From Thermoanaerobaculia bacterium (lineage in GTDB: Bacteria > Acidobacteriota > Thermoanaerobaculia > Gp7-AA8), in assembly GCA_035629865.1 (NCBI GenBank), contig DASPHC010000055.1, positions 70,940 to 134,939 of the forward strand: DNA of 64,000 nucleotides, written 5' to 3'. How positions within the stretch are numbered: the stretch's first letter is position 1; every line of letters begins with the position of its first letter. Positions 1-64,000 of the stretch are shown here, piece after piece. The notes beneath the pieces are model-generated. The model made no database searches and had not been told where the DNA came from. It was given only the letters and a program-made list of their open reading frames with translations. The translations under genes and the position numbers were made by a program.

Positions 1-2790
1 CACTGCCGGACCGACCATCGGCAGGACCGTCTTGAGAAGGGTGACCACCAAGTTCGCATACGGCGCCACCTCACGGACCCATTCGCGAGTCAGCTCCAGC
101 TCGTACGAACCGAGTCCTTCGGCGAGCAGCGGATGCTGCGCGTTCTCAGCCTCGCACCAGAGGCGGAGGGTGAATTTCTCCTGGAAGAGGCGGCGCCAAT
201 TGCCGTCTACCGGCTGGAGGTCGAAGAGGCGGGGACCATCCTTCGCCTCGCTGGCCATGGCCTTCATCAGGACCATGACGGAGTTTGCGATCTGGCTTTC
301 GATACCGGCGATACCCTGATCGATCTTTGCTTCGATGCGCGCCAGTTGCGTTCGCGGCTCCTCATCCTCGAATCCGTACAGCAACTCGACGATGTTTTGA
401 CGGCCGCGGCACGGAAGGCACCGAATGGTCTCATCGCCTTTGTCCAGGATGTCGTGCAGCGCCTCGATGTCAAAGCGACCCGGACATGGCTGTCCCCGCA
501 CTGTTCCCCGGCAGGGCACATTGAACGTGTATCGGCCTTCCATGCCGGGCCAGTTGTCGGTGATGAGCTTCTCCACCGTCTGGCGGAGAACGTTCATGAA
601 GTACTCGGGCCACGCCGCCTCGGCATAGAGGTGCAGTTCCCGGTCGCGCAGTTCAACGAGAGCTTCGCCGTGTGGTTTTCTGCGGAGGAACATTCCCTTC
701 TGCCAGTGCAGCCGATGGCCTTCGCTCATGGCGGCGTAGGGATGCGTGCGGACGATCAGCCACGGAACGAGTCCCGGCGGTGCCTCGTCGAGCACGCAGA
801 CCATTGCCAGCCGGCGACGCTCCGGCAGGGGCTCTTCCTCGGGAAGCCACGGGACCGCGGGACGCACCTGCGGGACGTGCTGCGCCACGAGACTGGCTTC
901 GCCGGATTCGAGGCGATACGAGACGTCGTACTTTTCCATGAGTTGGAGGAAGAATGGGTAGAGGTCGATAGGGTACGTAGGCTCGTTCTCGAACCTGTGG
1001 TTGAGCCACACCTCGGTGAGATGATCGTCCGGCAGAATGCCGTCCCGTTCCTGCGTCGCACGGTCCTCCAGCACGAAGCCGATGGCCTTCGTCAGCCATT
1101 CCGGTTGCAGGATCACGTCGTCCTTCAACCGCTCATCGTCGCCGTAGTAGACGATGTAGCCGAGATCGTGCATCAGAACCGCGAGCGTGCGGGTGTCGAT
1201 CGCGTCCAAGCCATGTTTTGCACAGAGCGCCGCGAACGCAGCGTACGCGACGCGCGGCTCCTGCTGACCGAGCACCAGTGCCGCGTCGCGCGCCGCCCTC
1301 CACTGTACGTTGAATGGCATGCCCATGTGCTCGAGGTCCTTCGCCACGCCGGAGATAAGACCCTTGAGCTCCGCGATGCCGAAGTTTTCGAGGCTGTCGA
1401 CCTCGATGAAGTCGACGATCATTGCGCCGTACTCGCGCTGCAATACCGGCTTGTCGATCCGGGCGATGCGTTGCCCGGTTTTGGCGTGCGTGGAAACGAT
1501 GATGACCCGCGCGTCATCGCCGACCCGTACGCGGATCAATTTCAGCCAGTCCTCCACCTGACATTGTTGCACACCCATCCGCGGCTCCCACACGAGGAGA
1601 TAAATGGAGCGCCTGCTGAAGAAGAACTGGTGAGTAGCACGATAAACCTCCTGTCCGCCGAAATCCCAGGTGTTGAATTGAATGTTTGTCTGCGACTTTT
1701 CAGGGTGTGCGAGGTGCATCGATTGAATGTCGATGCTGATACCATGGGTAGTCGGCTCGTCTTTGCGCGGCGCCTCTTTGCCGGAGAGTGCCTTGAGCAA
1801 GGTCGTCTTGCCTACATTGCCTTCGCCGACGAGGACTAGTTTGGCCTCGAAGAGTGGCTCTGCATTGTCGAGGCTGCGAAGGTAGGCTTTGACGGCGTCA
1901 GTGCCTTGGTTGTAGGCGCTCTCGAGAGCGGGGGTGAGGGGATTATAAGCGAGCGTAATTTCTTTCAACTGAGCGAGTCGCCCTATAATCCCGGGTATCG
2001 TCGCGATCTGGTTGGCGGACGCGTCGAGCTTCTCTAGGCGCGCGAGTTGCCCGATGGTCTTAGGCAGCGTAACCAGTTGATTGGTCGAGACATCTAATAC
2101 GACGAGCTGCGTCAGTGCCGAGATCCAATCCGGAATACAGGTGAGCTCGTTGCTAAAAACATCCAATGTTTCTAAACCGGCCAAGCGTGAAATCCAATGC
2201 GGCAAAGATCTCAAACCGTTGGCAAACAGAGCCAGGGAGCGCAGATGGACAAGGTCGCCCAGAACGTTAGGCAATTCCGCGCGCCGATTTATGATCGAAA
2301 GGCTGGTAAGAGATCTGAATTGTGAAATCCAAGGCGGAATTTTTGCATCGCCAGCGAGTCCGAGGTACTGCAGTTGCAAAAGATCCAGAAGCGCCTGTGG
2401 TAGAACGCTATCGTCATCGACGTCAGTACCCAATGAGCGAAGGTTTGATAAGCGACTGATCCCCTCAGGGATCTGAAGTCCAGTATTATTGTAAAGGTAT
2501 AGGGCTTCGAGCCGCTGTAAGTGCAAGATTGACTCGGGGATGGTCTTGAAGGCGTTGTTCGACAGATCCAATATTTTCAGATTCGCCAACTGCGAGATCC
2601 AGATCGGCAGTGACGCTAGACTGTTTTGTCCGAGTTCCAGCGATTCAAGATCCGTCAATTCGCCGATCGTGGTTGGTAAAGAAGTCAGTCCCAATCCGTT
2701 GAGATTGAGGCGTGTTGCTCTTTCCCTATGCGCTCTCTCGACGCGGTCATGCACGTCATCGAGAGGCTTCGCCCGCTTCCGTCTGGCCAT
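1..2790 (-). CDS. Roco-family protein: N-terminal leucine-rich repeats, Roc (Ras-of-complex) small GTPase, COR domain. 3' end lies beyond the window start (partial gene).
   Basis: Manual translation of the minus strand from the ATG at 2790 gives a continuous frame to position 1. It shows ~14 LRR units (LxxLxLxxNxLxxLP), then the P-loop KLVLVGEGNVGKTTLL, DFGGQE (G3) and STHAK (G4-like), followed by a COR-like region. The ORF track omits it because it runs off the window edge. The + strand ORF 133..1839 is its antisense shadow. Confidence 0.75.
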   Translation of the reverse strand, partial: MARRKRAKPLDDVHDRVERAHRERATRLNLNGLGLTSLPTTIGELTDLESLELGQNSLASLPIWISQLANLKILDLSNNAFKTIPESILHLQRLEALYLYNNTGLQIPEGISRLSNLRSLGTDVDDDSVLPQALLDLLQLQYLGLAGDAKIPPWISQFRSLTSLSIINRRAELPNVLGDLVHLRSLALFANGLRSLPHWISRLAGLETLDVFSNELTCIPDWISALTQLVVLDVSTNQLVTLPKTIGQLARLEKLDASANQIATIPGIIGRLAQLKEITLAYNPLTPALESAYNQGTDAVKAYLRSLDNAEPLFEAKLVLVGEGNVGKTTLLKALSGKEAPRKDEPTTHGISIDIQSMHLAHPEKSQTNIQFNTWDFGGQEVYRATHQFFFSRRSIYLLVWEPRMGVQQCQVEDWLKLIRVRVGDDARVIIVSTHAKTGQRIARIDKPVLQREYGAMIVDFIEVDSLENFGIAELKGLISGVAKDLEHMGMPFNVQWRAARDAALVLGQQEPRVAYAAFAALCAKHGLDAIDTRTLAVLMHDLGYIVYYGDDERLKDDVILQPEWLTKAIGFVLEDRATQERDGILPDDHLTEVWLNHRFENEPTYPIDLYPFFLQLMEKYDVSYRLESGEASLVAQHVPQVRPAVPWLPEEEPLPERRRLAMVCVLDEAPPGLVPWLIVRTHPYAAMSEGHRLHWQKGMFLRRKPHGEALVELRDRELHLYAEAAWPEYFMNVLRQTVEKLITDNWPGMEGRYTFNVPCRGTVRGQPCPGRFDIEALHDILDKGDETIRCLPCRGRQNIVELLYGFEDEEPRTQLARIEAKIDQGIAGIESQIANSVMVLMKAMASEAKDGPRLFDLQPVDGNWRRLFQEKFTLRLWCEAENAQHPLLAEGLGSYELELTREWVREVAPYANLVVTLLKTVLPMVGPAV

Positions 2791-2797
2791 GCTCCCC

Positions 2798-5245
2798 TCA
2801 CTTACACAACAACTGATAAACCCCCACCACATCGTCCTGCACGTCATCTAGATCGCTCTTGATCTTCCCCACGATCTCCTGGAACGCAGGATCACCCTGC
2901 AGCCCTTGCAACCATGGATGCTTGATCAGCGCATACCACGAATGGTTCCCGCCCTCGGCCGCACGCCGCAGCCAGGCGATGGCTTCCGCGTTGTCGCCGA
3001 GCTTTGCGTGGACGAGGGCGACGCGGAGGGCGGCCCAGTGGTTGCGGTTGGCGTCGCTCTCGAAGGTGCGGATGCGGGCGAGGGCGCCGGTGCGGTCGCC
3101 GCGGGCGGCGGCGATCTGGGCTTTGAGGCTTTTGCCTAAGTAGTGGCTGGGGACGAGGCGGAGGGCGGCGTCGGCTTCTTTGTCGGCGGCGGGGAGGTTG
3201 CCGTGGATGAGGAAGGCCATGCCGCGGATGTCGTGGCCGGCGAGCTGAGTCTCGCGGGAGGAGAGCGCGACCTGCGCGGTCTTGAGCGCGCCGTCGGGGT
3301 CGACGGCGTTGAGGTTCCAGTAGCCGCGCGTCAGGGCTTCGTTCGACATCGGGTCGACGCGGACCAGGATGTCGCCGACGCATTGCGCTTTCTGCAGGTC
3401 GCCGGTCGAGACGAAGTACGTGACGACGGAGTGCAGGGCCTGGGTGTCGTTCGATTCGAGGCGGAGGGCGGCGAGAACTTCGCGCACCGACTCGCGGAAG
3501 CGTTGCGGGTCGCGGATGAAGACGCGGCCGAGTGCGAGGTGGGCCTGGGGGAGGTTGGGATCGAGGCGGACTGCCTGCCGCGCGTACCACTCCGCTCTCG
3601 CGAAGTCTTCCTGCGAGGCGAGGCTGCGGGCCTGGCCGAGGGAGAGGGTGGCGGCGAGATCGGCGTAGGCGCCGGCGAAGGTGGGGTCGAGGGAGATGGC
3701 GCGCTTGAGGGCGGCGATCTGCTCGGCGAAGCGCTTGGGCTCGAAGCTGCCGTTGAGGGAACGGGCGCGCAGGTACTCCTCGTACGCTTTCGGGCTCGAC
3801 GAGCGGATGGTGGAGCGCGCGAGCTGCGGCTGCTGGATGCCGATGCGCTGGTTCAGGCCGGAGACGGTGCGCGCGGAGACGTCGTCGATGAGCTTCAAGA
3901 GGTCGGTGCGGCGGCCGTCGATGGTGTCGGACCAGACCGAGAAGCCGGTGCGGGCGTCGGTGAGCTGCAGGGTGACGCGCACCAGGTCGCCGGCGGCGAG
4001 GAAGTGGCCTTCGAGGATGCCGTCGACTTTCAGCTTCTCGCTGGCCGCCTTCGCGTCCGGCTTCGTGCCGGCGAATTCGAGGACGGCGGAGGTGGGGCGG
4101 ACCTGCAGGGATGGGATCTGCTGCAGTTCGGTCACGAGGGCATCCGCGAGGCCGACGGAGAGGAACTCGTCGCTGGTGCTGTTGGCGATGTTGCGTAGCG
4201 GCAGGACGGCCATCGACCGGATCGGCGGCGGCGTGGTGCCGGTGGCTTCGGCGTTGGTGTCGGTGCGCTGGGCGATGAAGACGGCGATGAGGACGACCAG
4301 CGCGGCGGCGGCGGTGACGGCGACCTGGACCCAGCGCGGACGGCGGACGGTGCGGCCGAGGCTCGTGCGCGACGTGGCCTGGGTCATCATCCGCACGGTC
4401 GGCGTGTCGATGTCGTCGAGGTCGGTCAGCAGCTCGCGCGCGGTCTGGTAGCGGTCGCCGGGGTCTTTCTGGAGCAGCTTGGCAATGATGCGCGTCGCCG
4501 CCGGCGGGAAGGAGGGGTCGAGCGGCACGAACGGCTCCGGCTCGCCGTCGCGGATCTTCTCCAGCACCATCAGCGGCGCTTCGGCGTTGAAGGGGAGGTG
4601 GCCGGCGGCCATGTGGTAGAGGACGACGCCGACGGAGAAGAGGTCGCTGCGGATGTCGGCGTTCTGGCCGCGGGCCTGTTCGGGGGAGATGAAGTGCAGG
4701 GTCCCGAAGAAGTGGCCAGTGGAGGACTCGAACGTCTTCTCGATGCCGGGGTCGGTGAGCGCGCGGGGGATCGACTTGGCGAGGCCGAAGTCGAGGATCT
4801 TCGCCAGGCCGTTCGGCTCGACGATGATGTTGGCGCTCTTGATGTCGCGGTGGAGGATCCCTTTGTCATGGGCGGCGGCGACGCCGGCCGCGAGCTGGCG
4901 GGCGATGGCGAGGAACTCGCCGGACTCGAGCGGACGGCGGCGAACGCGCTGCGAGAGCGTCTCCCCCTCGCAGTACTCCATGACGATGAACGGGACGCCG
5001 TCGGCGGACTCGTCTACTTCGTAGATGGTGGCGACGTTCTGGTGCCGCACCGCCGCGGCTGACTTCGCCTCCCGCAGGAAACGGGCCCTCCGGTCGTCGT
5101 AAGCCAGCTCGCTGGAGTTCAGGACCTTGATGGCGACCAGCCGCGCAAGCCGTTGATCGCGCGCGAGATACACCGTCCCCATCCCGCCCTTGCCGAGGAC
5201 GCGGACGATCTCGAAGCCGTCGAACGAAGGAAAGTTATCCGACAT
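2798..5245 (-). CDS. Ser/Thr protein kinase with a single transmembrane segment and C-terminal TPR repeats
   Basis: N-terminal Hanks kinase motifs GKGGMGTVYLARD, AIKVL, HRDIKSANIIV, DFGLAK, SPEQ. A hydrophobic stretch follows (VQVAVTAAAALVVLIAVFIA), then TPR-like repeats. The stop lies 8 bp upstream of the Roco start, so the two genes form an apparent operon. Confidence 0.85.
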   Translation of the reverse strand: MSDNFPSFDGFEIVRVLGKGGMGTVYLARDQRLARLVAIKVLNSSELAYDDRRARFLREAKSAAAVRHQNVATIYEVDESADGVPFIVMEYCEGETLSQRVRRRPLESGEFLAIARQLAAGVAAAHDKGILHRDIKSANIIVEPNGLAKILDFGLAKSIPRALTDPGIEKTFESSTGHFFGTLHFISPEQARGQNADIRSDLFSVGVVLYHMAAGHLPFNAEAPLMVLEKIRDGEPEPFVPLDPSFPPAATRIIAKLLQKDPGDRYQTARELLTDLDDIDTPTVRMMTQATSRTSLGRTVRRPRWVQVAVTAAAALVVLIAVFIAQRTDTNAEATGTTPPPIRSMAVLPLRNIANSTSDEFLSVGLADALVTELQQIPSLQVRPTSAVLEFAGTKPDAKAASEKLKVDGILEGHFLAAGDLVRVTLQLTDARTGFSVWSDTIDGRRTDLLKLIDDVSARTVSGLNQRIGIQQPQLARSTIRSSSPKAYEEYLRARSLNGSFEPKRFAEQIAALKRAISLDPTFAGAYADLAATLSLGQARSLASQEDFARAEWYARQAVRLDPNLPQAHLALGRVFIRDPQRFRESVREVLAALRLESNDTQALHSVVTYFVSTGDLQKAQCVGDILVRVDPMSNEALTRGYWNLNAVDPDGALKTAQVALSSRETQLAGHDIRGMAFLIHGNLPAADKEADAALRLVPSHYLGKSLKAQIAAARGDRTGALARIRTFESDANRNHWAALRVALVHAKLGDNAEAIAWLRRAAEGGNHSWYALIKHPWLQGLQGDPAFQEIVGKIKSDLDDVQDDVVGVYQLLCK

Positions 5246-5319
5246 CAGGAGCGGTCGGGGGCATTCTACCCCGGGGAAAGGCAGAGGTCAGAAGGCAGAA
5301 GGCAGAAGGGAAGGCATGC

Positions 5320-5460
5320 CGCGGAGCTGGGGTCAGAGCTTCGTTTCGCGCGGAACAGAAGAACGAAGGTGTGACCCCAAGCGACGGGGCCGGCGGTTCC
5401 TCGGAGGGGTCAGAGCTTCGTTTTTCTCTCAGGAACAGCAGAACGAAGGTCTGACCCCTT
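5320..5460. repeat. REP-like palindromic elements (GGGGTCAGAGCTTCG / CGAAGGTCTGACCCC family), 2-3 copies in a divergent intergenic region
   Basis: Direct reading: ggggtcagagcttcgtttcgcg...cgaaggtgtgacccc and ggggtcagagcttcgtttttctc...cgaaggtctgacccc. Confidence 0.8.
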
Positions 5461-5559
5461 GACAGCCCCACTTCTGCCTTCTGCCCTCTGCCTTTCCCAC
5501 GTGGTCAATTCGCTGACCCTTTAGACACCTTTGGTGGGTTATATTCTCACCCCGCCATC

Positions 5560-8500
5560 ATGACAACGACCATCGAAGGTGTCGCTCCGGACGTCGCTCT
5601 TCCTCCTCGTTATCAGATTCGCCAAGTGCTGAAGCAGACTGCGGAGACTTCCGTGTTCCGGGTCTTCGACGTGCCGGATCGGCGCGATGAGGCGATCAAG
5701 ATCCTCTGTCACGAGGTCACGGATCCGCAACAGCTTCTCCGGTTCAAGACAGAGTTCGCGACGCTCGCCTCGCTCGAGCATGCGAGCGTGATCAAGGTCT
5801 ATGACTTCGGCGTCCTGCAGGACCGGTATCCCTACTTCACGATGGAGTTTTTCGCCGGGAAGCGGATCACGGAGTTTTTTGACGGACAGAATTGGGACGC
5901 GCTGTTCGACGTGATCCTGCAGATCGCCTCGGGGCTGCACCACATCCACCACCTCGGCATCGTGCACCTCGACCTGAAGCCGTCGAACATCCTGGTCTCC
6001 GAAGACGGCAAGGCGAAGATCATGGATTTCGGCCTGGCCATCGAGAGCCGGCGCGTATTCGACCGGAAGATCCGCGGGACGCTGCAGTACATGGCCCCCG
6101 AGGTACTGCGGCAGGACCGCGTCGACTCGCGCGCCGACCTCTACGCCCTCGGCATGACGCTCTACGAGACCGTCACCGGCGCCCTTCCGGGCTACGGCCG
6201 TCCGTCGATCGAAGTGATCCGCATGCACCTCGACGAGGAGATCCGCAGGCCTTCGTCGATCAACCCCCGCGTGCCAGAAGCGCTCGAGCAGATCATCATG
6301 AAGATGCTCGAGAAGGACCCGCGGCATCGCTTTCCCTCGGCCGCGGCGCTCCTGCAGGCGGTCGCCGAGGCGGCGGGGAAGAAGGCGCCGGCGGCGGAGC
6401 TGCTGGTCGGCCGCGGAGAGCTGTTCGCCGCGCCGCTGATCGGGCGGAAGAACGAAGTCGATCAGTTGATGCATCTGATCGTCGAGGCGCGCGACGGCCG
6501 CGGCGACGGGGTCATCCTCGCGGGCGGCGAGGGGATGGGGAAGAGCCGCATCGTGCGCGACGTGACGCTGCGCGCGCAGCTCGACGGCGGCCGCGTCTTC
6601 ACCGGCCGTTGCCCGGTGAACCGCAAGACCATCTACGCGCCGTTCTTCGACATCTTCCAGCAGATGGTGTCGGCGGTGAACCCGGAGGCCGACGTCTCCG
6701 AGGAGATCCGGCGCATCCTCCGTCCGGTGGTCGGCTCGGCGGGACCGGACACCAGCCCGCCGCGGCACGGCCAGAAGTTCCGTCTCTACAACCGGATCGT
6801 GCAGTCGATGCAGGACCTCTACGGATTCCTGAGCGTCGGCAGCGAGACCGGCGGCTCGCCGCTGATCCTGGTGATCGAGGACCTGCAGTGGGCCGATCCG
6901 TCGACCGCGGAGCTCTTCTCGTTCCTGGTGGGCGAGGCGAAGCAGAACAAGCTGCTGGTGATCGGCACGCTGACGCTCGACTCGCACGGCGAGGCGAGCA
7001 TCGAGTCGCCGTCGCCGAGCCTGGCGTTCTGGGAGCTGCGAGCCCGCGAGGCGTCGTTTCCGATCGTGCGGGTGGAGACGCTCACCGAGCCGCTCGTCCG
7101 CGAGCACGTGCAGTCGCTTCTCGGCGACACGAAAGTCTCCGACGAGCTCGTACGCTGGATGCTGTGGGAGTCGGCCGGCACGCCGCTGAACATCCGCCGC
7201 ATCATCGATTACCTCATCACTCACGACTATCTCCAGTGGACGCCGGGCGGCTGGACGGCCGACATGGACCGCATCCGGGTGCTGCGCATCCCCGGCGGCT
7301 TCGCGTCGATTCTGATGGAGAAGGCGGAGGCGCTGACGCCGGAGCAGCGGACGCTGCTCGACATCGCCTCGGTGGTCGGGGAGTCGATGGATCTCGAGCT
7401 GTTGACGCGGCTCTCGGACGCAACGCCGGAGGAGACGTTCGCGTCGCTGCGCGAGCTGACGCGCCTCGGTCTTCTCGACGAGTCGAACGACGGCAACATC
7501 ATCACCTTCCCGCAGATGCATCTGCGTGAGACGGTCTACAACGCCATGCCGGAGCGGCGGCGGACGGAGCTCCACCTGCGCGTCGGCGAGGCGATGGAGC
7601 CGGCGGCGAACGACGGCTCGACGCAGCTGGTCGGCCAGGTCGCGTATCACTTCTCCCGTGCGAACGACATCGAGCGCGGCACGCGCTGCTCGATCGAGGC
7701 GGGCGATCTCGCCTCGCGCACCCTGGCGCACGAGGAAGCGACGGAGTTCTACCGCGTCGCCCTGGAGATGATGGACCTGGGCGGCGTCGAGGAGGCGCGC
7801 AAGGCGGAGGTTCGCGAGAAGCTGGCCGATGCGTATTACCGCCGCGACGACTATCGCAGCGCCATCCATGCGTACCAGTTCCTCCTGAAGTCGATCCAGA
7901 GCCGCCATCCGGACGACGACGCGAACGTGGACGTCGCCCGGGTGATGAAGAAGATCGGCAAGGTGCTGGCGCGGCGCGGCGAGCAGGAAACGGCGATGAC
8001 GTACTACCAGGGCGCTCTGGCGATCTACGAGCGCCTCGGCCAGACCGTCGACGTCGCCGAGATGCTCAACCGCATCGCCTGGATGTACCGGATGCGCGAC
8101 GACTTCACCACCGCCCGCGAAACGGCGGAGCGCGCGCGGGTGATGCTGGAGACGATGGAGCCGACGGTCGTCTACGGCTACGTGAAGAACATCCTCGGCC
8201 TGATCGAGTTCGCCGGCGGCAACTGGCAGCGCTCGCGGGAACTGCTGACCGAATCGCTCGCGATCGGTGAGAAGCTCGGGAGCGAACAGCTCTGCAAGGT
8301 CGCCTCGATGAACCTCGGCAACACGGTCTGGAAGCTCGGCGAGTGGGAGACCGCGCTGCAGTACTTCCGCAAGAACCTGGAGCGCTCCGAGGGCGAAGGG
8401 GACCTGTGGGACCTCGTCACCGCCTACAACAACGTCGGCGTCGTCGAGTACGGCCGCGGAAACTTCCACGCCGCGGCGGAGCTGTTCGAGAAGAGCGTCC

Positions 8501-10866
8501 GCATCGACGAGAAGATCGGCGCGTTCGAGCATGAGGCGCTGGCGCGGGAGAACCTGGCCGACGCGCTGGAGATGCTCGGCAAGTGGAACGAGGCTCTGGA
8601 GCAGTATCGCCGCTGCCTCAGCCTGGAAGGGTTCGACGAGACGCGCGCGTCGCGGCTGTCGGTGTACGTCCCGCTGGCGCGCCTGACGAAGAAGCGCGGC
8701 GACATCAACAAGTCGATCGAGTACGCGCACAAGGCCATGGCCGCCGGCGAGCGCGCCCGCGACGTAGACCTGATTGCCGAGGCGGCGTACGTGCTGGCGT
8801 CGATCGAAGACGAGCGGGGGAACGCGGAGGAGGCGGAGAAGTACCTTCTGCGTGCAATGCAGATCTACGAGGCCAACCACACCCTGCACGGGCTGGCCCG
8901 CTCGCACACCGCGGCGGCCTGCATGGTGCTGACGAAGGGCGACATCGACGGGGCGGTCAAGCACGCGCAGATCGCGGAACAGTACGCGCGGCAGCTCGGC
9001 GACCGCTTCTCGCTGGCGAAGAACGACTGGGCGTGGGCGAAGATCGAGAGCTCGCGCGGCGAGCGCGAGGCGGCGACGGCGAAGTTCGACTCGGTGCGGG
9101 CGGCGTTCGAGGAGCTCGACACGCCGTACGAGCTGGGGCGGCTGATGTTCGACATCGGCCTGCTGCGCGACGAGCCGGAAGAGGCGACCCAGACCATCCG
9201 CAGCGCCATCCGGATCTTCGAGAAGCTCGACGCCACGCATGACCTGGAGCGGGCGCGCGGCGCGCTGTTCCGCATCCGCCCGGCCGGCAAGGCGCCGGAG
9301 CAGGGCGTGGTCGGCCTCTACGAGGTCGTCAAGATCATCAACTCGACGCTGAATCTCGAGGAAGTGCTGAGCCGCGTCCTCGACGTCTGCATCCGCAGGC
9401 TGCGCGCCGAGCGAGGCATGATCCTGCTGCTCGACCCGCTGACCAACGCGCTCCGCACGCGCGTGGTCCGCAACATCAAAGACGGCGCGGAAGGGGAGTC
9501 GAAGCGCTCGCCGCAGTCGATCGTCAAGGAAGTGATCCAGACCGGGCAGTCGGTGATGTCCGCCGACGCGCGGGCCGATCATCGCTTCGTGGAGTCGGAG
9601 TCGGTGATCGCGGAGAACATCATCTCCATCCTCTGCGCGCCGCTCATCATCAAGGAACGGATCTCGGGCGCCATCTACATCGACCACCGCCAGGCGCGGC
9701 ACCTCTTCTCGCAGAAGGACCTCAGCTTCCTGGAGGCGTTCGCCGACCAGGCGGCCATCGCGATCGAGAACGCGCGGCTCTACGAGGAGCTCGAGGAAGC
9801 GCGCACGCGGCTGTCGCTCGAGAACGAGACCCTGCGCCGCGAGGTGCTGGTCGAGAAGCATCTCGACTCGGTGATCGGACAGTCCGAGGTGGTGGCCAAG
9901 ATCCAGTTCGCGGTCCGCAAGGCTTCCGCCGGACACTCGACGGTGCTGGTGCGCGGCGAGTCCGGCACGGGCAAGGGCCTCATCGCCCGGATCATCCACA
10001 ACATCGGACCGCGCCGGAACGGGCCGTTCATCAAGTTCAACTGTGCCGCGCTGCCGGAGACGCTGGCGGAGTCGGAGCTGTTCGGCCACGAAAAAGGCGC
10101 GTTCACCGGCGCGGACCGCCGCAAGCTGGGACGCTTCGAGCTGGCCAACCATGGCACGATCTTCCTCGACGAGATCGGGAAGATGTCGCTGGCCATGCAG
10201 GCCAAGCTGCTGCGCGTGGTGGAGGACAAGGAGTTCGAGCGCGTCGGCGGAACGCAGACCATCAAGACCGACGTGAAGATCGTCACCGCCACGAACCTCG
10301 AGCTGGAGAAGGCGATCGAGGACAACACCTTCCGCGAGGACCTCTTCTACCGGCTGAACATCATCCCGATCATGCTCCCGCCGCTGCGCGACCGGAAGGA
10401 CGACATCCCGCTGCTGGCCGAGCATTTCATCCGCAAGATCTGCAAGGACCTCGGCGTCGACAACAAACGCCTCGAGCCGGGCGTGCTCGATCTCTTCATG
10501 CGCTACGACTGGCCGGGCAACGTCCGCGAGCTGGAGTCGACGCTGCACCGCGCCATCGTCATGTCCAATGGCGACATGATGACCAGGACCGACTTCTACA
10601 CCCTCTACTCGGCCCAGGCCCCGGCGCTGGTTGTCGCCGACGCCGCGTCGACGATGCCGAGCTCCATCACCGGACCGCTGGCCGGGAAGATGGAGATCAC
10701 CAGCGAGGTCTACGACGAGGTGATGTCCGCGGTCGACAAGCAGCTCATCCTCCGCGCCCTGGAAAGCTGCGGCGGCCGGATCCGCGAAGCCGCCCGCCGC
10801 CTCGGCCTGGCCAGGAACACGCTGAAGTCGAAGATCCAGAAGTACAACATCGCCGTGAGAGAGTAG
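5560..10866 (+). CDS. Giant signalling protein (1768 aa): Ser/Thr kinase, STAND/AAA P-loop NTPase, TPR array, GAF domain, sigma54-interaction AAA+ domain and Fis-type HTH. It is a kinase-fused bacterial enhancer-binding protein.
   Basis: Kinase motifs HLDLKPSNILV, DFGLA, APE. Walker A GGEGMGKSR (~aa 320). Many TPR-like repeats (aa ~700-1250). GAF-like segment (ILLLDPLTNALRTR...AIYIDHR). Sigma54 activator motifs GESGTGKGLIARIIH, ELFGHEKGAFTGA (GAFTGA), GTIFLDEIG. C-terminal HTH RIREAARRLGLARNTLKSKIQKYNI. The long minus-strand ORF 5539..11340 is antisense artefact. Confidence 0.85.
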   Translation: MTTTIEGVAPDVALPPRYQIRQVLKQTAETSVFRVFDVPDRRDEAIKILCHEVTDPQQLLRFKTEFATLASLEHASVIKVYDFGVLQDRYPYFTMEFFAGKRITEFFDGQNWDALFDVILQIASGLHHIHHLGIVHLDLKPSNILVSEDGKAKIMDFGLAIESRRVFDRKIRGTLQYMAPEVLRQDRVDSRADLYALGMTLYETVTGALPGYGRPSIEVIRMHLDEEIRRPSSINPRVPEALEQIIMKMLEKDPRHRFPSAAALLQAVAEAAGKKAPAAELLVGRGELFAAPLIGRKNEVDQLMHLIVEARDGRGDGVILAGGEGMGKSRIVRDVTLRAQLDGGRVFTGRCPVNRKTIYAPFFDIFQQMVSAVNPEADVSEEIRRILRPVVGSAGPDTSPPRHGQKFRLYNRIVQSMQDLYGFLSVGSETGGSPLILVIEDLQWADPSTAELFSFLVGEAKQNKLLVIGTLTLDSHGEASIESPSPSLAFWELRAREASFPIVRVETLTEPLVREHVQSLLGDTKVSDELVRWMLWESAGTPLNIRRIIDYLITHDYLQWTPGGWTADMDRIRVLRIPGGFASILMEKAEALTPEQRTLLDIASVVGESMDLELLTRLSDATPEETFASLRELTRLGLLDESNDGNIITFPQMHLRETVYNAMPERRRTELHLRVGEAMEPAANDGSTQLVGQVAYHFSRANDIERGTRCSIEAGDLASRTLAHEEATEFYRVALEMMDLGGVEEARKAEVREKLADAYYRRDDYRSAIHAYQFLLKSIQSRHPDDDANVDVARVMKKIGKVLARRGEQETAMTYYQGALAIYERLGQTVDVAEMLNRIAWMYRMRDDFTTARETAERARVMLETMEPTVVYGYVKNILGLIEFAGGNWQRSRELLTESLAIGEKLGSEQLCKVASMNLGNTVWKLGEWETALQYFRKNLERSEGEGDLWDLVTAYNNVGVVEYGRGNFHAAAELFEKSVRIDEKIGAFEHEALARENLADALEMLGKWNEALEQYRRCLSLEGFDETRASRLSVYVPLARLTKKRGDINKSIEYAHKAMAAGERARDVDLIAEAAYVLASIEDERGNAEEAEKYLLRAMQIYEANHTLHGLARSHTAAACMVLTKGDIDGAVKHAQIAEQYARQLGDRFSLAKNDWAWAKIESSRGEREAATAKFDSVRAAFEELDTPYELGRLMFDIGLLRDEPEEATQTIRSAIRIFEKLDATHDLERARGALFRIRPAGKAPEQGVVGLYEVVKIINSTLNLEEVLSRVLDVCIRRLRAERGMILLLDPLTNALRTRVVRNIKDGAEGESKRSPQSIVKEVIQTGQSVMSADARADHRFVESESVIAENIISILCAPLIIKERISGAIYIDHRQARHLFSQKDLSFLEAFADQAAIAIENARLYEELEEARTRLSLENETLRREVLVEKHLDSVIGQSEVVAKIQFAVRKASAGHSTVLVRGESGTGKGLIARIIHNIGPRRNGPFIKFNCAALPETLAESELFGHEKGAFTGADRRKLGRFELANHGTIFLDEIGKMSLAMQAKLLRVVEDKEFERVGGTQTIKTDVKIVTATNLELEKAIEDNTFREDLFYRLNIIPIMLPPLRDRKDDIPLLAEHFIRKICKDLGVDNKRLEPGVLDLFMRYDWPGNVRELESTLHRAIVMSNGDMMTRTDFYTLYSAQAPALVVADAASTMPSSITGPLAGKMEITSEVYDEVMSAVDKQLILRALESCGGRIREAARRLGLARNTLKSKIQKYNIAVRE

Positions 10867-10935
10867 AGACTGGTTGCTGGTTGTCTGGGCGTTTCGGTTC
10901 TTGCGGGACGTATGCGCGACGTCATCGGGCAAAAT

Positions 10936-11198
10936 CCTTACGGCGAGACGCCGCCGCCGGCGGGACGCCGCCGGACCAGCCGACGAGGACGTCGGCGCTC
11001 CAGGCGCGGACCGCGGTTCTCGCGAATCGGGCCGTCCGCAGTTCTCGCGAATCGGGCCGTCCGCGGTTCTCGCGAATCGAAACGTCGGCATTCCAGCGCA
11101 CGACCGATGCTCGTGAACGGAGGTCCGCGCGTGGAGCGCCGACGTCCTCGTCGGCTGGCCCGGCGGCGTCCCGCCGGCGCACGGCGTCTCGCCGTAAG
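10936..11198. repeat. MITE-like element with ~75-bp near-perfect terminal inverted repeats (CCTTACGGCGAGACGCC...) and three internal tandem 24-bp repeats (GGTTCTCGCGAATCGGGCCGTCCGC)
   Basis: Left arm 10936-11010 is the reverse complement of right arm 11121-11198. Internal direct repeats sit at 11012-11085. A shorter copy occurs at 44645-44830. Confidence 0.8.
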
Positions 11199-11285
11199 GG
11201 TGGTGCCCAATCACCTGGTAGCGCGGTATCCTTGTCCTGGTGAACGCCGGTTCCGCCCGGCGGGTGTGCGAAAAGGGGAGGGCCA

Positions 11286-11482
11286 TGGCTGTCGTCGAAA
11301 CCGCCGTACGGGACCTCGAGAATATCCAGATGAGTCTCATCCGGCTTCACGCTCTTCTCGCGCAGCACACCATGTCGGTCTCCGACCGCCATCGCGTCGA
11401 CAGCTACTTCGACGCGTTCGCGTCCGATCTCGTCGGACTCGAAGAGTTTTTGCGCAGCATGCCCACCACTTCGCGAACGTAA
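11286..11482 (+). CDS. Small hypothetical protein (65 aa)
   Basis: ORF with a good RBS (aggggagggccATG); no recognisable motifs. Start chosen at the internal Met preceded by the RBS. Confidence 0.3.
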
Positions 11483-11488
11483 TCCGGC

Positions 11489-14038
11489 TCACGTTTCCGG
11501 CGGCGGCTCTCCGAGCATCGAGGCCTTGTTGCGGCGGAAGCGGCCCGTGGCGAGCAGCGCCGGCAGGAGCGTGATCGAGGCCAGGCAGCTCAACGCGATT
11601 CCGACGACCGAGGCGAGGCCGATCGACCGGACGCCGGGATAGTGCGAGATGGCGAAGGACGCGAAGCCGAGGATCGACATCAGCGCCGCGAGCACGACCG
11701 CGCGGCCGGTCTCCTGCGCGTTCTCCGGGAAATCGTCGGGCGACTCGTCGTAGCGCTGCAGCATGTACACGGCGTAGTCGGTCGCCGTGCCGACGAGCAT
11801 CAGTCCGACGAAGACGTTCATGAAGTTGAACTCGATCCCGGACGTGGCCATGAACCCGAGCATGCAGGTGCATCCGGCGATGAACGGCACGAAGACGAAG
11901 CATGCCCGCGCGAACGAGCGGAAGCCGCCCCAGACCAGCACGAACACGAGCACGAGACCGAGGAGGCTGGCCCGCGTTGCGTCGGTGCGGGTGATCGTAC
12001 GCAGCGTCTCGGAGATCAGGTTGACGCCGGTGAGCACCCCCTCGGGGTGCTTTCTGCGGAATTCCTGCATCGGCTCGGGAAGGAAGCGCGGCCACTTCCC
12101 GGTGGACGGATAGACGTAGACGATCGACATGTAGCCGGTGGGCGTTTTCTTGAGGAACCGCTGCAGCGATTCGCCGAGGCCGAGGCTCTGGAGCTTCTCG
12201 ACCGTGAGCGGCGCGCGCTGCCCGAGCGCCTGCGCGTACAGCGGCAGCACGTCGTCATACGCGTCGGGACGGAAGCCATTGTCCACGAGCGCCTGGCGGA
12301 ATGTCCGTTCGACGCGCGCGTACGAAAACTCGCCCTGCTCGCCGCGCCGGAGGCGGTCGATGACCAAGCCCTGCTGGCCCTCGCCGGGAAGGAAGGTCGT
12401 GATGGCCTGATAGGTGCCGATCACGTCGTCGGCCACGAGGCGATCGAGATCGGCGATGGCGGCTTCCGTTTTCCGGATGGCCTCACTCGGCGTCGCGCCG
12501 CGGACTCCGTACATCATCGCGTCGAACGACTGTCCGAAGCGGCCGGTCACCTCTTCCTGCATGCGCACGGCGTCGTTGCCGGTCGCGCGAAGCCCCTGCA
12601 GGCTGTCGTTGAAGCGGACGTCCTTGGCCGCGATCCCGGTGATGATGACGACGACGATCCAACCGATGATGATTGCCTTCGGTCTTGCGAGACTGGCCCG
12701 CACGATCCGGCCCGAGCCGAGAGCGTGCACGCGCAGCTTCCGCTTCGCGCCGCGCCGCCGCTCCACGAGGACCAGCACCGCCGGGAAGACGAAGATGACG
12801 CAGAGCAGGAAGATGAGGATGCCGCTGCCGGTGAGGAATCCGAGCTCTGTCATTCCCCGGAACTCGGTCGCGAGAAAGGCGTAGAACGTCGCCGCCGTGG
12901 TCAGCGCCCCGACGATGACGCCGGGGAGGGTATGGCGCATGAGCGTCCGGATCGACGCCTCGACCTCTGCGCCGCGATTGCGTTCGTCCACATAGCGCTC
13001 GTACAGCACGGTCATGAAATCGAGGCCGAGGCCGGCCAGGAGAGCGGCGAAGCCGGTGCTGGCCGCGGAGAGCGTTCCGTACATCATGGCGCCCAGGCCG
13101 AAGGTGATGATGATCGCAGCGACCATCGGTGCCGCCGCGTACAGCATCGCCGAGGGACGGCGGTAGGCGTAGAGATAGAGCAGCAGCACCCCGACCATCG
13201 AGGTGATGCTGTTGATCATCATGTCCTGCTGGATGATCTTCTCGTCCGTCGCCGCGATGGCGTAGCCGCCGGTGTAGCCGATCGTGGGCGGCGGCACTCC
13301 CTGGTTCCCTGCCGTGAACTCCTGCATCGCCTTCGCGGTGATGCCTCGCGTCTCCTGCATGAGGGCGCGGCTGAACGGCAGGTTCTGCGCGGCCTTGTGC
13401 GGCCGGCCGATGATGATGGCCGCCCCATGGTCGGAGGAGACGTAGTAGCCGCTGGAGAAGTCGATCTTCAGTCCGCCGCCGGCGTTCTGCAGCTTCTGCA
13501 TGTAGACCGGCAGGAGGTTGAACGGGTCGACGCGGACGATCTCCTTCATCGCGGTCGACTGCGGGGTCTGCAGGAGGGTCCGGTTGCGGGCGACCGACGC
13601 GCGGATGCCCTCGTCCGACAGCTTCTGCGCGACGGTGTCGAGCTGCGGGGGCGACAGGACGAGCATCGAGTAAGGGACGACCCGGTCGACGATCGCCAGC
13701 ATGTCGGGCAGTTTCCAGGTGACGCTTTCGATCCGGCTGGACTTGCCCAGCTCTTCGCCGATGCGGTCGAGCAGCGGGTAGTACGCGTCTGGCTCGCTTC
13801 CCTTCGGGAACTCGACCACGATGACGTGGAAGTCGAGCGTGCCGGTGTCTTTGAGCAGGTCGCGGAACTCGTTGACCTCTTTATTGCCGCGAGGAATGAG
13901 GTTGAGCACGTCGGGGTCGAGGCGCAGGCGCGTGGCCATCGCGCCCGAAAGCAGGACGATCACCAGCGCGACGACGAGGACGGCGCGCGGCCGGCGCAGG
14001 AGCAGCTCGGTGATGCGGTCCAGGAGGCGTCCGATCAC
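11489..14038 (-). CDS. RND-superfamily / MMPL-type membrane transporter (HpnN-like, 12 TM with two large periplasmic loops)
   Basis: 849 aa. N-terminal TM followed by a large loop, hydrophobic TM bundles, and duplicated TM1-loop-TM2-6 topology typical of RND/MMPL exporters. Confidence 0.75.
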   Translation of the reverse strand: MIGRLLDRITELLLRRPRAVLVVALVIVLLSGAMATRLRLDPDVLNLIPRGNKEVNEFRDLLKDTGTLDFHVIVVEFPKGSEPDAYYPLLDRIGEELGKSSRIESVTWKLPDMLAIVDRVVPYSMLVLSPPQLDTVAQKLSDEGIRASVARNRTLLQTPQSTAMKEIVRVDPFNLLPVYMQKLQNAGGGLKIDFSSGYYVSSDHGAAIIIGRPHKAAQNLPFSRALMQETRGITAKAMQEFTAGNQGVPPPTIGYTGGYAIAATDEKIIQQDMMINSITSMVGVLLLYLYAYRRPSAMLYAAAPMVAAIIITFGLGAMMYGTLSAASTGFAALLAGLGLDFMTVLYERYVDERNRGAEVEASIRTLMRHTLPGVIVGALTTAATFYAFLATEFRGMTELGFLTGSGILIFLLCVIFVFPAVLVLVERRRGAKRKLRVHALGSGRIVRASLARPKAIIIGWIVVVIITGIAAKDVRFNDSLQGLRATGNDAVRMQEEVTGRFGQSFDAMMYGVRGATPSEAIRKTEAAIADLDRLVADDVIGTYQAITTFLPGEGQQGLVIDRLRRGEQGEFSYARVERTFRQALVDNGFRPDAYDDVLPLYAQALGQRAPLTVEKLQSLGLGESLQRFLKKTPTGYMSIVYVYPSTGKWPRFLPEPMQEFRRKHPEGVLTGVNLISETLRTITRTDATRASLLGLVLVFVLVWGGFRSFARACFVFVPFIAGCTCMLGFMATSGIEFNFMNVFVGLMLVGTATDYAVYMLQRYDESPDDFPENAQETGRAVVLAALMSILGFASFAISHYPGVRSIGLASVVGIALSCLASITLLPALLATGRFRRNKASMLGEPPPET

Positions 14039-15735
14039 GCGGCCGTCCCGCTCATCCGCGTCAGTACGTGCTCGGTCATCGCCCTGGCCAGTACGTGCTC
14101 GCCCATGAACACCTCCCCAGCCTTCTCCTGGCGCAGCATCTCCGCCTCTTCATCGCTGTGCGTCCGCAGCACGATCTCGATCTTCGGGTTCAGCTTTCGG
14201 GCCACTTCGATCATCTTCCTCACCCCGATCGTGTCGGGCGTCGCGATCACGAGCATCGCCGCGCGCGCGACGTGCGCCTGGATGAGCACGGCCGGGTCGC
14301 TGGCATCGCCGGAGACGGCGTGGGCTCCCTCCTCGCGCAGCTTTTCGACGACGTCGCGGTTCTGCTCGGCGATGGTGTACGGGATGTTGCGCTCCCGCAG
14401 GGCCGCGGCGATCCGCCTCCCGACCCGGCCGTAGCCGACGATGGCCACGTGCCCGGTGAGCAGCGCGGCGTCGACGCTGGTCGGCAGCGCGGAAAGAGGG
14501 TCGGCCAGCCCTTCGAGCTTGCGCGCGAGCGCCGAGCGCGCGCGAATCCACCGCTGGGCCGGCTCGACGGCCGCGAAGACGGCGGGGTTGAGGGCGATCG
14601 AGATGAGCGCACCGGCGAGAATCAGGCTCCGTCCTTCCTCTGGCAGGAGACCGTACTCCACGCCGAGTCCGGCCAGGATGAACGAGAATTCGCCGATCTG
14701 GGCGAGGCTTGCACCGACGATGAGTGCGGTATTGAGCGGGTAGCGGAACAACAGCACGAGCGCGATCGCCGCCAGGGTCTTGCCGAAGATGATGATGGCC
14801 GCGACCGCCAGGACGGCCTTCGGCTCGCGGACCACCACGGCCGGGTCGAACAGCATCCCGACGGAGACGAAGAAGAGCACCGCGAAGGCGTCGCGCAGCG
14901 GCAGCGACTCGTCCGCCGCGCGGTGGCTGAAGCTCGATTCGCGCATCATCATCCCGGCGAAGAAAGCGCCGAGCGCGAAGGAGACGCCGAACAAGGCCGC
15001 CGCGCCATAGGCGACGCCGACCGCCGCTGCGACGACGCAGAGCGTGAACAGCTCCCGAGACCCGGTCTTCGCCACGAGCCAGAGGATCCGCGGGAAAAGA
15101 CGCCGGCCGACGACCAGCATGAGAACGATGAACGCCCCGACTTTCGCGAACGTCAGCGCCAGCGCCGCTCCGATGCCCGGCCCGCCGGCCGTGCCGTGCG
15201 CGGTGCCGCCGAGCACGCCGGCGAGGGGCGGCAGCAGCACGAGCACGAGGACCATGACCAGGTCTTCGACGATGAGCCAGCCGACCGCGATGCGGCCGTT
15301 GAACGTTTCCAGGGCGCCGCGCGATTCGAGGGCCTTGAGCAGGACTACCGTGCTGGCGACCGAGAGCGCGAGACCGAACACCAGTCCGGCGCCGAAGGTC
15401 CAGCCCCAGAGCATCGCCGTGACCGTGCCCAGCACGGTCGCCACAAGGATCTGCACCACGGCACCGGGGAGGGCAATGGCGCGGACGGAGGCGAGATCTT
15501 CCAGCGAGAAGTGCAACCCGACGCCGAACATCAGCAGCATGACGCCGATCTCGGCGAGCTGTCCGGCGAGGGCCACGTCCGCGACGAAGCCGCGCGTGTG
15601 CGGTCCGATAGCGATGCCGGCGAGGAGATAGCCGACCAGGGGAGGAAGGTTCAGCCGCGCCGCGATGAAGCCCAGGATCATCGCCAGGCCGAGGCCGGCC
15701 GCGATGGTCGTGATCAGGTTGACGTCGTGTGGCAC
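14035..15735 (-). CDS. Monovalent cation:proton antiporter (CPA2, Kef-type) with C-terminal RCK/TrkA-N NAD-binding domain
   Basis: Multi-TM N-terminal region (LPPLVGYLLAGIAIGP), C-terminal GHVAIVGYGRVGRRIA Rossmann motif. 4-bp overlap with the downstream RND gene. Confidence 0.8.
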   Translation of the reverse strand: MPHDVNLITTIAAGLGLAMILGFIAARLNLPPLVGYLLAGIAIGPHTRGFVADVALAGQLAEIGVMLLMFGVGLHFSLEDLASVRAIALPGAVVQILVATVLGTVTAMLWGWTFGAGLVFGLALSVASTVVLLKALESRGALETFNGRIAVGWLIVEDLVMVLVLVLLPPLAGVLGGTAHGTAGGPGIGAALALTFAKVGAFIVLMLVVGRRLFPRILWLVAKTGSRELFTLCVVAAAVGVAYGAAALFGVSFALGAFFAGMMMRESSFSHRAADESLPLRDAFAVLFFVSVGMLFDPAVVVREPKAVLAVAAIIIFGKTLAAIALVLLFRYPLNTALIVGASLAQIGEFSFILAGLGVEYGLLPEEGRSLILAGALISIALNPAVFAAVEPAQRWIRARSALARKLEGLADPLSALPTSVDAALLTGHVAIVGYGRVGRRIAAALRERNIPYTIAEQNRDVVEKLREEGAHAVSGDASDPAVLIQAHVARAAMLVIATPDTIGVRKMIEVARKLNPKIEIVLRTHSDEEAEMLRQEKAGEVFMGEHVLARAMTEHVLTRMSGTAA

Positions 15736-15850
15736 CGGCTTCGTTCTCCCTGGCGCCGTCCCGGTTTCGCTGACTCCGGCGGACGCGTGACGCGCATCTT
15801 AGTCGCGCCGCGCAGGAAGTAGAATCCGCAGGAGAAGCAGGGGAGGCGGA

Positions 15851-17080
15851 ATGCCGGCTGAGCAGGTGACGAAGAGCGAGGCGGAATCGATCGACAGTCT
15901 TGCCGCGGAGGCCCAGCGCCGCAGCCCGCGCGATGCAGCCGCGCTCCTGTCCTCGAGCGCGGACCGGGTGGCCGCGGAGGTGTTGCAGTCGCTCAATCCG
16001 GCCGTCGCGCAGGACATCCTCGACGAGCTGCCGGCGGACCGGCGGGGGGCCGTCCTCAACGCCGCCTCGCCGCAGCAGCGCGCGCAATGGCTGCGCAATG
16101 ACCGCTACCCCGAAGAGACCATCGGGCGTCTCATGGAGCCGCCGGCGGCGGTCTTCCGGCGCACGCAGACGATCGCCGAAACGATCGACGCCGTGCGCGA
16201 GCTCTCCAAGACCTCGCTGGTGACGTACGGATTCATCGTGGACGATGCCGGCCGGCTCTGCGGCATCGTCACCATGCGCGACCTGCTCCTCTCTCCGCAC
16301 GAGCAGCGTCTCGAGTCGGTGATGCTGCGCGATCCGTTCTTCCTGGTCCCGGAGATGGAGCTGCCGGAGGCGATGAAGCAGGTCGTGCGCCGTCACTTTC
16401 CGGTCTACCCGGTCTGCGAGGCGGACGGCACGCTGATCGGCCAGGTGCGCGGGCAGTCGATGTTCGAGGAGCAGGCGTACGAGATCAGCGCCCAGGCCGG
16501 CCGCATGGTCGGTGTCGACAAGGAGGAGCGGCTGACGACGCCGTGGGCGCGCAGCCTCCGTTTCCGGCACCCATGGCTGCAACTGAACCTGCTCACGGCG
16601 TTCATCGCGGCGGCGGTGGTCGGTCTCTTCCAGGACACGATCGACCGCATCGTCATCCTCGCGGCGTTCCTGCCGGTGCTGGCCGGGCAGTCGGGCAACA
16701 CCGGCTGTCAGGCGCTCGCCGTCGCACTGCGCGGCATGACTCTCGGCGAGCTGCAGCCCGGCAAGGAACGGGCGCTCGTGATGAAGGAGGGATTTCTCGG
16801 TCTCCTGAACGGCATGCTGGTCGGCCTCACCGCCGCCCTCGGCATGTACATCGCCGCCCGCGCGCAATCGCACCCGGCAGCGCTGACGCTCGCCGCCATC
16901 GTCTTCTGCGCGATGATCGGCAGTTGCGTCGTCAGCGGCATCGCCGGCGCCCTCATCCCCCTCACCCTCCGCCGCCTCGGCGCTGACCCCGCCACCGCCT
17001 CCAGCATCTTCCTCACCACGGCGACGGACGTGGCGAGCATGGGATTGTTTCTGACTCTGGCGACGCTGCTGGTGCGTTAG
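15851..17080 (+). CDS. mgtE: Magnesium transporter MgtE
   Basis: MgtE N-domain, tandem CBS domains, C-terminal TM region with GNTGCQALAV; RBS gcaggggaggcggaATG. Confidence 0.85.
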   Translation: MPAEQVTKSEAESIDSLAAEAQRRSPRDAAALLSSSADRVAAEVLQSLNPAVAQDILDELPADRRGAVLNAASPQQRAQWLRNDRYPEETIGRLMEPPAAVFRRTQTIAETIDAVRELSKTSLVTYGFIVDDAGRLCGIVTMRDLLLSPHEQRLESVMLRDPFFLVPEMELPEAMKQVVRRHFPVYPVCEADGTLIGQVRGQSMFEEQAYEISAQAGRMVGVDKEERLTTPWARSLRFRHPWLQLNLLTAFIAAAVVGLFQDTIDRIVILAAFLPVLAGQSGNTGCQALAVALRGMTLGELQPGKERALVMKEGFLGLLNGMLVGLTAALGMYIAARAQSHPAALTLAAIVFCAMIGSCVVSGIAGALIPLTLRRLGADPATASSIFLTTATDVASMGLFLTLATLLVR

Positions 17081-17084
17081 GGGC

Positions 17085-17200
17085 CAATGGGAGCTATGGG
17101 ACCTATGGGACAAATATGGGGTGAGCTGCCTCGTTTCATTCGTCCTATCGTCCCATAGGTCCTATTGGTCCCATTCGTCCTATCGGTCCCACATGCGTCC
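17085..17200. repeat. Cluster of short palindromes (GTCCTATAGGAC / GGACCAATAGGAC family) immediately after the mgtE stop
   Basis: Sequence reads ...gggacctatgggacaaatatgggg...gtcctatcgtcccataggtcctattggtcccattcgtcctatcggtccc. The same family recurs at 54175-54265. Confidence 0.7.
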
Positions 17201-18926
17201 GGCGGCATTGCCCGGCTATGATCCGCGGCTCATGCCTCATTACCTCCTGAGCTGGGGAGCTCCGAGCCACCGGCTGTTCGACATCACCATCCGTTTCACG
17301 GCTCCGGCCGACACACCGCGGCTGCTGCTGCCGGCGTGGCGGCCGGGGCGGTATCTGATCCAGAACTATGCGGCGAATGTGCGGGAGTGGTCCGCGGGCG
17401 ACGCGGCGGTCTGGAAGGACGGGCTGACCTCCTGGCGCGTCGATGCGCGGGCCGGGGAGGAGGTGACGTTCCGGTATCGCTATTACGCCGGGGTGCTGGA
17501 CGCGGGCTCGAGTTTTCTGGACGAGGGGGAGGCGTATTTCAACGGGTCGAATCTCTTCATGATGGTCGAGGGGCTGCGCGGGGAGGAGCATCTGCTGACG
17601 ATTGCCGCGCCGATGGACTGGTTGATCGAGACGCAGTTGCCGCGGGAGGACGGGCAGACGTTCCGCGCGCGCGATTTCGACCATCTCATCGACTCGCCCA
17701 CGATCGCTTCGGCGGCTCTGACGCGGCACTCGTTCCGGGAAGGGGACGCGCGGGTGCACCTCGTGTTTCAGGACGCCGGCGGGATCGACGCCGAGGGGTT
17801 CGTGGAGCCGGTGCGGGCGATCGTGAGGACGCAGGGGGAGTTGTTCGGCGGGCTGCCGTTCAGTGACTACCGTTTTCTCTATCACGTGCGCGACCGGTGG
17901 CATGGGGTGGAGCACGAGGATTCCTGCTCGGTCACGCTTCGCCGCGACGAGTTGCTGGGGGCGCGGCCGGGGAGCGACGGGTTCGACCGGTTTTTCTCGA
18001 TCACTGCGCACGAGTTTTTCCATGTCTGGATGGTGAAGCGGATCGTTCCGGCGGCGTTCACGCCGTACGACTACTGGCAGGCCACGCCGACGCGCCTGCT
18101 GTGGGTGATGGAAGGAGTCACGTCGTACTACGGCGAGAGGACGCTCGTGATGGGCGGGCTCTGGACGGTCGAGCGCTATCTGAAGCATCTCGCGACGGAG
18201 ATCCGGACGTTCGAGGGGCTGCCGGCGCGCGAGCATCTGTCGCTGGCGCAGGCGAGCTTCGACGGGTGGCTGAGCGATCCGGCGCAGATGCACGATTACG
18301 GTAATGCCTGGTTCTCGTTCTACAACAAGGGCGAGATCGTGGCGACGCTGCTCGACCTGACCATCCGCCGCGCGACCGAGGGGGCGCGATCGCTCGACGA
18401 CGTCATGCGCCTCCTGTGGGAGGAGTACGGCCAGAGCCGCCGCGGACTCGAGGAGGACGGCTTCGAGCGCGCGGTGTCGCGCGTCGCGGACGTGGGCGAC
18501 TTCTTCGTCCGCTATGTCGAGGGGACGGAGCCGCTGCCGTACGAGGAATTGTTCGCGGCGGCCGGTGTTGCATTCGCGTCCACGCCGCGCGATCCGGAAG
18601 CTTCAGCGCTCGGCGCGAGACTGAAGGCGGATGGCGGCAGGCTGGTGGTCGAAAGCGCCATCCGTGGCGGCGCAGCGATGGACGCCGGGTTGCTGCCGGG
18701 CGACGAGCTGCTGGCGCTCGGCGAGACGCGGACCGGCACCGAGGCGGCGCTGACCGCGGCGTTGCGCGCTTTGAGAATCGGCGAGTCGGTGGGAATGCTG
18801 ATCGCGCGGGCGGGTGTGATCCGGCGGCTGTCGCTGGAAGCCCGGCCCGATCCGCGGCCGGTGGTGTCGCTGCAGTTGACCGGACCGAATGAACTGCGGC
18901 GGGGATGGCTCAGGAGCGAGGAATGA
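17193..18926 (+). CDS. M61 family glycyl aminopeptidase-like zinc metallopeptidase with C-terminal PDZ domain
   Basis: HExxH motif HEFFHVWMVKRI; C-terminal PDZ-like GARLKADGGRLVVESAIRGGAAMDAGLLPGDELLALG. The start is uncertain: 17121, 17193 and 17232 are all possible, and the first lies inside the palindromic repeat. Confidence 0.7.
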   Translation: MRPAALPGYDPRLMPHYLLSWGAPSHRLFDITIRFTAPADTPRLLLPAWRPGRYLIQNYAANVREWSAGDAAVWKDGLTSWRVDARAGEEVTFRYRYYAGVLDAGSSFLDEGEAYFNGSNLFMMVEGLRGEEHLLTIAAPMDWLIETQLPREDGQTFRARDFDHLIDSPTIASAALTRHSFREGDARVHLVFQDAGGIDAEGFVEPVRAIVRTQGELFGGLPFSDYRFLYHVRDRWHGVEHEDSCSVTLRRDELLGARPGSDGFDRFFSITAHEFFHVWMVKRIVPAAFTPYDYWQATPTRLLWVMEGVTSYYGERTLVMGGLWTVERYLKHLATEIRTFEGLPAREHLSLAQASFDGWLSDPAQMHDYGNAWFSFYNKGEIVATLLDLTIRRATEGARSLDDVMRLLWEEYGQSRRGLEEDGFERAVSRVADVGDFFVRYVEGTEPLPYEELFAAAGVAFASTPRDPEASALGARLKADGGRLVVESAIRGGAAMDAGLLPGDELLALGETRTGTEAALTAALRALRIGESVGMLIARAGVIRRLSLEARPDPRPVVSLQLTGPNELRRGWLRSEE

Positions 18927-19390
18927 CAGAGACGCGAGCGGTCGAGATGACCGAGGACCGGATCCCGCTGGAAGGGATCGAAGAAACGATCGAAGAGCTG
19001 GTGGACCTCTTCGGCGGCAACATCACCGCCGAGCGCGATCGCGCCCGCGACTTCATCCTCCCGCTACGCCGCGGCATCGCCACCGGCGGTGGAGTGGAGT
19101 GCACCGTCTCCTGGGCACCCGCCGCCGAAGGCGACGGCACGGTGACCATGACCTGCAACCGCGACGTCGACGCCCCCAAAACCCAGCGCATCCTCCTCCT
19201 CGCCGCCGGTGTCATCGGCGCAGTGATGTTCATGCTCTGGCCCTTCTTCCCCCACGAAAAGGAGTACGGAACCCTGGCCTGGCTCGGCGGCGCAGTCGCC
19301 ATTGCCGTCTACCTCATGACCCTCCGAAAAACCAGCGGCGGCATCGCCCACGACTTCCTCCAGCGCCTGGCGACGCGACAACGCGCGTAA
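18923..19390 (+). CDS. Hypothetical membrane protein (155 aa), translationally coupled (ATGA overlap) to the M61 peptidase gene
   Basis: ORF with two predicted TM helices (ILLLAAGVIGAVMFMLW, LAWLGGAVAIAVYLM); no recognisable catalytic motifs. Confidence 0.4.
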   Translation: MTETRAVEMTEDRIPLEGIEETIEELVDLFGGNITAERDRARDFILPLRRGIATGGGVECTVSWAPAAEGDGTVTMTCNRDVDAPKTQRILLLAAGVIGAVMFMLWPFFPHEKEYGTLAWLGGAVAIAVYLMTLRKTSGGIAHDFLQRLATRQRA

Positions 19391-19700
19391 ACCCTTGGGG
19401 TCAAAGCTTCGCTCTTTCGCATTGCTGAGAAAATAGCGCGTAACGCTTGGGGTCAGAGCTTCGCTCTTTTGCATTCCCAGCTTATTTAGGGTCAGAGCTT
19501 TGTTCTTTCGCATTCCCGAGAAAATGAAAGCTCTGACCCCATTGGGGCCGGACGAGCCTGGGGCGGCAGAGCTTCGTTTTTCGCATTTCTGACGAAAAGC
19601 AACGCTCTGGCCTCCTTGTGTAAGGCCGGAACGGTTGTGGAGAAACGGACGGGCACTCGCTGCGGTGAGCAAAGCGACGCCGATTTACGCCGCCTCGTAC
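19385..19700. repeat. Array of at least four REP-like palindromes (GGGGTCAGAGCTT(C/T)G family) in alternating orientation (REPIN-like doublets), downstream of the RAYT pseudogene
   Basis: ggggtcaaagcttcgctctttcgc..., ggggtcagagcttcgctcttttgc..., gggtcagagctttgttctttcgcattcccgagaaaatgaaagctctgacccc, and others. Confidence 0.85.
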
Positions 19701-19774
19701 GGGCGGGGGCGATGAAGAAGGTTTTCTGCTTCGCGGCGAGACGTTAGGGAGGCCGATTCGTCAAATGGGAGATG

Positions 19775-20832
19775 TCACGCGCGAAAAACGGCTGTTGCGG
19801 CGTCGAGGTGAGCGAGTAGTCCACCGCTGCCGGAGAGCTCGCGCTCGAATCTTCGGATGAGCGTCGAGATGTAGCCTTCACTTCGAAGCCGGAGGCCGGC
19901 GGCGATGCCGCGCAGCGTGAGCAGGCCCTCATGCCAGCCGAGCCACGCCGCGAGCCTGCGAAGCGCTCCACCGTTTCTCGAGCGAAGCGTGTCGGGCGAG
20001 ACTTTCGCGACGTGCGCGACGGCTTCGACAACGGCGGCCATTTTCGGGCGGCCGACTGCTCGCTGCACGACCGGCGTGTCGGTCGAACGCGGTTTGGACT
20101 CAACGATCTCGCGCATGGCGCGGGTCCAGCTTTCCGTACCGAGGTAAATCGCATGGGTGACCTGGTCCCAAAGGCACTCTTCCGACCCGATCCTGGCGTC
20201 CACGAACGAACGATAGGAGGCATACCGGTCGGCTTCGCCGGTGCCAAAAATTGCGAGTGCGGCGGTGAGATCGAACCAGTCGGGAGCCTTCTCGAGTCCG
20301 GCTGTGGCGCGATAGCTCGACCAGCGATAGTTCTCCGGCCGCTCCACCATGTTCGCGCGTACCGGGTTGAGTACGACGTAGCGGAGCACCTCCGCGAAGT
20401 AGAACTCCTTCTCGACCAGGACATTGTGGAAGCGTCCCTGAAAGAGATGCCCCGACCGGCGATGAGCTTTGTTGAACCATGCAGCGTATTTCCCATTCAG
20501 CCATTGCATGCCACGCGAGAGATTCGGCTGCGGTGTCTGGACGACGAGATGGAAGTGATTGGACATCAGCACCCAGGCGGTAACGGACCAGCCGAACCGT
20601 TTTACCGCTTTGCCGAGAACGAGAGGAATGCCTCTCGATCCTTGTTCGAGCGGAAGATGTCTCGCTGCTCGTTGCCGCGGGAGGTGACGTGGTGAAGAGC
20701 GTCTGCGTGATCGATGCGAAGTTGGCGTGCCATAACGCCACCGAGGATCCCTCGGCGCTTTTCGCATTCCGAGGAGTTCTTCGACTCGTAGACGAATGAC
20801 CCGCAGAACTCCTCGGATTGGAAACGGATCAC
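19775..20832 (-). pseudogene. REP-associated tyrosine transposase (RAYT, IS200/IS605-like HuH Y1 transposase) with C-terminal DnaA-C-like HTH extension; frameshifted near 20605-20612
   Basis: The N-terminal part (RIDHADALHHVTSRGNEQRDIFRSNKDREAFL) lies in ORF 20602..20832. The HuH motif LMSNHFHLVV and the catalytic-Tyr region NPVRANMVERPENYRWSSY lie in the other frame (19775..20836). The C-terminal 150 aa resemble a DnaA C-terminal HTH. REP elements flank both sides. Confidence 0.7.
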
Positions 20833-20879
20833 GCACCCATGTCTACGAACGGTAGAACGGCGTTCGCCAGTTCCTCGTC

Positions 20880-21000
20880 GAAGGGGTCAAAGCTTCGCTC
20901 TTTCGTGAGCCGTAAGAAAGCCAAAGCTCTGACCCCATACATACGGGGGTCAGAGCTTCGTTTTTTCGTTGGCTGCCGAAGATCAAAGCTCTGACCCCAG
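20880..21000. repeat. REP-like palindrome doublet (same family) upstream of the RAYT pseudogene
   Basis: ggggtcaaagcttcgctctttcgtgagccgtaagaaagccaaagctctgacccc and ggggtcagagcttcgttttttcgttggctgccgaagatcaaagctctgacccc. Confidence 0.85.
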
Positions 21001-21044
21001 GTGCCGGGGCGCCGGCGTGACCGCCGGCGCCCGTTCTCGGGAAT

Positions 21045-22160
21045 CTAGTTCAGCTCCAGCGTCACTCTTCCGGCGACGCCCATCGGGTCGAGGCCGAGGA
21101 GGCGGGCGTCGAGGAAGAGGTCTTCGGGGCGGGTGGTGCCGAGGTGGGAGAGGGGGATCTCGAGGGAAAGGGACGTTGCGCCGCGGTCGAGGGTGCGGAC
21201 GGCCTCGCCCCAGGCCACGCCGTTGCGGGCGCCGTCGGCGAGGATGACGTCGAAACGGTACGTGCCGGCGATGGCGACGTCGGCGGGGAGGCTGACGCGG
21301 AGGACGTCACCAATCACTTCGGTCGTCACTTTGCCGAGCCGCGCGGAGCCGCGCTCGGCGACCAGCTCGCCCGAGCCGGTACGGAGGAAGCGGGCGCCTT
21401 TGGCGCTCTTTCCGTCCGCTTCGAAACGGATCTGCCACGCGCCGGCAGTCTGCTCCGGCAGGTCGGCCACGGTCGCCGAGTAGACGCCGGGGGCGACCTC
21501 AGCGAGCGGCACGGAGGCGAAGGCCTTGCCGTTCGGCGAGGCGAGGCGGGCGGTGACGGTGGCGCCTTCGATCGCCGTATCGCCGTCGCGCAGCTCGGCG
21601 TGCAGCGTCACCGGCTCACCCGGCTGGCGGGAAAGCGGCGCGGCCCAGGTCGCGAAAGTGACCGGGCTGTCCGGCTCGGCGGCGATCACCGTCACGCCGT
21701 CGATATCCTGCGGCAGGTCGAGCTCGAGCTGGTAGCTGGCCGCGGCCGTGCGCATGACGTGCAACACTTCCTGTGCACCCGGCGCGGTAACGCCGAGCTC
21801 CGAGGTCTCGGCCGGATCGAGCTGGAAACGGCGCAGTCCGCGCTCGACCGAGCCGCGCTCGTTCGGCTGCAGCACGGCCCCGGTCGGGGTGACGAGGCGC
21901 GCCGCGACGGACGACGTGCCGTTGCCGCGATGGGCGGGGATCGTCCAGATGATCATGCCGCTGTCGCCGGCGGCCGGGATCTCGACCTTCGCGTTAGCGG
22001 CAGTGCGGGGAATCGAGCGGGCGAACATCCGCGAGATGTTGGCCGGCGCGTGTGCGGCCGGTTCTTCGTACTTCGTCCCGGCGTCGAACCGGCCCGTCAC
22101 GTCACCGGCGAAAGCGGCCGGCGCGAGGGTGAGGAGCAGTGCCAATGCGTTCTTCTTCAT
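21045..22160 (-). CDS. Secreted hypothetical protein (signal peptide; Ala/Gly-rich beta-rich domains)
   Basis: N-terminal MKKNALALLLTLAPAAFAG signal peptide; no catalytic motif recognised. Confidence 0.5.
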   Translation of the reverse strand: MKKNALALLLTLAPAAFAGDVTGRFDAGTKYEEPAAHAPANISRMFARSIPRTAANAKVEIPAAGDSGMIIWTIPAHRGNGTSSVAARLVTPTGAVLQPNERGSVERGLRRFQLDPAETSELGVTAPGAQEVLHVMRTAAASYQLELDLPQDIDGVTVIAAEPDSPVTFATWAAPLSRQPGEPVTLHAELRDGDTAIEGATVTARLASPNGKAFASVPLAEVAPGVYSATVADLPEQTAGAWQIRFEADGKSAKGARFLRTGSGELVAERGSARLGKVTTEVIGDVLRVSLPADVAIAGTYRFDVILADGARNGVAWGEAVRTLDRGATSLSLEIPLSHLGTTRPEDLFLDARLLGLDPMGVAGRVTLELN

Positions 22161-22170
22161 GGTCGTCTCC

Positions 22171-22995
22171 TCAGAAGTCGGTCGCCAGCGAGTCGCCGAT
22201 CTTGCGATAGTCGTTGCGGCGGTTGTGGTGATGGTTGGCCAGGGTGGTGAACCAGACGACGCCGACGCCCTGGGCGCTGTACTGCGAGACCATCCCGTCG
22301 TCCTCGCCCGGCATGCCGGCGACGCCGGAAAGTGTCGCCAGGCCTGTATCCTCGGCGTGGATGAAGTCGTTCCAGAGGCCGGTCCCGGCGATGTTGTAGA
22401 CCGTCTTCGGAAGTGCGGGACGCCCGGAAGTACCCTTGAGGTAGTAGGTGTTGTAGTAGCTCATCGAGCTGGTGGTGCAGTTCTTCGTCGAGTCGTTGTT
22501 CTGCCCGACGAGGTCGACCAGCCAGCCGGTGAGCCACGAGCCGGAGAGCGTCCCGGCCAGGTTCGCCGCCTCGGAGCCCTTATTGGGAGGGGCGATGGAG
22601 TTCACCCAGCGGATGCGGTTGATGATCGGCTGATAGCGGGTGTCGTAGGTCGGGTTCGACATGATCCAACGGATGACCACGCCGCCGAACGAATGCGTCT
22701 CGATGACGATGTCGTCGATCGCGTTCGCGTTCATCCAGTTGTAGATCTGGCCGGCCACCGTGCCGCCCGCGACCCACATGTACTGCGTGCCGTCGTACGC
22801 GCAGATGAGGTAGGGGATGGTGAATCCCTTCGTCGTCGCCCGAATCATGTCCTCGCCCCAGTACGCCCGGGCGACGCTTTGCTGGGCGAGGTTCGAACCG
22901 CCCTTGCCGTGGATGAAAACGACGCCGGTCTTCGCGTAAGCCGACGTGGTGAGAAGTACGGCGATCGCCGCTGTGAGCAAGCCCCTTCGAATCAT
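22171..22995 (-). CDS. Secreted alpha/beta-hydrolase, lipase/esterase-like
   Basis: Signal peptide (LLTAAIAVLLTTSAYA), oxyanion region VVFIHGKGGS, nucleophile elbow THSFGG (GxSxG). Confidence 0.6.
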   Translation of the reverse strand: MIRRGLLTAAIAVLLTTSAYAKTGVVFIHGKGGSNLAQQSVARAYWGEDMIRATTKGFTIPYLICAYDGTQYMWVAGGTVAGQIYNWMNANAIDDIVIETHSFGGVVIRWIMSNPTYDTRYQPIINRIRWVNSIAPPNKGSEAANLAGTLSGSWLTGWLVDLVGQNNDSTKNCTTSSMSYYNTYYLKGTSGRPALPKTVYNIAGTGLWNDFIHAEDTGLATLSGVAGMPGEDDGMVSQYSAQGVGVVWFTTLANHHHNRRNDYRKIGDSLATDF

Positions 22996-23129
22996 TGCGT
23001 CCTGCCTCCTGATGGCGGAGCACTACTTCAACGAGGATGCCGCACGAGTTTTCAATGAGTTACGTGGTCAGAGGGTCCGCGATTGAACCTATTGACGGAT
23101 GAATGATGGTTCAATGTTGACCGGCGGGT

Positions 23130-25142
23130 CTATTTTTGGTCCGTGTCGCAGCTCGGGACGAAGTAAAGCCGGATGGATTTCCCTACCCGACGTCGCGACG
23201 AGTGATTTTTCAGCCAGGCGAGTGAGCCGTGGTGTTTCTCGATCCAGGACATTTCGCTGATCGCGATCCAGCCAGTGACGCAGCGTGCGGGGATCTTCTC
23301 GGCGTGAGGCAGGCGCTGTTTCCATCCGGTCGAGCCCCAGTAGTCGACGTAGAGCGGCGAGAGGTTTTCGGTTTCGGCAACGGCAGCGAGGCGGAGGAGA
23401 TCCTGCCCCCAGTCGAGATTGCTGTCGGCGGCGACGCGCTCGGGATGTCTGCCCGCGACTTCGTTGAACCAGGCGAGGTAATCGGGGTGGGCGAGCGTCG
23501 TTCCGGCGAAAAACCAGACCAGCAGAGCCGCGACCGTGACTCTCGCCGCCTTGCCTCGATGCCACAGCCAGACCACCGCGACCGCGGCGGCGAGGGCCAG
23601 GAAGGGATAGAGGGGGAGGATGTGCCGGACGCCGATGTTGATCCTGCTGGTCATCGCGACGGCGAGCATGGCCAGAGGGATGAGGGCAAGGGCGAGGTTC
23701 TCGGGAGTACTCCCGGTCTGTAGTTTCTTCGCGGTGCGAGTTGCTGGTTGCTGGTTGCCTGTGATTCCGGGTCTTGGCCGGGCCCCGAGCAGCAGGCCGC
23801 CCACCATCGCCAGCGCCAGGAACGCCAGCGGTGTCTTGTAGAAGAGGATGACCGGAAAGTAATACCACCAGCCGGTATTGCGGGACTCGCCGAAGAGGTA
23901 GGCGGGATGGCCGACGGCGGAGTGGCGGCGGACGTACTCGGCGCCGGCAATGTACGACGGAGCGAGGATCGGGATGTGGGTGGCGATCCACTGGAGGGAG
24001 GCCCGGAACGGCTCGGCGACTCGCTGGCTGAGCGTCGGTTTCGGGACCGGCGGCGCTCCGGCGAGCGTGTTTCCCTTGCGACCGGCGAGAGGCGATGGGT
24101 AACCGGCCGCTTTGGCCCAATCGACGAAGTCGATGCCGGCGATCCCGTGCTTTCGCTCTACCTCGCCGGCGAAGTCGTAGTAGCGGTCGAGCAGGTCGGG
24201 GCGTACCCACTCGTAGCCCGGCTCGCGCGCGTACCTGGCGGCGATGTGCTGGGGAGCTTCGCCGTCGAAGGTATCGAGGCGGACGCTGTTCAGCAAGCCG
24301 GTCTCGCCGCGGTAGGCGAGCCAGATCAAGAGGATAGCCACGATTCCGGCGGCCAGAAAACGAACGACGAAGGGGTCACACCTTCGTTCTTTGATGTCGG
24401 GGTCAGAGCTTCGCTCTTTCGCCCCGATGGGGTCAGAGCTTTGTTTTTCCGCCGGCGAGGAAAGAACGAAGGTGTGACCCCTTCGGAGCAGGAAGAGCGA
24501 AGCTCTGACCCCAAGGAGGACGAGGAAGCCGGCGCCGAAGAAGATCAGGAAGGAGAATTTGCCGAGGAGGCCGGCGCCGAGGGCGAGGCCGAAGAGGAGG
24601 GTGTGCTTCCAGTTGGGCTGCTCCAGCCAAAGGGCGAAGGTGAACAGTGCGGCGGCGGTGCCGGCGGCGGCCGCCATGTCGGTGGTGGTCAGGCCGGCGT
24701 GGGCAAGGACCGGCGGGAGTGCGCCGAAGAGGGCGGCGGCGATGACGCCCGCGAGATCGCCGGCCAGCCTGCGGGTCCAGAGGAAGACGATCGCCAGCGC
24801 CAGGAGGAAGAAGGGGAGGTTGCCGGCGCGGGCGGCGGTGAGGTTGCGGGGATACTCTTCGTTGCGCTCGAGAAGCTGGTTGCCTCGCGCGGCGCGGCTG
24901 AGGCTCCGGTCGATCTCCGCGCCATCGAGCCAGGCGTCGATGGCGAAAAATATCCGGGCCAGCGGCGGATGTTCGCGATCGAGCGTGTACCGCCCCTCAT
25001 CCAGCCATTGGAAGCCGGCGGCAACGTGAATCGGCTCGTCGATGGTCTGGCTGAAGAGCGTCCAGGTCGACGCAATCCGGATTACTGGCACCAGGACCAG
25101 GACCGCGAGCACGATCGCAAGCCGCCGCCTCGTCATCTGCAT
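23130..25142 (-). CDS. Polytopic membrane glycosyltransferase, GT39/PMT_2 (ArnT-like) family, carrying an in-frame insertion of REP elements in a loop
   Basis: About 12 TM helices. TM1 followed by a loop with the DE motif (TIDEPIHVAAGFQWL...EHPPLARIFF). Start chosen at MQMTRRRLAIVLAVLV. Positions 24355-24525 (REP family) translate in-frame as ...SSPAEKQSSDPIGAKERSSDPDIKERRCDP... Confidence 0.5.
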   Translation of the reverse strand: MQMTRRRLAIVLAVLVLVPVIRIASTWTLFSQTIDEPIHVAAGFQWLDEGRYTLDREHPPLARIFFAIDAWLDGAEIDRSLSRAARGNQLLERNEEYPRNLTAARAGNLPFFLLALAIVFLWTRRLAGDLAGVIAAALFGALPPVLAHAGLTTTDMAAAAGTAAALFTFALWLEQPNWKHTLLFGLALGAGLLGKFSFLIFFGAGFLVLLGVRASLFLLRRGHTFVLSSPAEKQSSDPIGAKERSSDPDIKERRCDPFVVRFLAAGIVAILLIWLAYRGETGLLNSVRLDTFDGEAPQHIAARYAREPGYEWVRPDLLDRYYDFAGEVERKHGIAGIDFVDWAKAAGYPSPLAGRKGNTLAGAPPVPKPTLSQRVAEPFRASLQWIATHIPILAPSYIAGAEYVRRHSAVGHPAYLFGESRNTGWWYYFPVILFYKTPLAFLALAMVGGLLLGARPRPGITGNQQPATRTAKKLQTGSTPENLALALIPLAMLAVAMTSRINIGVRHILPLYPFLALAAAVAVVWLWHRGKAARVTVAALLVWFFAGTTLAHPDYLAWFNEVAGRHPERVAADSNLDWGQDLLRLAAVAETENLSPLYVDYWGSTGWKQRLPHAEKIPARCVTGWIAISEMSWIEKHHGSLAWLKNHSSRRRVGKSIRLYFVPSCDTDQK
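24355..24525. repeat. REP-like palindromes embedded in-frame inside the GT39-like gene
   Basis: ggggtcacaccttcgttctttg...ggggtcagagcttcgctctttcgcc...ggggtcagagctttgtttttcc...cgaaggtgtgacccc...agcgaagctctgacccc. Confidence 0.8.
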
Positions 25143-26749
25143 TCCGGAATGGAGTAGAGCCGCAGGGAGGCGCCGATCCGGCGCACCGGCTGGTGCGCGT
25201 CGAGCCATGCATACGCCTGCGGCTCCTCGGCAATCTTCTTCATCTCGCTCAGCACCACCCAGCCGGTCACACACTGGCCGAGCGGCAGCGGCCGGGCGTG
25301 CGGGATGTGCACGCCCGGATCGGCCCAGCCGAAATACGCAAGATGGATCGGGGCGAGGCGCTCCCGTTCGACCACGCCGGCGAGCCGGTAAAGGTCCTGT
25401 CCCCAGTCGAGGTTGCTGTCGGAGGCGATCCGCTCCGGATGCCTGCCGGCCATCTCATTGAAATAGCTAAGGTAATCGGGATGGGCGAGGGCCGTGGCGA
25501 CGAAGAGCCAGCCCGCCAGCGTCACCGAGAGCACCTGTCCGGTACGGCTGCCTTTCCACCCCCAGACCACTGCCACGGCCGCTGCCATCGCCAGGAGCGG
25601 ATAGATCGGGAGCAGGTGCCGGACGCCGATGTTGATCCGGCTCGTCATCGCCATGCCCAGCATCGCCACGGGGATGAGAGCCAGATCCCAACGTCCCAGC
25701 CGCGCGAGTATCACCATCCCCGTCCCGGCGAGCAGCAGGAAGGCGATCGGCGTCTTGAAGAAGAGGATGACCGGAAAGTAATACCACCAGCCCCCCTGCC
25801 GAATCTCGCCGAAGAGGAAGGCCCGGTGATCTCCGCCGGAGTGGTCCGCCAGATACTGCAACCCGCTGAAGTAGCCTGTTACGTTGAACTTATAGAGAGC
25901 GATGACCATCAGGACGGTGGCCGTAGCAGCGACGCCGAGCTGGATGGGGTCACACCTTCGTTCTTTCATCGTGATGGGGTCAGAGCTTCGTTTTTCTGTT
26001 TTGGCGAAAAAAGCAAAGCTCTGACCCCGGCGCGACCGCGAAGAACGAAGGTCTGACCCCAAATCGACCGAAGAACGAAGGTCTGACCCCAAGTCGCCCC
26101 CGGGCGAAGAACGAAGGTGTGACCCCAGGAGAACGAGTGCCCCGACGCCAAAGTAGGCGATGAACGAGAATTTCGACGCCATCCCGACCGTGAGCGCAAG
26201 GCTGAGGACGGCGGCCCGGCTCCACCGCGGCTCGTCGAGCCAGCGGGAGAAGGCGTAGAGCGCGGCTGCGACGGTCGCGGTGGCGGCCATGTCCGTCGTC
26301 GCCAGGCCGGCATGGGCGAGGGTGGGGGGGAGGGCGCCGAAGAGGGCGACGGCGAGAAGGGCCGTGCCGGTCCCGGCCACCCAGCGGGTCCAGAGGAAAA
26401 CGATCGCCATCGCCAGGAGGAACCAGGGGAGGTTCGCCACTCTGGCTGCTGTTACGTTGCGGACGACGTGGGCGTCGCGGTAGACGATCGGCGCGCCCTG
26501 CTGGACCGGCGCGAGGGCCGGGTCGAGCCGCGTTCCCGCCAGCCAGGCATCGAGCGCGAAGCCGATGCGCGCGAGCGGCGGGTGCTCCGGGTCGACGCGA
26601 TACGAGTCCTGCGTCAGCCACTCCAGGCCGGCGGCGATGTGATACGGCTCGTCGGCGGTCAGGCTGAAGACGGGATAGGTCGCCGCAATGCGCGCGATCG
26701 CGACCAGGGTCAGGATCGCGAGCAGTGCGGCGACACGTCCACGGGACAT
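25133..26749 (-). CDS. Paralogous GT39/PMT_2-like membrane glycosyltransferase, also with in-frame REP insertions at the equivalent loop
   Basis: The N-terminus MSRGRVAALLAILTLVAIARIAATYPVFSLTADEPYHIAAGLEWL...EHPPLARIGF parallels the downstream paralogue. Positions 25960-26135 translate in-frame as ...DLRSSRSRRGQSFAFFAKTEKRSSDPITMKERRCDP... The gene overlaps the next by 10 bp. Confidence 0.5.
   Translation of the reverse strand: MSRGRVAALLAILTLVAIARIAATYPVFSLTADEPYHIAAGLEWLTQDSYRVDPEHPPLARIGFALDAWLAGTRLDPALAPVQQGAPIVYRDAHVVRNVTAARVANLPWFLLAMAIVFLWTRWVAGTGTALLAVALFGALPPTLAHAGLATTDMAATATVAAALYAFSRWLDEPRWSRAAVLSLALTVGMASKFSFIAYFGVGALVLLGSHLRSSPGGDLGSDLRSSVDLGSDLRSSRSRRGQSFAFFAKTEKRSSDPITMKERRCDPIQLGVAATATVLMVIALYKFNVTGYFSGLQYLADHSGGDHRAFLFGEIRQGGWWYYFPVILFFKTPIAFLLLAGTGMVILARLGRWDLALIPVAMLGMAMTSRINIGVRHLLPIYPLLAMAAAVAVVWGWKGSRTGQVLSVTLAGWLFVATALAHPDYLSYFNEMAGRHPERIASDSNLDWGQDLYRLAGVVERERLAPIHLAYFGWADPGVHIPHARPLPLGQCVTGWVVLSEMKKIAEEPQAYAWLDAHQPVRRIGASLRLYSIPECR
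25960..26135. repeat. REP-like palindromes (4-5 copies) embedded in-frame inside the second GT39-like gene
   Basis: ggggtcacaccttcg..., ggggtcagagcttcgtttttctg...caaagctctgacccc, cgaaggtctgacccc x2, cgaaggtgtgacccc. Confidence 0.8.
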
Positions 26750-26759
26750 CGCCAGCGGA

Positions 26760-27938
26760 TCAGAGCCGGTCCGTCAGGATGGTCTTGGCGATGGTGGCGA
26801 GCTGCATGTTGCTCGTCCCCTCGTAGATCTGGCCGACCTTCGAATCGCGCCAGAACTTCTCGACCGGGTACTCCTTCGTATAGCCGTTGCCGCCGTAGAG
26901 CTGCACCGACAGCGACGTCACCTTCTCGGCCACCTGCGAGGAGAAGAGCTTGGCCATGGCCGCCTCGCGGAGGAACGGCCTGCCGGCGTCCTTGAGGCGC
27001 GCCGCGTTGTAGACCATCAGGCGGGCCGCCTCGAGCTCGGTCGCGGCCTGGGCGATCTGGAACTGCACGCCCTGGAAGTCGGCGATCCGCTGGCCGAACT
27101 GCTTCCGCTCTTTCGTGTACGCGATCGCGTACTCGAGGGCGCCGCGGGCGACGCCGAGCATCTGCGCGCCGATGCCGATCCGCCCCTCGTTGAGCGTCTC
27201 GATCGCGATCTTGTAGCCCTTGCCGGCCTCGCCGAGGACATTCTCCTTCGGCACGCGGCAATCCTCGAGGATCAGCTCGCAGGTCGACGAGGCGCGGATG
27301 CCGGTCTTGTCTTCCTTCTTGCCGACCTCGAAGCCGGGAAAGTCGCGCTCGATGATGAAGGCGGTGATGCCTTTGTAGCCGGCGTCAGGATTGGCGTTCG
27401 CGAAGACGATGAAGATCCCCGCCTCGGCGGCATTGGTGATCCAGAGCTTCCGTCCGTTGAGGACCCAGTGGTCTTCCTTGTCCTCGGCCTTGGCGGCCAG
27501 GGCGAACGCATCGGATCCCGATCCTCCCTCGGAGAGCGCATACGCGCCGACCGTGTCGGAGGCCAGCATTTTCAGGTACTTGGAGCGCTGGTCTTCGTTC
27601 CCCCAGCGGACGATGGCGTTGTTGACGAGGGTGTTCTGGACGTCGACCAGGACGCCGCAGGAGGCGTCGACGTGCGACAGCTCCTCGACGATCAGGACGG
27701 CGTTGAAGAAGGTCGAGCCGGCGCCGCCGTACTGGTCGGGAATCTCGACGCCCATGATGCCGAGCTCGAAGAAGCTCTGGATCAGCTCTTTCGACATCGC
27801 CGCGTCATGGTCCATCTGGTGGACGAGCGGGCGAATCCGCTCGATGGCGAAATCGCGCACGCTCTGCTGGAACATCTGTTCTTCTTCGGAAAGCACCGTC
27901 AGCGGCGCGCCGGGAGTCAGCTCGAGTGTGGTGGTCAT
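26760..27938 (-). CDS. Acyl-CoA dehydrogenase (short/branched-chain type)
   Basis: 392 aa, typical ACAD motifs (GGSGSDAFALAAKAE, YEGTSNMQLATIAK, C-terminal catalytic Glu region). Confidence 0.85.
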   Translation of the reverse strand: MTTTLELTPGAPLTVLSEEEQMFQQSVRDFAIERIRPLVHQMDHDAAMSKELIQSFFELGIMGVEIPDQYGGAGSTFFNAVLIVEELSHVDASCGVLVDVQNTLVNNAIVRWGNEDQRSKYLKMLASDTVGAYALSEGGSGSDAFALAAKAEDKEDHWVLNGRKLWITNAAEAGIFIVFANANPDAGYKGITAFIIERDFPGFEVGKKEDKTGIRASSTCELILEDCRVPKENVLGEAGKGYKIAIETLNEGRIGIGAQMLGVARGALEYAIAYTKERKQFGQRIADFQGVQFQIAQAATELEAARLMVYNAARLKDAGRPFLREAAMAKLFSSQVAEKVTSLSVQLYGGNGYTKEYPVEKFWRDSKVGQIYEGTSNMQLATIAKTILTDRL

Positions 27939-28053
27939 GGTGAAGCCTCCGGTGGGGAGTGAAGTTCGGCGCGCATCATAGCTGAACGAGGGCAGAGGGC
28001 CGAGGGGGGAGGGCCGAGGGAAAGGAAATTACGAGAGTGAAACTGGAAACCGA

Positions 28054-28143
28054 TGGTGCCCCGGGCCGGACTCGAACCGGCACGCCCCTCACGAGGCAGC
28101 GGATTTTAAGTCCGCAGCGTCTACCAAATTCCGCCACCGGGGC
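28054..28143 (-). tRNA. tRNA-Leu (anticodon UAA), class II with long variable arm
   Basis: Minus-strand transcript GCCCCGGTGGCGGAATTTGGTAGACGCTGCGGACTTAAAATCCGCTGCCTCGTGAGGGGCGTGCCGGTTCGAGTCCGGCCCGGGGCACCA. 7-bp acceptor stem, D-arm, anticodon stem GCGGA/TCCGC with loop CTTAAAA (anticodon TAA), long variable arm, T-arm GGTTCGAGTCC, encoded CCA. Confidence 0.9.
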
Positions 28144-28149
28144 CGCTAT

Positions 28150-28262
28150 GTGAATGATAGAGGGCAGAGCGCCGAGAGGCCAAGGGCCGAGGAGCCGAAG
28201 CCGTGGTCATGCTCTGCGACGATTCCCTTGGCCCTCGGCCCTTGGCCCTCTGCCCTCCGGAA
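28150..28262. repeat. Long hairpin of the GGCCGAGGGC family (GAGGGCAGAGCGCCGAGAGGCCAAGGGCCGAGG ... inverted partner) adjacent to tRNA-Leu. A related direct copy lies at 27985-28020 on the other side of the tRNA.
   Basis: gagggcagagcgccgagaggccaagggccgaggagccgaagccgtggtcatgctctgcgacgattcccttggccctcggcccttggccctctgccctc. Confidence 0.75.
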
Positions 28263-28417
28263 GTCAACCTGTTGACGATGTGCACAGGCTCCGCTACAGT
28301 GCGTTCATCAACGTTTCCGTTTGCCGCGGGTTGAATGCCGCGGGGGACCCACGTGGTTTTGCGGATTGCGGAATGGGAGCGTTGATCAACGGATTTCCGG
28401 GTGTGCGGAGGCGTGTG

Positions 28418-28681
28418 ATGGGGACCTGCTCCTATTGCGGTACTAGATTTCCGAAGACGCGGAAGACGCGCAAGTACTGCACGAACCGCTGTAAGACCAA
28501 TGCCTGCCTCGACAAGAAGCCGCGCCTGCGCGCCGCCGACGTCGAGGCCATCCAGGAGATCCTGCACAGCGACTTCCCGTCGGTCGACGCCATGCGCGAA
28601 CGGCTGCGCGCGATCGTCGCCCCCGACCTCCCCCCCATCCCGCTCGTCGACGGCCGCATCACCATCCCGCGGCTGGACTAG
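28418..28681 (+). CDS. Small Cys-rich (zinc-ribbon-like) hypothetical protein
   Basis: MGTCSYCGTRFPKTRKTRKYCTNRCKTNAC... (CxxC...CxxxC). Start chosen at the internal Met, because the upstream part of ORF 28154 runs through the hairpin repeat. Confidence 0.3.
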   Translation: MGTCSYCGTRFPKTRKTRKYCTNRCKTNACLDKKPRLRAADVEAIQEILHSDFPSVDAMRERLRAIVAPDLPPIPLVDGRITIPRLD

Positions 28682-28705
28682 CGGCATGGTGGTCGCTCTC
28701 GGCAC

Positions 28706-29013
28706 GTGGCACGGCCCCTCACCCCGCCCGGCACCTGGTCTTCCAAGAGGAGGTGTCGTGAGCCGGCACCTTTTCGACCCTGCCGCGCGCAGGTGCCGAG
28801 CATCCCTCTCCCCGGCCCCGCGGGGAGAGGGGCAACGAAGCGTCGGTTGGGCAAGCCTGTCACGCTGCCCGGGCCTTTGTGTTGCCCCTCTCCCCGCCGG
28901 GCCGGGGAGAGGGATGTCCGGCACCTGCGTGGGGCGGTGCCAGCGCCCGGGCGATGCTGAGGGAACGGGATTAGAAGACCAGGTGCCGGACGGGGTGAGG
29001 GGCCGTGCCACTT
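28706..29013. repeat. Nested palindromic element (~310 bp): 38-bp outer inverted repeats and 45-bp inner inverted repeats, each containing CTCTCCCCGGCCCCGCGGGGAGAG hairpins. It lies immediately upstream of wzm.
   Basis: Outer arm gtggcacggcccctcaccccgcccggcacctggtcttc is the reverse complement of gaagaccaggtgccggacggggtgaggggccgtgccac. Inner arm caggtgccgagcatccctctccccggccccgcggggagaggggcaac matches gttgcccctctccccgccgggccggggagagggatgtccggcacctg. Confidence 0.75.
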
Positions 29014-29045
29014 GGGGAACCGTCTCCCGAGGGATGATGTAATCC

Positions 29046-29873
29046 ATGGACCCTACCCGCACCCTCGTCATCGAGCCGACCCGCGGGTGGCGGGCCATCG
29101 ACCTGCGCGAAGTCTGGGCCTATCGCGACCTGCTGCGCGTCTTTGCGTGGCGCGACGTCAAGGTGCGGTACCGGCAGACGGTCCTCGGCGCGGTGTGGGT
29201 GATGGGGCAGCCGCTGGTCTCGATGATCATTTTCTCGCTCCTCTTCACCCGGGTGGCGAAGCTGCGGGCGGAGACCGGCGTGCCGTATCCGCTGTTCGTC
29301 CTGAGCGGCGTCCTGATCTGGAACTTCGTGGCCGGGGCCATCCAGCGGAGCGGCAACAGCCTGCTCGGCGCCGCACATCTCATCTCCAAGGTCTACTTTC
29401 CCCGGCTGGTCGTGCCGCTGTCGAACGTCGCCACTGACCTGGTCGACTTCGCCATCGCCGCGCTGCTGCTCCTGCCGATGATGCTGTACTACGGCATCGC
29501 GCCGTCTGCGTCGATGCTACTGGCTCCGCTGCTCGTCGCGCTCGCGGGGATCTTCGCCCTCGGCGCCGGCCTCTGGATCGCCGCCCTGAACGTCGAGTAT
29601 CGCGACGTGCGGGTCGTGCTCCCGTGGGTCCTGCAGATCGCTATGTACGCCACGCCGGTCGTTTACCCGCTGTCGGCGCTGCCGGAGCGCTATCGCTGGA
29701 TCGCCGTCGTCAACCCGATGACCGGCATCGTCGAAGGGCTGCGGGCCGCGCTGTTCGGCGGAGTCATGCCGGCCGAGGCGCTGCTCTGGTCGCTCGTCGC
29801 CTCGGTGCTGCTGCTCGTAAGCGGCGCGTACTACTTCCGGAGGATGGAGCGGCTGTTTGCCGACGTGCTCTGA
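29046..29873 (+). CDS. wzm: ABC-2 type polysaccharide export permease (Wzm/KpsM/TagG-like)
   Basis: 275 aa, six TM helices, ABC-2 signature region. Its stop overlaps the start of the ATPase gene. Confidence 0.75.
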   Translation: MDPTRTLVIEPTRGWRAIDLREVWAYRDLLRVFAWRDVKVRYRQTVLGAVWVMGQPLVSMIIFSLLFTRVAKLRAETGVPYPLFVLSGVLIWNFVAGAIQRSGNSLLGAAHLISKVYFPRLVVPLSNVATDLVDFAIAALLLLPMMLYYGIAPSASMLLAPLLVALAGIFALGAGLWIAALNVEYRDVRVVLPWVLQIAMYATPVVYPLSALPERYRWIAVVNPMTGIVEGLRAALFGGVMPAEALLWSLVASVLLLVSGAYYFRRMERLFADVL

Positions 29874-31141
29874 TGACGGCGCCCGGCAAAAGCAGCGTAC
29901 AGATCGAGAATCTGGCGAAGCGCTACCGCCTCGGCGCCGTCCGCACCGATTACACCACGCTCCGCGACCGCATCGCCGGCATGTTCCGGCGGCGCCAGGC
30001 GACGCCGGAGTCGCGGGAGATCTGGGCGCTGCGCGACATCACCTTCGACATCGGCCAGGGGGAAGCCCTCGGACTGATCGGTCATAACGGCGCCGGGAAG
30101 TCGACGCTGCTCAAGATCCTGAGCCGCATCACCGAGCCGACCGAGGGACGGGCCGTCCTGCACGGCCGCGTCGCGTCGCTGCTCGAGGTCGGCACCGGCT
30201 TCCACCCCGAGCTCACCGGCCGCGAGAATATCTTCCTCAACGGCGCCATCCTCGGCATGACCCGCGACGAGATCCGCCGCAACTTCGACGCGATCGTCGC
30301 CTTCGCCGAAATCGAACGCTTCCTGGATACACCCGTCAAACGCTACTCCAGCGGCATGTACGTCCGCCTCGCCTTCGCCGTGGCGGCCCACCTGACGCCG
30401 GAGATCCTCCTGATCGACGAAGTCCTGGCGGTGGGCGACGTCGAGTTCCAGCGCCGCTGCCTCGGCAGGATGCGCGAGGTGGCCAGCAGCGGCCGCACGG
30501 TCGTCTTCGTCAGCCACAACCTCGACTCGATTGAACGCCTCTGCAGCCGCGCCGTCCTCCTCAGCCGCGGGAGCGTCGAGCGCATCGGTCCGTCCAGCGA
30601 AGTCATCGCCCACTACCTGTCCCGCCGCGGAAAGGGAGCGGTCGTCGACCTGACCGCGGTCGACCGGATCGGCGAGGGCCGGGCACGCATCACCGGCTTC
30701 GAAGTTCTCGACGTGACGGCCGACGAGCCGCTCGATGCCCTCGAGCTCCGCCAGCCGTTCCGCGTCCGCATCCATTACGAGGTCCATGACCCGATTCCGG
30801 GCGCTTCGTTCGGCTTCGGCTTCCTGACGGCGATGGGGGACCGGATCTTCCTCACCGAGACCTTCGAGACCGGCAAGACCTTCGACCTCGAGCCGGGGCC
30901 GGGCCGGATCGACTGCATCATCCGGACGCCGAACGTCCTCCCGGGGACGTATCGCTTCGAGCTCTGGATCAGCGACATCCCGGGCGTCCGCGCCACGGAC
31001 CATCTGCAGGCGGTCGGCGAGATCGAGGTGACGGTGGGGATGGGGACCGACGGCAATTCGGTCGCCACGCTGACCAGCGGCGTGCGGGGGATCATCCACG
31101 TCGACGCCGACTGGTCGCCGCTATACTCCGGGGCCCGATGA
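29873..31141 (+). CDS. wzt: ABC transporter ATP-binding protein for polysaccharide export (Wzt-like) with C-terminal beta-rich (carbohydrate-binding-like) extension
   Basis: Walker A GHNGAGKST, ABC signature YSSGM, Walker B LLIDEVLAVGD, H-loop; ~170-aa C-terminal extension. Start chosen at MTAPGKSSVQIENL overlapping the wzm stop. Confidence 0.8.
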   Translation: MTAPGKSSVQIENLAKRYRLGAVRTDYTTLRDRIAGMFRRRQATPESREIWALRDITFDIGQGEALGLIGHNGAGKSTLLKILSRITEPTEGRAVLHGRVASLLEVGTGFHPELTGRENIFLNGAILGMTRDEIRRNFDAIVAFAEIERFLDTPVKRYSSGMYVRLAFAVAAHLTPEILLIDEVLAVGDVEFQRRCLGRMREVASSGRTVVFVSHNLDSIERLCSRAVLLSRGSVERIGPSSEVIAHYLSRRGKGAVVDLTAVDRIGEGRARITGFEVLDVTADEPLDALELRQPFRVRIHYEVHDPIPGASFGFGFLTAMGDRIFLTETFETGKTFDLEPGPGRIDCIIRTPNVLPGTYRFELWISDIPGVRATDHLQAVGEIEVTVGMGTDGNSVATLTSGVRGIIHVDADWSPLYSGAR

Positions 31142-32304
31142 GCGACGCGCCGAAGATCCCGATCGCCAGGCCGCTTTTCGGCGCCGAGGAGATCGCCGCC
31201 GCGGCTAAACCGCTCGAGAGCGGCTGGATCGTCCAGGGGCCATTCGTCGCCGAGTTCGAGAGCCGTTTTGCCGCCTTCACCGGCACCCGCCACGCGGTGG
31301 CCTGCTCGAACGGCACGACCGCGCTCCATCTCGCGAACGCCGCCCTACGCCTCGGCGAAGGCGACGAAGTGATCGTCCCCGCCTTCACCTGGATCGCCAC
31401 CCCGAACTCGGTCGTCTATTGCGGCGCGACCCCGGTCTTCGTCGACATCGACCTCGCCAGCTACAACATCGACACCGCCGCCGTCGAAGCGCGCATCACC
31501 TCCCGCACGAAAGGCATCCTCCCGGTCCACCTCTTCGGGCTCTGCGCCGAGATGGACCCGATTCTCGACCTGGCCCGCCGGCACAGTCTCTGGACCGTCG
31601 AAGACGCCGCCTGCGCGTTCGGCGCGTCGTACCGCGGCCGCTCGGCCGGGACGATCGGCGACGCGGCGACGTTCAGCTTCCACCCCCGCAAGTCGATCAC
31701 CACCGGCGAGGGGGGGATGGTCACGACCGCGAACGACGAGATCGCCCGGCTGGTGCGCTCGATGCGCGACCACGGGGTCGGCGCCCGCGCGGACGAGCCG
31801 CCGTTTCTGCTGGCCGACTACGACGAGGTCGGCTTCAACTACCGCCTCACCGACCTGCAGGCCGCCGTCGGCTGCGCGCAGATGGACCGCGCCGCCTTCA
31901 TCCTCGGCGAGCGCCGCCGACGCGCGCGGATTTACGACGAGCGGCTCGCGGAGCTCGAATGGCTGCGGACGCCGCACGTGCCGGCGCACATGGAGCACGG
32001 CTACCAGGCGTACGTCGTCCTCTTCGCGCCGGAGGAGCCATCCATGGCGAACATCAACGCACTGGAGCGGAGGCGCAACGCGCTCATGGCCACCCTCGAC
32101 GACCGCGGCATCATCACCCGGCAGGGGACGCATGCCCCGGTACTGCGCGCCGTCTACCGGCAGCGCTTCGGGATCGACCCGGCGGACTACCCGAACGCGG
32201 TGATGGCGGAGAAGCTCACCCTGGCGCTGCCGCTCTATCCGCAGATGACCGACGAAGAGCAGGAGCGCGTCATCGGCGCGCTGCGGGAGATCGGACCTTG
32301 CTGA
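31138..32304 (+). CDS. DegT/DnrJ/EryC1/StrS family PLP-dependent sugar aminotransferase
   Basis: Typical N-terminal [12 protein letters not shown]...GWIVQGP. Conserved region [15 protein letters not shown] with the likely PLP-Lys (FHPRK). Confidence 0.85.
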
Positions 32305-33257
32305 CCGGAAAGACGATATTTCTCACCGGGGGCGCCGGCTTCATCGGCTCGACGCTCGCCGGGAAGCTGCACGAGGCGAATCGCATCGTCATCTATGACA
32401 ACCTGAGCCGCGACTCGCTGAAAGACAAACCGTGGGCTGCGCACCCGAACGTCTCCGTCGTCCGCGGCGACGTCACCGACGCCCCGGCCCTCCTGCGCGC
32501 GGTCGAGGAAGCGCAGCCGCAGGTGTTCGTCCACCTGGCCGCCATCGCCGGGATCGACACCGTCATCCGAAGCCCGACCACGACCATGCGCGTGAACCTC
32601 GTCGGAACCGTCAACGCCCTCGACGCCGCCTCGCGCCTGAAGAACCTGGAGCGCTTCGTCGACTTTTCGACCAGCGAAGTCTTCGGCTCGCACGCCTTCC
32701 GGGCGGACGAGGCGCAGCGGACCTCGGTCGGCGCGGTCGGCGAGGCGCGCTGGATCTACGCGGTCAGCAAGCTCGCCGGCGAGCATCTGGTCCACGCCTA
32801 CCACCGCGAGTTCGCCATGCCGACCGTTACCCTCCGCCCGTTCAACGTCTACGGGCCGGGGCAGATCGGGGAGGGGGCCATCCATCGTTTCGTCGTCTCC
32901 GCCCTGCGTGGCGACGACCTCGAGATCCACGGCGACGGGACCCAGATCCGCGCCTGGTGCTACGTCGACGACATGGTCGAGGGAGTGCTCGCGGCGATGG
33001 AGCATCCGAACGCCATCGGCCACTCGTTCAACATCGGCAACGCCCGGGCGGTGGTGACGATCTACGGCCTGGCCAGCACGATCGTGCGGGTCCTCGAGTC
33101 CAAGTCGCAGATCCGCTTCATCCGGAAGGACTACGCCGACGTCGAGCTCCGGGTCCCGAACGTCGACAAGGCCCGCGACCTGATCGGCTTCGAGGCGAAG
33201 GTCGATCTCGAAGAAGGGCTGCGCCGGACCGGCGAGCATTACCGCACCGCGGATTGA
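32298..33257 (+). CDS. NAD-dependent sugar epimerase/dehydratase (extended SDR)
   Basis: Rossmann motif TGGAGFIGS, catalytic YAVSK (YxxxK). Start uncertain: TTG at 32298 or CTG at 32301 overlapping the upstream stop; no nearby ATG. Confidence 0.75.
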
Positions 33258-33261
33258 CGCA

Positions 33262-34291
33262 GATGGATCTCGTCGAGCTGACTCCGGCGCTGGGCGAGTC
33301 GATCGCGCGCAACGCGCCGCCGGAGTTGCTGCCGGTGCACCATCCGGTCTGGCTCGACGTCCTGTCCTCCCTCGGCGAGGACGCCCGCGGGCTCGTCGCG
33401 CTCGATGCCGGCGAGGTGCGCGGCTGGCTGCTCTACACCGTGACGCGCCGTGATGACGTGACGGTCGTCAATTCGCTCCCTTACATCGCGTATGGCGGTC
33501 CGCACGCCCGCGATGCCGAAACCACGGACTTACTGTTACTTGGCCTGCGTGAGATTGCCCAATCCCTCGGTGCCGACGTCCTGAGCGTCGGTACATCGCC
33601 GCTACTGACCGAGGAGGAGGAGCTGGCGTACGTCGCCGCGATCGCCCCCACGCACATATTCGAGAATGGCGTCCAGCTCCAGCCGCTCGACCCCCATCCG
33701 CTGGAGCAGCTGTCGAAGAAGCGGCGCGACGCCATCGAGTCCGAGATCCGCCGCGGCGAGCGCGCCGGGTTGGTGGCCATCGACCGGCTGGACGACGCGC
33801 AGCTCGAGGAGTGGCTCGACATCTACCGTGCGCGATACGCCGAGATCGGCGCGGCGCCGTATCCGGATGAGTTTCATCGGCAACTCCACCGCCGCACCGT
33901 TCCGGCCGGCATCGCCGAGCTCCGCGGCCTCGTCGACGCCACCGGCCGTCTGCTGGGCGGCATCGCCTTCCTCGTCTCGCAACGCGAGGCGACCTACTTC
34001 TCCTCCGCCTTCGTCTCAGACGTCCGTCACCTCTATCCGACGACGTTCCTCCTCAACCACGCCTTCCACGCGTTCCGCGCCCGCGGCATCCGGACGTTCA
34101 ACTGGCACTCCAGCCCCTCGCAGGGCGGCGTGCACGCGTATAAGCAGCGATGGGGAGCGGCGGATCATCGGCATTTTTACCTCGCCGCTTTGCTTCGCCC
34201 CGACACCCGGCTGTTCGAGCTCTCGGCGGACGAGATCCGGATGCTCTTCCCGTTCCGGTTCGTTCTCCCGTTCTCCGCCTGGAAGCGTTGA
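33262..34291 (+). CDS. FemAB-like / GNAT-fold acyltransferase (peptidoglycan-bridge FemAB family-like)
   Basis: ~343 aa, two-lobed acyltransferase-like architecture with a C-terminal AYKQRWGA-type motif. Family assignment made by eye only. Confidence 0.5.
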
Positions 34292-34307
34292 GTACAATCG
34301 GCCACTC

Positions 34308-34838
34308 ATGACGGACGAGCTCCCGAGTCAGATCGTACCGCGTCTTCTCTTCGATTACGCGCAGCTCTCGCACCAGGAGATGCGCGCACTCGCGGAACGT
34401 TTGCCGCGGAAGCTCGTCCGGTGGATCGCCATTCACCACCCCGACAACCGCTCCCGCCTGCTGTTCTATGAGATGACGAACGTGGCAATCGGCGAGGGAA
34501 CGGTCCTGAACGCCGGCCTGACCATTTACGACGAGTACGAACCGCGCGTCACCTTCGGTAAACGGGTGGCAGTTGCCGCGAACGTCACCATCGTGGCGTC
34601 GTCGAATCCGAACAACTCCGAGTTGCAGAACATCGAGTATGTCCGCGATCACCTGATCCGGCTGGAACGTGTGGTCATCGGCGATGACGCCTGGCTCGGC
34701 TCGGGGGTGACGATCCTCCCTGGCGTGGCGATCGGGGAGGGGGCGATCGTTGGCGCGGGCGCCGTGGTCACTGAAGATGTGGAGCCGTACTCGGTCGTGG
34801 CCGGCGTCCCGGCGCGTCTGGTGCGGAGGCTGAGATGA
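34308..34838 (+). CDS. Left-handed beta-helix (hexapeptide-repeat) sugar O-/N-acetyltransferase
   Basis: Hexapeptide repeats IGEGTVLNAGLTIY..., IGDDAWLGSGVTILPGVAIGEGAIVGAGAVV. Confidence 0.7.
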   Translation: MTDELPSQIVPRLLFDYAQLSHQEMRALAERLPRKLVRWIAIHHPDNRSRLLFYEMTNVAIGEGTVLNAGLTIYDEYEPRVTFGKRVAVAANVTIVASSNPNNSELQNIEYVRDHLIRLERVVIGDDAWLGSGVTILPGVAIGEGAIVGAGAVVTEDVEPYSVVAGVPARLVRRLR

Positions 34839-35989
34839 CGCCGCCCTGCGCCGTCTGCATGCACGGCGGAGCGTTCGAGGTGCTCTCGTATCCTTCCTAC
34901 CCGGCGTTTCTCGTGCCGCTTCCAATGGACCTCGCACGCGACGTCGTGCGTGCTCCGCTGACCCTGGTGGCGTGCGAGCGGTGCGGACACCTGCAGGTTC
35001 CTGACGTCGATCCCGAGGTGCAGCGGGTGCTGTACGAGGTTTACTACACCCATTACGAGGTCGACACACTGGAGACGATGGTTCCGGCTTACCGCGATCC
35101 CTTCAACCGGCTCGTGCAGTCGCTCGGGGGCGATGGACTGTTGCCCGGCGGGCGCCTCCTCGAGATCGGATGTTCTTCGGGAGCGATGATTCCGTTCCTG
35201 ACACAGTTCTGCAGTGACTACACCGGTGTCGATCCTTCCGACCGGATCGAGGCAGCGCGCGCGCGGTATCCCTCGCATACGTTCCTTCGCTCCTACTTTC
35301 CGTCTCCCGATGTGAGCGGACCCTTCGACGTGGCGGTGACGCAGTTCAATCTCGAGCACGTGCAGGACGTATCGGGCTTCATGGAGGCACTCGCGTCCGC
35401 GGTGCGGGAAGGGGGCATGCTCCTCGTGCAGGTCCCGGACGCCGGCTACTTCCTGCGGACAGGGCAGCCGAACTTCGTTGCCCACGAGCATGTGCACTAC
35501 TTCCGGCGCGCCCAGCTCGAGTCGCTGCTGTCGCGGCACGGTTTCCGCGTCGAGCGCTGGGGAGAGGAGGGAGCGAGTCTGCTGTGTGCCGCCCGCCGCG
35601 GCGCTCCGGGTACGGGAGCGCCCGCGCCCGGCGATCCGCTTGCGGATGCCGTCGCGTTGCGCGACCTGTTCCTGGCCGTGCCCGCGCTTCCGCGCCGCCC
35701 GGTACTGTACGGCGTCGGTCTCACGCTGCACTGGCTGCTCGCGCGCGATCGCGACCTCGCCGGCGAAGCGGTGGTCGTCGACGACAATCCGGGATATCTC
35801 GGAAAAGGCGTCCCCGGCTATGACCTTCCGATCGAGAAGCCGTCGGCGGAGCGGCTCGCCGGACGCGACGTGGTGTTGACGCTGAACGCGATCTATCACG
35901 ACCGGGTGCTGGAGCGCCTGCGGGCGATGGACGCCCCGATGCGGGTGCATCGCATCACCGGCAGCGGGTGGACGGTGGCGCAGCCGTGA
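34835..35989 (+). CDS. Class I SAM-dependent methyltransferase with N-terminal Cys4 zinc-ribbon (sugar C-methyltransferase-like architecture)
   Basis: CAVCMHGG...CERCGHLQ zinc ribbon, SAM motif LLEIGCSSG, C-terminal C-methyltransferase-like domain. Confidence 0.6.
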   Translation: MTPPCAVCMHGGAFEVLSYPSYPAFLVPLPMDLARDVVRAPLTLVACERCGHLQVPDVDPEVQRVLYEVYYTHYEVDTLETMVPAYRDPFNRLVQSLGGDGLLPGGRLLEIGCSSGAMIPFLTQFCSDYTGVDPSDRIEAARARYPSHTFLRSYFPSPDVSGPFDVAVTQFNLEHVQDVSGFMEALASAVREGGMLLVQVPDAGYFLRTGQPNFVAHEHVHYFRRAQLESLLSRHGFRVERWGEEGASLLCAARRGAPGTGAPAPGDPLADAVALRDLFLAVPALPRRPVLYGVGLTLHWLLARDRDLAGEAVVVDDNPGYLGKGVPGYDLPIEKPSAERLAGRDVVLTLNAIYHDRVLERLRAMDAPMRVHRITGSGWTVAQP

Positions 35990-36005
35990 GAAGGATGACT
36001 CAGCC

Positions 36006-36812
36006 ATGAGTACGATCGCGTCCATCGACATGGCTGCCGCGGACGCCGTAGCGGCTGCAGCGGCGGAGGTCGGCGAGAACGGTGCGGTCGTGCTGCGCGG
36101 GATCGTGCCTGCCGGCCTCGTCCTCCGCATGCAGGACGAACTGGCCCGGGCGATGTCGGAGGATCTCCAGCGCTTCGGAGCGGCGCATCCATTTCCCGGG
36201 ATGGTTCATGCGCTCATGCTTCGCGGAGCCTCGTTTCTCGACCTGCTGTGCGTCGACGCGGTACGCGCGGTGAGTCGCGCGATGCTCGGCCACGGTGCGA
36301 TCGTCCATGCCTTCAATTCTTCGTCGCTGCCGCCGGAGGGGACGAACTACGCCGGACGCATTCACGTCGATAGCCCGCGCTATATTCCCGGCTATGTCAC
36401 GAACGTCGGTCTGGCGTTTCCTCTCGACGCGTTCACCCTCGAGAACGGAGCCATGGAGATCTGGCCGCGGTCGTTCCGTTTTGCGACGGCACCCCCAGCC
36501 GAGGAGTTCAACGCGAACAAGGTCATCCTCGCAGGGCTGCAGCCGGGCGACGCGGTCTGCTTCAACTCACGCTGCTGGCACCAGAGCGGTGTCAATTCGA
36601 CTCCGGCGTGGCGGCATGCCGTGACGCTCAACGTCTGTCGCGCCTACATGCGGCAGCAACTCGACTTCCCACGCATGATCTCCGGAGAGGTGGCGTCCCG
36701 GTTAGCGGAGGACGTCCGCCAGTTCCTCGGGTACCACGTCCGGATGCCGGCTTCGATGGACGAGTTCCTGGCGCCACCCGAGCAGCGAGCGTACCGCCCG
36801 GGACAGGAATAA
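36006..36812 (+). CDS. Phytanoyl-CoA dioxygenase (PhyH) family Fe(II)/2-oxoglutarate-dependent oxygenase
   Basis: Facial-triad HxD in RIHVDSP, distal His in CWHQSG, double-stranded beta-helix-like spacing. Confidence 0.6.
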   Translation: MSTIASIDMAAADAVAAAAAEVGENGAVVLRGIVPAGLVLRMQDELARAMSEDLQRFGAAHPFPGMVHALMLRGASFLDLLCVDAVRAVSRAMLGHGAIVHAFNSSSLPPEGTNYAGRIHVDSPRYIPGYVTNVGLAFPLDAFTLENGAMEIWPRSFRFATAPPAEEFNANKVILAGLQPGDAVCFNSRCWHQSGVNSTPAWRHAVTLNVCRAYMRQQLDFPRMISGEVASRLAEDVRQFLGYHVRMPASMDEFLAPPEQRAYRPGQE

Positions 36813-36816
36813 TCAC

Positions 36817-38127
36817 TTGATGCTCCGGCAGATCCGCTGGCTGACACGTGTCGCAGGTGCGTTTCTCGCCGGCGCGGTGGTGCGCCTGAGCAGGCGGCTG
36901 CTGCGCCGGCCGCCGCGGATCTGGCACGGCTTCTCGCCTTTGCACGCCACATCCTGGATGGTCCAGGCGGAGCGGGCAGCGGGGTTTCCGAGCGCGTCGG
37001 TCACGATGAACACGCGCGCCGCCCGCTACGCGCTCGTTCGCCGCGAAGACTTCGACGTCGTCTTCGAGAACGAGACCGGACGTTGGGACGACATCCACTG
37101 GCTCACGCTTCTCCACCTGCTTCGCCACGGCGATATCTGGAACGCCTACTTCGACTGCCTCTTCTTCCCCACCCACGAACGGTGGAAGAACACCGCCGCG
37201 TTCCGGCTCATCCGGCTGGCTGGAATCCGGATCGTGGTCCAGCCTCACGGCAGCGACCTGCTGTACACCGGCAACGACCGGAGCCGGTATCACTGGACCG
37301 GACGGGCGCAGCTCGATTACCCCTCCTGGGATCTCGCCGCGCAACGAAAAGTAGTCGAAGCGCGGGTCGCGCTGTTCGGCCGTCATGCGGACTTCGTCCT
37401 CGCAGGGGACAGTCTGTACGAACAGTGGCTGCCGCGCTTCGACCTCACGTTCCATACCGTGCCGGTCGACACGAAGCTGCTCGTGCCGGCCGAAGCGCCG
37501 GCGCGCGCGCGGCCGGTGATCATTCACGCGCCCAACCACCGGCATACGAAGGGAACCAACGAACTGCTCGCGACCCTCGACCTGCTCGAGCGGCACGGCT
37601 TCCCATTCGAGCTGCGGCTGATCGAAGGCGTGCCACGTCACGAGGCGCTGATGTTGTACCGCGAGGCCGACATCATCGCCGATCAGTTCATCATGGGAGC
37701 GTTCGGCGTCTTTGCGCTGGAAGGGATGGCTCTCGGCAAGCCGGTACTGACCTATCTGGACGAGGAGCATCTGCGGCGTCCGGCGTTCCAGCATCCCCTG
37801 GTGAACACGACGCTGGAAAACATGGCCCAGGTGCTCGCGGCTCTGCACGCCGTGCCGGAGCTGCGGCGGCGGATCGGCGCCGCGGGTCGAGCCAGCGTCG
37901 AGCGCTATCAGTCCTTCGACGCGATCGGGAGTGTCTGGATGCGCATCTACCGGTACGTCTGGTGGAACGAACCGCTGCGTCTCGACGACCTGCCGATCTT
38001 CAGCAGCGACCGCAACCCTCGCTCGCTCTCCGAGAATCCTCGGGATGAGGGCTTCTGGCCGGTCGAAGTGGGGGACTTGATCGCTGAGATCCGTGAGGCG
38101 GCAGGCCGGCTCGACGGGGCCCGTTAG
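36817..38127 (+). CDS. GT-B fold glycosyltransferase (GT4-like)
   Basis: C-terminal donor-binding motif READIIADQFIMGAFGVFALEGMALGKPVL (EX7E-like). Confidence 0.6.
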   Translation: MMLRQIRWLTRVAGAFLAGAVVRLSRRLLRRPPRIWHGFSPLHATSWMVQAERAAGFPSASVTMNTRAARYALVRREDFDVVFENETGRWDDIHWLTLLHLLRHGDIWNAYFDCLFFPTHERWKNTAAFRLIRLAGIRIVVQPHGSDLLYTGNDRSRYHWTGRAQLDYPSWDLAAQRKVVEARVALFGRHADFVLAGDSLYEQWLPRFDLTFHTVPVDTKLLVPAEAPARARPVIIHAPNHRHTKGTNELLATLDLLERHGFPFELRLIEGVPRHEALMLYREADIIADQFIMGAFGVFALEGMALGKPVLTYLDEEHLRRPAFQHPLVNTTLENMAQVLAALHAVPELRRRIGAAGRASVERYQSFDAIGSVWMRIYRYVWWNEPLRLDDLPIFSSDRNPRSLSENPRDEGFWPVEVGDLIAEIREAAGRLDGAR

Positions 38128-38167
38128 TCCTGCAGGCCGGTCAGTCCGATCAGTCTTGGGTTCCGGG

Positions 38168-38212
38168 AGAAAAAGAAAAAGGGCGCCGTTTCACGGGCGC
38201 CCTTCCGGGGTG
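38168..38212 (+). terminator. Putative hairpin terminator after the glycan cluster
   Basis: AAGGGCGCC-GTTTCACG-GGCGCCCTT perfect 9-bp stem; weak U-tract, so intrinsic termination efficiency is uncertain. Confidence 0.35.
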
Positions 38213-38595
38213 GAGCATCACCTCGCAGTTTTCAGCTACGAAGCAACCCCCTCAGGTGTATTGGAACAATGCATGTGGAATCTAGTACCTCCTCCCCATG
38301 AATTTCCGGCGGACCCACAACCAGCGTCACCTCACGTGCGATGACCCACCTCGCCATGCTGCGGACCGGATCGACCGCTCACACACCCCGCGGTGGAGGG
38401 GAGGAGCGGGAACCTTTAACTTTTTAAAAGAGCATGCGACCAAATGCCGCACTCACTCGTAGTGGTTAGGAAAACAGCTCACGCCGGGTTTTCTTCCCCC
38501 GCGCCCGTCCCCTTCCACTCCGTTGCATGGCGAACATGATACGGTTTCCACAGGTAATCGCAATCAAAAATTCGCACGATATTCCTGCTTCAATC

Positions 38596-38632
38596 GACAT
38601 GCCGGACGCACACGTTCGTGTGCTAAACTCAT
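38596..38632 (+). promoter_or_regulatory. Possible sigma70-type promoter for the cupredoxin / sensor-kinase genes
   Basis: TCGACA - 17 bp - TGcTAAACT (extended -10 like), ~20 bp upstream of RBS GGAGA and the ATG at 38653. Confidence 0.25.
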
Positions 38633-38652
38633 CGTCCCCCGGAGACCCTCTC

Positions 38653-39315
38653 ATGAAACGTTTCCTCCTCGTTGCAGGTGTCTGCGCGCTGCTCGCCCCG
38701 GCCCTCGATGCGGCCGTAGTCAACGGTAAGGTGATGTTCCTCACCAAGCGCGGTCAGAAGCCGGTCGCCAACGAGACCCTGGTGTGGCTCGACACCGCCG
38801 GCAAGGCCCCGAAGAAGCCGGCCGCGACGTTCACCATGACCACCCGCAGCAAGACCCTCCTCCCGCACGTCCTCGCCGTCCCCGCCGGCTCGACCGTCAC
38901 CTTTCCGAACGACGACCCCATCACCCACAACCTCTTCTCCCTCACCCCCGGCAATACCTTCGACCTCGGCCTCTACCGCAAAGGGTCCGGCAAGACCCAC
39001 AAGTTCGAAGCTCCCGGCATCGTCAGCGTCTACTGCAATATCCACCCGAACATGTCGGCGCTGGTGCACGTGATGGCGACCCCCTACTATGGTTTTGCCG
39101 ACGCGAACGGCAATTACTCGTTCGACGTCCCCGCGGGGAAGTATCGTGTCACCGCCTGGAACGAGCAGGGAGGGACGGCCACCTCGGAGATCGACGTGCA
39201 GGGGGACGGGAAGGTGGCCGGCGTCACGCTGCTCACCATCGACGGACGGAACTTCCGGGCCGTGCAGCACAAGAACAAGACCGGCCAGGCCTACAAGCCG
39301 CCGCGCGACTACTGA
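38653..39315 (+). CDS. Secreted type-1 (blue) copper cupredoxin-like protein with C-terminal carboxypeptidase-regulatory-like beta-sandwich
   Basis: Signal peptide MKRFLLVAGVCALLAPALDA. Candidate Cu ligands H (ITHNLFS) and C-x2-H-x2-M (VYCNIHPNM). C-terminal YYGFADANGNYSFDVPAGKYRVTAWN. Confidence 0.55.
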   Translation: MKRFLLVAGVCALLAPALDAAVVNGKVMFLTKRGQKPVANETLVWLDTAGKAPKKPAATFTMTTRSKTLLPHVLAVPAGSTVTFPNDDPITHNLFSLTPGNTFDLGLYRKGSGKTHKFEAPGIVSVYCNIHPNMSALVHVMATPYYGFADANGNYSFDVPAGKYRVTAWNEQGGTATSEIDVQGDGKVAGVTLLTIDGRNFRAVQHKNKTGQAYKPPRDY

Positions 39316-39367
39316 ACCGGACAGGCCCGAGGGCTGAGAGTCGCGGCTACGAGGAGTTGGAGCACAC

Positions 39368-42163
39368 ATGACTGCGCAGACGCTCGACAGGGCGACGGTC
39401 TCGGATCAGGAGCTTCCGCAGAAGAAGGAGTACACCGTCGAGCGAGCCCGCGTGCCGCTCGTCCTCAAACTGTTCGGCCTCACGGCGCTCCTGATCGCCG
39501 CCGTCGTCGCCACCGCCGTCGGGATCACCCTCCGGCGCGCGAACACGATTGCCGGCGAGACCGTCAACGCCTCGATCACCAGCGCGGCCAAGCTGTTCCA
39601 CGAACTGGAAGAGCAGCGGCTGAAACGCCTCGAGCTCCCGGCCGCGCTCCTCGGCAATGACCCCTACTTCACGGCTGCCATCGAAGAGAGTCTCACCGGC
39701 GGGGCCGCCGCCGCGCCGGTCACCGATCCCGCAGCGCCTCCCATTGCCGTAACCGACCCGGCGGCAGCGCCCGTGACGCCGCCCGCCCCCGTGGCGATCG
39801 ATTTCGCCAGCATCACCGACCAGCTCGAGCAGCGGCGCGACGCCTTCGGCACCGACCTGCTCATGCTGCTCGACGACCAGGGGCGGCTCATCCACCGCAC
39901 CGACAAGCCGGCCACCGCGACGCCCGCGATGACCGACTTCTACGAGCAGTCGGTCATCGTCAAGCGCCTCATCGAAGAGAGCCTGTCGACGTCGTCGGGA
40001 GTATTCCTGCTCGATGGACAGCTCTATCACGCAGCGGTCGCGCCGATCGGAATCGGCACGCCGCGCAAGATCGTGGGCCATCTCGTCAACGCCGTCGCGA
40101 TCGACGAGGCCTTTGCCAACAGCATCGCCGAGTCGACCAAGGCGGGGGTCATGTTCACCGGGGCCGGCGCGCAGGCCGTCCGCTCCGCCAACGCCCCCAG
40201 CGTCATGCCGAAGGCGGTCACGCCGGGGCGCACCGAGACCGCCACGGTCGACAACAGCCGCTACATCCTCACCGGCGAGCCGCTCCGGGCGGGTACCCAG
40301 ACCCTCGGCACGGCCATCTTCCTCCGTTCCCTCGACCGCGAGCTTGCGCCGTTCCGCCAGATCAACAACACCCTTCTCATGGGCGGCGGCCTGGCCCTGC
40401 TGCTGGCGTTCCTCCTCTCCTGGCTCATCGCCAAACGCCTCACCCGTCCGATCGAGCAGCTGGCCGTAGTGGCGCAGGCGGTGACGAACGGCGACTACAG
40501 CGTCAGTCCCGACGTCACCCGCAACGATGAGGTGGGGATTCTCGGCCGGTCGTTCGGCAAGATGATCACCTCACTCCGCGACAAGGTGGAGCTCGAGGAG
40601 CTCTACTCCCAGATGGCCGACCGTGCCGACGAAGCGCCCGCCGCGGCGACCCGCGTCGTCGAGCCGGCGAAGCTGGACGAGGGGACCGTGCTCGTCACCG
40701 ACCTCCGCGGCCTTCCCGCCACCGTCGGCGAGGGCGACGCCGCCTCGGTGATCGCGATCGTCGAGCGGGCCATGCAGATGCAGCAGCGCGAAGTGGCGCG
40801 GCAGGACGGCGAGGTCCGCGAGATCAACGGCCATCGCCTCGTCTCTGTCTTCCGAGGAGAGCGCGGGATCATCCACGCCATCCGGGCCGCGCGGGCCATC
40901 AACGAAGAACTGGCGACGCAGACCGGCGGCGGGACGCCGATGGCCCTCGCCGTCGGCATCGCCACCGGCGAGTTCGTCACCGGCTCCGTCACCGTCGAAG
41001 GGGAGAGCGGCGTCGCCATCGTCGGCAACGCCCCGCTCCTGGCACTGCTCTTCGCCTGGCACGCACCGACCGGCTACGCCTACGTCTCCTACGAGACCGC
41101 GCAGGCGGCCGGCGGCGAGATCCTCAGCTCCTCCCAGCGCGAAGAAGTGCGGCTCAAGTGGCTGCCGAATCCGCTCCCTGTGGCCTCGCTCCCTCTCGTG
41201 AGCGTGACCACCGGCATGATGCGCTCCATCGGGGCGAACACGGCGTCGATGGCGACGCTGCGGATGGACAGCAGCACCGCCGCCGGGATCACCGCCCCCG
41301 GCTCGCCGCACCAGGACCTGATCCTCGGCCATTTCTTCGCCAACCGCTACCGGATCGAGCAGATCCTCGGCCGCGGCGGCATGGGGGTGGTCTACAAGGC
41401 CACCGACACGCAGCTCGACGAGATCGTGGCCATCAAGACCCTCCCGGGCGACGTCATGACGCGCTCCCCTGAGGACCTGGAACGGTTCAAACGGGAGATC
41501 CGCCTGGCGCGCAAGATCACCCACCGCAACGTCCTCCGGACGTACGACTACGGCGAGGCCGAAGGGGTGTACTTCATCAGCATGGAGTTCGTGCGCGGCT
41601 ACACCCTCTCCGAGCTCCTCGACGAGGCGCCGCAGCGCCAGATGGCCGCCCGCCCGTCCGCCGGCGTCACCCGCCAGATCTGCCGCGGCCTCCAGGCCGC
41701 CCACGAGCAGGGGATCATCCACCGCGACATCAAGCCGCAGAATGTCCTCATCGACGCCAAGGGCGAGGTCAAGCTGATGGACTTCGGCATCGCCCGCATG
41801 GCCGAGACGCCCGAGAACATGACCCAGGCGGGCCTCATCATCGGCACCCCGCACTACATGAGCCCCGAGCAGGTCCAGGGCAAACAGCTCGACGCCCGCA
41901 GCGACGTCTACTCGATGGGCGTGATGATCTACGAAATGCTCGTCGGCCAACGCCCGTTCGAATCGACCTCCCTCATGGGAGTCCTCACCGCCCACGTGAC
42001 CGAAAAGCCGAAGCCGGCCATCGAGCTCCGGCCGGACATCGGCAAAGAGGTGAACACGATCGTCATGCGCTGCCTGGCCAAGGACCCGGCGGCAAGGTAC
42101 GCGAACGCCGGGGAGTTGCTCGCGGAACTGGAGAGCGTGCAGGTCCTGAGCGCAGCGGCGTAG
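39368..42163 (+). CDS. Membrane sensor: periplasmic sensor domain, HAMP, degenerate class-III nucleotidyl cyclase homology domain, C-terminal Ser/Thr protein kinase
   Basis: TM at aa ~30-55, second TM then HAMP (IAKRLTRPIEQLAVVAQAVTNGDYS). CHD-like GTVLVTDLRGLPATV...LAVGIATGEFVTGSV lacks the second metal-binding Asp (INGHRL instead of IGDAxM). Kinase motifs LGRGGMGVVYKA, AIKTL, HRDIKPQNVLI, DFGIA, SPEQ. Confidence 0.8.
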   Translation: MTAQTLDRATVSDQELPQKKEYTVERARVPLVLKLFGLTALLIAAVVATAVGITLRRANTIAGETVNASITSAAKLFHELEEQRLKRLELPAALLGNDPYFTAAIEESLTGGAAAAPVTDPAAPPIAVTDPAAAPVTPPAPVAIDFASITDQLEQRRDAFGTDLLMLLDDQGRLIHRTDKPATATPAMTDFYEQSVIVKRLIEESLSTSSGVFLLDGQLYHAAVAPIGIGTPRKIVGHLVNAVAIDEAFANSIAESTKAGVMFTGAGAQAVRSANAPSVMPKAVTPGRTETATVDNSRYILTGEPLRAGTQTLGTAIFLRSLDRELAPFRQINNTLLMGGGLALLLAFLLSWLIAKRLTRPIEQLAVVAQAVTNGDYSVSPDVTRNDEVGILGRSFGKMITSLRDKVELEELYSQMADRADEAPAAATRVVEPAKLDEGTVLVTDLRGLPATVGEGDAASVIAIVERAMQMQQREVARQDGEVREINGHRLVSVFRGERGIIHAIRAARAINEELATQTGGGTPMALAVGIATGEFVTGSVTVEGESGVAIVGNAPLLALLFAWHAPTGYAYVSYETAQAAGGEILSSSQREEVRLKWLPNPLPVASLPLVSVTTGMMRSIGANTASMATLRMDSSTAAGITAPGSPHQDLILGHFFANRYRIEQILGRGGMGVVYKATDTQLDEIVAIKTLPGDVMTRSPEDLERFKREIRLARKITHRNVLRTYDYGEAEGVYFISMEFVRGYTLSELLDEAPQRQMAARPSAGVTRQICRGLQAAHEQGIIHRDIKPQNVLIDAKGEVKLMDFGIARMAETPENMTQAGLIIGTPHYMSPEQVQGKQLDARSDVYSMGVMIYEMLVGQRPFESTSLMGVLTAHVTEKPKPAIELRPDIGKEVNTIVMRCLAKDPAARYANAGELLAELESVQVLSAAA

Positions 42164-42174
42164 CGCGTCAACGC

Positions 42175-42335
42175 ACAGGGGACGACCGGGAGGCCTCCGG
42201 CGGGCGGGCACGGCCCGCGGCGTTTGTTTTCGCATGGACCGCGTTTCGTGCGAGACGCGTGCGTTCAGCCTTGGGCGACAAACGCCGCGGGCCGTGCCCG
42301 CCCGCCGGAGGCCCCCGTCGTCTCCTGTGCCGGTG
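42175..42335. repeat. ~150-bp imperfect palindrome (GACGACCGGGAGGCCTCCGGCGGGCGGGCACGGCCCGCGGCGTTTGT ... inverted partner) between convergent gene ends; possible bidirectional terminator / MITE. Second copy at 55055-55205.
   Basis: Arm 42178-42225 is the reverse complement of 42283-42330; the same element recurs at 55058-55200. Confidence 0.75.
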
Positions 42336-42340
42336 ACGCG

Positions 42341-43024
42341 TCAGTCCCAGAGGTTCTCGAGGACGCTCGCGCGCACGTACAGCCGGCCGAGCGTCAACGC
42401 ATCCTCTTCATCATCCGCGGCAAACGTGAGCTTCTTTAGCTTCACGATCGCCACTTTCCGGAAACGGCGGAAGTTCACCTCGACGTAGATCGGGGTGCCG
42501 GGAAGCTTGTCCGCCACCGCGGCAGTCCCGGGAGCGACGCCGCCGATGACGCGGTTGACGAGCGTCCGGAGCTGCTGGTTCTGTGGGATGACGTCGGTCG
42601 TCCAGACATCGATCCAGGCCGTCTTGCCATACAGGAGCCGGTGCCGCGTCGCCGCGATACCCTTGACCGTCCCCTTCATCGTCGGCCCGAGACGCGGGCG
42701 CGTGCGCCGCTCGGCCGTCGTCTTGCCGCCCGACAGCTTCGTCAGGATCGACGGAATCTCCGCCGTCTGCACGTCCACGTACATCCGGCCGAGCGGATTC
42801 ACCACCGTCACCGCCGGAGCGCCGGTGCGGCTGAAACCGTGCAGCCAGAGCGCCTCGCCGCGGACCCCGCCGGCGTAGACGTGCAGGTCCACCGTCCCGA
42901 ACCGGCCGAGATAGGGGAACACCGCCTGCGGCGTCGCCTCCAGCTCGAGGTGATACGGACGGGCGGGAGCGGCAAAGAGAGGAAGCGCAACCAGCAACAC
43001 TGCAAGGAAAACCAGACGGATCAT
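42341..43024 (-). CDS. Secreted hypothetical protein
   Basis: Signal peptide MIRLVFLAVLLVALPLFAAPA; no known motif recognised. Confidence 0.45.
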   Translation of the reverse strand: MIRLVFLAVLLVALPLFAAPARPYHLELEATPQAVFPYLGRFGTVDLHVYAGGVRGEALWLHGFSRTGAPAVTVVNPLGRMYVDVQTAEIPSILTKLSGGKTTAERRTRPRLGPTMKGTVKGIAATRHRLLYGKTAWIDVWTTDVIPQNQQLRTLVNRVIGGVAPGTAAVADKLPGTPIYVEVNFRRFRKVAIVKLKKLTFAADDEEDALTLGRLYVRASVLENLWD

Positions 43025-43054
43025 CGAGCCCGGAAAACGAGCATCCGCCGCACC

Positions 43055-44479
43055 TTAATTTCCCGGCGCCTTCGGCGGTCCCGGCGGGATGTACGGCTTG
43101 TACGCGATCCCCTCGGTGCTCTTCGCAAACTCCTGCCGGATTGCATCCACCAGCTTCGGATCGCGGTACAGATCCACCATCGTCGCCGCCAGCGCCTTCG
43201 ACGCCCAGACCATCCCCTTGTGCCCGATCGACATCCCGCCGCAGGCGACCACCGGCCAGCCATGCCACGGCGCGCCGAGAGGAGCGGTCGTGACCGAAAG
43301 ATGGATCGTCGGGATGTTCCAGCTCACATCCGCGACATCCGTCGAGCCCCCCTCCGGCGGCCCCGGCTTCGCCTCGAACTCCTTCACATTCGCCATCAGC
43401 CCCTTCGGATCGACCCCGGTCTCCTTCTGGATCGTCTTCGCGAACTCCTGCTCCTCCGCCGTGAACGCCAGCGGCCCAAGCCAGTTCATGTTCTCCCACG
43501 CCGCCCGCTGGCCGGTCATGTTGACCAGCATGTTCCAGTCGCCCCCCTGCACCGTCAGCGTCGCTTCCACGTCCGCCGCCAGCCCGGCCCCCTGCGTAAT
43601 CTGCCGCATCCGCCCCAGCAGCCGGTCCACCTCCGCGCGCTCATTGTCGCGAAGCCAGATCCAGACCTTCGCATAATCGGGAACGACATTCGGCACATTG
43701 CCCGCCTCGAGAATCGCGTAGTGCATGCGCGACGTGGGACGGATGTGCTCCCGCATCAGATTCACCGCGTGCGTAAACACCTCCAGCCCATCCACCGCGC
43801 TCTTCCCGTTCCACGGATCGAACGCCGCATGGGCCGACCGCCCCCGGAACTCGACGACTAGGTCCACCAGCGCCTGCGAGCTCTTCGTATCCGACTGCGT
43901 CTCATCGCTCGGATGCCACGCCAGCATCACATCCACCCCGTCGAAGACGCCGTCGCGCATCATGTAAATCTTCCCGCCCACCGCCTCCTCCGCCGGCGTC
44001 CCGAAAAACTTGACCGTCCCCTTCAGCTTTCCTGCCGCGATCAGATCCTTCACCGCCATCGCCGCGCCGAGGGAACCGACGCCGAATAGATTGTGCCCGC
44101 AGCCGTGGCCTGGAGCCCCGGCGAGAAGTGGATCCTTCGTCGGCTGCGCTTTCTGCGAGATGCCGGGAAGAGCGTCGTACTCACCCATGATCCCGATCAC
44201 CGGCTTGCCGGTGCCGAACTCCGCGACGAAGGCCGTCGGCATGTTTGCTACGCCGCGAGTGACCTTGAAGCCCTGCTTCTCCGCGTAATCCGCGAGTGCC
44301 TTGGAGGACTGCGTCTCCTTGAGCGCCGTCTCGGCGTAGCGCCAGACTTCGTCGGAGAGCATCGTCATCTCCGACGCATGGCTCTCGATGGTGGCCGCGG
44401 CAGCTTTCTTGTCGTCCGCGAACTTGACGTCGGCGAGGAGGGGAGTGGTGAGCAGGAGGAGGCAAAGCAGCTTGCGCAT
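43055..44479 (-). CDS. M20 family peptidase / amidohydrolase (AbgB-like aminobenzoyl-glutamate hydrolase family), secreted
   Basis: Signal peptide MRKLLCLLLLTTPLLA. M20 metal-binding regions GHGCGHNLFG, FFGTPAEE, and the dimerisation domain. Start chosen at the internal Met preceding the signal peptide. Confidence 0.75.
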   Translation of the reverse strand: MRKLLCLLLLTTPLLADVKFADDKKAAAATIESHASEMTMLSDEVWRYAETALKETQSSKALADYAEKQGFKVTRGVANMPTAFVAEFGTGKPVIGIMGEYDALPGISQKAQPTKDPLLAGAPGHGCGHNLFGVGSLGAAMAVKDLIAAGKLKGTVKFFGTPAEEAVGGKIYMMRDGVFDGVDVMLAWHPSDETQSDTKSSQALVDLVVEFRGRSAHAAFDPWNGKSAVDGLEVFTHAVNLMREHIRPTSRMHYAILEAGNVPNVVPDYAKVWIWLRDNERAEVDRLLGRMRQITQGAGLAADVEATLTVQGGDWNMLVNMTGQRAAWENMNWLGPLAFTAEEQEFAKTIQKETGVDPKGLMANVKEFEAKPGPPEGGSTDVADVSWNIPTIHLSVTTAPLGAPWHGWPVVACGGMSIGHKGMVWASKALAATMVDLYRDPKLVDAIRQEFAKSTEGIAYKPYIPPGPPKAPGN

Positions 44480-44644
44480 GAGCGTGGGATGGTAGCAAAG
44501 GGGCCTTGTGGAGGGCCGACCGAAGGTCGGCGCTCCGTCACGCGTCCCTTCGGGACGACACGCCTCCCGTACCACCCCCGCGTCGGCCAATCCGGCGACC
44601 TCCAGGTCAGCCGCGGAGCGGCGAAAGAACGTGCGTCCGAGGAT

Positions 44645-44830
44645 TCCTCCCCACCCTTACGGCGAGACGCCGTCCGCCGGCGAGACGCCGCCGGACCAGC
44701 CCGCGCGACGCGGGCGCTCCCGGCGCGGACGCACCATTCGCGCTGACGGTCGTCCATGCGTGGAGCGCCGACGTCGCGTCGGCTGGCCCGACGGCGTCCC
44801 GCCGGCGGACGGCGTCTCGCCGTAAGGGGA
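44645..44830. repeat. Second, shorter copy of the CCTTACGGCGAGACGCC-TIR MITE-like element
   Basis: ccttacggcgagacgccgtccgccggc ... gccggcggacggcgtctcgccgtaagg. It is followed by a GGTTAAGGTTA x3 microsatellite at 44840-44875. Confidence 0.75.
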
Positions 44831-44982
44831 GGGGCCTTCGCCCGTTAGGTTAAGGTTAGGTTAAGGTTAGCGCCGCTCCTCAGCATCCCGATCAGGCTGT
44901 CCTTCCGGCCGCCCATTTTCGCGCGCGGAGTAGAGCGCGACCAAGTAGTGTGGTTACGCGTCCCTTCGGGACGCGCCACGGG

Positions 44983-45016
44983 CAAACAAAAAAGGCGACC
45001 CTTGCGGGTCGCCTTT
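44983..45016 (-). terminator. Rho-independent terminator of rpoD
   Basis: Minus-strand GGCGACCC-GCAA-GGGTCGCC followed by TTTTTTGTTTG, 25 bp downstream of the rpoD stop. Confidence 0.8.
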
Positions 45017-45039
45017 TCACGGTTGCAGAGAGTTAAGTC

Positions 45040-46878
<1,839 letters not shown>

Positions 46879-47033
46879 GTCTTTGCTCCTCGCAATGGGC
46901 AGCTTCGTAGAGTCGCCCTGTCGGCACTTGGGGCCCCCGAACGAGGCCTTGGCGGGAGCGTCAAACTTTCAGGTTGACAAACCGGCCAAAGTATCGTCCT
47001 CAGGACGCACGTGTAATCTAATGGGGACGATTA

Positions 47034-48776
47034 TTATTTCAGGCTGTTCAGGATGCGCGAGAGCTCCATCTTCTCCATGACGAGGCTGTCGAGACGGGCC
47101 GAGTCTCCGTTGCGCTCGGCATCCACGATCTCCCGCTGAATGAGTTGTTTGCGACGGTCGAGATATCCGCGCTCCATCGGCCGGAGGTTTTCGTCGATAC
47201 GGTCGAGAGCGCGATCGTCAATGTCCTCGGTGAGACTCAGCTCGCTCAGCAACAGCAGCTCGGCCTCGCCCTTAAGATGGGTCGCGACCTCTCCGAAATC
47301 AATAGGCTGGCCGGATAAAAGGTCACTTTTTATGATAGAAAACAGGGTTTTGCAGGCCGGGTCCTCGAAAAACTCCGCCTGAAGCCGGTCCACCTGCTGG
47401 TTTGTCAGCCTTCCCTGAATGGCCGCGGTGAGCACGAACTTCTCTCCCGTGGGGATTGGCGCCCTGGTCTGACGCTCGGCCGACGCGCCGGTGCTGGCCT
47501 TGCCACGGACCCGCGACCAGACCGTCTCGAACTCGAGCCGGAAGGCGTCGGCGATCCTCTGGGCGGCCTCGTTCCGCACGACCGGGTCGGTGACAGCCGA
47601 GAGGAGTGGCATGAAGCGCTCGACCCGCTCCGATTTGTCGCGGCCTGAGAGCTGGGCGGCGTCGGCCGCCCACTCGCGCAGGCCGAATTCGAAGATGTCG
47701 AGGGCGGTGGAGAGGACTTCCAGGAACTTGTCGGCTCCGTATTTCTGGACCAGCGCGTCGGGGTCTTTCTCTCCCTGGAGGTCGAGGGCGGAGACGTTGA
47801 TGCCGGCCGCGAGCAGGACCTGGGCGGCGCGCAGGGTGGCGTTGCGGCCCGCGTCGTCGCCGTCGTAGGCGATGACGACGTTGCGGGTGTAGCGGCGGAT
47901 GACGGACGCCTGGCCCGCGGTCAGCGAGGTGCCCATCGAGGCGACCACGCCCGGCACGCCGGCGAAGTCGATGGCGATGGCGTCGAAGTAGCCTTCGACG
48001 AGGATGGCCCTGTCATAGCGCCGCATGGCGTCTTTGCTGCGGTGGAGGTTGTACAGGAGGCGCGATTTGTTGAAGAGCTCCGACTCGGGAGAGTTGAGGT
48101 ACTTCGGCTCGCTGCCATCGAGCGAGCGCCCGCCGAAGCCGACCAGCGCCCCGGTGTCGGAGTGGATGGGGATCATGAGGCGGTTGCGGAAGCGGTCGTA
48201 GAAGCCGCTCTTTTCCTTGCGCGGCATGACGAGGCCGGTCAGCTCGAGCTTTTTGTCGCCGTGTTTCTGTCCGAGGCGGCGGAGGATGTAGTCCCAGGAG
48301 TCGGGAGCGAAGCCGAAGCCGTATCGGGTGACGATGTCTTTGGAGACGCCGCGTTTCTGCAGGTAGTCGTCGGCGGCATTCGGGGTCCAGTGGAGCGCCT
48401 GGTGGAAGGCCTCGGAGGCGTCGTCGATGACTTCGAAGAGATCGTCCTTCCCGCTCTCGCGCTGGCTCTTCCGCTTTTTCGGCAGTTCGATCCCGACGCG
48501 CCCGGCCACATGTTCGACGGCTTCGGGAAAGGTGAAGCGTTCGGTGAGGGTGAGGAACTTGAAGACGTCGCCCCCGGTGCCGCAGCCGAAGCAGTAGAAG
48601 AGTCCCTTGTCGCGGTCGACGTGGAAGGAGGGGGACTTTTCGCGGTGGAAGGGGCAGAGGCCCTTGTAGCTTTTGCCCGCGAGCTTCAGGGGCGTGACCT
48701 GCTGCACGAACTCGACGATGTCGGCCGCGGAGCGCACCTGCGCGATGATCGAGTCGTTCAGGTCAACGAAGGCCAT
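47034..48776 (-). CDS. dnaG: DNA primase DnaG
   Basis: N-terminal zinc-ribbon CPFHREKSPSFHVDRDKGLFYCFGCGTGGD, TOPRIM domain (LVEGYFDAIA), C-terminal helicase-interaction domain. Confidence 0.9.
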   Translation of the reverse strand: MAFVDLNDSIIAQVRSAADIVEFVQQVTPLKLAGKSYKGLCPFHREKSPSFHVDRDKGLFYCFGCGTGGDVFKFLTLTERFTFPEAVEHVAGRVGIELPKKRKSQRESGKDDLFEVIDDASEAFHQALHWTPNAADDYLQKRGVSKDIVTRYGFGFAPDSWDYILRRLGQKHGDKKLELTGLVMPRKEKSGFYDRFRNRLMIPIHSDTGALVGFGGRSLDGSEPKYLNSPESELFNKSRLLYNLHRSKDAMRRYDRAILVEGYFDAIAIDFAGVPGVVASMGTSLTAGQASVIRRYTRNVVIAYDGDDAGRNATLRAAQVLLAAGINVSALDLQGEKDPDALVQKYGADKFLEVLSTALDIFEFGLREWAADAAQLSGRDKSERVERFMPLLSAVTDPVVRNEAAQRIADAFRLEFETVWSRVRGKASTGASAERQTRAPIPTGEKFVLTAAIQGRLTNQQVDRLQAEFFEDPACKTLFSIIKSDLLSGQPIDFGEVATHLKGEAELLLLSELSLTEDIDDRALDRIDENLRPMERGYLDRRKQLIQREIVDAERNGDSARLDSLVMEKMELSRILNSLK

Positions 48777-48779
48777 GGG

Positions 48780-49145
48780 TGGGGGGAGGGCCGAGGGCCC
48801 CGGAGACAGGGCCGAGGGCCGAGGGCCGAGGGCCGAGGGGAAGCAAGATAGCCGCCGGAGGCGGCGATAGATCTGTAGGCCCGCCCTTCAGGGCGGGTTT
48901 GCGCGGATCGGGGAGCGGCGAGTCCGCGTAGCGGGCGACAGAACAGGGACTCGCGTGAATCCTATCCTGTCGCCCGCTTCGCGGGCTTGCCTTGGCGGGC
49001 CGCGTGGTGCCCGGCCTGAAGGCCGGGCCTACAGATCTTTCGCCGCCTTCGGCGGCTGGGGCACGATCGCACCATCCGATCTGGCGTCGATGGCGATCCT
49101 CGTTTCCGGCCCTCAGCCCTCGGCCCTCGGCCCTCGGCCCTGTCT
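48780..49145. repeat. Composite element between dnaG and mutS2: flanking GGGCCGAGGGCCGAGGGCCGAGG / inverted arrays enclosing a ~230-bp MITE-like core with ~45-bp TIRs (GCCGCCGGAGGCGGCGATAGATCTGTAGGCCCGCCCTTCAGGGCGGG ... CCCGGCCTGAAGGCCGGGCCTACAGATCTTTCGCCGCCTTCGGCGGC)
   Basis: Direct reading. The core contains internal inverted repeats (CGGGCGACAGAACAGGGACTCGCG ... GTCGCCCGCTTCGCGGGC). A second core copy lies at 60550-60740. Confidence 0.8.
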
Positions 49146-49147
49146 CC

Positions 49148-51538
49148 CTACTCATCCAACACCGCAATCGTCGCCCCATCTCCGCCTTCATTCTCCGCGC
49201 CTGGCCGCCACGACTTTACGGCGGGGTGTTTCTTGAGGTGCTGGCGGATGGCTTTGCGCAGGGTGCCGGTGCCGAAGCCGTGGATGATGCGGACGGCCTG
49301 CTTTCCTTCGAGTAATGCGCGGTCGAGGAATTTGTCGGATTCGTCGAGGGCGTCGTCGACGCGCTGGCCGATCAGGTTGAGCTCCGCGGCTATCATAGGG
49401 CCGAGGGCCGAGGGCTGAGGGCCGAGGGCGAAGCCTGAAGGAGCGGAGCCCCTCGGCCCTTTGCCCTCGGCCCTCGGCCCTGCATCTTTCGGGATGAGGT
49501 CGCGCAGCTCGACCGTCACTTTGCGGCCGCTGACGGTCATGATGGCTTTGGCGCCTTCGATCGAGATCACTTCGCCGACGACTTTGAACTTGCGGTGCTC
49601 GGCTTTGTCGCCGACGCGCACTTCGCGCTGTTCGGCGGGGATGAACTCCATTGCCTTATCAAGCGGCTTGGTGACCGTCCGCAAGACCTCGGTCGCGTTC
49701 AGGGAGGCGCGGGCGGTGCGGTCCATGTCGCGGAGGTTCTTGATCTCGTTCGTCACCTGGCGGGCGACATCGTCGCGCAGGCGCTCGAGTTCTTCACGGT
49801 AGGTCGTGCCGAGGCGGGTGCGCTCTTTCTCCAGCGCCTCGGATTTCTGCTGCATCGTGGTCCGCTCGCGCTCGAGGTCTTTGCGCAGGCTCAGCACCTC
49901 GTCCTGCTGCGCGACGATCTCGGACATCTTCTTCTGCAGCGTGGCCAGCAGATGGTCGGTCTCGCCGTAACGCTCGCCGAGGCGCTCCTTCGCCGAGGCG
50001 ATGATCGGGGCAGGGAGGCCGATGATCTTGGCGACCTCGATGGCGCGCGAGCGGCCCGGGATGCCACTGATCAGCCGGTAGGTCGGCTGGCCGGTCGCGG
50101 AGTCGAACTCCATCGAGGCGTTGACGATGCGGGTGTCGTTGACGGCGAAGCTCTTGAGCGCGGAGAGGTGGGTGGTGACGACGAGCAGCGCGCCGGTCTC
50201 GAGCAGGTGCTCGATCACCGCCGCGGCGATGGCGGCCCCTTCTTCCGGATCGGTTCCGGAGCCGAGCTCGTCGAGCAGCACCAGCGATTTGGGGGTGGCG
50301 CGGGCGAGGATGCGCTTGAGGCGCATCAGGTACGCCGAGAAGGTCGAGAGGTGTTCGAGGACGCTCTGGTCGTCGCCGATCAGAACGTGCAGCGCGTCGA
50401 CGACCGGCAGTACGGTCCCTTCGGCGGCGGGGACGGGAAGGCCGCTCATCCCCATGGCCACCAGGAGGCCGGCGGTCTTGAGTGAGACGGTCTTGCCGCC
50501 GGCGTTCGGTCCGGAGACGACGAGCGCGGATTTCTCGCCGGTGAGGTCGATCGTCAGGGGGATGACTTTCCGGCCGCTCGGCTCTTCACCAAAGGCGGTC
50601 TCGCGCGCGTCGGCGAGGCGCTCGTCGAGCAGCGGATGGCGTCCTTCGACGATGTGCAGCGTGCGGTCGCTCGAGAACGACGGGCGCGCGGCGCGGATGG
50701 CGTCGTGGAAGACGGCGCACGCCTGCAGGGCGTCGAGCTCGCCGGCGACGGCGGTGGCCTCGAGGATGCCGAGGCGATGCTCGAAGACGGTCTGGGAGAC
50801 GAAGCGGGTGATGCGGGCGATCTCTTCGCGCTCCTGGATGAGGAGGTCGGCGAGGTCGTTGTTCAATTCGATGGCCTGCATCGGCTCGATGAAGAACGAC
50901 GCGCCGGAGCCGGAGCGCTCGTGGAGGATGCCGGGGACGGCGTTGCGGTTGTCGCTGCGGATGGGGATGCAGTAACGGTCGCCGCGCATGACGATCAGCG
51001 GCTCCTGAACCGCGTCTTCATTGCGGTTCATGATGTCGTTGAGGGTCTTCTGGATGGCGGAGCGTTTCTGGTGGACGCGGGTGCGGATGGCGCGCAGCTC
51101 GGCCGACGCTTCTTCGCGCAGCTTGCCTTCGCGGGTGAAGTATTTGTTGGTCTTGGTCAGCAGCTCGCCGAGGTCGGGGATGGCCGCGGACATGGCCAGC
51201 AGGCGTGGGAAGCCGCTGGTGCGCTGGAGGGTCTCGCGGATGGCCTGGGTGGCGCGGACGGCCCGGACGACGTGCCACGATTCTTCGATCTCGAGGACGG
51301 TCTCGCGGTCGAATAGCGGCCGCAGGTCGTCGAGGCCGGCCAGCGGCAGGAGTCCCTCGGTGTGGAAGAAACGGACCATCTCGGCGAGGTCGGCCTGCGC
51401 GCTCTCGCACTCGGCCGCCGTCCGCAACGGCCGCCGCCGAGCGACGGCTTCCTTGCCGGGGACGCTCTTGGCTTCCATCGCGACCAGCGTGAGGACGCGG
51501 TCGAATTCGAGGGTGGTCAGGGATTCAGGGTTGGTCAT
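49148..51538 (-). CDS. mutS2: Endonuclease MutS2 (MutS domain III/ATPase plus C-terminal Smr domain), with an in-frame GGCCGAGGGC-palindrome insertion in the linker before Smr
   Basis: Walker A GPNAGGKT, MutS signature region, C-terminal Smr (ELNLIGQRVDDAL...VRIIHGFGTGTLR). The linker ...DAGPRAEGKGPRGSAPSGFALGPQPSALGP... is encoded by the repeat at 49380-49480. Confidence 0.85.
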   Translation of the reverse strand: MTNPESLTTLEFDRVLTLVAMEAKSVPGKEAVARRRPLRTAAECESAQADLAEMVRFFHTEGLLPLAGLDDLRPLFDRETVLEIEESWHVVRAVRATQAIRETLQRTSGFPRLLAMSAAIPDLGELLTKTNKYFTREGKLREEASAELRAIRTRVHQKRSAIQKTLNDIMNRNEDAVQEPLIVMRGDRYCIPIRSDNRNAVPGILHERSGSGASFFIEPMQAIELNNDLADLLIQEREEIARITRFVSQTVFEHRLGILEATAVAGELDALQACAVFHDAIRAARPSFSSDRTLHIVEGRHPLLDERLADARETAFGEEPSGRKVIPLTIDLTGEKSALVVSGPNAGGKTVSLKTAGLLVAMGMSGLPVPAAEGTVLPVVDALHVLIGDDQSVLEHLSTFSAYLMRLKRILARATPKSLVLLDELGSGTDPEEGAAIAAAVIEHLLETGALLVVTTHLSALKSFAVNDTRIVNASMEFDSATGQPTYRLISGIPGRSRAIEVAKIIGLPAPIIASAKERLGERYGETDHLLATLQKKMSEIVAQQDEVLSLRKDLERERTTMQQKSEALEKERTRLGTTYREELERLRDDVARQVTNEIKNLRDMDRTARASLNATEVLRTVTKPLDKAMEFIPAEQREVRVGDKAEHRKFKVVGEVISIEGAKAIMTVSGRKVTVELRDLIPKDAGPRAEGKGPRGSAPSGFALGPQPSALGPMIAAELNLIGQRVDDALDESDKFLDRALLEGKQAVRIIHGFGTGTLRKAIRQHLKKHPAVKSWRPGAENEGGDGATIAVLDE

Positions 51539-51619
51539 TTTTCAGAAGCTCGCAGTTGGCAGCTCGCAGCTCGCAGCAGAACCTGGGGCGGGTGGGCCTG
51601 CAAGCTTAGAGCTGCGAGC

Positions 51620-51668
51620 TAAAAAGAAAAGCGGCCCGCGATCGCTCGCGAGCCGCTCAGGAAAACGT
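51620..51668 (-). terminator. Probable attenuator/terminator hairpin downstream of rpsU
   Basis: Minus-strand GAGCGGCUCGCGAGCGAUCGCGGGCCGC followed by UUUUCUUUUU. A second inverted repeat (AGCTCGCAGCTCGCAG / GAGCTGCGAGCT) lies at 51550-51625. Confidence 0.5.
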
Positions 51669-51678
51669 GATCAGAAGA

Positions 51679-51885
51679 TTAGTAGCCGGTGCGACGCTCT
51701 TCGGCGAGCTTGCGCAACACTTTCTTCCGGGCCGCGATCGCTTTACGCTTCCGCTTGGTGCTCGGCTTTTCGAAGTGCTGACGCTTCTTCAGCTCGGAGA
51801 GAATCCCCGACTTCTCACATTTCCGCTTGAAGCGGCGAAGCGCATTCTCGAAAGACTCGTCTTCTTTGACGTGTACGAGAGGCAT
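51679..51885 (-). CDS. rpsU: 30S ribosomal protein S21
   Basis: [55 protein letters not shown]... matches canonical S21. Confidence 0.9.
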
Positions 51886-52091
51886 TTCCCGATTCCCCCC
51901 CTTCGGCTTGAGCTGTGGTATTGGCGGCAGGCCCCTGCGGCCCTGCCTATTTTAGGTTCGGCTCCGGACCCGGTCAATCGGGCGGCTGGAACGACCTTGT
52001 TTCAACCGCGTCTCAACGCCTGCTCGGGGCCGCTGATTCCGGAATCGCTGTGAACTGTTGTAACTTGCACAGCCGCAAAGGAAATCTCCTG

Positions 52092-54179
52092 ATGAAAATG
52101 TTGAAAATAACAATGCTGGCGCTGCTCCTCGCCTCCTGTGCGACGCAGCCGGCCCCTCGAACGGCCTCGGTAGCGACCCCTGCGGTTCCGGTCACGGAGG
52201 CCCGTCCGGCGCGAGAAGTTCTCCATGGTGTAGAGATCTCCGATCCGTACCAGTGGCTCGAGGATCAGGAGGCTCCGGCCACCCGCGAATGGATCAGCCG
52301 GCAGAATGCCTACACGGACGCGATCCTCGGTCCGCGCCCGGAGCCGGGCATCTTCGCGGCCCGGCTCGAGCAGCTCATGACCACCGACAAGATCTCCGCC
52401 CCGCACTACCGCAACGGGCGTTTCTTCTTCCTGCGCCGCGCCATCGGGGAGGACCAGGCCTCCCTCTATCTGCGCGACCGGAAAGGGAAGGAGGAGCGGC
52501 TGATCGACCCCGCGCCGATGAGCCCGGACCATACCGTCAGCGTCGGCATCTACGACATCACGCCGGACGGGAAGTTGCTGGCCTACTCGGTGCGCAAGGG
52601 GGGAGCGGACGAAGTCGAGATCCGTTTCTACGACACCGATGCCCGCCGCGACATCGGCGAGCCTCTGGCACGCGAACGTTTCTACACGGTCAACATCGCC
52701 CCGAACAACGACGTCTATTACACACGCCGGACGGCGGCCGGTCCTCGCACGTTCCGCCGTCCGCTCACCGGCGGGCGGGAGCACGAGCTGTTCGGCAGCG
52801 GCTACGGTCCGGAGAAGCTCATCTACAGCGCGCTGTCGGAGGACGGACGCTATCTGCTGGTCAACGTCCTCCACGGATCGGCGCCGAAGAAGACGGAGAT
52901 CTACGTCGACGACCTGCGCGATGCCGCTCCGCCGCAGACGGTGGTGAACGACCTCGATTTCCGCACGTTCGGCGAGATGGCCGGCGACTCGATCGTCCTC
53001 CACACGAACTGGAACGCGCCGAACGACCGGGTGATGGTCGCCAGCGCGGCCGCGCCGGGACGCGGGCAGTGGAGGGAGATCGTGCCGGAGAATCCGAAGG
53101 CGGCGATCCAGTCGACGTCACTCGCCGGGGGCCGCGTCTATGTGAAGTATCTCGAGGAGGTGAAGCCGCGCCTGATCGGCTACGACCTCGAGGGCAACCG
53201 GAAGGACGACGTGGCGTTTCCGACCCTCGGCAACCTCAGCGACATGTCGGGGACGTGGACCTCGCCGGTGGCCTTCTTCGGCTTCAGCTCCTTCCACGTG
53301 CCGAACACCATCTATCAATATGACGTCGCGACCGGCGGCCGGTCGGTCTTCACGGTCGAGAACGCGCCGGTGAAGCCGGACGACTTCACGGTCGAGCAGG
53401 TGTGGTACCCGTCCAAGGACGGGACGCGCGTTCCGATGTTCCTGTTGTCCCGCAAGGGCGTGCAGCGCAACGGTGCGAATCCGGTCTTCCTGACCGGTTA
53501 CGGCGGCTTCACCTCCAGCATGACACCGTCGTTCTCGGCGAAAGCCATCGCCTGGGTCGAGCAGGGAGGGATCTATGCGGTCCCGAACCTCCGCGGCGGC
53601 GGGGAGTTCGGCGAGGCGTGGCATCGGGCCGGGATGCAGGACACGAAGCAGAACACGTTCGACGACTTCATCGCGGCGGCCGAGTATCTGGTGCGCGAGC
53701 GCTATACGTCGCCGCGGCACATCGCCATCGCCGGCGGCAGCAACGGCGGCCTGCTGGTGATGGCCGCGGCGATGCAGCGGCCGGATCTCTTCGGCGCCGT
53801 GGTCTGCCGCTATCCGTTGATCGACATGCTTCGCTATCACAAGTTCCTCGTCGGCAGCTTCTGGGTGCCGGAGTACGGCGACCCCGCGAAAGCCGAGGAG
53901 TTCCAGTGGGTGTATGCGTACTCGCCGTATCACAAGGTGAAGCAGGGGACGAAGTATCCGGCCACGCTCTTCATCACCGGCGACGCCGACACGCGCGTGG
54001 CTCCGCTGCACGCCCGGAAGATGACGGCGCTGATGCAGGCCCAGGCCGGGAACGGTCCGGAAGACCCGATCCTGCTGCGCTATCACATCGCCGGAGGGCA
54101 CGCGGGCGGAGAGCCGCTCGCCGTGCAGGTGAAGAACGCGGCCGAGGAGTTGGGGTTTGTGTGGTGGCAGGTGAAATAG
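52092..54179 (+). CDS. Prolyl oligopeptidase (S9A family) lipoprotein
   Basis: Lipobox LLASCAT; N-terminal beta-propeller; catalytic domain with GGSNGGLL (Ser nucleophile), plus catalytic Asp/His regions (GDADTRV, GGHAG). Start chosen at MKMLKIT with RBS AAGGAAA. Confidence 0.85.
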   Translation: MKMLKITMLALLLASCATQPAPRTASVATPAVPVTEARPAREVLHGVEISDPYQWLEDQEAPATREWISRQNAYTDAILGPRPEPGIFAARLEQLMTTDKISAPHYRNGRFFFLRRAIGEDQASLYLRDRKGKEERLIDPAPMSPDHTVSVGIYDITPDGKLLAYSVRKGGADEVEIRFYDTDARRDIGEPLARERFYTVNIAPNNDVYYTRRTAAGPRTFRRPLTGGREHELFGSGYGPEKLIYSALSEDGRYLLVNVLHGSAPKKTEIYVDDLRDAAPPQTVVNDLDFRTFGEMAGDSIVLHTNWNAPNDRVMVASAAAPGRGQWREIVPENPKAAIQSTSLAGGRVYVKYLEEVKPRLIGYDLEGNRKDDVAFPTLGNLSDMSGTWTSPVAFFGFSSFHVPNTIYQYDVATGGRSVFTVENAPVKPDDFTVEQVWYPSKDGTRVPMFLLSRKGVQRNGANPVFLTGYGGFTSSMTPSFSAKAIAWVEQGGIYAVPNLRGGGEFGEAWHRAGMQDTKQNTFDDFIAAAEYLVRERYTSPRHIAIAGGSNGGLLVMAAAMQRPDLFGAVVCRYPLIDMLRYHKFLVGSFWVPEYGDPAKAEEFQWVYAYSPYHKVKQGTKYPATLFITGDADTRVAPLHARKMTALMQAQAGNGPEDPILLRYHIAGGHAGGEPLAVQVKNAAEELGFVWWQVK

Positions 54180-54265
54180 GACCTATAGGACGAATGGGAC
54201 CAATAGGACGGCGTCATTCGTCCTATTGGTCCTATGAGTCCCATAGGTCCTATTTTGGATCACGC
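54175..54265. repeat. Second copy of the GGACCTATAGGAC / GGACCAATAGGACG palindrome cluster, between convergent 3' ends of the prolyl oligopeptidase and udk genes
   Basis: ggacctataggacgaatgggaccaataggacggcgtcattcgtcctattggtcctatgagtcccataggtcctat, including the perfect hairpin GGACCAATAGGACG / CGTCCTATTGGTCC. Confidence 0.75.
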
Positions 54266-54874
54266 GAGTAACCCTTCCACCCTGGCGATGATCGCGTTGA
54301 TGGCCACGAGGTTCTCTCCCCCCTCGGGGATGATCAGGTCGGCGTAGCGTTTCGACGGCTCGACGAACTCTTCGTGCATGGGGCGAACGGTGGTGACGTA
54401 CTGCTCGATCACCGACTCGACGCTCCGGCCGCGGCTTTTGATGTCGCGGACGAGGCGGCGCATGAAGCGGATGTCGGAGGGGGTGTCGACGAACAGCTTG
54501 ATGTCGATGCGTTTGCGGAGCTCGGGCTCGGCGAGGACGAGAATGCCTTCGACGATGATGACTTTCCGCGGCTCGACGCGCTGGGTCTCGGTCTTGCGCG
54601 AGTGGGTGGCGAAGTCGTAGCGCGGGACTTCGACAGCCGCTCCTTTGGTGAGGACGTCGAGGTGGCGCACCAGCAGCTCGGTCTCGAGGGAGTCGGGGTG
54701 GTCGAAGTTGATGTGGTGGCGTTCTTCGGGGGTCAGGGCCTCGAAGTTCCGGTAGTAGGAGTCGTGCGAGATCCATTCGATGCGGTCGCTGCCGACCCGG
54801 TCGTAGATGGAGCGCGCCACGGTGGTCTTGCCCGACCCGGTGCCGCCTGCGATGCCGACGATGACTGATTTCAT
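54260..54874 (-). CDS. udk: Uridine kinase
   Basis: P-loop GIAGGTGSGKTT, conserved uridine-kinase regions (IIPEGGEN, VEPSKRYADLIIP-like). Confidence 0.9.
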   Translation of the reverse strand: MKSVIVGIAGGTGSGKTTVARSIYDRVGSDRIEWISHDSYYRNFEALTPEERHHINFDHPDSLETELLVRHLDVLTKGAAVEVPRYDFATHSRKTETQRVEPRKVIIVEGILVLAEPELRKRIDIKLFVDTPSDIRFMRRLVRDIKSRGRSVESVIEQYVTTVRPMHEEFVEPSKRYADLIIPEGGENLVAINAIIARVEGLLA

Positions 54875-55029
54875 GCGAGGTCGTCGTAGTCGCTCTGGGT
54901 CAGGAATTCGGTGACGTCGTCACTCCCGCAGGTCGTGCATGTGATCGCGATCAGTTTTTCACCCTGCATCTCGAATTCGTACGTCGGCATCTCGCACTGA
55001 AGGCAAATGAAGTATTCCGGCTCGTCCAT
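54871..55029 (-). CDS. Small zinc-ribbon protein (52 aa), translationally coupled to udk
   Basis: MDEPEYFICLQCEMPTYEFEMQGEKLIAITCTTCGSDDVTEF (CxxC...CxxC); ATGA overlap with the udk start. Start chosen at the internal Met. Confidence 0.4.
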   Translation of the reverse strand: MDEPEYFICLQCEMPTYEFEMQGEKLIAITCTTCGSDDVTEFLTQSDYDDLA

Positions 55030-55057
55030 CGCGGCGAAGGATAACGGATTCCGGTGG

Positions 55058-55200
55058 CACGAGGGGACGACGGGAGGCCTCCGGCGGGCGGGCCCGGCCC
55101 GCGGCGTTGGTTGCCATAAGCTGAACGCACGCTCTCGAACGAAACGCGGTTTGCGCGAAAACAAACGCCGCGGGCCGGGCCCGCCCGCCGGAGGCCCCTC
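55058..55200. repeat. Second copy of the GACGAC(C)GGGAGGCCTCCGGCGGGCGGGC...palindrome family
   Basis: gacgacgggaggcctccggcgggcgggcccggcccgcggcgttgg...ccaacgccgcgggccgggcccgcccgccggaggcccctcgtcgt. Confidence 0.75.
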
Positions 55201-55214
55201 GTCGTTCCCTCGTG

Positions 55215-55949
55215 TCACCGGTTGCCGATTCTCGGCACGATGAACTTTCCGGAGTTGGTCGCGTTCTCGACGACCGAGGCGTAGACGTGGGTGTCGCGGG
55301 AAGACGTCTCGATTACCACGGAGAACCCTTCCCCTTTGGTGATCATCGGAAAGAGCGACTGGACGGCCATGTGGACGAGCGAGCCGGCGTCGACGCTGAT
55401 GTTGGTCACGGCGACGCTGCGGCCGGGGATGCGCTGCAGGGCGAGGAGGAACTCGGCGGGGCGCTCGCCGGTGTTGACCAGGCCGAGGTTCGTCCGGAAA
55501 TCGTCACTGAAGGCGAGGCCGTCGAGGACGCGCACCGGAAAGTAGGTGTCGGGGCCGTAGGTGGCGATCGTCTGCGGCGGCGAGATCTCGGCTCCGCGGA
55601 CCGCGTAGGCCTGGGCGCGCACGGTGAGGCCGCGGCGGCCGGCGGTGGTGATGCGCAGCGGGGAGAGGGCGGAATCGAGACCGAAGGCCTGGCCGACGAT
55701 GTCGGTGAAGCGCTGCGACTGGCCGGGCGAGAGGGTGAAGGCGACCATCGGCGAGCCGGAGCCGGCGGGGAGCTCGAGGGCGACGTCGACTTCGAGGCCG
55801 GTCTCGTTCACCAGCTCGACGTCGGTCAGCCAGCGAATCATCGTCGGGCCGAAGACGCTGCCGACCACCGGGACGATCGTGGTGGCGGTGCTCTGCGCGC
55901 GAGCCGTCGCGGCAAACAGCAGTAATCCAATCAGAAGTCGAAACTTCAT
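55215..55949 (-). CDS. Secreted hypothetical protein
   Basis: Signal peptide MKFRLLIGLLLFAATARA; beta-rich, no recognised motif. Confidence 0.45.
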   Translation of the reverse strand: MKFRLLIGLLLFAATARAQSTATTIVPVVGSVFGPTMIRWLTDVELVNETGLEVDVALELPAGSGSPMVAFTLSPGQSQRFTDIVGQAFGLDSALSPLRITTAGRRGLTVRAQAYAVRGAEISPPQTIATYGPDTYFPVRVLDGLAFSDDFRTNLGLVNTGERPAEFLLALQRIPGRSVAVTNISVDAGSLVHMAVQSLFPMITKGEGFSVVIETSSRDTHVYASVVENATNSGKFIVPRIGNR

Positions 55950-55983
55950 CCCGACCTACGACGCTCCTGATTATCTCGGAGTT

Positions 55984-56925
55984 TCAAATGAAATGCGGGC
56001 GAAGCACGCGCGTGCCGACGACGAGGAGCTTCCGGGCGGTCGAGAGACGGATGCGCTGGCGCACGGCGGCCAGCGGGTCTTTGCGCAGCTTGCCGAGCAC
56101 GGTCGCGTAGACGCCGCCCATCAGCAGGGTTGGGAAACGGGCGTCGAAATCGAGCTCGCGGAGGAGCGGCTCGGCATCCTGGAAGTAGCGCTCGGCGCGC
56201 GCGATCTGGAACTCGACCAGGCTCCGCACACGGTCGTTCTCGACACGCTCGAGCAGCTCCCGCTCGCTCACCCCGAACCGCCGCAGCTCCTCGGCCGGGA
56301 CGTAGATGCGGTCGCGGGTGACGTCGTCGCCGATGTCGCGGGTGACGTTAGTGAGCTGCAGCGCCGTCGACAGGCTGCGCCCGTAGACCAGCGCCTTTTC
56401 GCTCTTGTAGCCGAAGATGGAGAGGGAGATGTCGGAGATCGACGTGGCCACGTAGTCACAGTACTGCAGCAGCTCGTCGAACGTCTCGTAGCGCGTCTTC
56501 ACGATGTCCTGCCGGCAGCCGTCCAGCAGCGCCACGAAGGCGCTCTTCGGGATCCGGAAATGCTGCAGCGCGTCGGCGAGGGCGATCGTGACCGGGTGGG
56601 AGGGCTTGCCGGCGTAGCAGGCGTCGAGCTCCTGCTGCCACTCGTCCAGCCGCGTCGTCCGGAGCTGATCGGAGGGGGAGGGATCGCCGTCGAGCGGCTC
56701 GTCGGAGAGATCGTCGGCAACGCGGCAATACGCATACGCGGCATACACCGCCCGCCGCTTCACCTTCGGCAGGAAGCGGAAGCCGACCGAGAAGTTCGCG
56801 CCGTGTTTGTGGGCGATGGCGCGACAGTGGTCGTACGCCTCATCCACAGTCAGCGGCTGCTTCGTCAAGGCTGCACCTCGCCGAGTGGGGGGACCTTCAT
56901 CTCCGTATCGCGGGCGCGGCACCAA
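55984..56925 (-). CDS. Squalene/phytoene synthase family protein (CrtB/HpnD-like)
   Basis: Asp-rich motifs YCRVADDLSDE and DIGDDVTRDRIY typical of trans-isoprenyl diphosphate synthases (head-to-head type). Confidence 0.75.
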   Translation of the reverse strand: MVPRPRYGDEGPPTRRGAALTKQPLTVDEAYDHCRAIAHKHGANFSVGFRFLPKVKRRAVYAAYAYCRVADDLSDEPLDGDPSPSDQLRTTRLDEWQQELDACYAGKPSHPVTIALADALQHFRIPKSAFVALLDGCRQDIVKTRYETFDELLQYCDYVATSISDISLSIFGYKSEKALVYGRSLSTALQLTNVTRDIGDDVTRDRIYVPAEELRRFGVSERELLERVENDRVRSLVEFQIARAERYFQDAEPLLRELDFDARFPTLLMGGVYATVLGKLRKDPLAAVRQRIRLSTARKLLVVGTRVLRPHFI

Positions 56926-58004
56926 TGCACGCCAGGCTTATGCAGGCAACGCCCGCGGTGCCGCCAGAAACGCTGGACGACCGGGGCGAGCAGCGCCTTC
57001 CACCAGGTATTCGCGTGCCACCCGCTGAGGTAGCGGTAGAAGTCCTTTGCGCGCGCGGCCTGGCGGACGAAAATCGAGAGGCCGGTGTTGCCGCCGGCCT
57101 CGTAGAGGAAGCGGTTGACGAGGCTCGTCTGCTGCTTCGCTCCGAGCTCGCGTTTCCAGAGCTCGTCGAAGTCTTTCCCCTCGAGGATGCTCTGCGCGGC
57201 GAGCCAGCCGCTGGTCAGCGCGTAGCGGATGCCGAGGCCGAAGAGGTAATCCTGAAAACCGGCCGCTTCCCCGACGTAGCGCGCAGAGTCCTTCGTGGCG
57301 CGCTGCTTCAGGTGGAAGTTCATGTACGAGTAGCCGGTGCGCGTCTCGGAGGGGATCGCGAACGGGTTGGCCCGCTGCGCCGAGGCGAGGGAGTGGTCGA
57401 AATAGGTATCGATCTTCTTGAAGTCCGCCACGATCGCGCAGCCGAAGGTCGCCACCCCGTCGAGGATGAAGAAATACGAATAGCCGCCGGGGGAGAGTAG
57501 GTGGTTGAAGAAGACCTCCACCCGCTCCGGGTCGGCGGTGTGCCAGGTCATCTCCCGCGCCAGGCCGTCCGGCGATGCGGGACCGGTGGCGACGATGTCG
57601 GCCTCCTCCGCTTTCAGACGGCTGTTGAAGATCACGTTCACCCCCGCGCGCTGCGCCTGCGCGAGAAGGCCGCGGTCGAGCGTTCCTTCCTCGGGGCCGC
57701 GGCGGATGAAGAAGCCGTACGGCTGGCTGCTGCGGATCGTGCCGGCCCTGTTTCGTGCGTCGTAGAACGTCGCGTGGGTGACGGGGCGGAAGTAGAAGTT
57801 GGGCTCGACGCCGATGCGGTCGAGAAAGTCGGGCACCGGCTCGCGCTCGGAGGCTGCCTCGATGACCTGCAGGTCGCCGATGAAGCGGGTGCCTACATCG
57901 CGCTTCGCCTCATGAACCTCCACGGCGCGGCCGGCGCGCGCGAGTGCGATCGCCGCGGCCAGGCCGGATGGTCCCGCACCTGCAATGCGGATGGGATTTG
58001 TCAT
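56865..58004 (-). CDS. FAD-dependent oxidoreductase (geranylgeranyl-reductase-like / amine-oxidase-like), overlapping the synthase gene by 61 bp
   Basis: N-terminal dinucleotide-binding motif IRIAGAGPSGLAAAIALARAG. Confidence 0.55.
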   Translation of the reverse strand: MTNPIRIAGAGPSGLAAAIALARAGRAVEVHEAKRDVGTRFIGDLQVIEAASEREPVPDFLDRIGVEPNFYFRPVTHATFYDARNRAGTIRSSQPYGFFIRRGPEEGTLDRGLLAQAQRAGVNVIFNSRLKAEEADIVATGPASPDGLAREMTWHTADPERVEVFFNHLLSPGGYSYFFILDGVATFGCAIVADFKKIDTYFDHSLASAQRANPFAIPSETRTGYSYMNFHLKQRATKDSARYVGEAAGFQDYLFGLGIRYALTSGWLAAQSILEGKDFDELWKRELGAKQQTSLVNRFLYEAGGNTGLSIFVRQAARAKDFYRYLSGWHANTWWKALLAPVVQRFWRHRGRCLHKPGVHWCRARDTEMKVPPLGEVQP

Positions 58005-58055
58005 GGGCTGTGGTTGGCGTGCGAACGCCGGTCAGTCGGCGTATGGTATCGCGTC

Positions 58056-59750
58056 GCTTTACGTATGAATTCCGAAACGCCTGAAGAATCCGAGCTTGCA
58101 CCGCCACCGCCCAAGCCGCCCGGCCCGTCGAAGTTCGGCGGGTATGCGATGTTCGTGGCTGCCGGAATTCTGCTGAGCCGCGTGGCGGGGCTGATCCGCA
58201 CCAGCGTCTTCGCCCATTACCTCGGCGCGTCCGCCGCGGCCGACGCGTTCAACGTGGCGCTCAAGGTCCCGAACTTCCTGCAGAACCTCCTCGGCGAGGG
58301 GGTGCTCTCGGCGTCCTTCATCCCGGTCTACTCGCGGCTGGTCTCGCGCGGCGAACAAAAGGAGGCCGACCGCGTCGCCGGCGTCTTCGTGTCGTACCTG
58401 GCGCTGATCGTCATCGCCATCGTCGCGGTGGGCGTGCTGGCCACGCCGCTGATCCTCGGCATCACCGCGGCGGGTCTCGACCCGCCCGTGATGGCGATGG
58501 CCATCAAGTACACCCGCATCATCTTTCCCGGCGTCGGCCTGCTCGTCCTCTACGCCTGGGCGCTCGGCATCCTGAACACGCACCGCCAGTTCTTCATCGG
58601 CTACGTCGCCCCGGTGCTCTGGAGCGCGGCGATGATCGCCACGCTGGTCATCTTCGGGATGACCATGAGCGGCGCCCGGCTGGCCCACGCGCTGGCGTGG
58701 GGAACGCTGGTCGGGTGCGTGCTGCAGTTCGCCATCGAGATCCCGTTCGTGCTCCGCCATGCGAAGCATCTGTCGTTCGGTTTCGACCGGACCCTGGAGC
58801 CGGTGAAGACCATCTTCCGGAACATCGTCCCGGTGGTCGGGGGACGCGGCGTGGTCCAGATCAGCGGCTACGTCGACACCTTCATCGCGTCATTTCTCCC
58901 GACCGGCGCGGTGACGAGCCTCTTCTACGCGCAGACGATCTACATGCTGCCGATCTCGGTGTTCGGCATGTCCGTCGCGGCAGCGGAGCTGCCGCAGATG
59001 GCCGGCGAAAAGGGCTCGGAAGAGGAAATCAGCCGCGCCCTGCGGCGCCGGCTCGACCGAGGAATCCGGCAGGTCGCCTTCTTCGTCGTGCCGACGACCG
59101 TGGCGTTCATCCTCATCGGCCGCGTGCTCATCGCAGCGCTGTACCAGCGCGGCAAGTTCTCCGCAGATACGACCTTGCTGGTCTGGTACATCCTGATCGG
59201 CTCGTCGATCGGCCTGCTGGTGGCAACGTTCGGGCGGCTCTACTCCTCGGCGTTCTACGCTCTGCACGACACGAAGACGCCGTTCCGGATCGCCCTGGCG
59301 CGCGTCTTCGGCGGCGCCGGACTGGCGCTGCTGTTCGCCTTCCCGCTCCGCCCGATGTTTGCCGCGGGGGCCGACGCGCTCGGCCTGCCGATTCCGCACA
59401 CTGCGGGAGGGGCTGCGGCACTCGGCGTGGTCGGCATCACCGCCGCGTCGGGCATCGCCACCTGGATCGAGTTCCTTCTGCTGCGCCGCGGCATCCGGCG
59501 CCGGCTGGGAGCAGGGGAGGCGCAGGGCGGCTATCTCGCGAAGCTCTGGTTTTCGGCGGTCCTCGCCGGACTGGCGTCGCTCGCCGCCGACATCTACTTC
59601 GCGCGCGATCTCGCCGCCCGCCTCCCGCTCTCCCGGATCGCCGAGGCCCTGCTGGCGTGCGGAATCTTCGGCGTCGTCTACTTCGCCGTCGCCTTCGCGT
59701 TGCGGGTCCCCGAGGTCACTGCGACGCTCAGCCGGTTGACGAGGCGGTAG
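58056..59750 (+). CDS. murJ: Lipid II flippase MurJ (MviN)
   Basis: ~14 TM helices; conserved MurJ N-terminal region LLSRVAGLIRTSVFAHYLGASAAADAFNVALKVPNFLQNLLGEGVLSASFIPVY. Start chosen at MNSETPEE; the upstream in-frame extension to 57501 is non-coding-like. Confidence 0.85.
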   Translation, partial: ALRMNSETPEESELAPPPPKPPGPSKFGGYAMFVAAGILLSRVAGLIRTSVFAHYLGASAAADAFNVALKVPNFLQNLLGEGVLSASFIPVYSRLVSRGEQKEADRVAGVFVSYLALIVIAIVAVGVLATPLILGITAAGLDPPVMAMAIKYTRIIFPGVGLLVLYAWALGILNTHRQFFIGYVAPVLWSAAMIATLVIFGMTMSGARLAHALAWGTLVGCVLQFAIEIPFVLRHAKHLSFGFDRTLEPVKTIFRNIVPVVGGRGVVQISGYVDTFIASFLPTGAVTSLFYAQTIYMLPISVFGMSVAAAELPQMAGEKGSEEEISRALRRRLDRGIRQVAFFVVPTTVAFILIGRVLIAALYQRGKFSADTTLLVWYILIGSSIGLLVATFGRLYSSAFYALHDTKTPFRIALARVFGGAGLALLFAFPLRPMFAAGADALGLPIPHTAGGAAALGVVGITAASGIATWIEFLLLRRGIRRRLGAGEAQGGYLAKLWFSAVLAGLASLAADIYFARDLAARLPLSRIAEALLACGIFGVVYFAVAFALRVPEVTATLSRLTRR

Positions 59751-59807
59751 TTCCAGTAGAAACCGCGGACGGCGTATCGCGCCGCCGTAGGCGGCGGAAG
59801 ATCTGTT

Positions 59808-60546
59808 AGGGGTAGGAGGAGGCCTCCCGGCCTCCCCCTCCCTCCGAACCGGACTGGCGGATCTCCCGCATCCGGCTCTCCAGGGGTGGATGCGATGGCA
59901 GATGTGTACACGTGGGACTTGCGTCACGGTGAAAGAAGTCTGACGTGCTGACTCACTGCTGAGTCACTCTGTCACCAGAGCCCATCTACATCGGTCGATC
60001 AGCGCCCCGGCGGGTGCGAGCACGAATTCGCCTGCTCGCAGCTCTCGCGTTTCTAGCCTTTCGGCAATTGGCGATTCCCCGTCTTGACGTTGCCTTCCGA
60101 TTCCACCTCCCTGCCTCCCTTTGCTCCACGCCCGTTACAGCGCTTCTCAGCTCCTATGGAGGCTCAGTCACCCGTCTGCCTTTCACTTGCGCAGCTGCGG
60201 GGATCCCCGATTCACGTCACCTGAATCTTCCTGTCGTTCTGTCTCCAACCACCCCGTGCCTTCCCATGTCCGCTTTCTCCATGCTCGGTTAACTTTCGCG
60301 TTCTGGGTTCGTCACCGTAGAGCCGTTTCCCGTCAGCGCTCATCGGTTTCCAAGGCTTCGCCTCTGCCTAGCAGGCTCGCCAAGACACAAGGCCGAATCG
60401 AGTTTCTAGTCGTACGGACCGACAGGCTCGCCTTCCGTTGCTCTCCACCCCGTCTTACGACGACGCAGTTTCGGTCGGCTTTCAACCAGTCGAGCATTTG
60501 GTTGAGAGTGTTCTCACCTCCTCTTTCAGGTGCGCTTTCGAGCGCA
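59808..60546 (-). ncRNA. ORF-less group II intron (~740 nt), inserted into the left terminal inverted repeat of a MITE copy
   Basis: Minus-strand 5' end GUGCGCUCGAAAGCGCACC (GUGYG) begins immediately after MITE sequence (+ strand 60541-60546 gcgcac). Domain V at 59846-59878 reads GAGCCGGAUGCGGGAGAUCCGCCAGUCCGGUUC (consensus GAGCCGUAUGCGAUGAAAGUCGCACGUACGGUUC), with the AGC triad and a GNRA loop. Domain VI-like hairpin GGAGGCC-GGGA-GGCCUCC with a bulged A follows. The region has lower GC (~55%) and no protein-like ORFs. MITE TIR halves flank it at 59785-59807 and 60547-60570. Confidence 0.65.
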
Positions 60547-60740
60547 CTAAGCCCGCCCTTCAGGGCGGGTATCGTGCGGCCCCCATGAAGGCGAGTCCGC
60601 GAAGCGGGCGACAGAACAGGGACACGCGAAAACCTACGCTGTCGCCCGCTTCGCGGACTTGCCTCGTCTCCTCGACCTTTACCCGGCCTGAAGGCCGGGC
60701 CTACAGATCTTTTGCCGCCTACGGCGGCGGCGGATCGTTC
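60547..60740. repeat. Second copy of the ~230-bp MITE-like core, whose left TIR is interrupted by the group II intron (the outer TIR half lies at 59785-59807)
   Basis: taagcccgcccttcagggcggg...gagtccgcgaagcgggcgacagaacagggacacgcg...gtcgcccgcttcgcggacttgcc...ccggcctgaaggccgggcctacagatcttttgccgcctacggcggc. Compare 48853-49085. Confidence 0.75.
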
Positions 60741-60835
60741 CTGCGAGGCCTCCAGGCGATTTCTTCACAGCTTCTGAGACATCGTCCCCCGGGCTTGCGC
60801 TGCTGCCGGGCCGGCTTCTTGCTACCATCCGCGCC

Positions 60836-61900
60836 GTGACGGAAATCCCGGTTCAACAGCCGGTGGGGATGACAGGAGCGCAGGTGGCGGATGTCGACGT
60901 CAACCCTGCCGAGGCGCTGCTCGAGGTGAAGAACCTCCGCACGTCGTTCGGCTCGGTGCATGCGGTCGACAACGTGTCGTTCAACGTGCGGCGCGGCGAA
61001 GCGGTGGCCCTGGTCGGCGAGTCGGGCTGCGGCAAGAGCGTGACCGCGATGTCGATCATGCGGCTGATCGCGCCGCCCGGAAAGATCACCGCGGGGCAGG
61101 TCAGTTTCAAGGGAAGGGACCTGGCCAGTATCTCCGAGCGGGACATGCGCAACGTGCGCGGCAACGACATCGCCATGGTCTTCCAGGAGCCGATGACGTC
61201 GCTCAACCCGGTCTTCAAGATCGGCGCGCAGGTGGCCGAGGCGATCCGTATCCACCGGAAAGTCGGCAAGAAGGAAGCGTGGAAGCAGGCGGGGGAGATG
61301 CTGGAGCTCGTCTCGATCCCCGATCCGGTCAAGCGGCTGGACGACTATCCGCACCAGCTCTCCGGCGGCATGCGCCAGAGGGTGATGATTGCCATCGCCC
61401 TCTCGTGCGACCCGGAGCTGCTGATCGCCGACGAGCCGACGACCGCGCTCGACGTGACCATTCAGGCGCAGATCATGGAGCTGCTGGCGTCGCTGCAGAA
61501 GAAGCTCGGCCTGGCCGTGCTGCTCATCACCCACGATCTCGGCGTGGTGGCGGAGTTCTGCGAGCGGGTCATCGTGATGTACACCGGCCGCGTGGTCGAA
61601 GACGCGCCGGTGGAGCAGCTCTTCGCCAACCCTTCCCATCCATACACGCGCGGCCTGCTCAAGTCGCTCCCCGGCGCCGCACTCGTCGCCGGCACGCCGA
61701 TCGGCCGCCTCCCGACCATCGCCGGCATGGTCCCGTCGATCACGAATCTGCCGAAGGGCTGCAAGTTCAACCCCCGTTGCCCCGACGTGATGGATATCTG
61801 CCTCGGCAACGAGCCGGCGCTCATGCCGGTCGGGCCGGGACAATCCGCTCGGTGCTATTTGCATGGGGATGCGGCGGACCCGGAACGGATTGAGAATTGA
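60836..61900 (+). CDS. Oligopeptide/dipeptide ABC transporter ATP-binding protein (OppD/DppD-like)
   Basis: Walker A GESGCGKS, signature LSGGMRQR, Walker [14 protein letters not shown]-terminal oligopeptide-ABC extension with [10 protein letters not shown] (Cys cluster). Confidence 0.8.
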
Positions 61901-61904
61901 GGAT

Positions 61905-61990
61905 TGAGGATTAGGAAGAACGAGAGATGACCGCCCGGACACCGAATCCTCAATCCTCAATTCTCAATCCTCAATCCGGGTCTTGCGAGG
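61905..61990. repeat. Inverted array of TTGAGGA heptamers between the two ATPase genes
   Basis: gaattgaggattgaggattagg...ccgaatcctcaatcctcaattctcaatcctcaatccgg. Confidence 0.7.
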
Positions 61991-61996
61991 CACCGC

Positions 61997-63190
<1,194 letters not shown>

Positions 63191-63204
63191 GCCAAAGGGT
63201 AGTG

Positions 63205-63290
63205 ATTGGTTATCGGTTGTCAGTTGTCAGTTGTCGGCCATTTCTCGCGCTGAATGGCCATTGACTGACAACTGATAACCGACAACAACC
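63205..63290. repeat. Imperfect long hairpin with AGTTGTC x3 heptads after oppF (terminator-like)
   Basis: ggttatcggttgtcagttgtcagttgtcggccatttctcgcgctgaatggccattgactgacaactgataaccgacaac. Confidence 0.6.
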
Positions 63291-63305
63291 TCCACAACGC
63301 CTTCC

Positions 63306-64000
63306 ATGCTCGGACATCTCTTTCAATGTGACCCCGACATCCGTCTGGCGGGGAGCGAGATCTATCTCGACCCGGCAGAGCCGCGGAAGATCGGGATCAT
63401 TTCGCACGGCCACTCCGACCATATCGGCCGGCACGAGCACTTCATCGCCACGCCTGCCACGGCGGCGTTCCTGCGCGTGCGCAGCGGCGACGACCTGAAG
63501 GGGACGGAGCTGGCGTACCGGCAACCGCACGGGGTCGGCGACTGGACGGTCGAGCTCTTCCCGGCCGGCCACGTCCTCGGCTCTTCGATGATCCGCGTGA
63601 GCAGCGCACACGGCTCGCTCGCGTACACCGGCGACTTCCGGCTGAAACCGTCGTACACCGCCGAGCCGGCCGAGGTGCCGGAAGCCGACGCCGTGATCAT
63701 GGAATCGACGTATGGCGGCGGGCCGGAGTGGACGTTCCCCTCTCGCGAAGAGCTGCGGGAGCGCCTGGCCGCGCTCGTCCGGAACATCCTCGGCCGCGAC
63801 AAGACCGCGGTGCTGCTGGCCTACTCGCTCGGCAAGGCCCAGGAAGCGGCGGCCATGCTCCGCGGCGAGAACCTGCCGCTGGTCGTGCATCCGGTCGTGG
63901 CCCGGATCTGCGGCATCTACGAGCGCCACGGCATCGACCTCGGCGCGTACGAAGTCTGGGCGAAGCAGGCCTCGCTCTTCTCCCGGCGCACGACGGCCGA
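63306..64000 (+). CDS. MBL-fold metallo-hydrolase (beta-CASP/RNA-processing-like); partial, continues beyond the window end
   Basis: HxHxDH motif ISHGHSDHIG, followed by further metallo-beta-lactamase fold motifs. Confidence 0.7.
   Translation, partial: MLGHLFQCDPDIRLAGSEIYLDPAEPRKIGIISHGHSDHIGRHEHFIATPATAAFLRVRSGDDLKGTELAYRQPHGVGDWTVELFPAGHVLGSSMIRVSSAHGSLAYTGDFRLKPSYTAEPAEVPEADAVIMESTYGGGPEWTFPSREELRERLAALVRNILGRDKTAVLLAYSLGKAQEAAAMLRGENLPLVVHPVVARICGIYERHGIDLGAYEVWAKQASLFSRRTTA

Follow-up and report, generated by a model that had tools for sequence, protein, structure and literature searches.

A predicted blue copper protein co-encoded with a Cache-HAMP receptor kinase in Thermoanaerobaculia: a candidate periplasmic co-sensor

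Does a secreted copper protein encoded directly upstream of a membrane Ser/Thr kinase take part in signal perception by that kinase? The question is raised by two genes in a 64-kb window (the whole stretch of DNA analysed, 64,000 nucleotides) from a Thermoanaerobaculia bacterium. Both lie on the plus strand, as do all features given below. The first (38653..39315) encodes a secreted cupredoxin-like protein of 220 amino acids plus stop, hereafter A, and the second (39368..42163) a membrane sensor Ser/Thr kinase of 931 amino acids plus stop, hereafter B. A and B are each 100% identical to a database protein (P0001 and P0121, respectively), both from the same Thermoanaerobaculia MAG contig. The 52-nt spacer between the genes (39316..39367) carries a GGAG ribosome-binding site about 10 nt 5' of the ATG of B, and no terminator was found in it. 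A terminator-like GC hairpin, recognized by consensus match only, lies 3' of B (42200..42218). Among ten window genes around the pair that were scanned with Pfam, polysaccharide-synthesis and housekeeping genes were identified on the flanks.

Fold and copper ligands of the secreted protein

A starts with a predicted signal peptide comprising residues 1 to 20 (MKRFLLVAGVCALLAPALDA; 38653..38712), whose cleavage site was judged by eye. A hydrophobic segment spans residues 3 to 25, and in the AlphaFold model the first strand begins at residue 21, with low pLDDT ahead of it. Judging from the signal peptide, we infer that A is periplasmic.

The AlphaFold model of A has a pLDDT of 93.3 and a pTM of 0.87. 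In a Foldseek search of the PDB with this model, type-1 copper cupredoxins alone make up the best matches, with a probability of 1.00 and target-normalised TM-scores of 0.7 to 0.8; plastocyanin, amicyanin, pseudoazurin and 5fc9 are among them. Down to rank 50, every PDB match is either a blue copper protein or a relative with the cupredoxin fold. The cupredoxin domain, delimited by conserved ligands and profile matches, covers residues 51 to 141 (38803..39075). It displays the pattern H92...C128-x2-H131-x2-M134, in which C-x2-H-x2-M has amicyanin spacing; the ligand codons are 38926-38928 for H92, 39034-39036 for C128, 39043-39045 for H131 and 39052-39054 for M134. In an alignment of 56 diverse relatives, H92, C128 and H131 never vary and M134 occurs in at least 90%, and HN plus C-x2-H-x2-M was found at all 80 of the A-homolog loci described below. 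A profile of the A family matches the NirK C-terminal cupredoxin (3e-10) and amicyanin (2e-5), and the ligand loop aligns with its C..H..M counterpart in the cupredoxin domains of NirK. The cupredoxin fold and the ligand set of A are confirmed at the level of model and sequence, and a type-1 (blue) copper site is predicted from them.

Every curated cupredoxin model scores A below its cut-off, including Cupredoxin_1 (PF13473; 15.7 bits, cut-off 27) and Copper-bind (PF00127; 15.6 bits, cut-off 21.2). Identity with amicyanin itself was considered and rejected, as the amicyanin equivalog model TIGR02657 gives 18.2 bits versus a cut-off of 110.2 and the neighbours belong to polysaccharide synthesis and housekeeping. 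One homolog of A (P0051) is named "methylamine utilization protein" by NCBI. MauL, an accessory protein of methylamine dehydrogenase clusters that is described as having a cupredoxin domain but no known role, is the likely source of this name. It is this name that points to MauL, and none of the ten window genes scanned with Pfam is of mau type.

The remainder of A resembles a CarboxypepD_reg-like (prealbumin-like) β-sandwich, assigned to residues 142 to 200 (39076..39252) from PF13620 and the family profile. PF13620 matches residues 143 to 186 with 26.3 bits and an E-value of 9.5e-6, short of its cut-off of 32.3. Residues 21 to 50 (38713..38802) form N-terminal strands that we propose to complete this sandwich. 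Joining them to residues 141 to 200 raised the score from 26.3 to 30.5 bits, still below 32.3, and extended coverage of the profile from positions 28-73 to 11-73. The A family profile also matches NOMO repeats with an E-value of 1.4e-11, which makes the CarboxypepD_reg fold likely, albeit sub-threshold. From these sequence comparisons, the copper domain appears to sit as an insert within the CarboxypepD_reg-like sandwich. The protein ends with a basic tail, H206-K-N-K209-x-G211-x-x-Y214...Y220 (39253..39312), whose columns are nearly invariant in the 56-relative alignment and invariant in a second alignment (A2). A basic tail of this kind occurs at 60 of the 80 loci, and that of A is modelled at pLDDT 80 to 97.

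With amicyanin, pseudoazurin, plastocyanin and the NirK C-terminal extension, A thus shares the Greek-key fold and the His/Cys/His/Met ligands, and with amicyanin also the short C-x2-H-x2-M loop. It differs from known type-1 cupredoxins in the apparent insertion of its copper domain, in the conserved tail HKNKxGxxY, in its sub-cut-off scores for PF00127, PF13473 and the amicyanin TIGRFAM, and in its linkage to a signalling receptor instead of a dehydrogenase or reductase.

A receptor kinase with a degenerate cyclase domain

B comprises a transmembrane segment, a Cache/CHASE4-like periplasmic domain, a second transmembrane segment, a HAMP domain, a cyclase-homology domain and a Hanks kinase, in this order. 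A transmembrane scan placed the membrane segments at about residues 27-58 and 332-359, with the extracytoplasmic domain between them and HAMP past the second. The Cache-like sensor domain (residues ~56-334; 39533..40369), delimited by CHASE4 and the transmembrane scan, contains a Pro/Ala-rich insert at about residues 110-142. It passes the Cache-clan model CHASE4 marginally (28.1 bits, cut-off 26.2). The related dCache_3 model was found in 33 of 50 scanned proteins, namely B and 49 partner proteins from the loci below, with a best E-value of 1.5e-18 among the partners and a weak match in B. HAMP (PF00672) covers residues 353 to 405 (40424..40582) with 53.6 bits versus a cut-off of 25, and the kinase domain (PF00069) residues 661 to 912 (41348..42103) with 192.9 bits versus 31.7. 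The kinase motifs are intact, including the GRGGMG G-loop at 668, VAIK at 687, HRDIKPQN at 785 and DFG at 805.

The cyclase-homology domain (residues ~436-600; 40673..41167) was delimited by profile match and residue alignment. PF00211 gives no Pfam match in B even at an E-value of 10. A profile built from close homologs of the domain does match solved class III cyclases (2w01, E-value 1.9e-7; 6fht, 9e-6). The corresponding HMM (A4) scores 47.8 to 58.9 bits against the cyclase domains of partners at three other loci (L010, L012 and L015), all of which exceed the PF00211 cut-off. Residues 406 to 656 of B are modelled with a pLDDT of 40.2, which is too low for a fold search, and their secondary-structure order is compatible with a cyclase fold. 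When B is aligned with 2w01 and with the cyclase of L012, which is canonical, the first metal-binding Asp is retained (D445), while the second is replaced by H489, the substrate Lys by E485, the transition-state Asn by L557 and the transition-state Arg by L561. These replacements are invariant in 37 close homologs.

That B might nonetheless be a bifunctional cyclase-kinase could be argued from the retention of D445 and from L010 and L015, whose cyclase domains keep more catalytic residues than that of B and pass the PF00211 cut-off. We find this very hard to credit, given the invariant substitutions at catalytic and substrate positions and the lack of a PF00211 match in B. To judge from its sequence, the cyclase-homology domain of B is real but catalytically dead. 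Partner proteins of about 700 residues match neither cyclase-domain probe, consistent with an optional cyclase module and with HAMP and kinase being near each other in these shorter proteins.

The order receptor-HAMP-cyclase domain is shared between B and bacterial HAMP-coupled class III cyclases, and partners of A homologs at four loci (L009, L012, L014 and L077) combine a Cache-like domain, HAMP and a canonical cyclase. Eukaryotic receptor guanylyl cyclases contain kinase-like and cyclase domains, with a pseudokinase and an active cyclase; B is the reverse, with a dead cyclase domain and an active kinase. In TOMM kinase/cyclase fusions (TIGR03903) the domain order is reversed relative to B, which matches this model through its kinase domain only.

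A preliminary description of the locus had anticipated much of this, and its picture of a secreted cupredoxin-like protein with the H...C-x2-H-x2-M pattern, encoded directly upstream of the sensor gene on the same strand, holds; the fold and the ligand set were both seen in structure prediction and profiles. The carboxypeptidase-regulatory-like domain it placed in A is likely at the sub-threshold score given above, and the periplasmic, HAMP, cyclase-homology and Hanks kinase architecture of the sensor was borne out, with CHASE4, HAMP and Pkinase above their cut-offs. Its pseudo-cyclase call, based on one missing Asp, was correct and understated, as other residues stand at four positions that act in catalysis or specify the substrate.

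Conservation of the pair with the Cache-like domain

We searched for relatives of the gene pair with an HMM built from the periplasmic domain of B alone, counting a partner when its distance from an A homolog was no more than 6 kb. The 80 loci searched scored highest among at least 593 matches, and most of them belong to a single phylum; repeat proteins also occur in the wider A family, which forms 11,502 clusters at 50% identity and probably extends to further genomic contexts. The partner sensor domain is present at 74 of these 80 best-scoring loci, in Acidobacteriota, Gemmatimonadota and others, and three of the six loci without it are contig ends. One extra copy of the domain was found in the remaining flanking DNA of the loci, and the rest of the 64-kb window contains none. 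The pair persists across differing gene order and strand and, at L011, with altered membrane topology; one partner carries an N-terminal kinase and lacks HAMP. Adjacency is retained while flanking genes vary between loci. A lies mostly upstream of its partner in one transcript, and an overlap is predicted at 41 of 55 same-strand junctions, which suggests coupled translation.

The two genes could of course be neighbours by accident and functionally unrelated, as the 52-nt gap and the unrelated housekeeping and polysaccharide-synthesis flanks in the window might suggest; relatives mostly show an overlap or a gap below 30 nt, whereas the window has no overlap. The 74 of 80 loci, set against a background of one extra copy, effectively refute fortuitous adjacency, and pairing far beyond chance is confirmed. 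Across pairs of loci, sequence identity in A correlates with that in the partner domain (Pearson 0.84, Spearman 0.55). Co-inheritance alone can explain such a correlation.

Partner outputs comprise Ser/Thr kinases (32), histidine kinases (19), a cyclase domain plus kinase (12) and a cyclase alone (6). It is the Cache-like periplasmic domain that is conserved as the partner of A, rather than the Ser/Thr kinase itself. The earlier proposal of a copper protein partnered with a Ser/Thr-kinase sensor therefore stands as to the pair, which is conserved in related genomes, and has to be revised as to the partner, since histidine-kinase and adenylyl-cyclase outputs occur as well.

Where the locus is of the histidine-kinase type, A is accompanied by genes for a response regulator and for an outer-membrane porin-like protein. 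In copper-homeostasis operons, a two-component system occurs together with an outer-membrane protein and proteins of cupredoxin fold, and at cop/pco/cin-type loci cupredoxin-fold proteins adjoin copper-responsive two-component systems. By this resemblance, A might be a regulated effector, a periplasmic electron carrier or copper handler encoded beside its own regulator, with the Cache domain of B sensing a small molecule directly. Small ligands are indeed normal for Cache domains, and the nearest solved relatives of the copper domain are electron-donor domains (NirK, amicyanin). We nevertheless regard this explanation as unlikely, if deserving of serious attention. The linkage follows the sensor domain over three unrelated output chemistries, and the Ser/Thr kinase and cyclase outputs have no DNA-binding partner at the locus, so that a shared regulatory target would need convergent rewiring. 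The upstream position of A in the same transcript and the overlapping junctions also speak against it, as do the lack of multicopper oxidase, P-type ATPase and RND genes among the ten Pfam-scanned neighbours in the window and the lack of Met/His-rich copper-trafficking motifs in the sequence of A.

At 32 of the 80 loci the gene immediately upstream of A is porin-like, which could also mean that A is a porin-fed enzyme or delivery protein, ferroxidase-like or copper-presenting, that makes or hands over the Cache ligand with no stable redox-dependent docking. The invariant acidic residues D88 and D104 of the cupredoxin domain (56 relatives), four to five conserved Asp in the sensor domain family, and the rank-40 structural match of A to Brucella FtrB, a cupredoxin of an iron-uptake system, would fit such a role. 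It seems quite improbable to us, however, because the window and its close relatives keep the pair without the porin gene, a mononuclear type-1 site by itself provides no oxygen-reducing centre, and no transporter is linked to the pair among the ten Pfam-scanned window neighbours.

A putative periplasmic co-sensor

From the genomic context, we lean somewhat towards A being a periplasmic copper/redox co-sensor for the Cache-HAMP receptor B. A and B would form a two-gene signalling unit, in which A, exported to the periplasm and carrying a type-1 (blue) copper site, would act as the signal-perceiving subunit. The oxidation state or loading of its copper may set binding or release of A at the Cache-like domain of a B dimer. 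HAMP would relay the change inward, the dead cyclase-homology domain would serve as a dimeric transmission or regulatory module, and the active Hanks kinase would phosphorylate cytoplasmic targets. This context and the conserved copper site suggest that redox state or metal may be what the pair senses. Type-1 copper proteins are classically electron carriers and not signalling ligands, which counts against a co-sensor.

A CusS-like metal site in B, and with it direct copper sensing of the CusS/PcoS type, is unlikely: in the sensor domains of 72 partners, His, Met and Cys stay below 40% in every column. CusS, PcoS and CopS are two-transmembrane histidine kinases involved in periplasmic copper-related sensing (PMC7558416). 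They bind metal in their own sensor domain, whereas here the conserved copper site is on the separate protein A.

The transducer YfiN has a HAMP domain. In CpxP-CpxA, QseG-QseE and YfiR-YfiN, a co-encoded periplasmic or outer-membrane protein acts on the extracytoplasmic PAS/Cache-like domain of a transducer (PMC4160245, PMC12691602, PMC6075780). A and B are alike in the conserved co-encoding of an accessory protein with a sensor domain. They differ in that the accessory proteins of these systems are non-metalloproteins, whereas A would be a blue copper protein, and in that the A family pairs with Ser/Thr-kinase, histidine-kinase and cyclase outputs.

We also put forward, more tentatively, a broader proposal: a blue copper protein may serve as a signalling co-receptor whose Cu(I)/Cu(II) or apo/holo state is read by a dedicated Cache-type receptor, in a module that would feed Ser/Thr-kinase, histidine-kinase and cAMP outputs in both Acidobacteriota and Gemmatimonadota. 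The conserved basic C-terminal tail of A would possibly dock into an acidic pocket of the Cache-type receptor domain, and the dead cyclase domain would have been retained as a coupler in the lineage of the window, as a mirror image of receptor guanylyl cyclases.

We found no publication or curated family that describes the pair of A and the sensor domain, and its genomic context points to an undescribed redox- or copper-sensing route in soil bacteria. The pair would be a novel form of accessory-protein-dependent sensing, and A, if the proposal is true, would be the first cupredoxin, as far as we could find, with a sensory instead of an electron-transport or enzymatic role.

The gene pair and the cupredoxin-like protein

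Gene A (38653-39315, + strand) encodes a secreted cupredoxin-like protein of 220 residues and gene B (39368-42163, same strand) a membrane sensor of 931 residues. The 52-nt spacer between the two ORFs contains no terminator, each ORF has a GGAG ribosome-binding site about 10 nt 5' of its ATG, and a GC hairpin is localized 3' of B (42200-42218). A Pfam scan identified polysaccharide-synthesis genes 5' of the pair (DegT aminotransferase, hexapeptide transferase, methyltransferase, PhyH and glycosyltransferase) and, 3' of it on the opposite strand, a hypothetical gene, an M20 peptidase, rpoD, dnaG and mutS2. Spacing, hairpin and flanking genes of other kinds thus make A-B a separate unit. Database entries P0001 and P0121, which share a 240,988-bp contig of a metagenome-assembled genome from Thermoanaerobaculia (Acidobacteriota), are identical to A and B, respectively. 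Elsewhere in the window, a group II intron match (Rfam RF00029, 59805-59880, - strand) scores 53.6 bits, above the gathering score, and a 413-aa ORF just upstream of it on that strand (60719-61960) could be the intron-encoded protein. The window also harbors a single long-arm tRNA of 87 nt (28057-28143, - strand, Rfam 56.8 bits) and a 1933-aa ORF (5539-11340, - strand) with a shadow ORF of equal length on the + strand.

The N-terminus of A is a hydrophobic signal segment; a lipoprotein was rejected by eye, as no lipobox is present in the residues ahead of C11. The AlphaFold model of A, based on an alignment of 56 diverse family members (31-60% identical), has a pLDDT of 93.3 and a pTM of 0.87. 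The top 50 PDB hits of this model are all either blue copper proteins or relatives with a cupredoxin fold; among them, the Nitrosopumilus cupredoxin 5fc9, pseudoazurin, amicyanin and plastocyanin match at a probability of 1.00 and TM-scores of 0.7-0.8 on the target. Residues D88, H92, D104, C128 and H131 are invariant in the 56 members, at least 90% of which also retain M134 and a tail at the C-terminus, H206-K-N-K-x-G-x-x-Y...Y220. In the family profile, the C-N-I-H-P-x-M loop falls on the ligand loop of the C-terminal cupredoxin domains of NirK (E 3e-10) and also aligns with amicyanin (E 2e-5), and the nearest solved relatives of A by sequence are electron-donor type-1 copper domains.

Matches of A to the curated CarboxypepD_reg (26.3 bits), Cupredoxin_1 (15.7 bits) and amicyanin TIGRFAM (18.2 bits) models all fall below cut-off, and we found no Pfam or NCBIfam model dedicated to the family. 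An exhaustive search (E up to 0.001) placed its size at 11,502 clusters at 50% identity, and database names of homologs are 'plastocyanin' or 'methylamine utilization protein'. Assignment of A as an amicyanin was rejected on score and gene context; methylamine genes are absent among the ten Pfam-scanned neighbors in the window. The C-terminal part of the family profile aligns with NOMO/CarboxypepD_reg repeats (E 1.4e-11). While the Pfam CarboxypepD_reg match in native A covers profile positions 28-73 only, splicing residues 21-50 to 141-200 extends coverage to 11-73 with a score of 30.5 bits, from which we infer that the copper domain may sit as an insert within a loop of a CarboxypepD_reg-like β-sandwich. 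Nine relatives of 630-1150 aa (P0251, P0254, P0256, P0273, P0310, P0314, P0315, P0362 and P0372) carry 6-10 tandem cupredoxin segments; the domain thus occurs also in large repeat proteins. The preliminary description had placed a blue-copper-like gene ahead of a sensor gene on the same strand, and had assigned to its product a cupredoxin ligand pattern and a carboxypeptidase-regulatory-like domain. The two ORFs, the structure model and the profile match bear out these assignments, with the native Pfam score of the last domain lying below cut-off.

The sensor and its cyclase-homology domain

Protein B comprises two transmembrane segments (residues ~27-58 and ~332-359) that enclose a periplasmic domain, which passes the CHASE4 cut-off only marginally (28.1 versus 26.2 bits). 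HAMP (53.6 bits) and Pkinase (192.9 bits) Pfam matches follow, and the kinase retains the G-loop, VAIK, HRDIKPQN and DFG motifs. A Pro/Ala-rich low-complexity insert, GGAAAAPVTDPAAPPIAVTDPAAAPVTPPAPVA, is found within the periplasmic sensor domain at residues ~101-142 (window 39668-39793). The sensor domain family harbors four to five conserved Asp and no conserved His, Met or Cys. CusS and PcoS sense periplasmic copper directly (PMC7558416); such CusS-like metal sensing was rejected for B because its sensor domain has no conserved ligand residues.

Residues ~410-650 of B have no Pfam match even at E 10, and the same holds for all 120 listed homologs, none of which is annotated as PF00211. When 15 close homologs were combined into a profile, the region matched the solved class III cyclases 2w01 (E 1.9e-7) and 6fht (E 9e-6) over ~150 residues; a structure model from 15 close homologs has a pLDDT of 40.2. 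Scored with the HMM of this profile, the corresponding stretches in related loci L015, L012 and L010 reach 58.9, 51.3 and 47.8 bits, respectively, and the PF00211 cut-off is passed by L015 (E 2.6e-11) and L010 (E 3.4e-8). Its catalytic residues (D...K-x-x-G-D...N...R) mark the L012 domain as a canonical cyclase, and among the scanned partners it alone could account for the third PF00211-positive protein. In the alignment to L012, B keeps D445, and the substrate Lys, the second metal Asp, the Asn and the Arg are replaced by E485, H489, L557 and L561, respectively. The alignment to 2w01 agrees on these replacements, all four of which are invariant in 37 close homologs. By sequence, the region is thus homologous to cyclases but almost certainly no longer catalytic, and an active cyclase is very unlikely in view of both the replaced residues and the missing Pfam match. 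The domain order proposed for B (periplasmic domain, HAMP, cyclase-homology domain, Hanks kinase) was recovered by Pfam and profile matches, and its suspected non-catalytic cyclase domain agrees with the loss of the second metal Asp and the three other replacements.

L010 and L015 are intermediate, with the second Asp and the Arg retained and the Asn lost. The loci thereby display a series from active cyclase, through partly degenerate cyclase with kinase, to apparently dead cyclase with kinase, and offer a clean setting in which to study the retention of a pseudo-enzyme domain as a signal coupler. Receptor guanylyl cyclases combine a pseudokinase with an active cyclase; B, with its receptor, HAMP, presumed dead cyclase and active kinase, is the reverse.

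Conservation of the cupredoxin with a periplasmic sensor domain

The A-B pair recurs with differing flanking genes in Thermoanaerobaculia relatives. A genome scan (one genome per species) with a 15-sequence alignment of A revealed at least 593 relatives; we examined the 80 top-scoring loci (35-80% identity), which represent the nearest part of a far larger family. They come from Thermoanaerobaculia, Vicinamibacteria, Terriglobia, Bryobacterales, Gemmatimonadota and a few bins labelled otherwise, and all 80 homologs keep the HN + C-x2-H-x2-M pattern. Among 50 proteins scanned for domains (49 downstream ORFs of related loci and B), HAMP was found in 48, Pkinase in 40, dCache_3 in 33, HisKA and HATPase_c in 7 and Guanylate_cyc in 3. 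Partners, defined as proteins bearing a homolog of the periplasmic domain of B, were searched within 6 kb of A using an HMM of the periplasmic part only, without HAMP. A partner is present in 74 of the 80 loci, and three of the other six end within 900 nt of A. A second copy of the domain exists in one locus only, and the 64-kb window has none besides B. Adjacency of A and B by chance is very unlikely given this recurrence and the near lack of extra copies.

The partner output is a Ser/Thr kinase in 32 of the 74 loci, a histidine kinase in 19, a cyclase domain with a Ser/Thr kinase in 12, a cyclase alone in 6, and truncated or other in 5. Since a partner class of ~700 aa matches neither cyclase-domain probe, the cyclase-derived coupler looks optional at the sequence level. 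Where A is followed by the sensor, the two genes are predicted to overlap at 41 of 55 junctions (by 14 nt at 19 of these), with partner start codons predicted mechanically. A and the cyclase gene are convergent on opposite strands at L009, L014 and L077, and the Terriglobia order is response regulator, histidine kinase, porin-like gene, A. The L011 partner (6650-8428, - strand) has a reverse topology, with an N-terminal Pkinase, a transmembrane segment and a C-terminal sensor-domain homolog, without HAMP. Constant across loci are A and the extracytoplasmic domain. The linkage tracks the periplasmic domain through several gene orders and three kinds of output chemistry, which is most simply read as joint action of A and this domain in the periplasm. 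Pairwise identities of A and of the partner domain are correlated (Pearson 0.84, Spearman 0.55), but common descent can account for this, and the correlation was not counted as support for contact. Conservation of the gene pair, also part of the preliminary description, thus holds; its interpretation is supported, and widens from one kinase to a receptor-domain family.

Three further observations concern individual loci. L067 (3939-5873), from a bin labelled Clostridia, is among the few loci that truly depart from the pairing: its A homolog lies after a Pkinase and FGE-sulfatase fusion, with no Cache-type partner within 6 kb. The 1066-aa sensor-HAMP-kinase partner at L048 (6629-9826) has a C-terminal Porin_5 match (E 7e-8) and may be a genuine fusion or reflect a missed stop or frameshift in the assembly. 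In another Thermoanaerobaculia lineage, a DarT and Macro-domain pair (DarTG-type toxin-antitoxin) lies immediately 3' of A-B (L003:11513-13227, also L004 and L005).

An outer-membrane porin-like gene adjoins A in 32 of the 80 loci, including L011, L012, L014 (4490-5980), L017, L036, L040, L041, L054, L058, L069, L070, L074, L079 (4361-5947), L080, L082 and L083, and is absent from the window. The 450-590-aa product, for which Pfam gave no match, carries a signal peptide and a coiled coil at the N-terminus and terminates in Phe. The gene is usually directly 5' of the cupredoxin gene and is divergent in Gemmatimonadota. Histidine-kinase-type loci form a four-gene unit of response regulator, Cache-HAMP histidine kinase, porin-like gene and cupredoxin, with the response regulator directly 5' of the kinase (L017:1631-2476, L036:1187-1972, L070:1538-2242, L079:1788-2489, L082:1240-2067 and others). 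A could be a regulated effector encoded with its own regulator, as in cop/pco/cin-type loci, which the response regulator and porin-like genes of these units would fit; however, the pair persists with Ser/Thr-kinase and cyclase outputs, and copper-export genes are absent among the ten Pfam-scanned neighbors of A-B in the window. Alternatively, A could produce or hand over a ligand taken up via the porin, but the lineage of the window has no porin gene.

A possible sensing role for the cupredoxin

Joint action of A and the periplasmic domain may take the form of sensing. A carries the predicted, conserved copper site and has electron-donor domains as its nearest solved relatives, and no His, Met or Cys is conserved in the sensor domain; we therefore propose A as the perceiving subunit for B, a Cache-like receptor. 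The oxidation state or the copper loading of A would control its docking on the Cache-like domain, HAMP would relay the change inward, and the dead cyclase domain might serve as a dimeric coupler or regulatory site ahead of the active kinase. That the basic tail of A faces an acidic pocket of the sensor is only an idea. Judged from context, we give this mechanism slightly better than an even chance.

Each component (cupredoxin, Cache/CHASE sensor, HAMP, class III cyclase fold and Hanks kinase) belongs to a known class. There is also precedent for accessory proteins that act on sensor domains, as in CpxP with CpxA (PMC4160245) and QseG with QseE (PMC12691602, PMC6075780). Our literature search found no paper with a blue copper protein as accessory subunit, nor one on the A-B gene pair. 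The Acidobacteriota and Gemmatimonadota are abundant in soil, and their signalling is almost unstudied. Should members of the A family act as input subunits for a family of receptors, the annotation of many genomes would be wrong. The mechanism, if true, would represent a new principle in bacterial sensing, in which periplasmic redox poise or copper supply is read via a blue copper site.

Follow-up and report, generated by a model that had tools for sequence, protein, structure and literature searches.

The disordered, length-constrained tether that precedes the Smr domain of MutS2 has probably been overwritten repeatedly by selfish or neutral palindromic repeats in Thermoanaerobaculia, a group of abundant, uncultured soil Acidobacteriota. 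One copy, belonging to a dispersed family, lies in a 64,000-nucleotide stretch of DNA from a Thermoanaerobaculia bacterium (the window), where an 84-nt hairpin element is translated in frame within mutS2 (Table 1). In related species this position is occupied by other repeats, and the element is therefore most likely tolerated junk DNA and not a purpose-built device.

Table 1. Features of the window that are discussed in the text.
Feature	Position	Strand	Description
mutS2 (Smr/MutS family, 796 aa)	49148-51538	-	100% identical to a deposited Thermoanaerobaculia MAG protein
KOW-like beta-barrel, residues ~640-684, immediately upstream of the element	49487-49621	-	alignment to B. subtilis MutS2; AF2 strands 645-683
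In-frame hairpin repeat element	49397-49480	-	84 nt = 28 codons, MutS2 residues 687-714 (GPRAEGKGPRGSAPSGFALGPQPSALGP)
5' arm (mRNA sense), G-rich, AGGGCCGAGGGCCGAGGGCAAAGGGCCGAGGGG	49450-49481	-	five G3 tracts, 4-nt spacing
Hairpin loop (mRNA sense), GCTCCGCTCCTTCAGGCTTCG	49429-49449	-	21 nt
3' arm (mRNA sense), C-rich, CCCTCGGCCCTCAGCCCTCGGCCCTCGGCCCT	49397-49428	-	30/32 positions complementary
Smr domain, residues 720-794, immediately downstream of the element	49157-49381	-	Pfam PF01713, E = 4e-24
rpsU (ribosomal protein S21), upstream in cluster	51679-51885	-	
dnaG, downstream in cluster	47034-48776	-	
rpoD, last in cluster	45040-46878	-	
Composite palindromic element, whole mutS2-dnaG spacer	48786-49147	.	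outer arms GGAGACAGGGCCGAG(GGCCGAG)n 48801-48839 and complement 49107-49147
Same-family hairpin beside tRNA-Leu	28159-28257	.	loop matches L005 spacer element at 18/21
tRNA-Leu(UAA), arrays on both sides	28054-28143	-	

A translated hairpin in the KOW-Smr tether

The mutS2 product matched Bacillus subtilis MutS2 (8qpp/7qv3) over its full length (E = 6e-104), with MutS_V (PF00488) at residues 340-520 and the Walker A sequence GPNAGGKT. It displayed the domain V ATPase, the C-terminal coiled coil, the KOW and Smr domains and the lack of mismatch-recognition domains that characterize MutS2. In the alignment to 8qpp/7qv3, about 165 residues, the coiled coil followed by the KOW-like barrel, separate the ATPase from the element, and the segment is therefore the KOW-Smr tether. 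In the cryo-EM structure of B. subtilis MutS2, a sensor of collided ribosomes, a flexible loop connects KOW and SMR (PMC10897456). The sequence-only reading, made before this analysis, had placed the array in a linker directly between ATPase and Smr; the array does encode the linker before Smr, but the adjacency to the ATPase does not hold. Of the rpsU-mutS2-dnaG-rpoD operon proposed at the same time, the minus-strand gene order was confirmed, an arrangement consistent with co-transcription.

On the plus strand, the element reads AGGGCCGAGGGCCGAGGGCTGAGGGCCGAGGG (49397-49428), a 21-nt loop and then CCCCTCGGCCCTTTGCCCTCGGCCCTCGGCCC (49450-49481). Its arms are an inverted pair of GGGCCGA heptamer arrays in which 30 of the 32 arm positions pair, and Tandem Repeats Finder recognized both as period-7 arrays of 4.6-4.7 copies. 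The unit has the variants GGGCAAA, GGGCTGA and GGGCAGA, the first two making the arrays of this element imperfect, with only two perfect consecutive units per arm. The RNA of the segment folded into a single hairpin of -78.5 kcal/mol (z = -7.3), and none of 200 shuffled sequences folded as well. The minus-strand reading frame continues through the array (...IPKDAGPRAEGKGPRGSAPSGFALGPQPSALGPMIAAELN...) and yields the peptide given in the sequence-only reading. As that reading had described, the segment forms a very stable hairpin and at the same time encodes a tether rich in Gly, Pro and Ala; the array is present in the region given there (49380-49480), the element proper being the 84 nt at 49397-49480. 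The length of the element is a multiple of three and all three sense frames are open. A palindrome that can be read through in this way, into a peptide rich in Gly, Pro, Arg, Ala and Ser, would provide a linker by default and not by design. The sense strand also contains G3N1-7 x4 G-quadruplex motifs, as sequence motifs only, at CDS positions 2058 and 2065, and folding of the G-rich arm into a quadruplex would face competition from its complement 21 nt away. The outer ends of the element (CAGGGCCGAG ... CTCGGCCCTAT) bear neither a GTAG nor a CGTC tag, and neither 49397-49480 nor 48801-49147 is flanked by a direct duplication in the sequence, the inverted arms being trivially present.

Within the protein, hypervariability is confined to the linker. 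Mean column conservation was 0.33 at residues 685-717 compared with 0.8-0.93 elsewhere in MutS2, and the only long run (25 residues) without a column conserved at 70% or more lies within these residues. An AF2 model based on 40 close orthologues predicted disorder in the element-encoded peptide, with pLDDT below 50 and no secondary structure at 686-723; the mean pLDDT of this model was a mediocre 62.9, and we used it only for the qualitatively low confidence of 686-723. Disorder-promoting residues accounted for 85% of hairpin-derived linkers and 90% of ordinary linkers.

Copies in the window and recurrent repeats in the linker

With one mismatch at most, GGCCGAGGGCCGAG was found 14 times in the window, whereas 0.23 matches were expected from shuffled sequences. 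All 14 fell at the three loci that the sequence-only reading had named (hits at 27991-28247, 48810-49139 and 49399-49479). Shared arms, and loops homologous between some of the copies, support the earlier proposal that the tRNA-Leu arrays, the dnaG-mutS2 spacer array and the mutS2 array are one family. A second array at tRNA-Leu lies on its opposite side in the same orientation (27987-28020). Between the arms of the spacer element are about 270 bp, among them a GTAG-tagged REP doublet (48850-49057). This spacer is 6 bp long in the related genome L081 and 135 bp in the sister genome L085. The latter has the GGGCCGA-type family in its mutS2-dnaG spacer, and the loop of that element agrees with the loop of the mutS2 linker at 15 of 18 positions (p ~0.004). 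In unrelated metagenome contigs, the 21-mer CCGAGGGCCGAGGGCAAAGGG makes up the 5' side of hairpins and is matched by a complementary 3' arm, and the 29-nt arm (GGGCCGA)2GGGCAAAGGGCCGAG is likewise identical in unrelated contigs; the outer end CAGGGCCGAG is also shared. The metagenome scan for the 21-mer arm returned nine stretches, too few for a family consensus. One of the nine, in L086, was rejected as a family copy, as it was a chance match in ordinary coding sequence (LLPRAEGKGRAAAFEIM). The dispersal of the family suggests that it is, or has been, mobile, although neither a transposase nor, within a single species, a polymorphism of empty and filled sites came to light.

Thirteen of the 15 strong inverted repeats in the window were intergenic according to an approximate gene map, the exceptions residing in mutS2 and in a GT39 glycosyltransferase gene (23130-25148). 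The GT39 gene carries an in-frame REP-doublet insertion of about 40 aa that is absent from 13 orthologues and, as a second case, indicates that in-frame insertion of palindromes is general in this genome.

We then surveyed the MutS2 linker of 78 Thermoanaerobaculia species with an ungapped inverted-repeat finder, counting scores of at least 14 as strong hairpins. A strong hairpin of some repeat family was present in 17 species (22%), whereas none of 1,586 control 96-nt windows in the rest of mutS2 reached this score. Strict calls numbered 14 in 7.1 kb of linker versus 13 in 177 kb of remaining reading frame, most of the latter upstream of the true start codon. The repeats in the linker included (GGGAGTC)n, (GGGATGA)n, (GGGGCGA)n, (GCAGCTC)n and GTAG-type REP-like palindromes, with REP-like palindromes present in L022, L031 and L076, and many species had non-tandem palindromes at this site. 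As had been anticipated, the linker proved lineage-specific and length-variable, ranging from 26 to 48 aa among aligned MutS2 orthologues. Element-bearing linkers were only 4.7 aa longer, though the elements span about 71 nt; the elements replace linker sequence and do not lengthen the linker. A repeat that doubles as hairpin and peptide linker had been considered unusual, which is true in general but not of this class, taking into account the 17 species, the second gene in the window and the precedent of Rickettsia palindromic elements (RPEs; PMC10969869).

The closest orthologue, from the sister genome (P0002/L085), is 89.5% identical outside the linker and has an ordinary 31-aa linker; the best non-self match in the protein database was 86% identical, and no variant from within the species was present there. 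Judging from these sequences, the element in the window mutS2 appears to be a recent, lineage-specific gain. The linker sequence GPRAEGKG of L081 is encoded by the left arm only of the same heptamer array, identical to the window in position, frame and GGGCAAAGGG variant, yet L081 belongs to another clade. A neighbour-joining (NJ) tree placed the two arrays in separate clades, each with repeat-free relatives, and on this basis we rejected a single origin as the simplest history. A simple single insertion is thus insufficient; lateral exchange could account for the pattern, as could an early insertion that was later lost many times. The sequence-only reading had proposed that the same peptide in orthologues without the nucleotide repeat would point to coincidence; the comparison fell on neither side, as GPRAEGKG in L081 is itself array-encoded. 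Species with 85-96% identity have the (GGGAGTC)n linker copy in common, which is close to perfect in some of them and has degraded in the others. In this nine-species clade there was no covariation (an unfavourable term of +1.36, with compensatory change in 2 of 19 pairs), a result that counts as weak negative evidence because the alignment of tandem units is ambiguous.

Origin and possible functions of the element

We favour the following course of events. A dispersed family with arms of GGGCCGA-type heptamer arrays, G-rich on the 5' side and C-rich on the 3' side, and with a short loop, would have given rise to the mutS2 copy, the source probably being the adjacent copy in the mutS2-dnaG spacer. 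The copy would have occupied the DNA of the KOW-Smr tether, converting about 63 nt of prior linker to 84 nt. The tether would be under selection only for rough length and for a flexible, hydrophilic composition, and the element would persist because no other part of the protein is free of constraint. In related species, at least ten further repeat families would have overwritten this tether independently, with old copies decaying in place. Both the mechanism of copying and the neutrality of the element are what we infer from these observations.

The array might instead have arisen in situ by slippage and fold-back synthesis in the linker, its likeness to arrays elsewhere reflecting a genome-wide bias to GGGCCGA-type heptamers. 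Dozens of different heptamer and nonamer units are arranged in a common architecture, and the array hairpins have a single polarity (60 G-first versus 0 C-first), which suggests a generating process and not one transposon. The loops of most family members are unrelated to each other, so that part of the similarity could be convergent slippage of a favoured heptamer. Heptanucleotides are reported, in the portion of PMC4679880 that cites Mrazek 2007, to be the commonest class of long simple-sequence repeats in bacteria, with polymerase slippage as the proposed cause. Against this, the loop has a homologue in the sister genome's spacer element, the 29-nt arm recurs unchanged in unrelated contigs, and the outer end CAGGGCCGAG is shared; we consider origin in situ unlikely. 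An assembly artefact, that is, a repeat-induced chimera in a short-read metagenome-assembled genome (MAG), is scarcely credible. The window does come from a MAG, only one contig contains the exact protein and palindromes can confuse assemblers, but both flanks align in frame to orthologues around an insert of exactly 28 codons. Similar in-frame hairpins are present in MAGs of many independent projects, and also in megabase-scale records titled complete chromosomes (L065, OY970284.1; L077, OY970380.1).

The array had also been suggested as a hotspot for in-frame length variation. This suggestion fails on the unit length of 7 nt, as the gain or loss of one unit shifts the frame and removes Smr. 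We computed that a change of -7 nt in either arm leads to a stop immediately behind the linker, at residue 712, and that a change of +7 nt leads to a 785-aa product with out-of-frame sequence in place of Smr; only changes of three units keep the frame. A unit length that is not a multiple of three, with these consequences, is what a contingency (phase-variation) switch turning Smr off and on by 7-nt slippage would require. Such a switch is nevertheless very unlikely: just two perfect units are adjacent in each arm, the palindromes of many species are non-tandem, and no orthologue among 120 proteins / 80 loci has a Smr domain frameshifted here. The proposed effect on transcription through the operon found no support either. 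The terminator/promoter scan detected no U-tract or terminator-like site at 49397-49481 (downstream, CUAUGAUAGCC) and no promoter at the hairpin, a search of the window with Rfam 15 at gathering scores returned only a tRNA and a group II intron domain, neither at the hairpin, and the structure is not conserved in the nearest relatives. The hairpin or a G-quadruplex could still be a functional cis-element of the transcript (a processing site, a barrier to exonucleases or a translational pause before Smr), with its recurrent gain reflecting selection for structure. The fold is very stable, the sense strand has a G3N4 x5 motif, some hairpin occupies the exact linker site in 22% of species, and hairpins are usual in the adjacent intercistronic spacers (37 of 70 mutS2-dnaG spacers). 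MutS2 senses collided ribosomes (PMC10897456), and a stall on its own mRNA could give feedback. The hairpin density of the linker (17/78 per ~93 nt) is, by a rough estimate, at least that of the intergenic DNA in the window (~14 hairpins in ~11.7 kb), which leaves room for positive selection. We regard a cis-element as quite unlikely, however, since the hairpin is missing from the nearest relatives and from 78% of species, the sequence families differ, inherited copies decay without compensatory change, and neither a U-tract, a terminator-like site nor an Rfam match was found. The tether being the sole unconstrained segment of MutS2, tolerance alone accounts for the hotspot. Equally doubtful is a combined reading, in which Thermoanaerobaculia harbour an undescribed, self-propagating class of hairpin repeats (7- or 9-nt units of dozens of sequences, with an invariant polarity, G-rich 5' and C-rich 3') and mutS2 mRNA serves as its own collision site, the gain being selected. 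In that case a stem of at least 30 bp, or a quadruplex, just upstream of Smr would couple MutS2 synthesis to MutS2 activity.

If selfish or neutral repeats overwrite the tether, as we favour, MutS2 would show clearly, in a case that recurs from species to species, how the disordered linker between two domains of a conserved housekeeping protein can be built and rebuilt from selfish palindromic DNA, and selection on such a linker would act only on reading frame, length and composition. Heptamer- and nonamer-array hairpins of a single polarity are dense in Thermoanaerobaculia, and how this polarity came about bears on why 7-nt repeats dominate the long simple-sequence repeats of bacteria. In terms of annotation, low-complexity Gly/Pro/Arg/Ala stretches in proteins from such MAGs can be translated repeats, and not assembly errors or functional motifs.

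Comparison with known repeats

Several known repeats resemble the element in part. REP/REPIN sequences, which are mobilized by RAYT transposases (PMC3116915, PMC3733652), are also short dispersed palindromes, often inverted doublets that fill intergenic spacers. The mutS2 element differs in its arms of tandem heptamers and in lacking their GTAG/CGTC tag, the GTAG doublet at 48850-49057 being separate. Borg tandem repeats are likewise fast-evolving nucleotide repeats that create new disordered segments in ORFs, but they are direct, with in-ORF units that are multiples of three, whereas the mutS2 element consists of inverted 7-nt arrays and is in frame only as a whole (PMC9879509). The cyanobacterial heptanucleotide STRR and the TAACTGA repeats of Beggiatoaceae are also dispersed, mainly intergenic tandem heptamers; they are mostly direct, AT-rich and rarely in inverted pairs, and are not described as translated linkers (PMC4679880).

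The repeats GGGNATC / GGGGA(C/T)T of Xanthomonas and Nostoc (Rehm et al. 2015, PMC4692102) are heptamers with a G3 tract at about four units per array. Convergent pairs are frequent and can form stem-loops, and the repeats are quadruplex-capable. Most lie between genes, no further than ~50 bp from the end of an ORF, and they are under-represented within ORFs, in line with the 13 of 15 intergenic repeats of the window. The mutS2 arms share the tandem 7-nt G3 units at period 7, but not the consensus GGGNATC / GGGGAYT, the unit here being GGGCCGA and its variants. The phylum is also another, many units coexist per genome, and the mutS2 copy lies in an ORF and is translated. RPEs are palindromes found in frame in unrelated housekeeping genes and regarded as selfish DNA (Ogata et al. 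2000, as reviewed in PMC10969869). They are short and dispersed, and are translated as an extra peptide where fold and function allow. The mutS2 element behaves in the same manner, in that the repeat has further copies in the genome, preserves the reading frame and is lacking in close orthologues. RPEs measure ~100-150 bp, have a consensus sequence for each family and add a segment to the protein, and their host is an AT-rich obligate intracellular alphaproteobacterium; the mutS2 element is an 84-nt, GC-rich palindrome with heptamer-array arms that replaces the linker, at an orthologous site hit by many families across species. With this length and GC content and an Acidobacteriota host, membership of the RPE family is implausible and the likeness is one of behaviour only. 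RPEs, together with the G-rich heptamers described from Xanthomonas and Nostoc, are the closest known counterparts of the element in mutS2.

The hairpin array within mutS2

Two inverted period-7 arrays at 49397-49481 enclose a 21-nt loop, with arms AGGGCCGAGGGCCGAGGGCTGAGGGCCGAGGG and CCCCTCGGCCCTTTGCCCTCGGCCCTCGGCCC complementary at 30 of 32 positions. Allowing one mismatch, the 14-mer GGCCGAGGGCCGAG occurs 14 times in the window against 0.23 expected, and the matches are confined to 27991-28247, 48810-49139 and 49399-49479. The RNA of the mutS2-sense strand folded into one hairpin (−78.5 kcal/mol, z = −7.3), and the sense arm matches a putative G3N1-7 quadruplex motif. The gene lies in a minus-strand cluster of rpsU, mutS2, dnaG and rpoD, and its product shares 100% identity with a protein deposited from a Thermoanaerobaculia MAG. 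The array is translated within MutS2 as GPRAEGKGPRGSAPSGFALGPQPSALGP, residues 687-714 and exactly 84 nt; all three sense frames of the element are open, and the peptide is rich in Gly/Pro/Arg/Ala/Ser. The observation of the sequence-only reading, a palindromic array translated in frame within mutS2, was thus confirmed, and its interpretation was supported in part. As for the proposed ATPase-Smr linker, the array is indeed translated before Smr, but alignment to B. subtilis MutS2 (8qpp/7qv3) placed it between a KOW-like barrel and Smr rather than directly after the ATPase. In the same alignment, the KOW-Smr stretch is ~9 residues longer than the B. subtilis counterpart.

The orthologues comprise 120 proteins and 80 species-level loci drawn from GTDB genomes, all of Thermoanaerobaculia/Acidobacteriota, and the KOW-Smr linker was present in every case. 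It is hypervariable, 26-48 aa long and rich in Ala/Pro/Ser/Gly/Arg. The closest protein (P0002, encoded by the sister genome locus L085) is 89.5% identical outside the linker and carries an ordinary linker ending in SSGDVAVVVSA, as in its clade. Relative to this clade, nearly the entire linker has been exchanged in the window, from ~63 nt ancestrally to 84 nt. The linker thus proved lineage-specific and length-variable. Three other lineages carry comparable arrays: locus L081 (proteins P0023/27/48/52) has only the left arm of a related array in the same frame as the window, L083 a full GGGCCGA hairpin in a different frame (−99.6 kcal/mol), and L084 a (GGGGCGA)n hairpin (−91.1 kcal/mol). An NJ tree places these lineages in separate clades, and each has relatives free of the repeat.

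The mutS2-dnaG spacer is 6 bp in L081 and about 110-135 bp in L085 and a further locus, L005, where it consists of a simple hairpin of the GGGCCGA family. Unrelated metagenome contigs also contain the arm 21-mer; there it forms the 5′ arm of hairpins, frequently just past a stop codon. Loop homology is partial, with 15/18 positions shared between the window linker copy and the L085 spacer (p ~0.004) and 18/21 between the L005 spacer and the tRNA-Leu hairpin of the window. Given the recurrent arm and the partly homologous loops, the family members are related copies and do not reflect low-complexity convergence alone. On the strength of its match to the spacer element of L085, the linker copy probably derives from the copy in the window's own mutS2-dnaG spacer, which lies a few hundred bases downstream.

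In one metagenome contig (L086, 832-852), the 21-mer occurs by chance within ordinary coding sequence as LLPRAEGKGRAAAFEIM, a peptide that we take to resemble PilT-type ATPases; a GPRAEGKG-like string by itself is therefore not diagnostic of the repeat. In another (L089, 82-284), a GGGCCGA hairpin and its flank are present in two identical copies 182 nt apart, a tandem duplication of the element-containing unit. Within the heptamer-armed spacer element of the window, 48850-49057 is occupied by a REP doublet with GTAG tags, GTAGGCCCGCCCTTCAGGGCGGG ... CCCGGCCTGAAGGCCGGGCCTAC, which has the appearance of a REPIN-like insertion into a pre-existing hairpin.

Repeat-bearing features of the window and of mutS2 in other loci
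Feature	Position or loci	Strand	Remarks
GGGCCGA-family hairpin	28159-28257		beside tRNA-Leu; further array 27987-28020
Composite palindrome, 360 bp	48786-49147		fills mutS2-dnaG spacer; outer arms GGGCCGA-type heptamer
mutS2 ORF	49148-51538	minus	796 aa; MutS_V 340-520, Smr 720-794
GT39/PMT_2 glycosyltransferase ORF	23130-25148	minus	translated through REP-like doublet 24368-24485
GGATTGA array hairpin	61887-61970		intergenic, fills spacer
GTTGTCA array hairpin	63209-63286		intergenic, fills spacer
ATGGGACCT array hairpin	17086-17175		intergenic, fills spacer
AATAGGACC array hairpin	54174-54255		intergenic, fills spacer
AAGGCAG array pair	5278-5494		intergenic, fills spacer; too widely spaced for the inverted-repeat finder, known from other searches
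(GGGAGTC/GGGGGTC)n	L067, L038, L041, L040, L077, L065, L039		linker
(GGGATGA)n	L061, L035		linker
CCTCGG-type repeat	L006		linker
(GCAGCTC)n	L046		linker
(GATCGCA)n	L047		linker
REP-like palindromes	L022, L026, L003, L031, L064, L076		linker
(AATCCTC)n, one-armed	L069		linker
REP-like palindromes	L003 3696-3774; L031 3984-4086		second permissive MutS2 site, just before MutS_V (query residues ~315-335)

Repeats in orthologous linkers

Folding of all linkers revealed strong hairpins built from unrelated repeats. Inverted repeats with an ungapped score of at least 14 were present in 17 of 78 linkers and in none of 1,586 control windows of 96 nt elsewhere in mutS2 of the same loci. A stricter finder returned 14 hairpins in 7.1 kb of linker versus 13 in 177 kb of remaining reading frame. 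Ten of these 13 lie upstream of the true start codon, one (L043) is apparently a chance repeat, and two (L003 and L031) are real intragenic insertions at a second site, just before MutS_V; palindromes at this second site account for some of the longer orthologues (812-840 aa). The elements span ~71 nt, yet linkers that contain them exceed the remaining ones by just 4.7 aa, indicating that the elements replace the linker instead of adding to it, which implies a constraint on linker length. One orthologous linker has been overwritten by at least ten repeat families across the bacterial class.

Tolerance and tests of function

In a 40-sequence alignment, mean column conservation was 0.33 at residues 685-717 against 0.80-0.93 in every other block. 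The sole long run without any column conserved at 70% or more, 25 residues, lies within this region, the next longest being 6 and 5. An AF2 model of mediocre overall quality gives residues 686-723 a pLDDT under 50 and assigns them no secondary structure; they lie between a predicted beta-barrel (645-683) and Smr. In cryo-EM work on B. subtilis MutS2, KOW and SMR are reported to be joined by a flexible loop (PMC10897456). The fraction of disorder-promoting residues is similar in hairpin-derived (0.85) and ordinary linkers (0.90). Taking into account the low conservation, predicted disorder, open frames and disorder-like composition, tolerance is a sufficient explanation of the hotspot.

Concerning a function of the hairpin itself, a terminator or curated RNA family was rejected, as neither a U-tract or terminator-like site nor an Rfam family was found there. 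Covariation was examined in the clade sharing the (GGGAGTC)n element, whose species are 85-96% identical in MutS2. The consensus fold had an unfavourable covariation term (+1.36), with compensatory change in just 2 of 19 pairs, and several copies are visibly degraded; these copies look inherited and decaying, not maintained. The array had also been proposed as a hotspot of in-frame length variation. This did not hold, as slippage by one unit shifts the frame: −7 leads to a stop at residue 712 with loss of Smr, and +7 to a 785-aa product in which Smr is replaced by out-of-frame sequence. The array is thus a liability, not an in-frame length-variation device, and a role in phase variation is unlikely since just two perfect units are adjacent. 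In the reading that we consider probable, the array is one copy of a dispersed hairpin repeat with heptamer arrays; this copy was acquired recently, is tolerated, and would act by default as the KOW-Smr tether.

Other repeats and known systems

Fifteen strong inverted repeats (loops of at most 150 nt) were found in the window, 13 of them intergenic on an approximate gene map and typically occupying the whole spacer. Among them are the GGATTGA, GTTGTCA, ATGGGACCT and AATAGGACC arrays of the table; some of the inverted heptamer/nonamer arrays abut stop codons. Of the 122 strong inverted repeats in the window and loci L001-L085 (657 kb), 41 have arms of period 7 or 9, with many unrelated units. 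Polarity was absolute, with 60 G-rich and 0 C-rich 5′ arms. Within 150 nt past the mutS2 stop (loci L003-L084), 37 of 70 species carry a hairpin repeat in the mutS2-dnaG spacer; spacers without one are only 0-60 bp, so that spacer length is set by presence or absence of the element. The rpsU-mutS2 spacer also holds arrays in many loci, as at 51547-51577 of the window, (AGCTCGC)n. Large intergenic palindromes with 36-76-nt arms (10955-11179, 44654-44828; 42192-42313, 55051-55221) form two further families with cores GACGCCGCCGGACCAGCC and GGCCTCCGGCGGGCGGGC. A group II catalytic intron domain (Rfam RF00029, 53.6 bits) was matched at 59805-59880 on the minus strand, where no gene was called with confidence (59750-60836).

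A second in-frame palindrome is present in the GT39 glycosyltransferase gene, where the doublet GGGGTCACACCTTCGTTCTTT ... AAAGAACGAAGGTGTGACCCC encodes a ~40-aa insertion absent from 13 orthologues. At the equivalent loop, the orthologue P0123 has PIGPIGPIS, which, judged from the peptide alone, looks like a translated 9-mer array. The REP family of this doublet is also intergenic at ~5330-5460 and 25945-26127.

The mutS2 element is not a GTAG/CGTC REP (PMC3733652), and a MITE was not demonstrable, with no target-site duplication seen. We found no literature description of one orthologous linker repeatedly overwritten within a bacterial class, here by at least ten families, together with strict G-first polarity. 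The wider biology of these repeats, namely their polarity, 7/9-nt periodicity and linker turnover, is of greater interest than the single mutS2 instance. In behaviour, the element matches the Rickettsia palindromic elements, in-frame selfish palindromes within housekeeping genes (PMC10969869). In architecture it corresponds to the G-rich heptameric repeats known from Xanthomonas and Nostoc, which comprise ~four units, frequently form convergent pairs, and lie near ORF ends while being under-represented in ORFs (PMC4692102), although the unit consensus differs. The tandem repeats of Borgs (PMC9879509) provide a further parallel, in that disordered protein segments are made from nucleotide repeats.

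Follow-up and report, generated by a model that had tools for sequence, protein, structure and literature searches.

In the 64,000-nt stretch of DNA analysed here (the window), murJ and an oligopeptide ABC ATPase gene flank a palindromic, MITE-like repeat (59781..60728) that is split into two parts, 59781-59805 and 60548-60728, by an insertion of 742 nt. Read from 60547 to 59806 on the minus strand, this insertion very probably represents a complete and seemingly intact group II intron of the IIC type that lacks an ORF, i.e. a non-autonomous retroelement inserted 3' of a hairpin. Both neighbours are read in the opposite direction, so that splicing of the intron would be irrelevant to them. The promoter/terminator scan was uninformative and revealed no promoter on the minus strand.

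An intact sister of the host repeat, with 48-nt terminal inverted arms (inverted repeat I10), was found at 48851..49056. After excision of positions 59806-60547, the host repeat (~207 bp) was 81.6% identical to this sister over 207 nt and collinear with it, without a gap, an indel or a duplication at the junction. This collinearity makes C59805 the first base of the 3' exon. The reconstructed repeat folds as one long hairpin, and its occupied arm reads CCCGGCCTGAAGGCCGGGCCTA up to the junction and CAGATCT beyond it. Besides the two copies in the window, related repeat copies were present in L122 and L134. No empty-site allele was retrieved: when all loci were compared with the window by megablast, the only matches were L121, a duplicate contig, and a fragment of the repeat in L122.

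A first-pass annotation of the window, made from its letters and ORFs, had placed an ORF-less intron at 59808-60546, starting with GUGCG exactly at the junction with a repeat arm of which an intact sister made the pre-insertion target reconstructable. The junction motif (60547-60543, minus strand) and the reconstruction were both borne out, and the boundaries were nearly right, needing a shift of 1-2 nt on the basis of the relatives' ends and the collinearity with the sister repeat. The split repeat was real too, although its designation as a MITE is unproven, as no target-site duplication was evident flanking either copy in the window. Similarly, the dip in GC content was present, but it amounted to 7 points (59.8% in the intron versus 66.9% in the 2 kb on each side; ~10% relative) and not to 13.

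Ribozyme structure and domain IV

Group II introns have a 5' end of the GUGYG type, a domain V of ~34 nt with an AGC triad and a 2-nt bulge, and a subsequent domain VI with a bulged adenosine 7-8 nt from the 3' end. The window copy starts with GUGCG (60543..60547, minus strand), which was invariant in 15 copies and the onset of which, at 60547, coincides exactly with the end of similarity to the sister repeat; the copy ends with CCCCUAA. Homology among the 16 other ORF-less copies of the lineage begins exactly at GTGCG as well and ends at CCCCTAA(C), and relatives end with CCCCTAT, followed by a variable base. The Rfam model RF00029 (Intron_gpII, domains V and VI) matched positions 59805-59880 of the minus strand with 53.6 bits (gathering threshold 40; E-value 1e-7 for the whole window). 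Within this match, domain V (59846..59878, minus strand; 33 nt) displays the AGC triad, the 2-nt bulge and a GAGA-type loop; it was invariant in 15 copies except for two single-copy substitutions, namely a C-to-T change in L122, where a G-U pair is retained, and an A-to-C change in the bulge in L132. The domain VI helix (59808..59845, minus strand) contains an unpaired branch-point adenosine at 59813 (A766 in the alignment), at a distance of 7 nt from the 3' end of the intron. Compensatory changes occurred in three pairs of this helix (helix 33).

Domain I was approximately delimited (60214..60535, minus strand) by RNAalifold on 15 copies. Its closing helix is formed by CACCUGAA and UUCAGGUG (intron nt 13-24 with 323-334) and contains one covarying pair (columns 18/344). 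Intron nt 78-200 were 74% identical to domain I of RT-bearing introns and collinear with nt 78-198 of the latter, and domains V and VI could be aligned with these introns as well. The Rfam model RF02001 (D1-D4-3) scored 20.1 bits on the window copy, which is below its gathering threshold of 32, so that this match served only for placing the EBS1 hairpin; the model exceeded this threshold in two RT-bearing relatives, L001 and L002. Helices resembling domains II and III (60110..60203, minus strand; approximate) were largely invariant in the consensus fold. Homology with the RT-bearing intron L074 covers these helices and stops where the RT start codon of L074 is located.

At that point, the RT ORF is replaced by a structured domain IV of ~220 nt (59886..60107, minus strand), which folds into two multi-helix arms (60100-59992 and 59989-59898). 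Among the loci compared, this module was confined to the ORF-less Acidobacteriota lineage, and it showed no similarity to RTs; many compensatory changes were present in its helices 20-31. A tblastn search with the RT of a relative gave no match in the element or in the rest of the 64-kb window, nor were RT ORF remnants recognisable in the intron by tblastn, unlike in TeI3-type ORF-less introns. The six ORFs overlapping the intron had no Pfam match (best E-value 0.21). A candidate conserved mini-ORF after a purine-rich motif was rejected, since its length and frame varied between copies.

The secondary structure of domains I-IV considered here is an RNAalifold consensus and not a curated IIC model. 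As RNAalifold on four copies mispaired domain V with the upstream GGGGAUCCCC palindrome, the 15 copies were folded with the region preceding domain V and the domain V-VI region kept separate. In the resulting fold, 97% of the cells of the lineage copies were paired. Domain IV helices included, 44 pairs were changed on both sides in a compensatory way, versus 18.2±2.4 in shuffled alignments (0 out of 500 reaching the observed number) and 5-10 when the structure was slid along the alignment. These compensatory changes demonstrate, on comparative sequence grounds, that selection maintains the base pairing of both the ribozyme and the ~220-nt domain IV module. Compared with the 15-copy consensus, the window copy displayed no disabling indels, its domains V and VI and its EBS1 being intact.

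Target recognition

Introns of the IIC type recognise their exons through a short IBS1-EBS1 pairing and an IBS3-EBS3 contact, without an IBS2-EBS2 pairing. The 5' exon of the window copy (60548..60570, minus strand) consists of a hairpin, CCCGCCC-UGAA-GGGCGGG (60569-60552), with a fold energy of -15.5 kcal/mol, and the IBS1 GCUUA (60552-60548), which represents the last five bases of the exon. The latter pairs with the EBS1 5'-UAGGC-3' (60366..60370, minus strand), located in the loop of the hairpin at 60376-60360, over five out of five positions, including one G·U pair where the empty sites would give G-C. The first base of the 3' exon (C59805), which the sister copy shows to be derived from the repeat, is presumed to be IBS3; a cytosine was found at this position in 10 of 11 ORF-less copies, and no corresponding EBS3 was located. 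In all 13 ORF-less copies compared, EBS1 and IBS1 formed four or five out of five pairs, despite the occurrence of nine different EBS1 sequences. Likewise, EBS1 and the 5' exon covaried in the wider family (3.16 versus 1.39 contiguous pairs), none of 5000 shuffles reaching the observed value.

A hairpin with a spacer of 2-5 nt preceded every family member examined, including all 13 lineage sites. The upstream 32-mers had a mean fold energy of -16.8 kcal/mol, versus -7.6±3.9 kcal/mol in 1,950 controls, and a hairpin was present in 13 of the 13 copies tested. As the target hairpin in the window lacks a T-run, it is not a canonical terminator. A site scan revealed three unoccupied ideal targets. 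Two of them, consisting of the hairpin and GCCUA followed by C, are in the sister repeat (48875..48898 on the minus strand, which would pair perfectly with UAGGC, and 49009..49032 on the plus strand), and the third is in the uninterrupted arm of the repeat that holds the intron (60681..60704, plus strand). Hence, three of the four repeat arms in the window were empty. The presence of three perfect empty sites within 12 kb indicates that the intron has left available targets unfilled and that it may lack activity in this genome.

The first-pass assignment to group II introns is thus upheld by the Rfam match to domains V and VI, by the GUGCG start, by the branch-point adenosine and by a domain I that supplies a 5-bp EBS1 pairing with the reconstructed target. 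Its claim that the element lacks an ORF agreed with the tblastn and Pfam results, and the decayed gene that it had named as the alternative left no trace of protein similarity. Its comparison with the hairpin targeting of IIC introns was appropriate insofar as the relatives are of this type and all lie directly 3' of hairpins; the target itself is a plain hairpin and not a canonical terminator.

The ORF-less lineage and its RT-bearing relatives

The window copy belongs to a lineage of at least 17 ORF-less copies, including three from a genome collection and 13 from metagenomes, which occur in Acidobacteriota/Thermoanaerobaculia MAGs and metagenomes. The 16 other copies (~740 nt) were 80-93% identical over their full length, none of them contained an RT, and no RT gene was found beside any of the ORF-less copies at the loci examined. 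Two copies, L011 and L096, were located on one contig. The copies follow unrelated hairpins, and the EBS1 of each corresponds to its own insertion site, indicating that the lineage moved repeatedly while being ORF-less. The wider family was defined by a scan of the genome collection with a domain I pattern, which retrieved at least 118 loci, whereas the metagenomes were scanned with one exact 24-mer. Among the genome loci listed and the 24-mer metagenome matches, there was no sibling that combined an RT with a closely similar ribozyme; a search of viral contigs for the exact domain V-VI sequence gave no match.

The nearest RT-bearing relatives among the matches listed were L074, which was 69% identical in domains I-III, and the decayed L066. 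RT-bearing IIC members of the same family occurred in related phyla and also, though decayed, in Acidobacteriota (L074, L066). The RTs of the relatives (445 aa) had IIC RTs as their best PDB matches (6ar1, 9e-62, and 7uim, 5e-57), ahead of IIB and IIA RTs. Judged by these RTs, which are closest to solved IIC RTs, and by the position of all relatives directly after a hairpin, the window element is IIC-like. In addition, a Planctomycetaceae MAG contained two independent ORF-less introns (L006 and L030) that were 89-92% identical to the ribozyme ends of the RT-bearing intron L106. By analogy, this set makes a supply of RT in trans plausible for the window lineage.

With the IIC introns B.h.I1, GsI-IIC and O.i.I1, the element shares its position directly 3' of a DNA hairpin, the short EBS1-IBS1 pairing and, presumably, the single-base contact with the 3' exon (PMC4424553, PMC12584367). 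Its RT-bearing relatives encode RTs of ~445 aa, probably endonuclease-less, that best match those of GsI-IIC and the E. rectale IIC intron. In contrast with the terminator-type IIC introns, it possesses no RT ORF, a repeat hairpin without a T-run, a 5-bp EBS1 pairing, a domain V of 33 nt and a structured domain IV of ~220 nt. The IIC-attC introns, such as S.ma.I2, similarly occupy an imperfectly palindromic stem-loop of another mobile or repeated element (PMC4424553), but they encode their own RT, whereas the window element has no evident integron context and is hosted by an intergenic palindromic repeat of ~207 bp. An intron of Pseudomonas putida KT2440 lies in or next to REP elements in two of its nine copies (Tobes and Pareja 2006, PMC1525189); this association is partial and the intron encodes its own RT, whereas hairpins were present at all 13 sites of the window lineage, several of them in palindromic repeat families. 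The intron C.te.I1 of Clostridium tetani is ORF-less too and occurs in a genome with no RT, lacking an obvious partner (PMC4424553). However, it is a single, gene-embedded and alternatively splicing intron, whereas the window element lies between genes, in antisense orientation to both, and is part of a lineage with multiple copies in multiple genomes.

A further parallel is TeI3 of Thermosynechococcus elongatus, an ORF-less lineage that was also derived from RT-bearing introns, spread to new sites with matching EBS/IBS sequences and underwent remodelling of domain IV (Mohr et al. 2010, PMC2882425). The mobility of TeI3 depends on RTs acting in trans (PMC2882425); for the window lineage, such an RT is presumed. 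Furthermore, TeI3 is of the IIB/CL type, is found in one genome together with its driver RTs and retains N- and C-terminal ORF remnants (PMC2882425), whereas the window lineage is of the IIC type, targets hairpins, comprises copies with 80-93% identity in several MAGs and metagenomes and displayed neither an ORF remnant nor a sibling RT.

Origin, mobility and significance

Long stop-free stretches are expected in GC-rich DNA, and a 155-aa ORF was present on the strand opposite to the intron, as would suit the remnant of a protein-coding gene or a fortuitous domain V-like sequence. This explanation is refuted by the covariance-model match above gathering, the EBS1-IBS1 covariation and the 44 compensatory pairs, as well as by the missing Pfam match and the ORF lengths and frames that are not conserved between copies. 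It is possible, though on balance doubtful, that the intron is an immobile relic, left by a past invasion in a genome without a suitable RT and now inert or at most a self-splicing intergenic insertion. The three ideal sites nearby that are still empty, the single intron copy and the lack of an RT in the window, the antisense position without a detected promoter and the literature view of bacterial ORF-less introns as short-lived and confined to splicing (PMC4424553) all fit such a relic. However, the window copy is free of disabling indels, retains domains V and VI and an EBS1 that fully pairs with its exon, and belongs to a lineage that as a whole clearly kept moving; moreover, the relic explanation bears on present activity only, and not on the identity or the arrival of the element.

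As to this arrival, repeats of the host family in other genomes also have a lineage intron at the corresponding position, as seen in L134 and probably in L131. This raises the option that the intron entered one ancestral repeat and reached the present locus as a passenger of the repeat-intron composite, through transposition or recombination. Such a route is improbable, since the EBS1 sequences differ (UAGGC in the window, UAGCA in L134 and UAGCC in L131) and match their own repeat arms (GCUUA, UGCUA and GGCUA, respectively). Also, matches between the repeat parts in the window and in L134 are limited to 21-35 nt, whereas the two introns are 82% identical, and three of the four repeat arms in the window are empty. 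The location of other members after unrelated hairpins with matching EBS1 sequences points to retrohoming as the normal route of the lineage. Mobilisation by a non-cognate agent, namely a free-standing group-II-like RT, another host RT or reverse splicing followed by host repair, with domain IV acting as recruiter, would account for the absence of an RT-bearing sibling among the matches listed despite 20% divergence within the lineage, and for a domain IV that is a lineage-specific, structurally conserved RNA of ~220 nt without an ORF remnant. It is nevertheless rather unlikely: the search for siblings covered at least 118 genome loci and one exact 24-mer in metagenomes, RT-bearing IIC members of the same family do exist in related phyla and, as decayed copies, in Acidobacteriota, and the homology with L074 up to its RT start codon is compatible with an ordinary RT-binding region. 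In addition, known ORF-less introns make use of related intron RTs (PMC2882425).

Retrohoming of the window lineage may proceed as in other IIC introns. The excised intron RNA would be bound by a class C, endonuclease-less RT acting in trans; its source would lie elsewhere in the genome, either in an RT-encoding intron or in another RT gene. The complex would then insert the RNA by reverse splicing into a single-stranded DNA segment with the hairpin, IBS1 and IBS3, for instance at a replication fork, after which the inserted intron would be copied into DNA. Palindromic repeats may supply many preferred hairpin sites for this process, on both strands. Tentatively, these elements may be combined into a SINE-like scenario, in which a long-lived, horizontally spreading ORF-less IIC lineage carries a conserved structured RNA module in place of an RT gene, borrows a distant IIC or free-standing RT in the absence of a close RT-encoding sibling and has become a specialised parasite of palindromic-repeat hairpins in Acidobacteriota. 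If true, this scenario would contradict the view of ORF-less bacterial group II introns as immobile and short-lived.

Bacterial group II introns are viewed as retroelements that survive through their own RT. Their ORF-less forms have been described as rare, immobile, short-lived and capable of splicing only (PMC4424553), the main exception being the introns of T. elongatus, which are mobilised by driver RTs in trans within one cyanobacterial genome (PMC2882425). As ORF-less mobility (TeI3) and IIC hairpin targeting were already known, the novelty concerns the occurrence of a diversified ORF-less IIC lineage, ~20% diverged, that changed its EBS1 repeatedly towards new hairpins while the ribozyme and domain IV were retained throughout. 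For genome annotation, this means that such elements are missed by RT-based intron finders. If confirmed, the lineage would provide ΔORF IIC ribozymes that are compact by nature and whose targeting through 5 nt is simple and programmable, as well as a tractable case of an intron parasitising another repeat family. It would also represent non-autonomous, SINE-like evolution in IIC introns across genomes.

An ORF-less intron inserted in a palindromic repeat

On the minus strand, the nature of the sequence changes at position 60547, where a palindromic repeat ending in ...ACCCGCCCTGAAGGGCGGGCTTA gives way to GTGCGCTCGAAAGCGCAC...; GAGCCGGATGCGGGAGATCCGCCAGTCCGGTTC GGAGGGAGGGGGAGGCCGGGAGGCCTCCTCCTACCCCTAA follows about 740 nt further on, and CAGATCTTCCGCCGCCTACGGCGGC comes next. 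A scan of the whole window at the Rfam gathering threshold returned only one tRNA and a match to RF00029 (group II intron D5/D6; 59805-59880, minus strand; 53.6 bits versus a gathering threshold of 40; E 1e-7). Relatives of this intron end in CCCCTAT, 7 nt past the bulged A, the next base being variable; by homology with these ends, the window intron ends in CCCCTAA (59806) and C59805 is part of the exon. Pfam gave no match for the ORFs overlapping the intron (best E-value 0.21), and tblastn with the RT of a relative found nothing in the intron or elsewhere in the window, in line with the absence of a protein-like ORF reported in the first-pass annotation. The first-pass observation is confirmed and its interpretation as a group II intron is supported, the covariance model scoring above threshold on the expected strand. 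The GC dip is real as well, but its size, given as ~13%, was overestimated (59.8% versus 66.9% in the flanks). The flanking genes, murJ (Pfam E 2e-87) and a gene for an oligopeptide-type ABC ATPase, both lie on the plus strand, which places the intron between genes and in antisense orientation to each of them.

The host is a MITE-like palindromic repeat, with terminal inverted repeats and multiple copies; the earlier designation as a MITE holds in these respects, but no target-site duplication was seen at the host repeat. Its intact sister copy (48851-49056) has inverted arms of 48 nt (I10). Without 59806-60547, the host repeat is collinear with the sister over 207 nt at 81.6% identity, and the pre-insertion target can indeed be reconstructed, as had been proposed. 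The junction has neither gap nor duplication (...GAAGATCTG|TAAGCCCGCCC versus ...ATAGATCTGTAGGCCCGCCC in the sister), which is the signature of precise retrohoming.

Other repeats are abundant in the window. Inverted (GGGCCGA)n heptamer arrays bracket the sister repeat (48787-48846, 49109-49147 and 49397-49482) and also a tRNA gene (arrays 27988-28022 and 28223-28257; gene 28057-28143, minus strand, 87 nt, long variable arm), probably for tRNA-Leu. Hairpin repeats of ~50-70 nt (GGGGTCAGAGCTTCGTTTTTC ... GAAGGTCTGACCCC) occur in many, often clustered copies, among others at 5406-5463, 19390-19631, 20876-21015, 24392-24520 and 25945-26134. Further long inverted or palindromic repeats (42174-42316 and 55051-55221) have arms of 62-82 nt that are 83-97% complementary, and 9-nt-periodic repeats (GTCCTATTGGTCCCATTCGTCC...) lie far apart in inverted relative orientation (17145-17189 and 54174-54259). 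Direct repeats of 271, 129 and 117 nt (73-79% identity, spacing ~1.6-2.0 kb) at 23562-26462 suggest a tandemly duplicated gene segment.

Relatives, class and RNA structure

Full-length copies of the 742-nt intron occur at a minimum of three genome loci among the matches listed, namely L096 (Acidobacteriota MAG; 92.6% identity), L072 and L046 (both Thermoanaerobaculia; 86% and 83% identity); the contig of L096 also carries a second copy, L011. Searching metagenomes with a 24-mer specific to the lineage yielded 13 further loci, all full-length, ORF-less and 80-93% identical, and none of the 13 contained an RT. One of them, L125, shares flanks and EBS1 with L072, and the two look like one insertion sampled twice. 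In every copy, homology runs from GTGCG to CCCCTAA(C), between unrelated flanks, and the lineage has relocated repeatedly while ORF-less. In the metagenome copy L132, the 3' strand of domain VI is missing (~905-930), making this copy 3'-truncated or decayed.

Introns carried by Cupriavidus and Paraburkholderia plasmids share ~74% identity with the window intron in domain I (nt 68-200), and an annotated 445-aa ltrA gene lies within one of these introns. Collinearity with these introns covers nt 78-200 (their 78-198) and D5/D6. RF02001 (D1-D4-3) scores above gathering in the plasmid relatives, versus 20.1 bits against a threshold of 32 in the window copy. The best solved-structure matches of the plasmid-encoded RT are IIC (GsI-IIC 6ar1, E 9e-62; 7uim, 5e-57), IIB (6me0, 2e-45) and IIA (LtrA, 3e-40) being weaker. 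A D1-pattern scan of the genome collection found at least 118 loci in many phyla; among those listed, ~30 have an RT ORF (~1700 nt from D1 motif to D5) and at least 7 are ORF-less (530-680 nt). Every member listed, with or without ORF, is directly preceded by a stem-loop and a 2-5 nt spacer, and IIC introns are defined by insertion at such positions (PMC4424553; PMC12584367), so that the likeness to IIC introns suggested on first pass is borne out. Within this family, L006, L030 and L064 (Planctomycetaceae) and L041 (Blastocatellia) are independent ORF-less derivatives, and a Gemmatimonadales MAG (L021, ~2700-4740) has two introns in tandem, the second beginning GTGCGCCC... directly past the CCCCTAT end of the first. 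Among the matches listed, dozens of contigs of two Planctomycetes MAGs end inside an intron, indicating very high copy numbers.

The segment replacing the ORF (nt 441-662) is lineage-specific among the sequences compared and has no similarity to RT; homology to L074 (Nitrospirota), the closest RT-bearing intron among the matches listed, reaches the site of its ATG and goes no further. On a 15-copy alignment (A4), the part before D5 was folded separately from D5-D6, replacing a whole-sequence fold in which D5 was mispaired; domain boundaries are approximate, since no curated IIC model underlies the fold. Pairing was retained in 97% of cells, and both sides had changed at 44 pairs, versus 18.2±2.4 upon shuffling (0/500) and 5-10 with partners slid; the RNA structure is under selection. 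D5 is invariant but for two single-copy substitutions; one pair covaries in the helix closing D1 (nt 13-24 with 323-334), and three pairs of D6 show compensatory change, the A at 59813, the bulged adenosine already noticed, being left unpaired. Helices 20-31, the domain IV module, show many compensatory changes, which marks domain IV as a structured RNA under selection and rules out decaying ORF debris.

Exon recognition and choice of palindromic repeats

A D1 hairpin (GCCUGC-UAGGC-AGAGGC, nt 172-188), where RF02001 also places a hairpin loop, presents as EBS1 five nucleotides complementary to the last five bases of the 5' exon. Hence the pairing with the reconstructed target on which the first-pass reading depended was found, UAGGC pairing with GCUUA in the window. 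ORF-less copies combine UAGCG with CGCUA, UAGGG with CCCUA, UAGCC with GGCUA, GAGUG with CACUC, CUACC with GGUAG, UAGCA with UGCUA and GAGCG with CGCUC, two further cases forming 4/5 pairs; overall, 4-5 of 5 positions pair in 13/13 copies. Over 32 distinct family members, the contiguous-pair run averages 3.16, versus 1.39±0.2 with shuffled partners (0/5000), the non-pairing cases being register or boundary parsing problems of one sublineage. Across these 13 sites, the upstream 32 nt have a mean folding energy of -16.8 kcal/mol, versus -7.6±3.9 at 1,950 random positions of the same loci; all 13 are at -12.1 kcal/mol or lower, versus 12.9% of controls. In 10/11 copies, the 3' exon starts with C. 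CAGAT, CAGAC or CACAT directly follows the intron in the window, L126, L128, L127 and L096, which could reflect target preference past +1 or kinship of the host repeats.

A site scan of the window found three unoccupied ideal sites (hairpin plus GCCUA|C), after 49031 and 60703 on the plus strand and after 48876 on the minus strand, all three empty arms having perfect predicted pairing with the EBS1 of the window intron. This suggests low or no present activity in this genome. In another genome, L134, an intron 82% identical to that of the window, occupies the corresponding site in a repeat of the host family, the other arm being empty, and L131 probably has the same arrangement. The L122 intron is inserted in a palindromic repeat of another family. 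These cases and the window sites show that the lineage repeatedly exploits palindromic repeats, in which its preferred hairpin is available many times over and on either strand. The L122 family also occurs in the window, as long palindromes with arms of 76-83 nt (10954-11212 and 44642-44833) matching the L122 hairpin target (~5380-5452), suggesting a relative of the window's organism as the source of L122.

Mobility and comparison with known introns

Based on IIC biology (PMC4424553), the intron RNA would reverse-splice into single-stranded DNA presenting the hairpin and be copied, with priming at replication forks, by a class C RT that lacks an endonuclease. This RT may reach the window intron in trans, to which several cases point indirectly. 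In a Planctomycetaceae MAG, the independent ORF-less introns L006 and L030 match the ribozyme ends of the RT-bearing L106 at 89-92% identity; the ORF-less introns of T. elongatus are mobilised by driver RTs (PMC2882425); and L066 (Acidobacteriota) is a decayed RT-bearing member of the IIC family. No RT-bearing sibling of the ORF-less lineage occurred among the matches listed, which is weak evidence against such a supply.

The window intron works as both IIC introns and the ORF-less TeI3 introns do. It differs from classical IIC introns in lacking an RT, in using repeat hairpins without T-runs and in its large structured domain IV. Compared with TeI3, the intron class is different, ORF remnants are absent, the lineage extends across genomes at 80-93% identity, and no co-resident RT sibling was among the matches listed. 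Group II introns associated with REP elements have been described earlier (PMC1525189); within an incomplete coverage of the literature, no published description of the present ORF-less lineage was found. A 2015 review portrays ORF-less introns of bacteria as rare, no longer retromobile and short-lived (PMC4424553), a generalisation that the ORF-less Acidobacteriota lineage does not fit.
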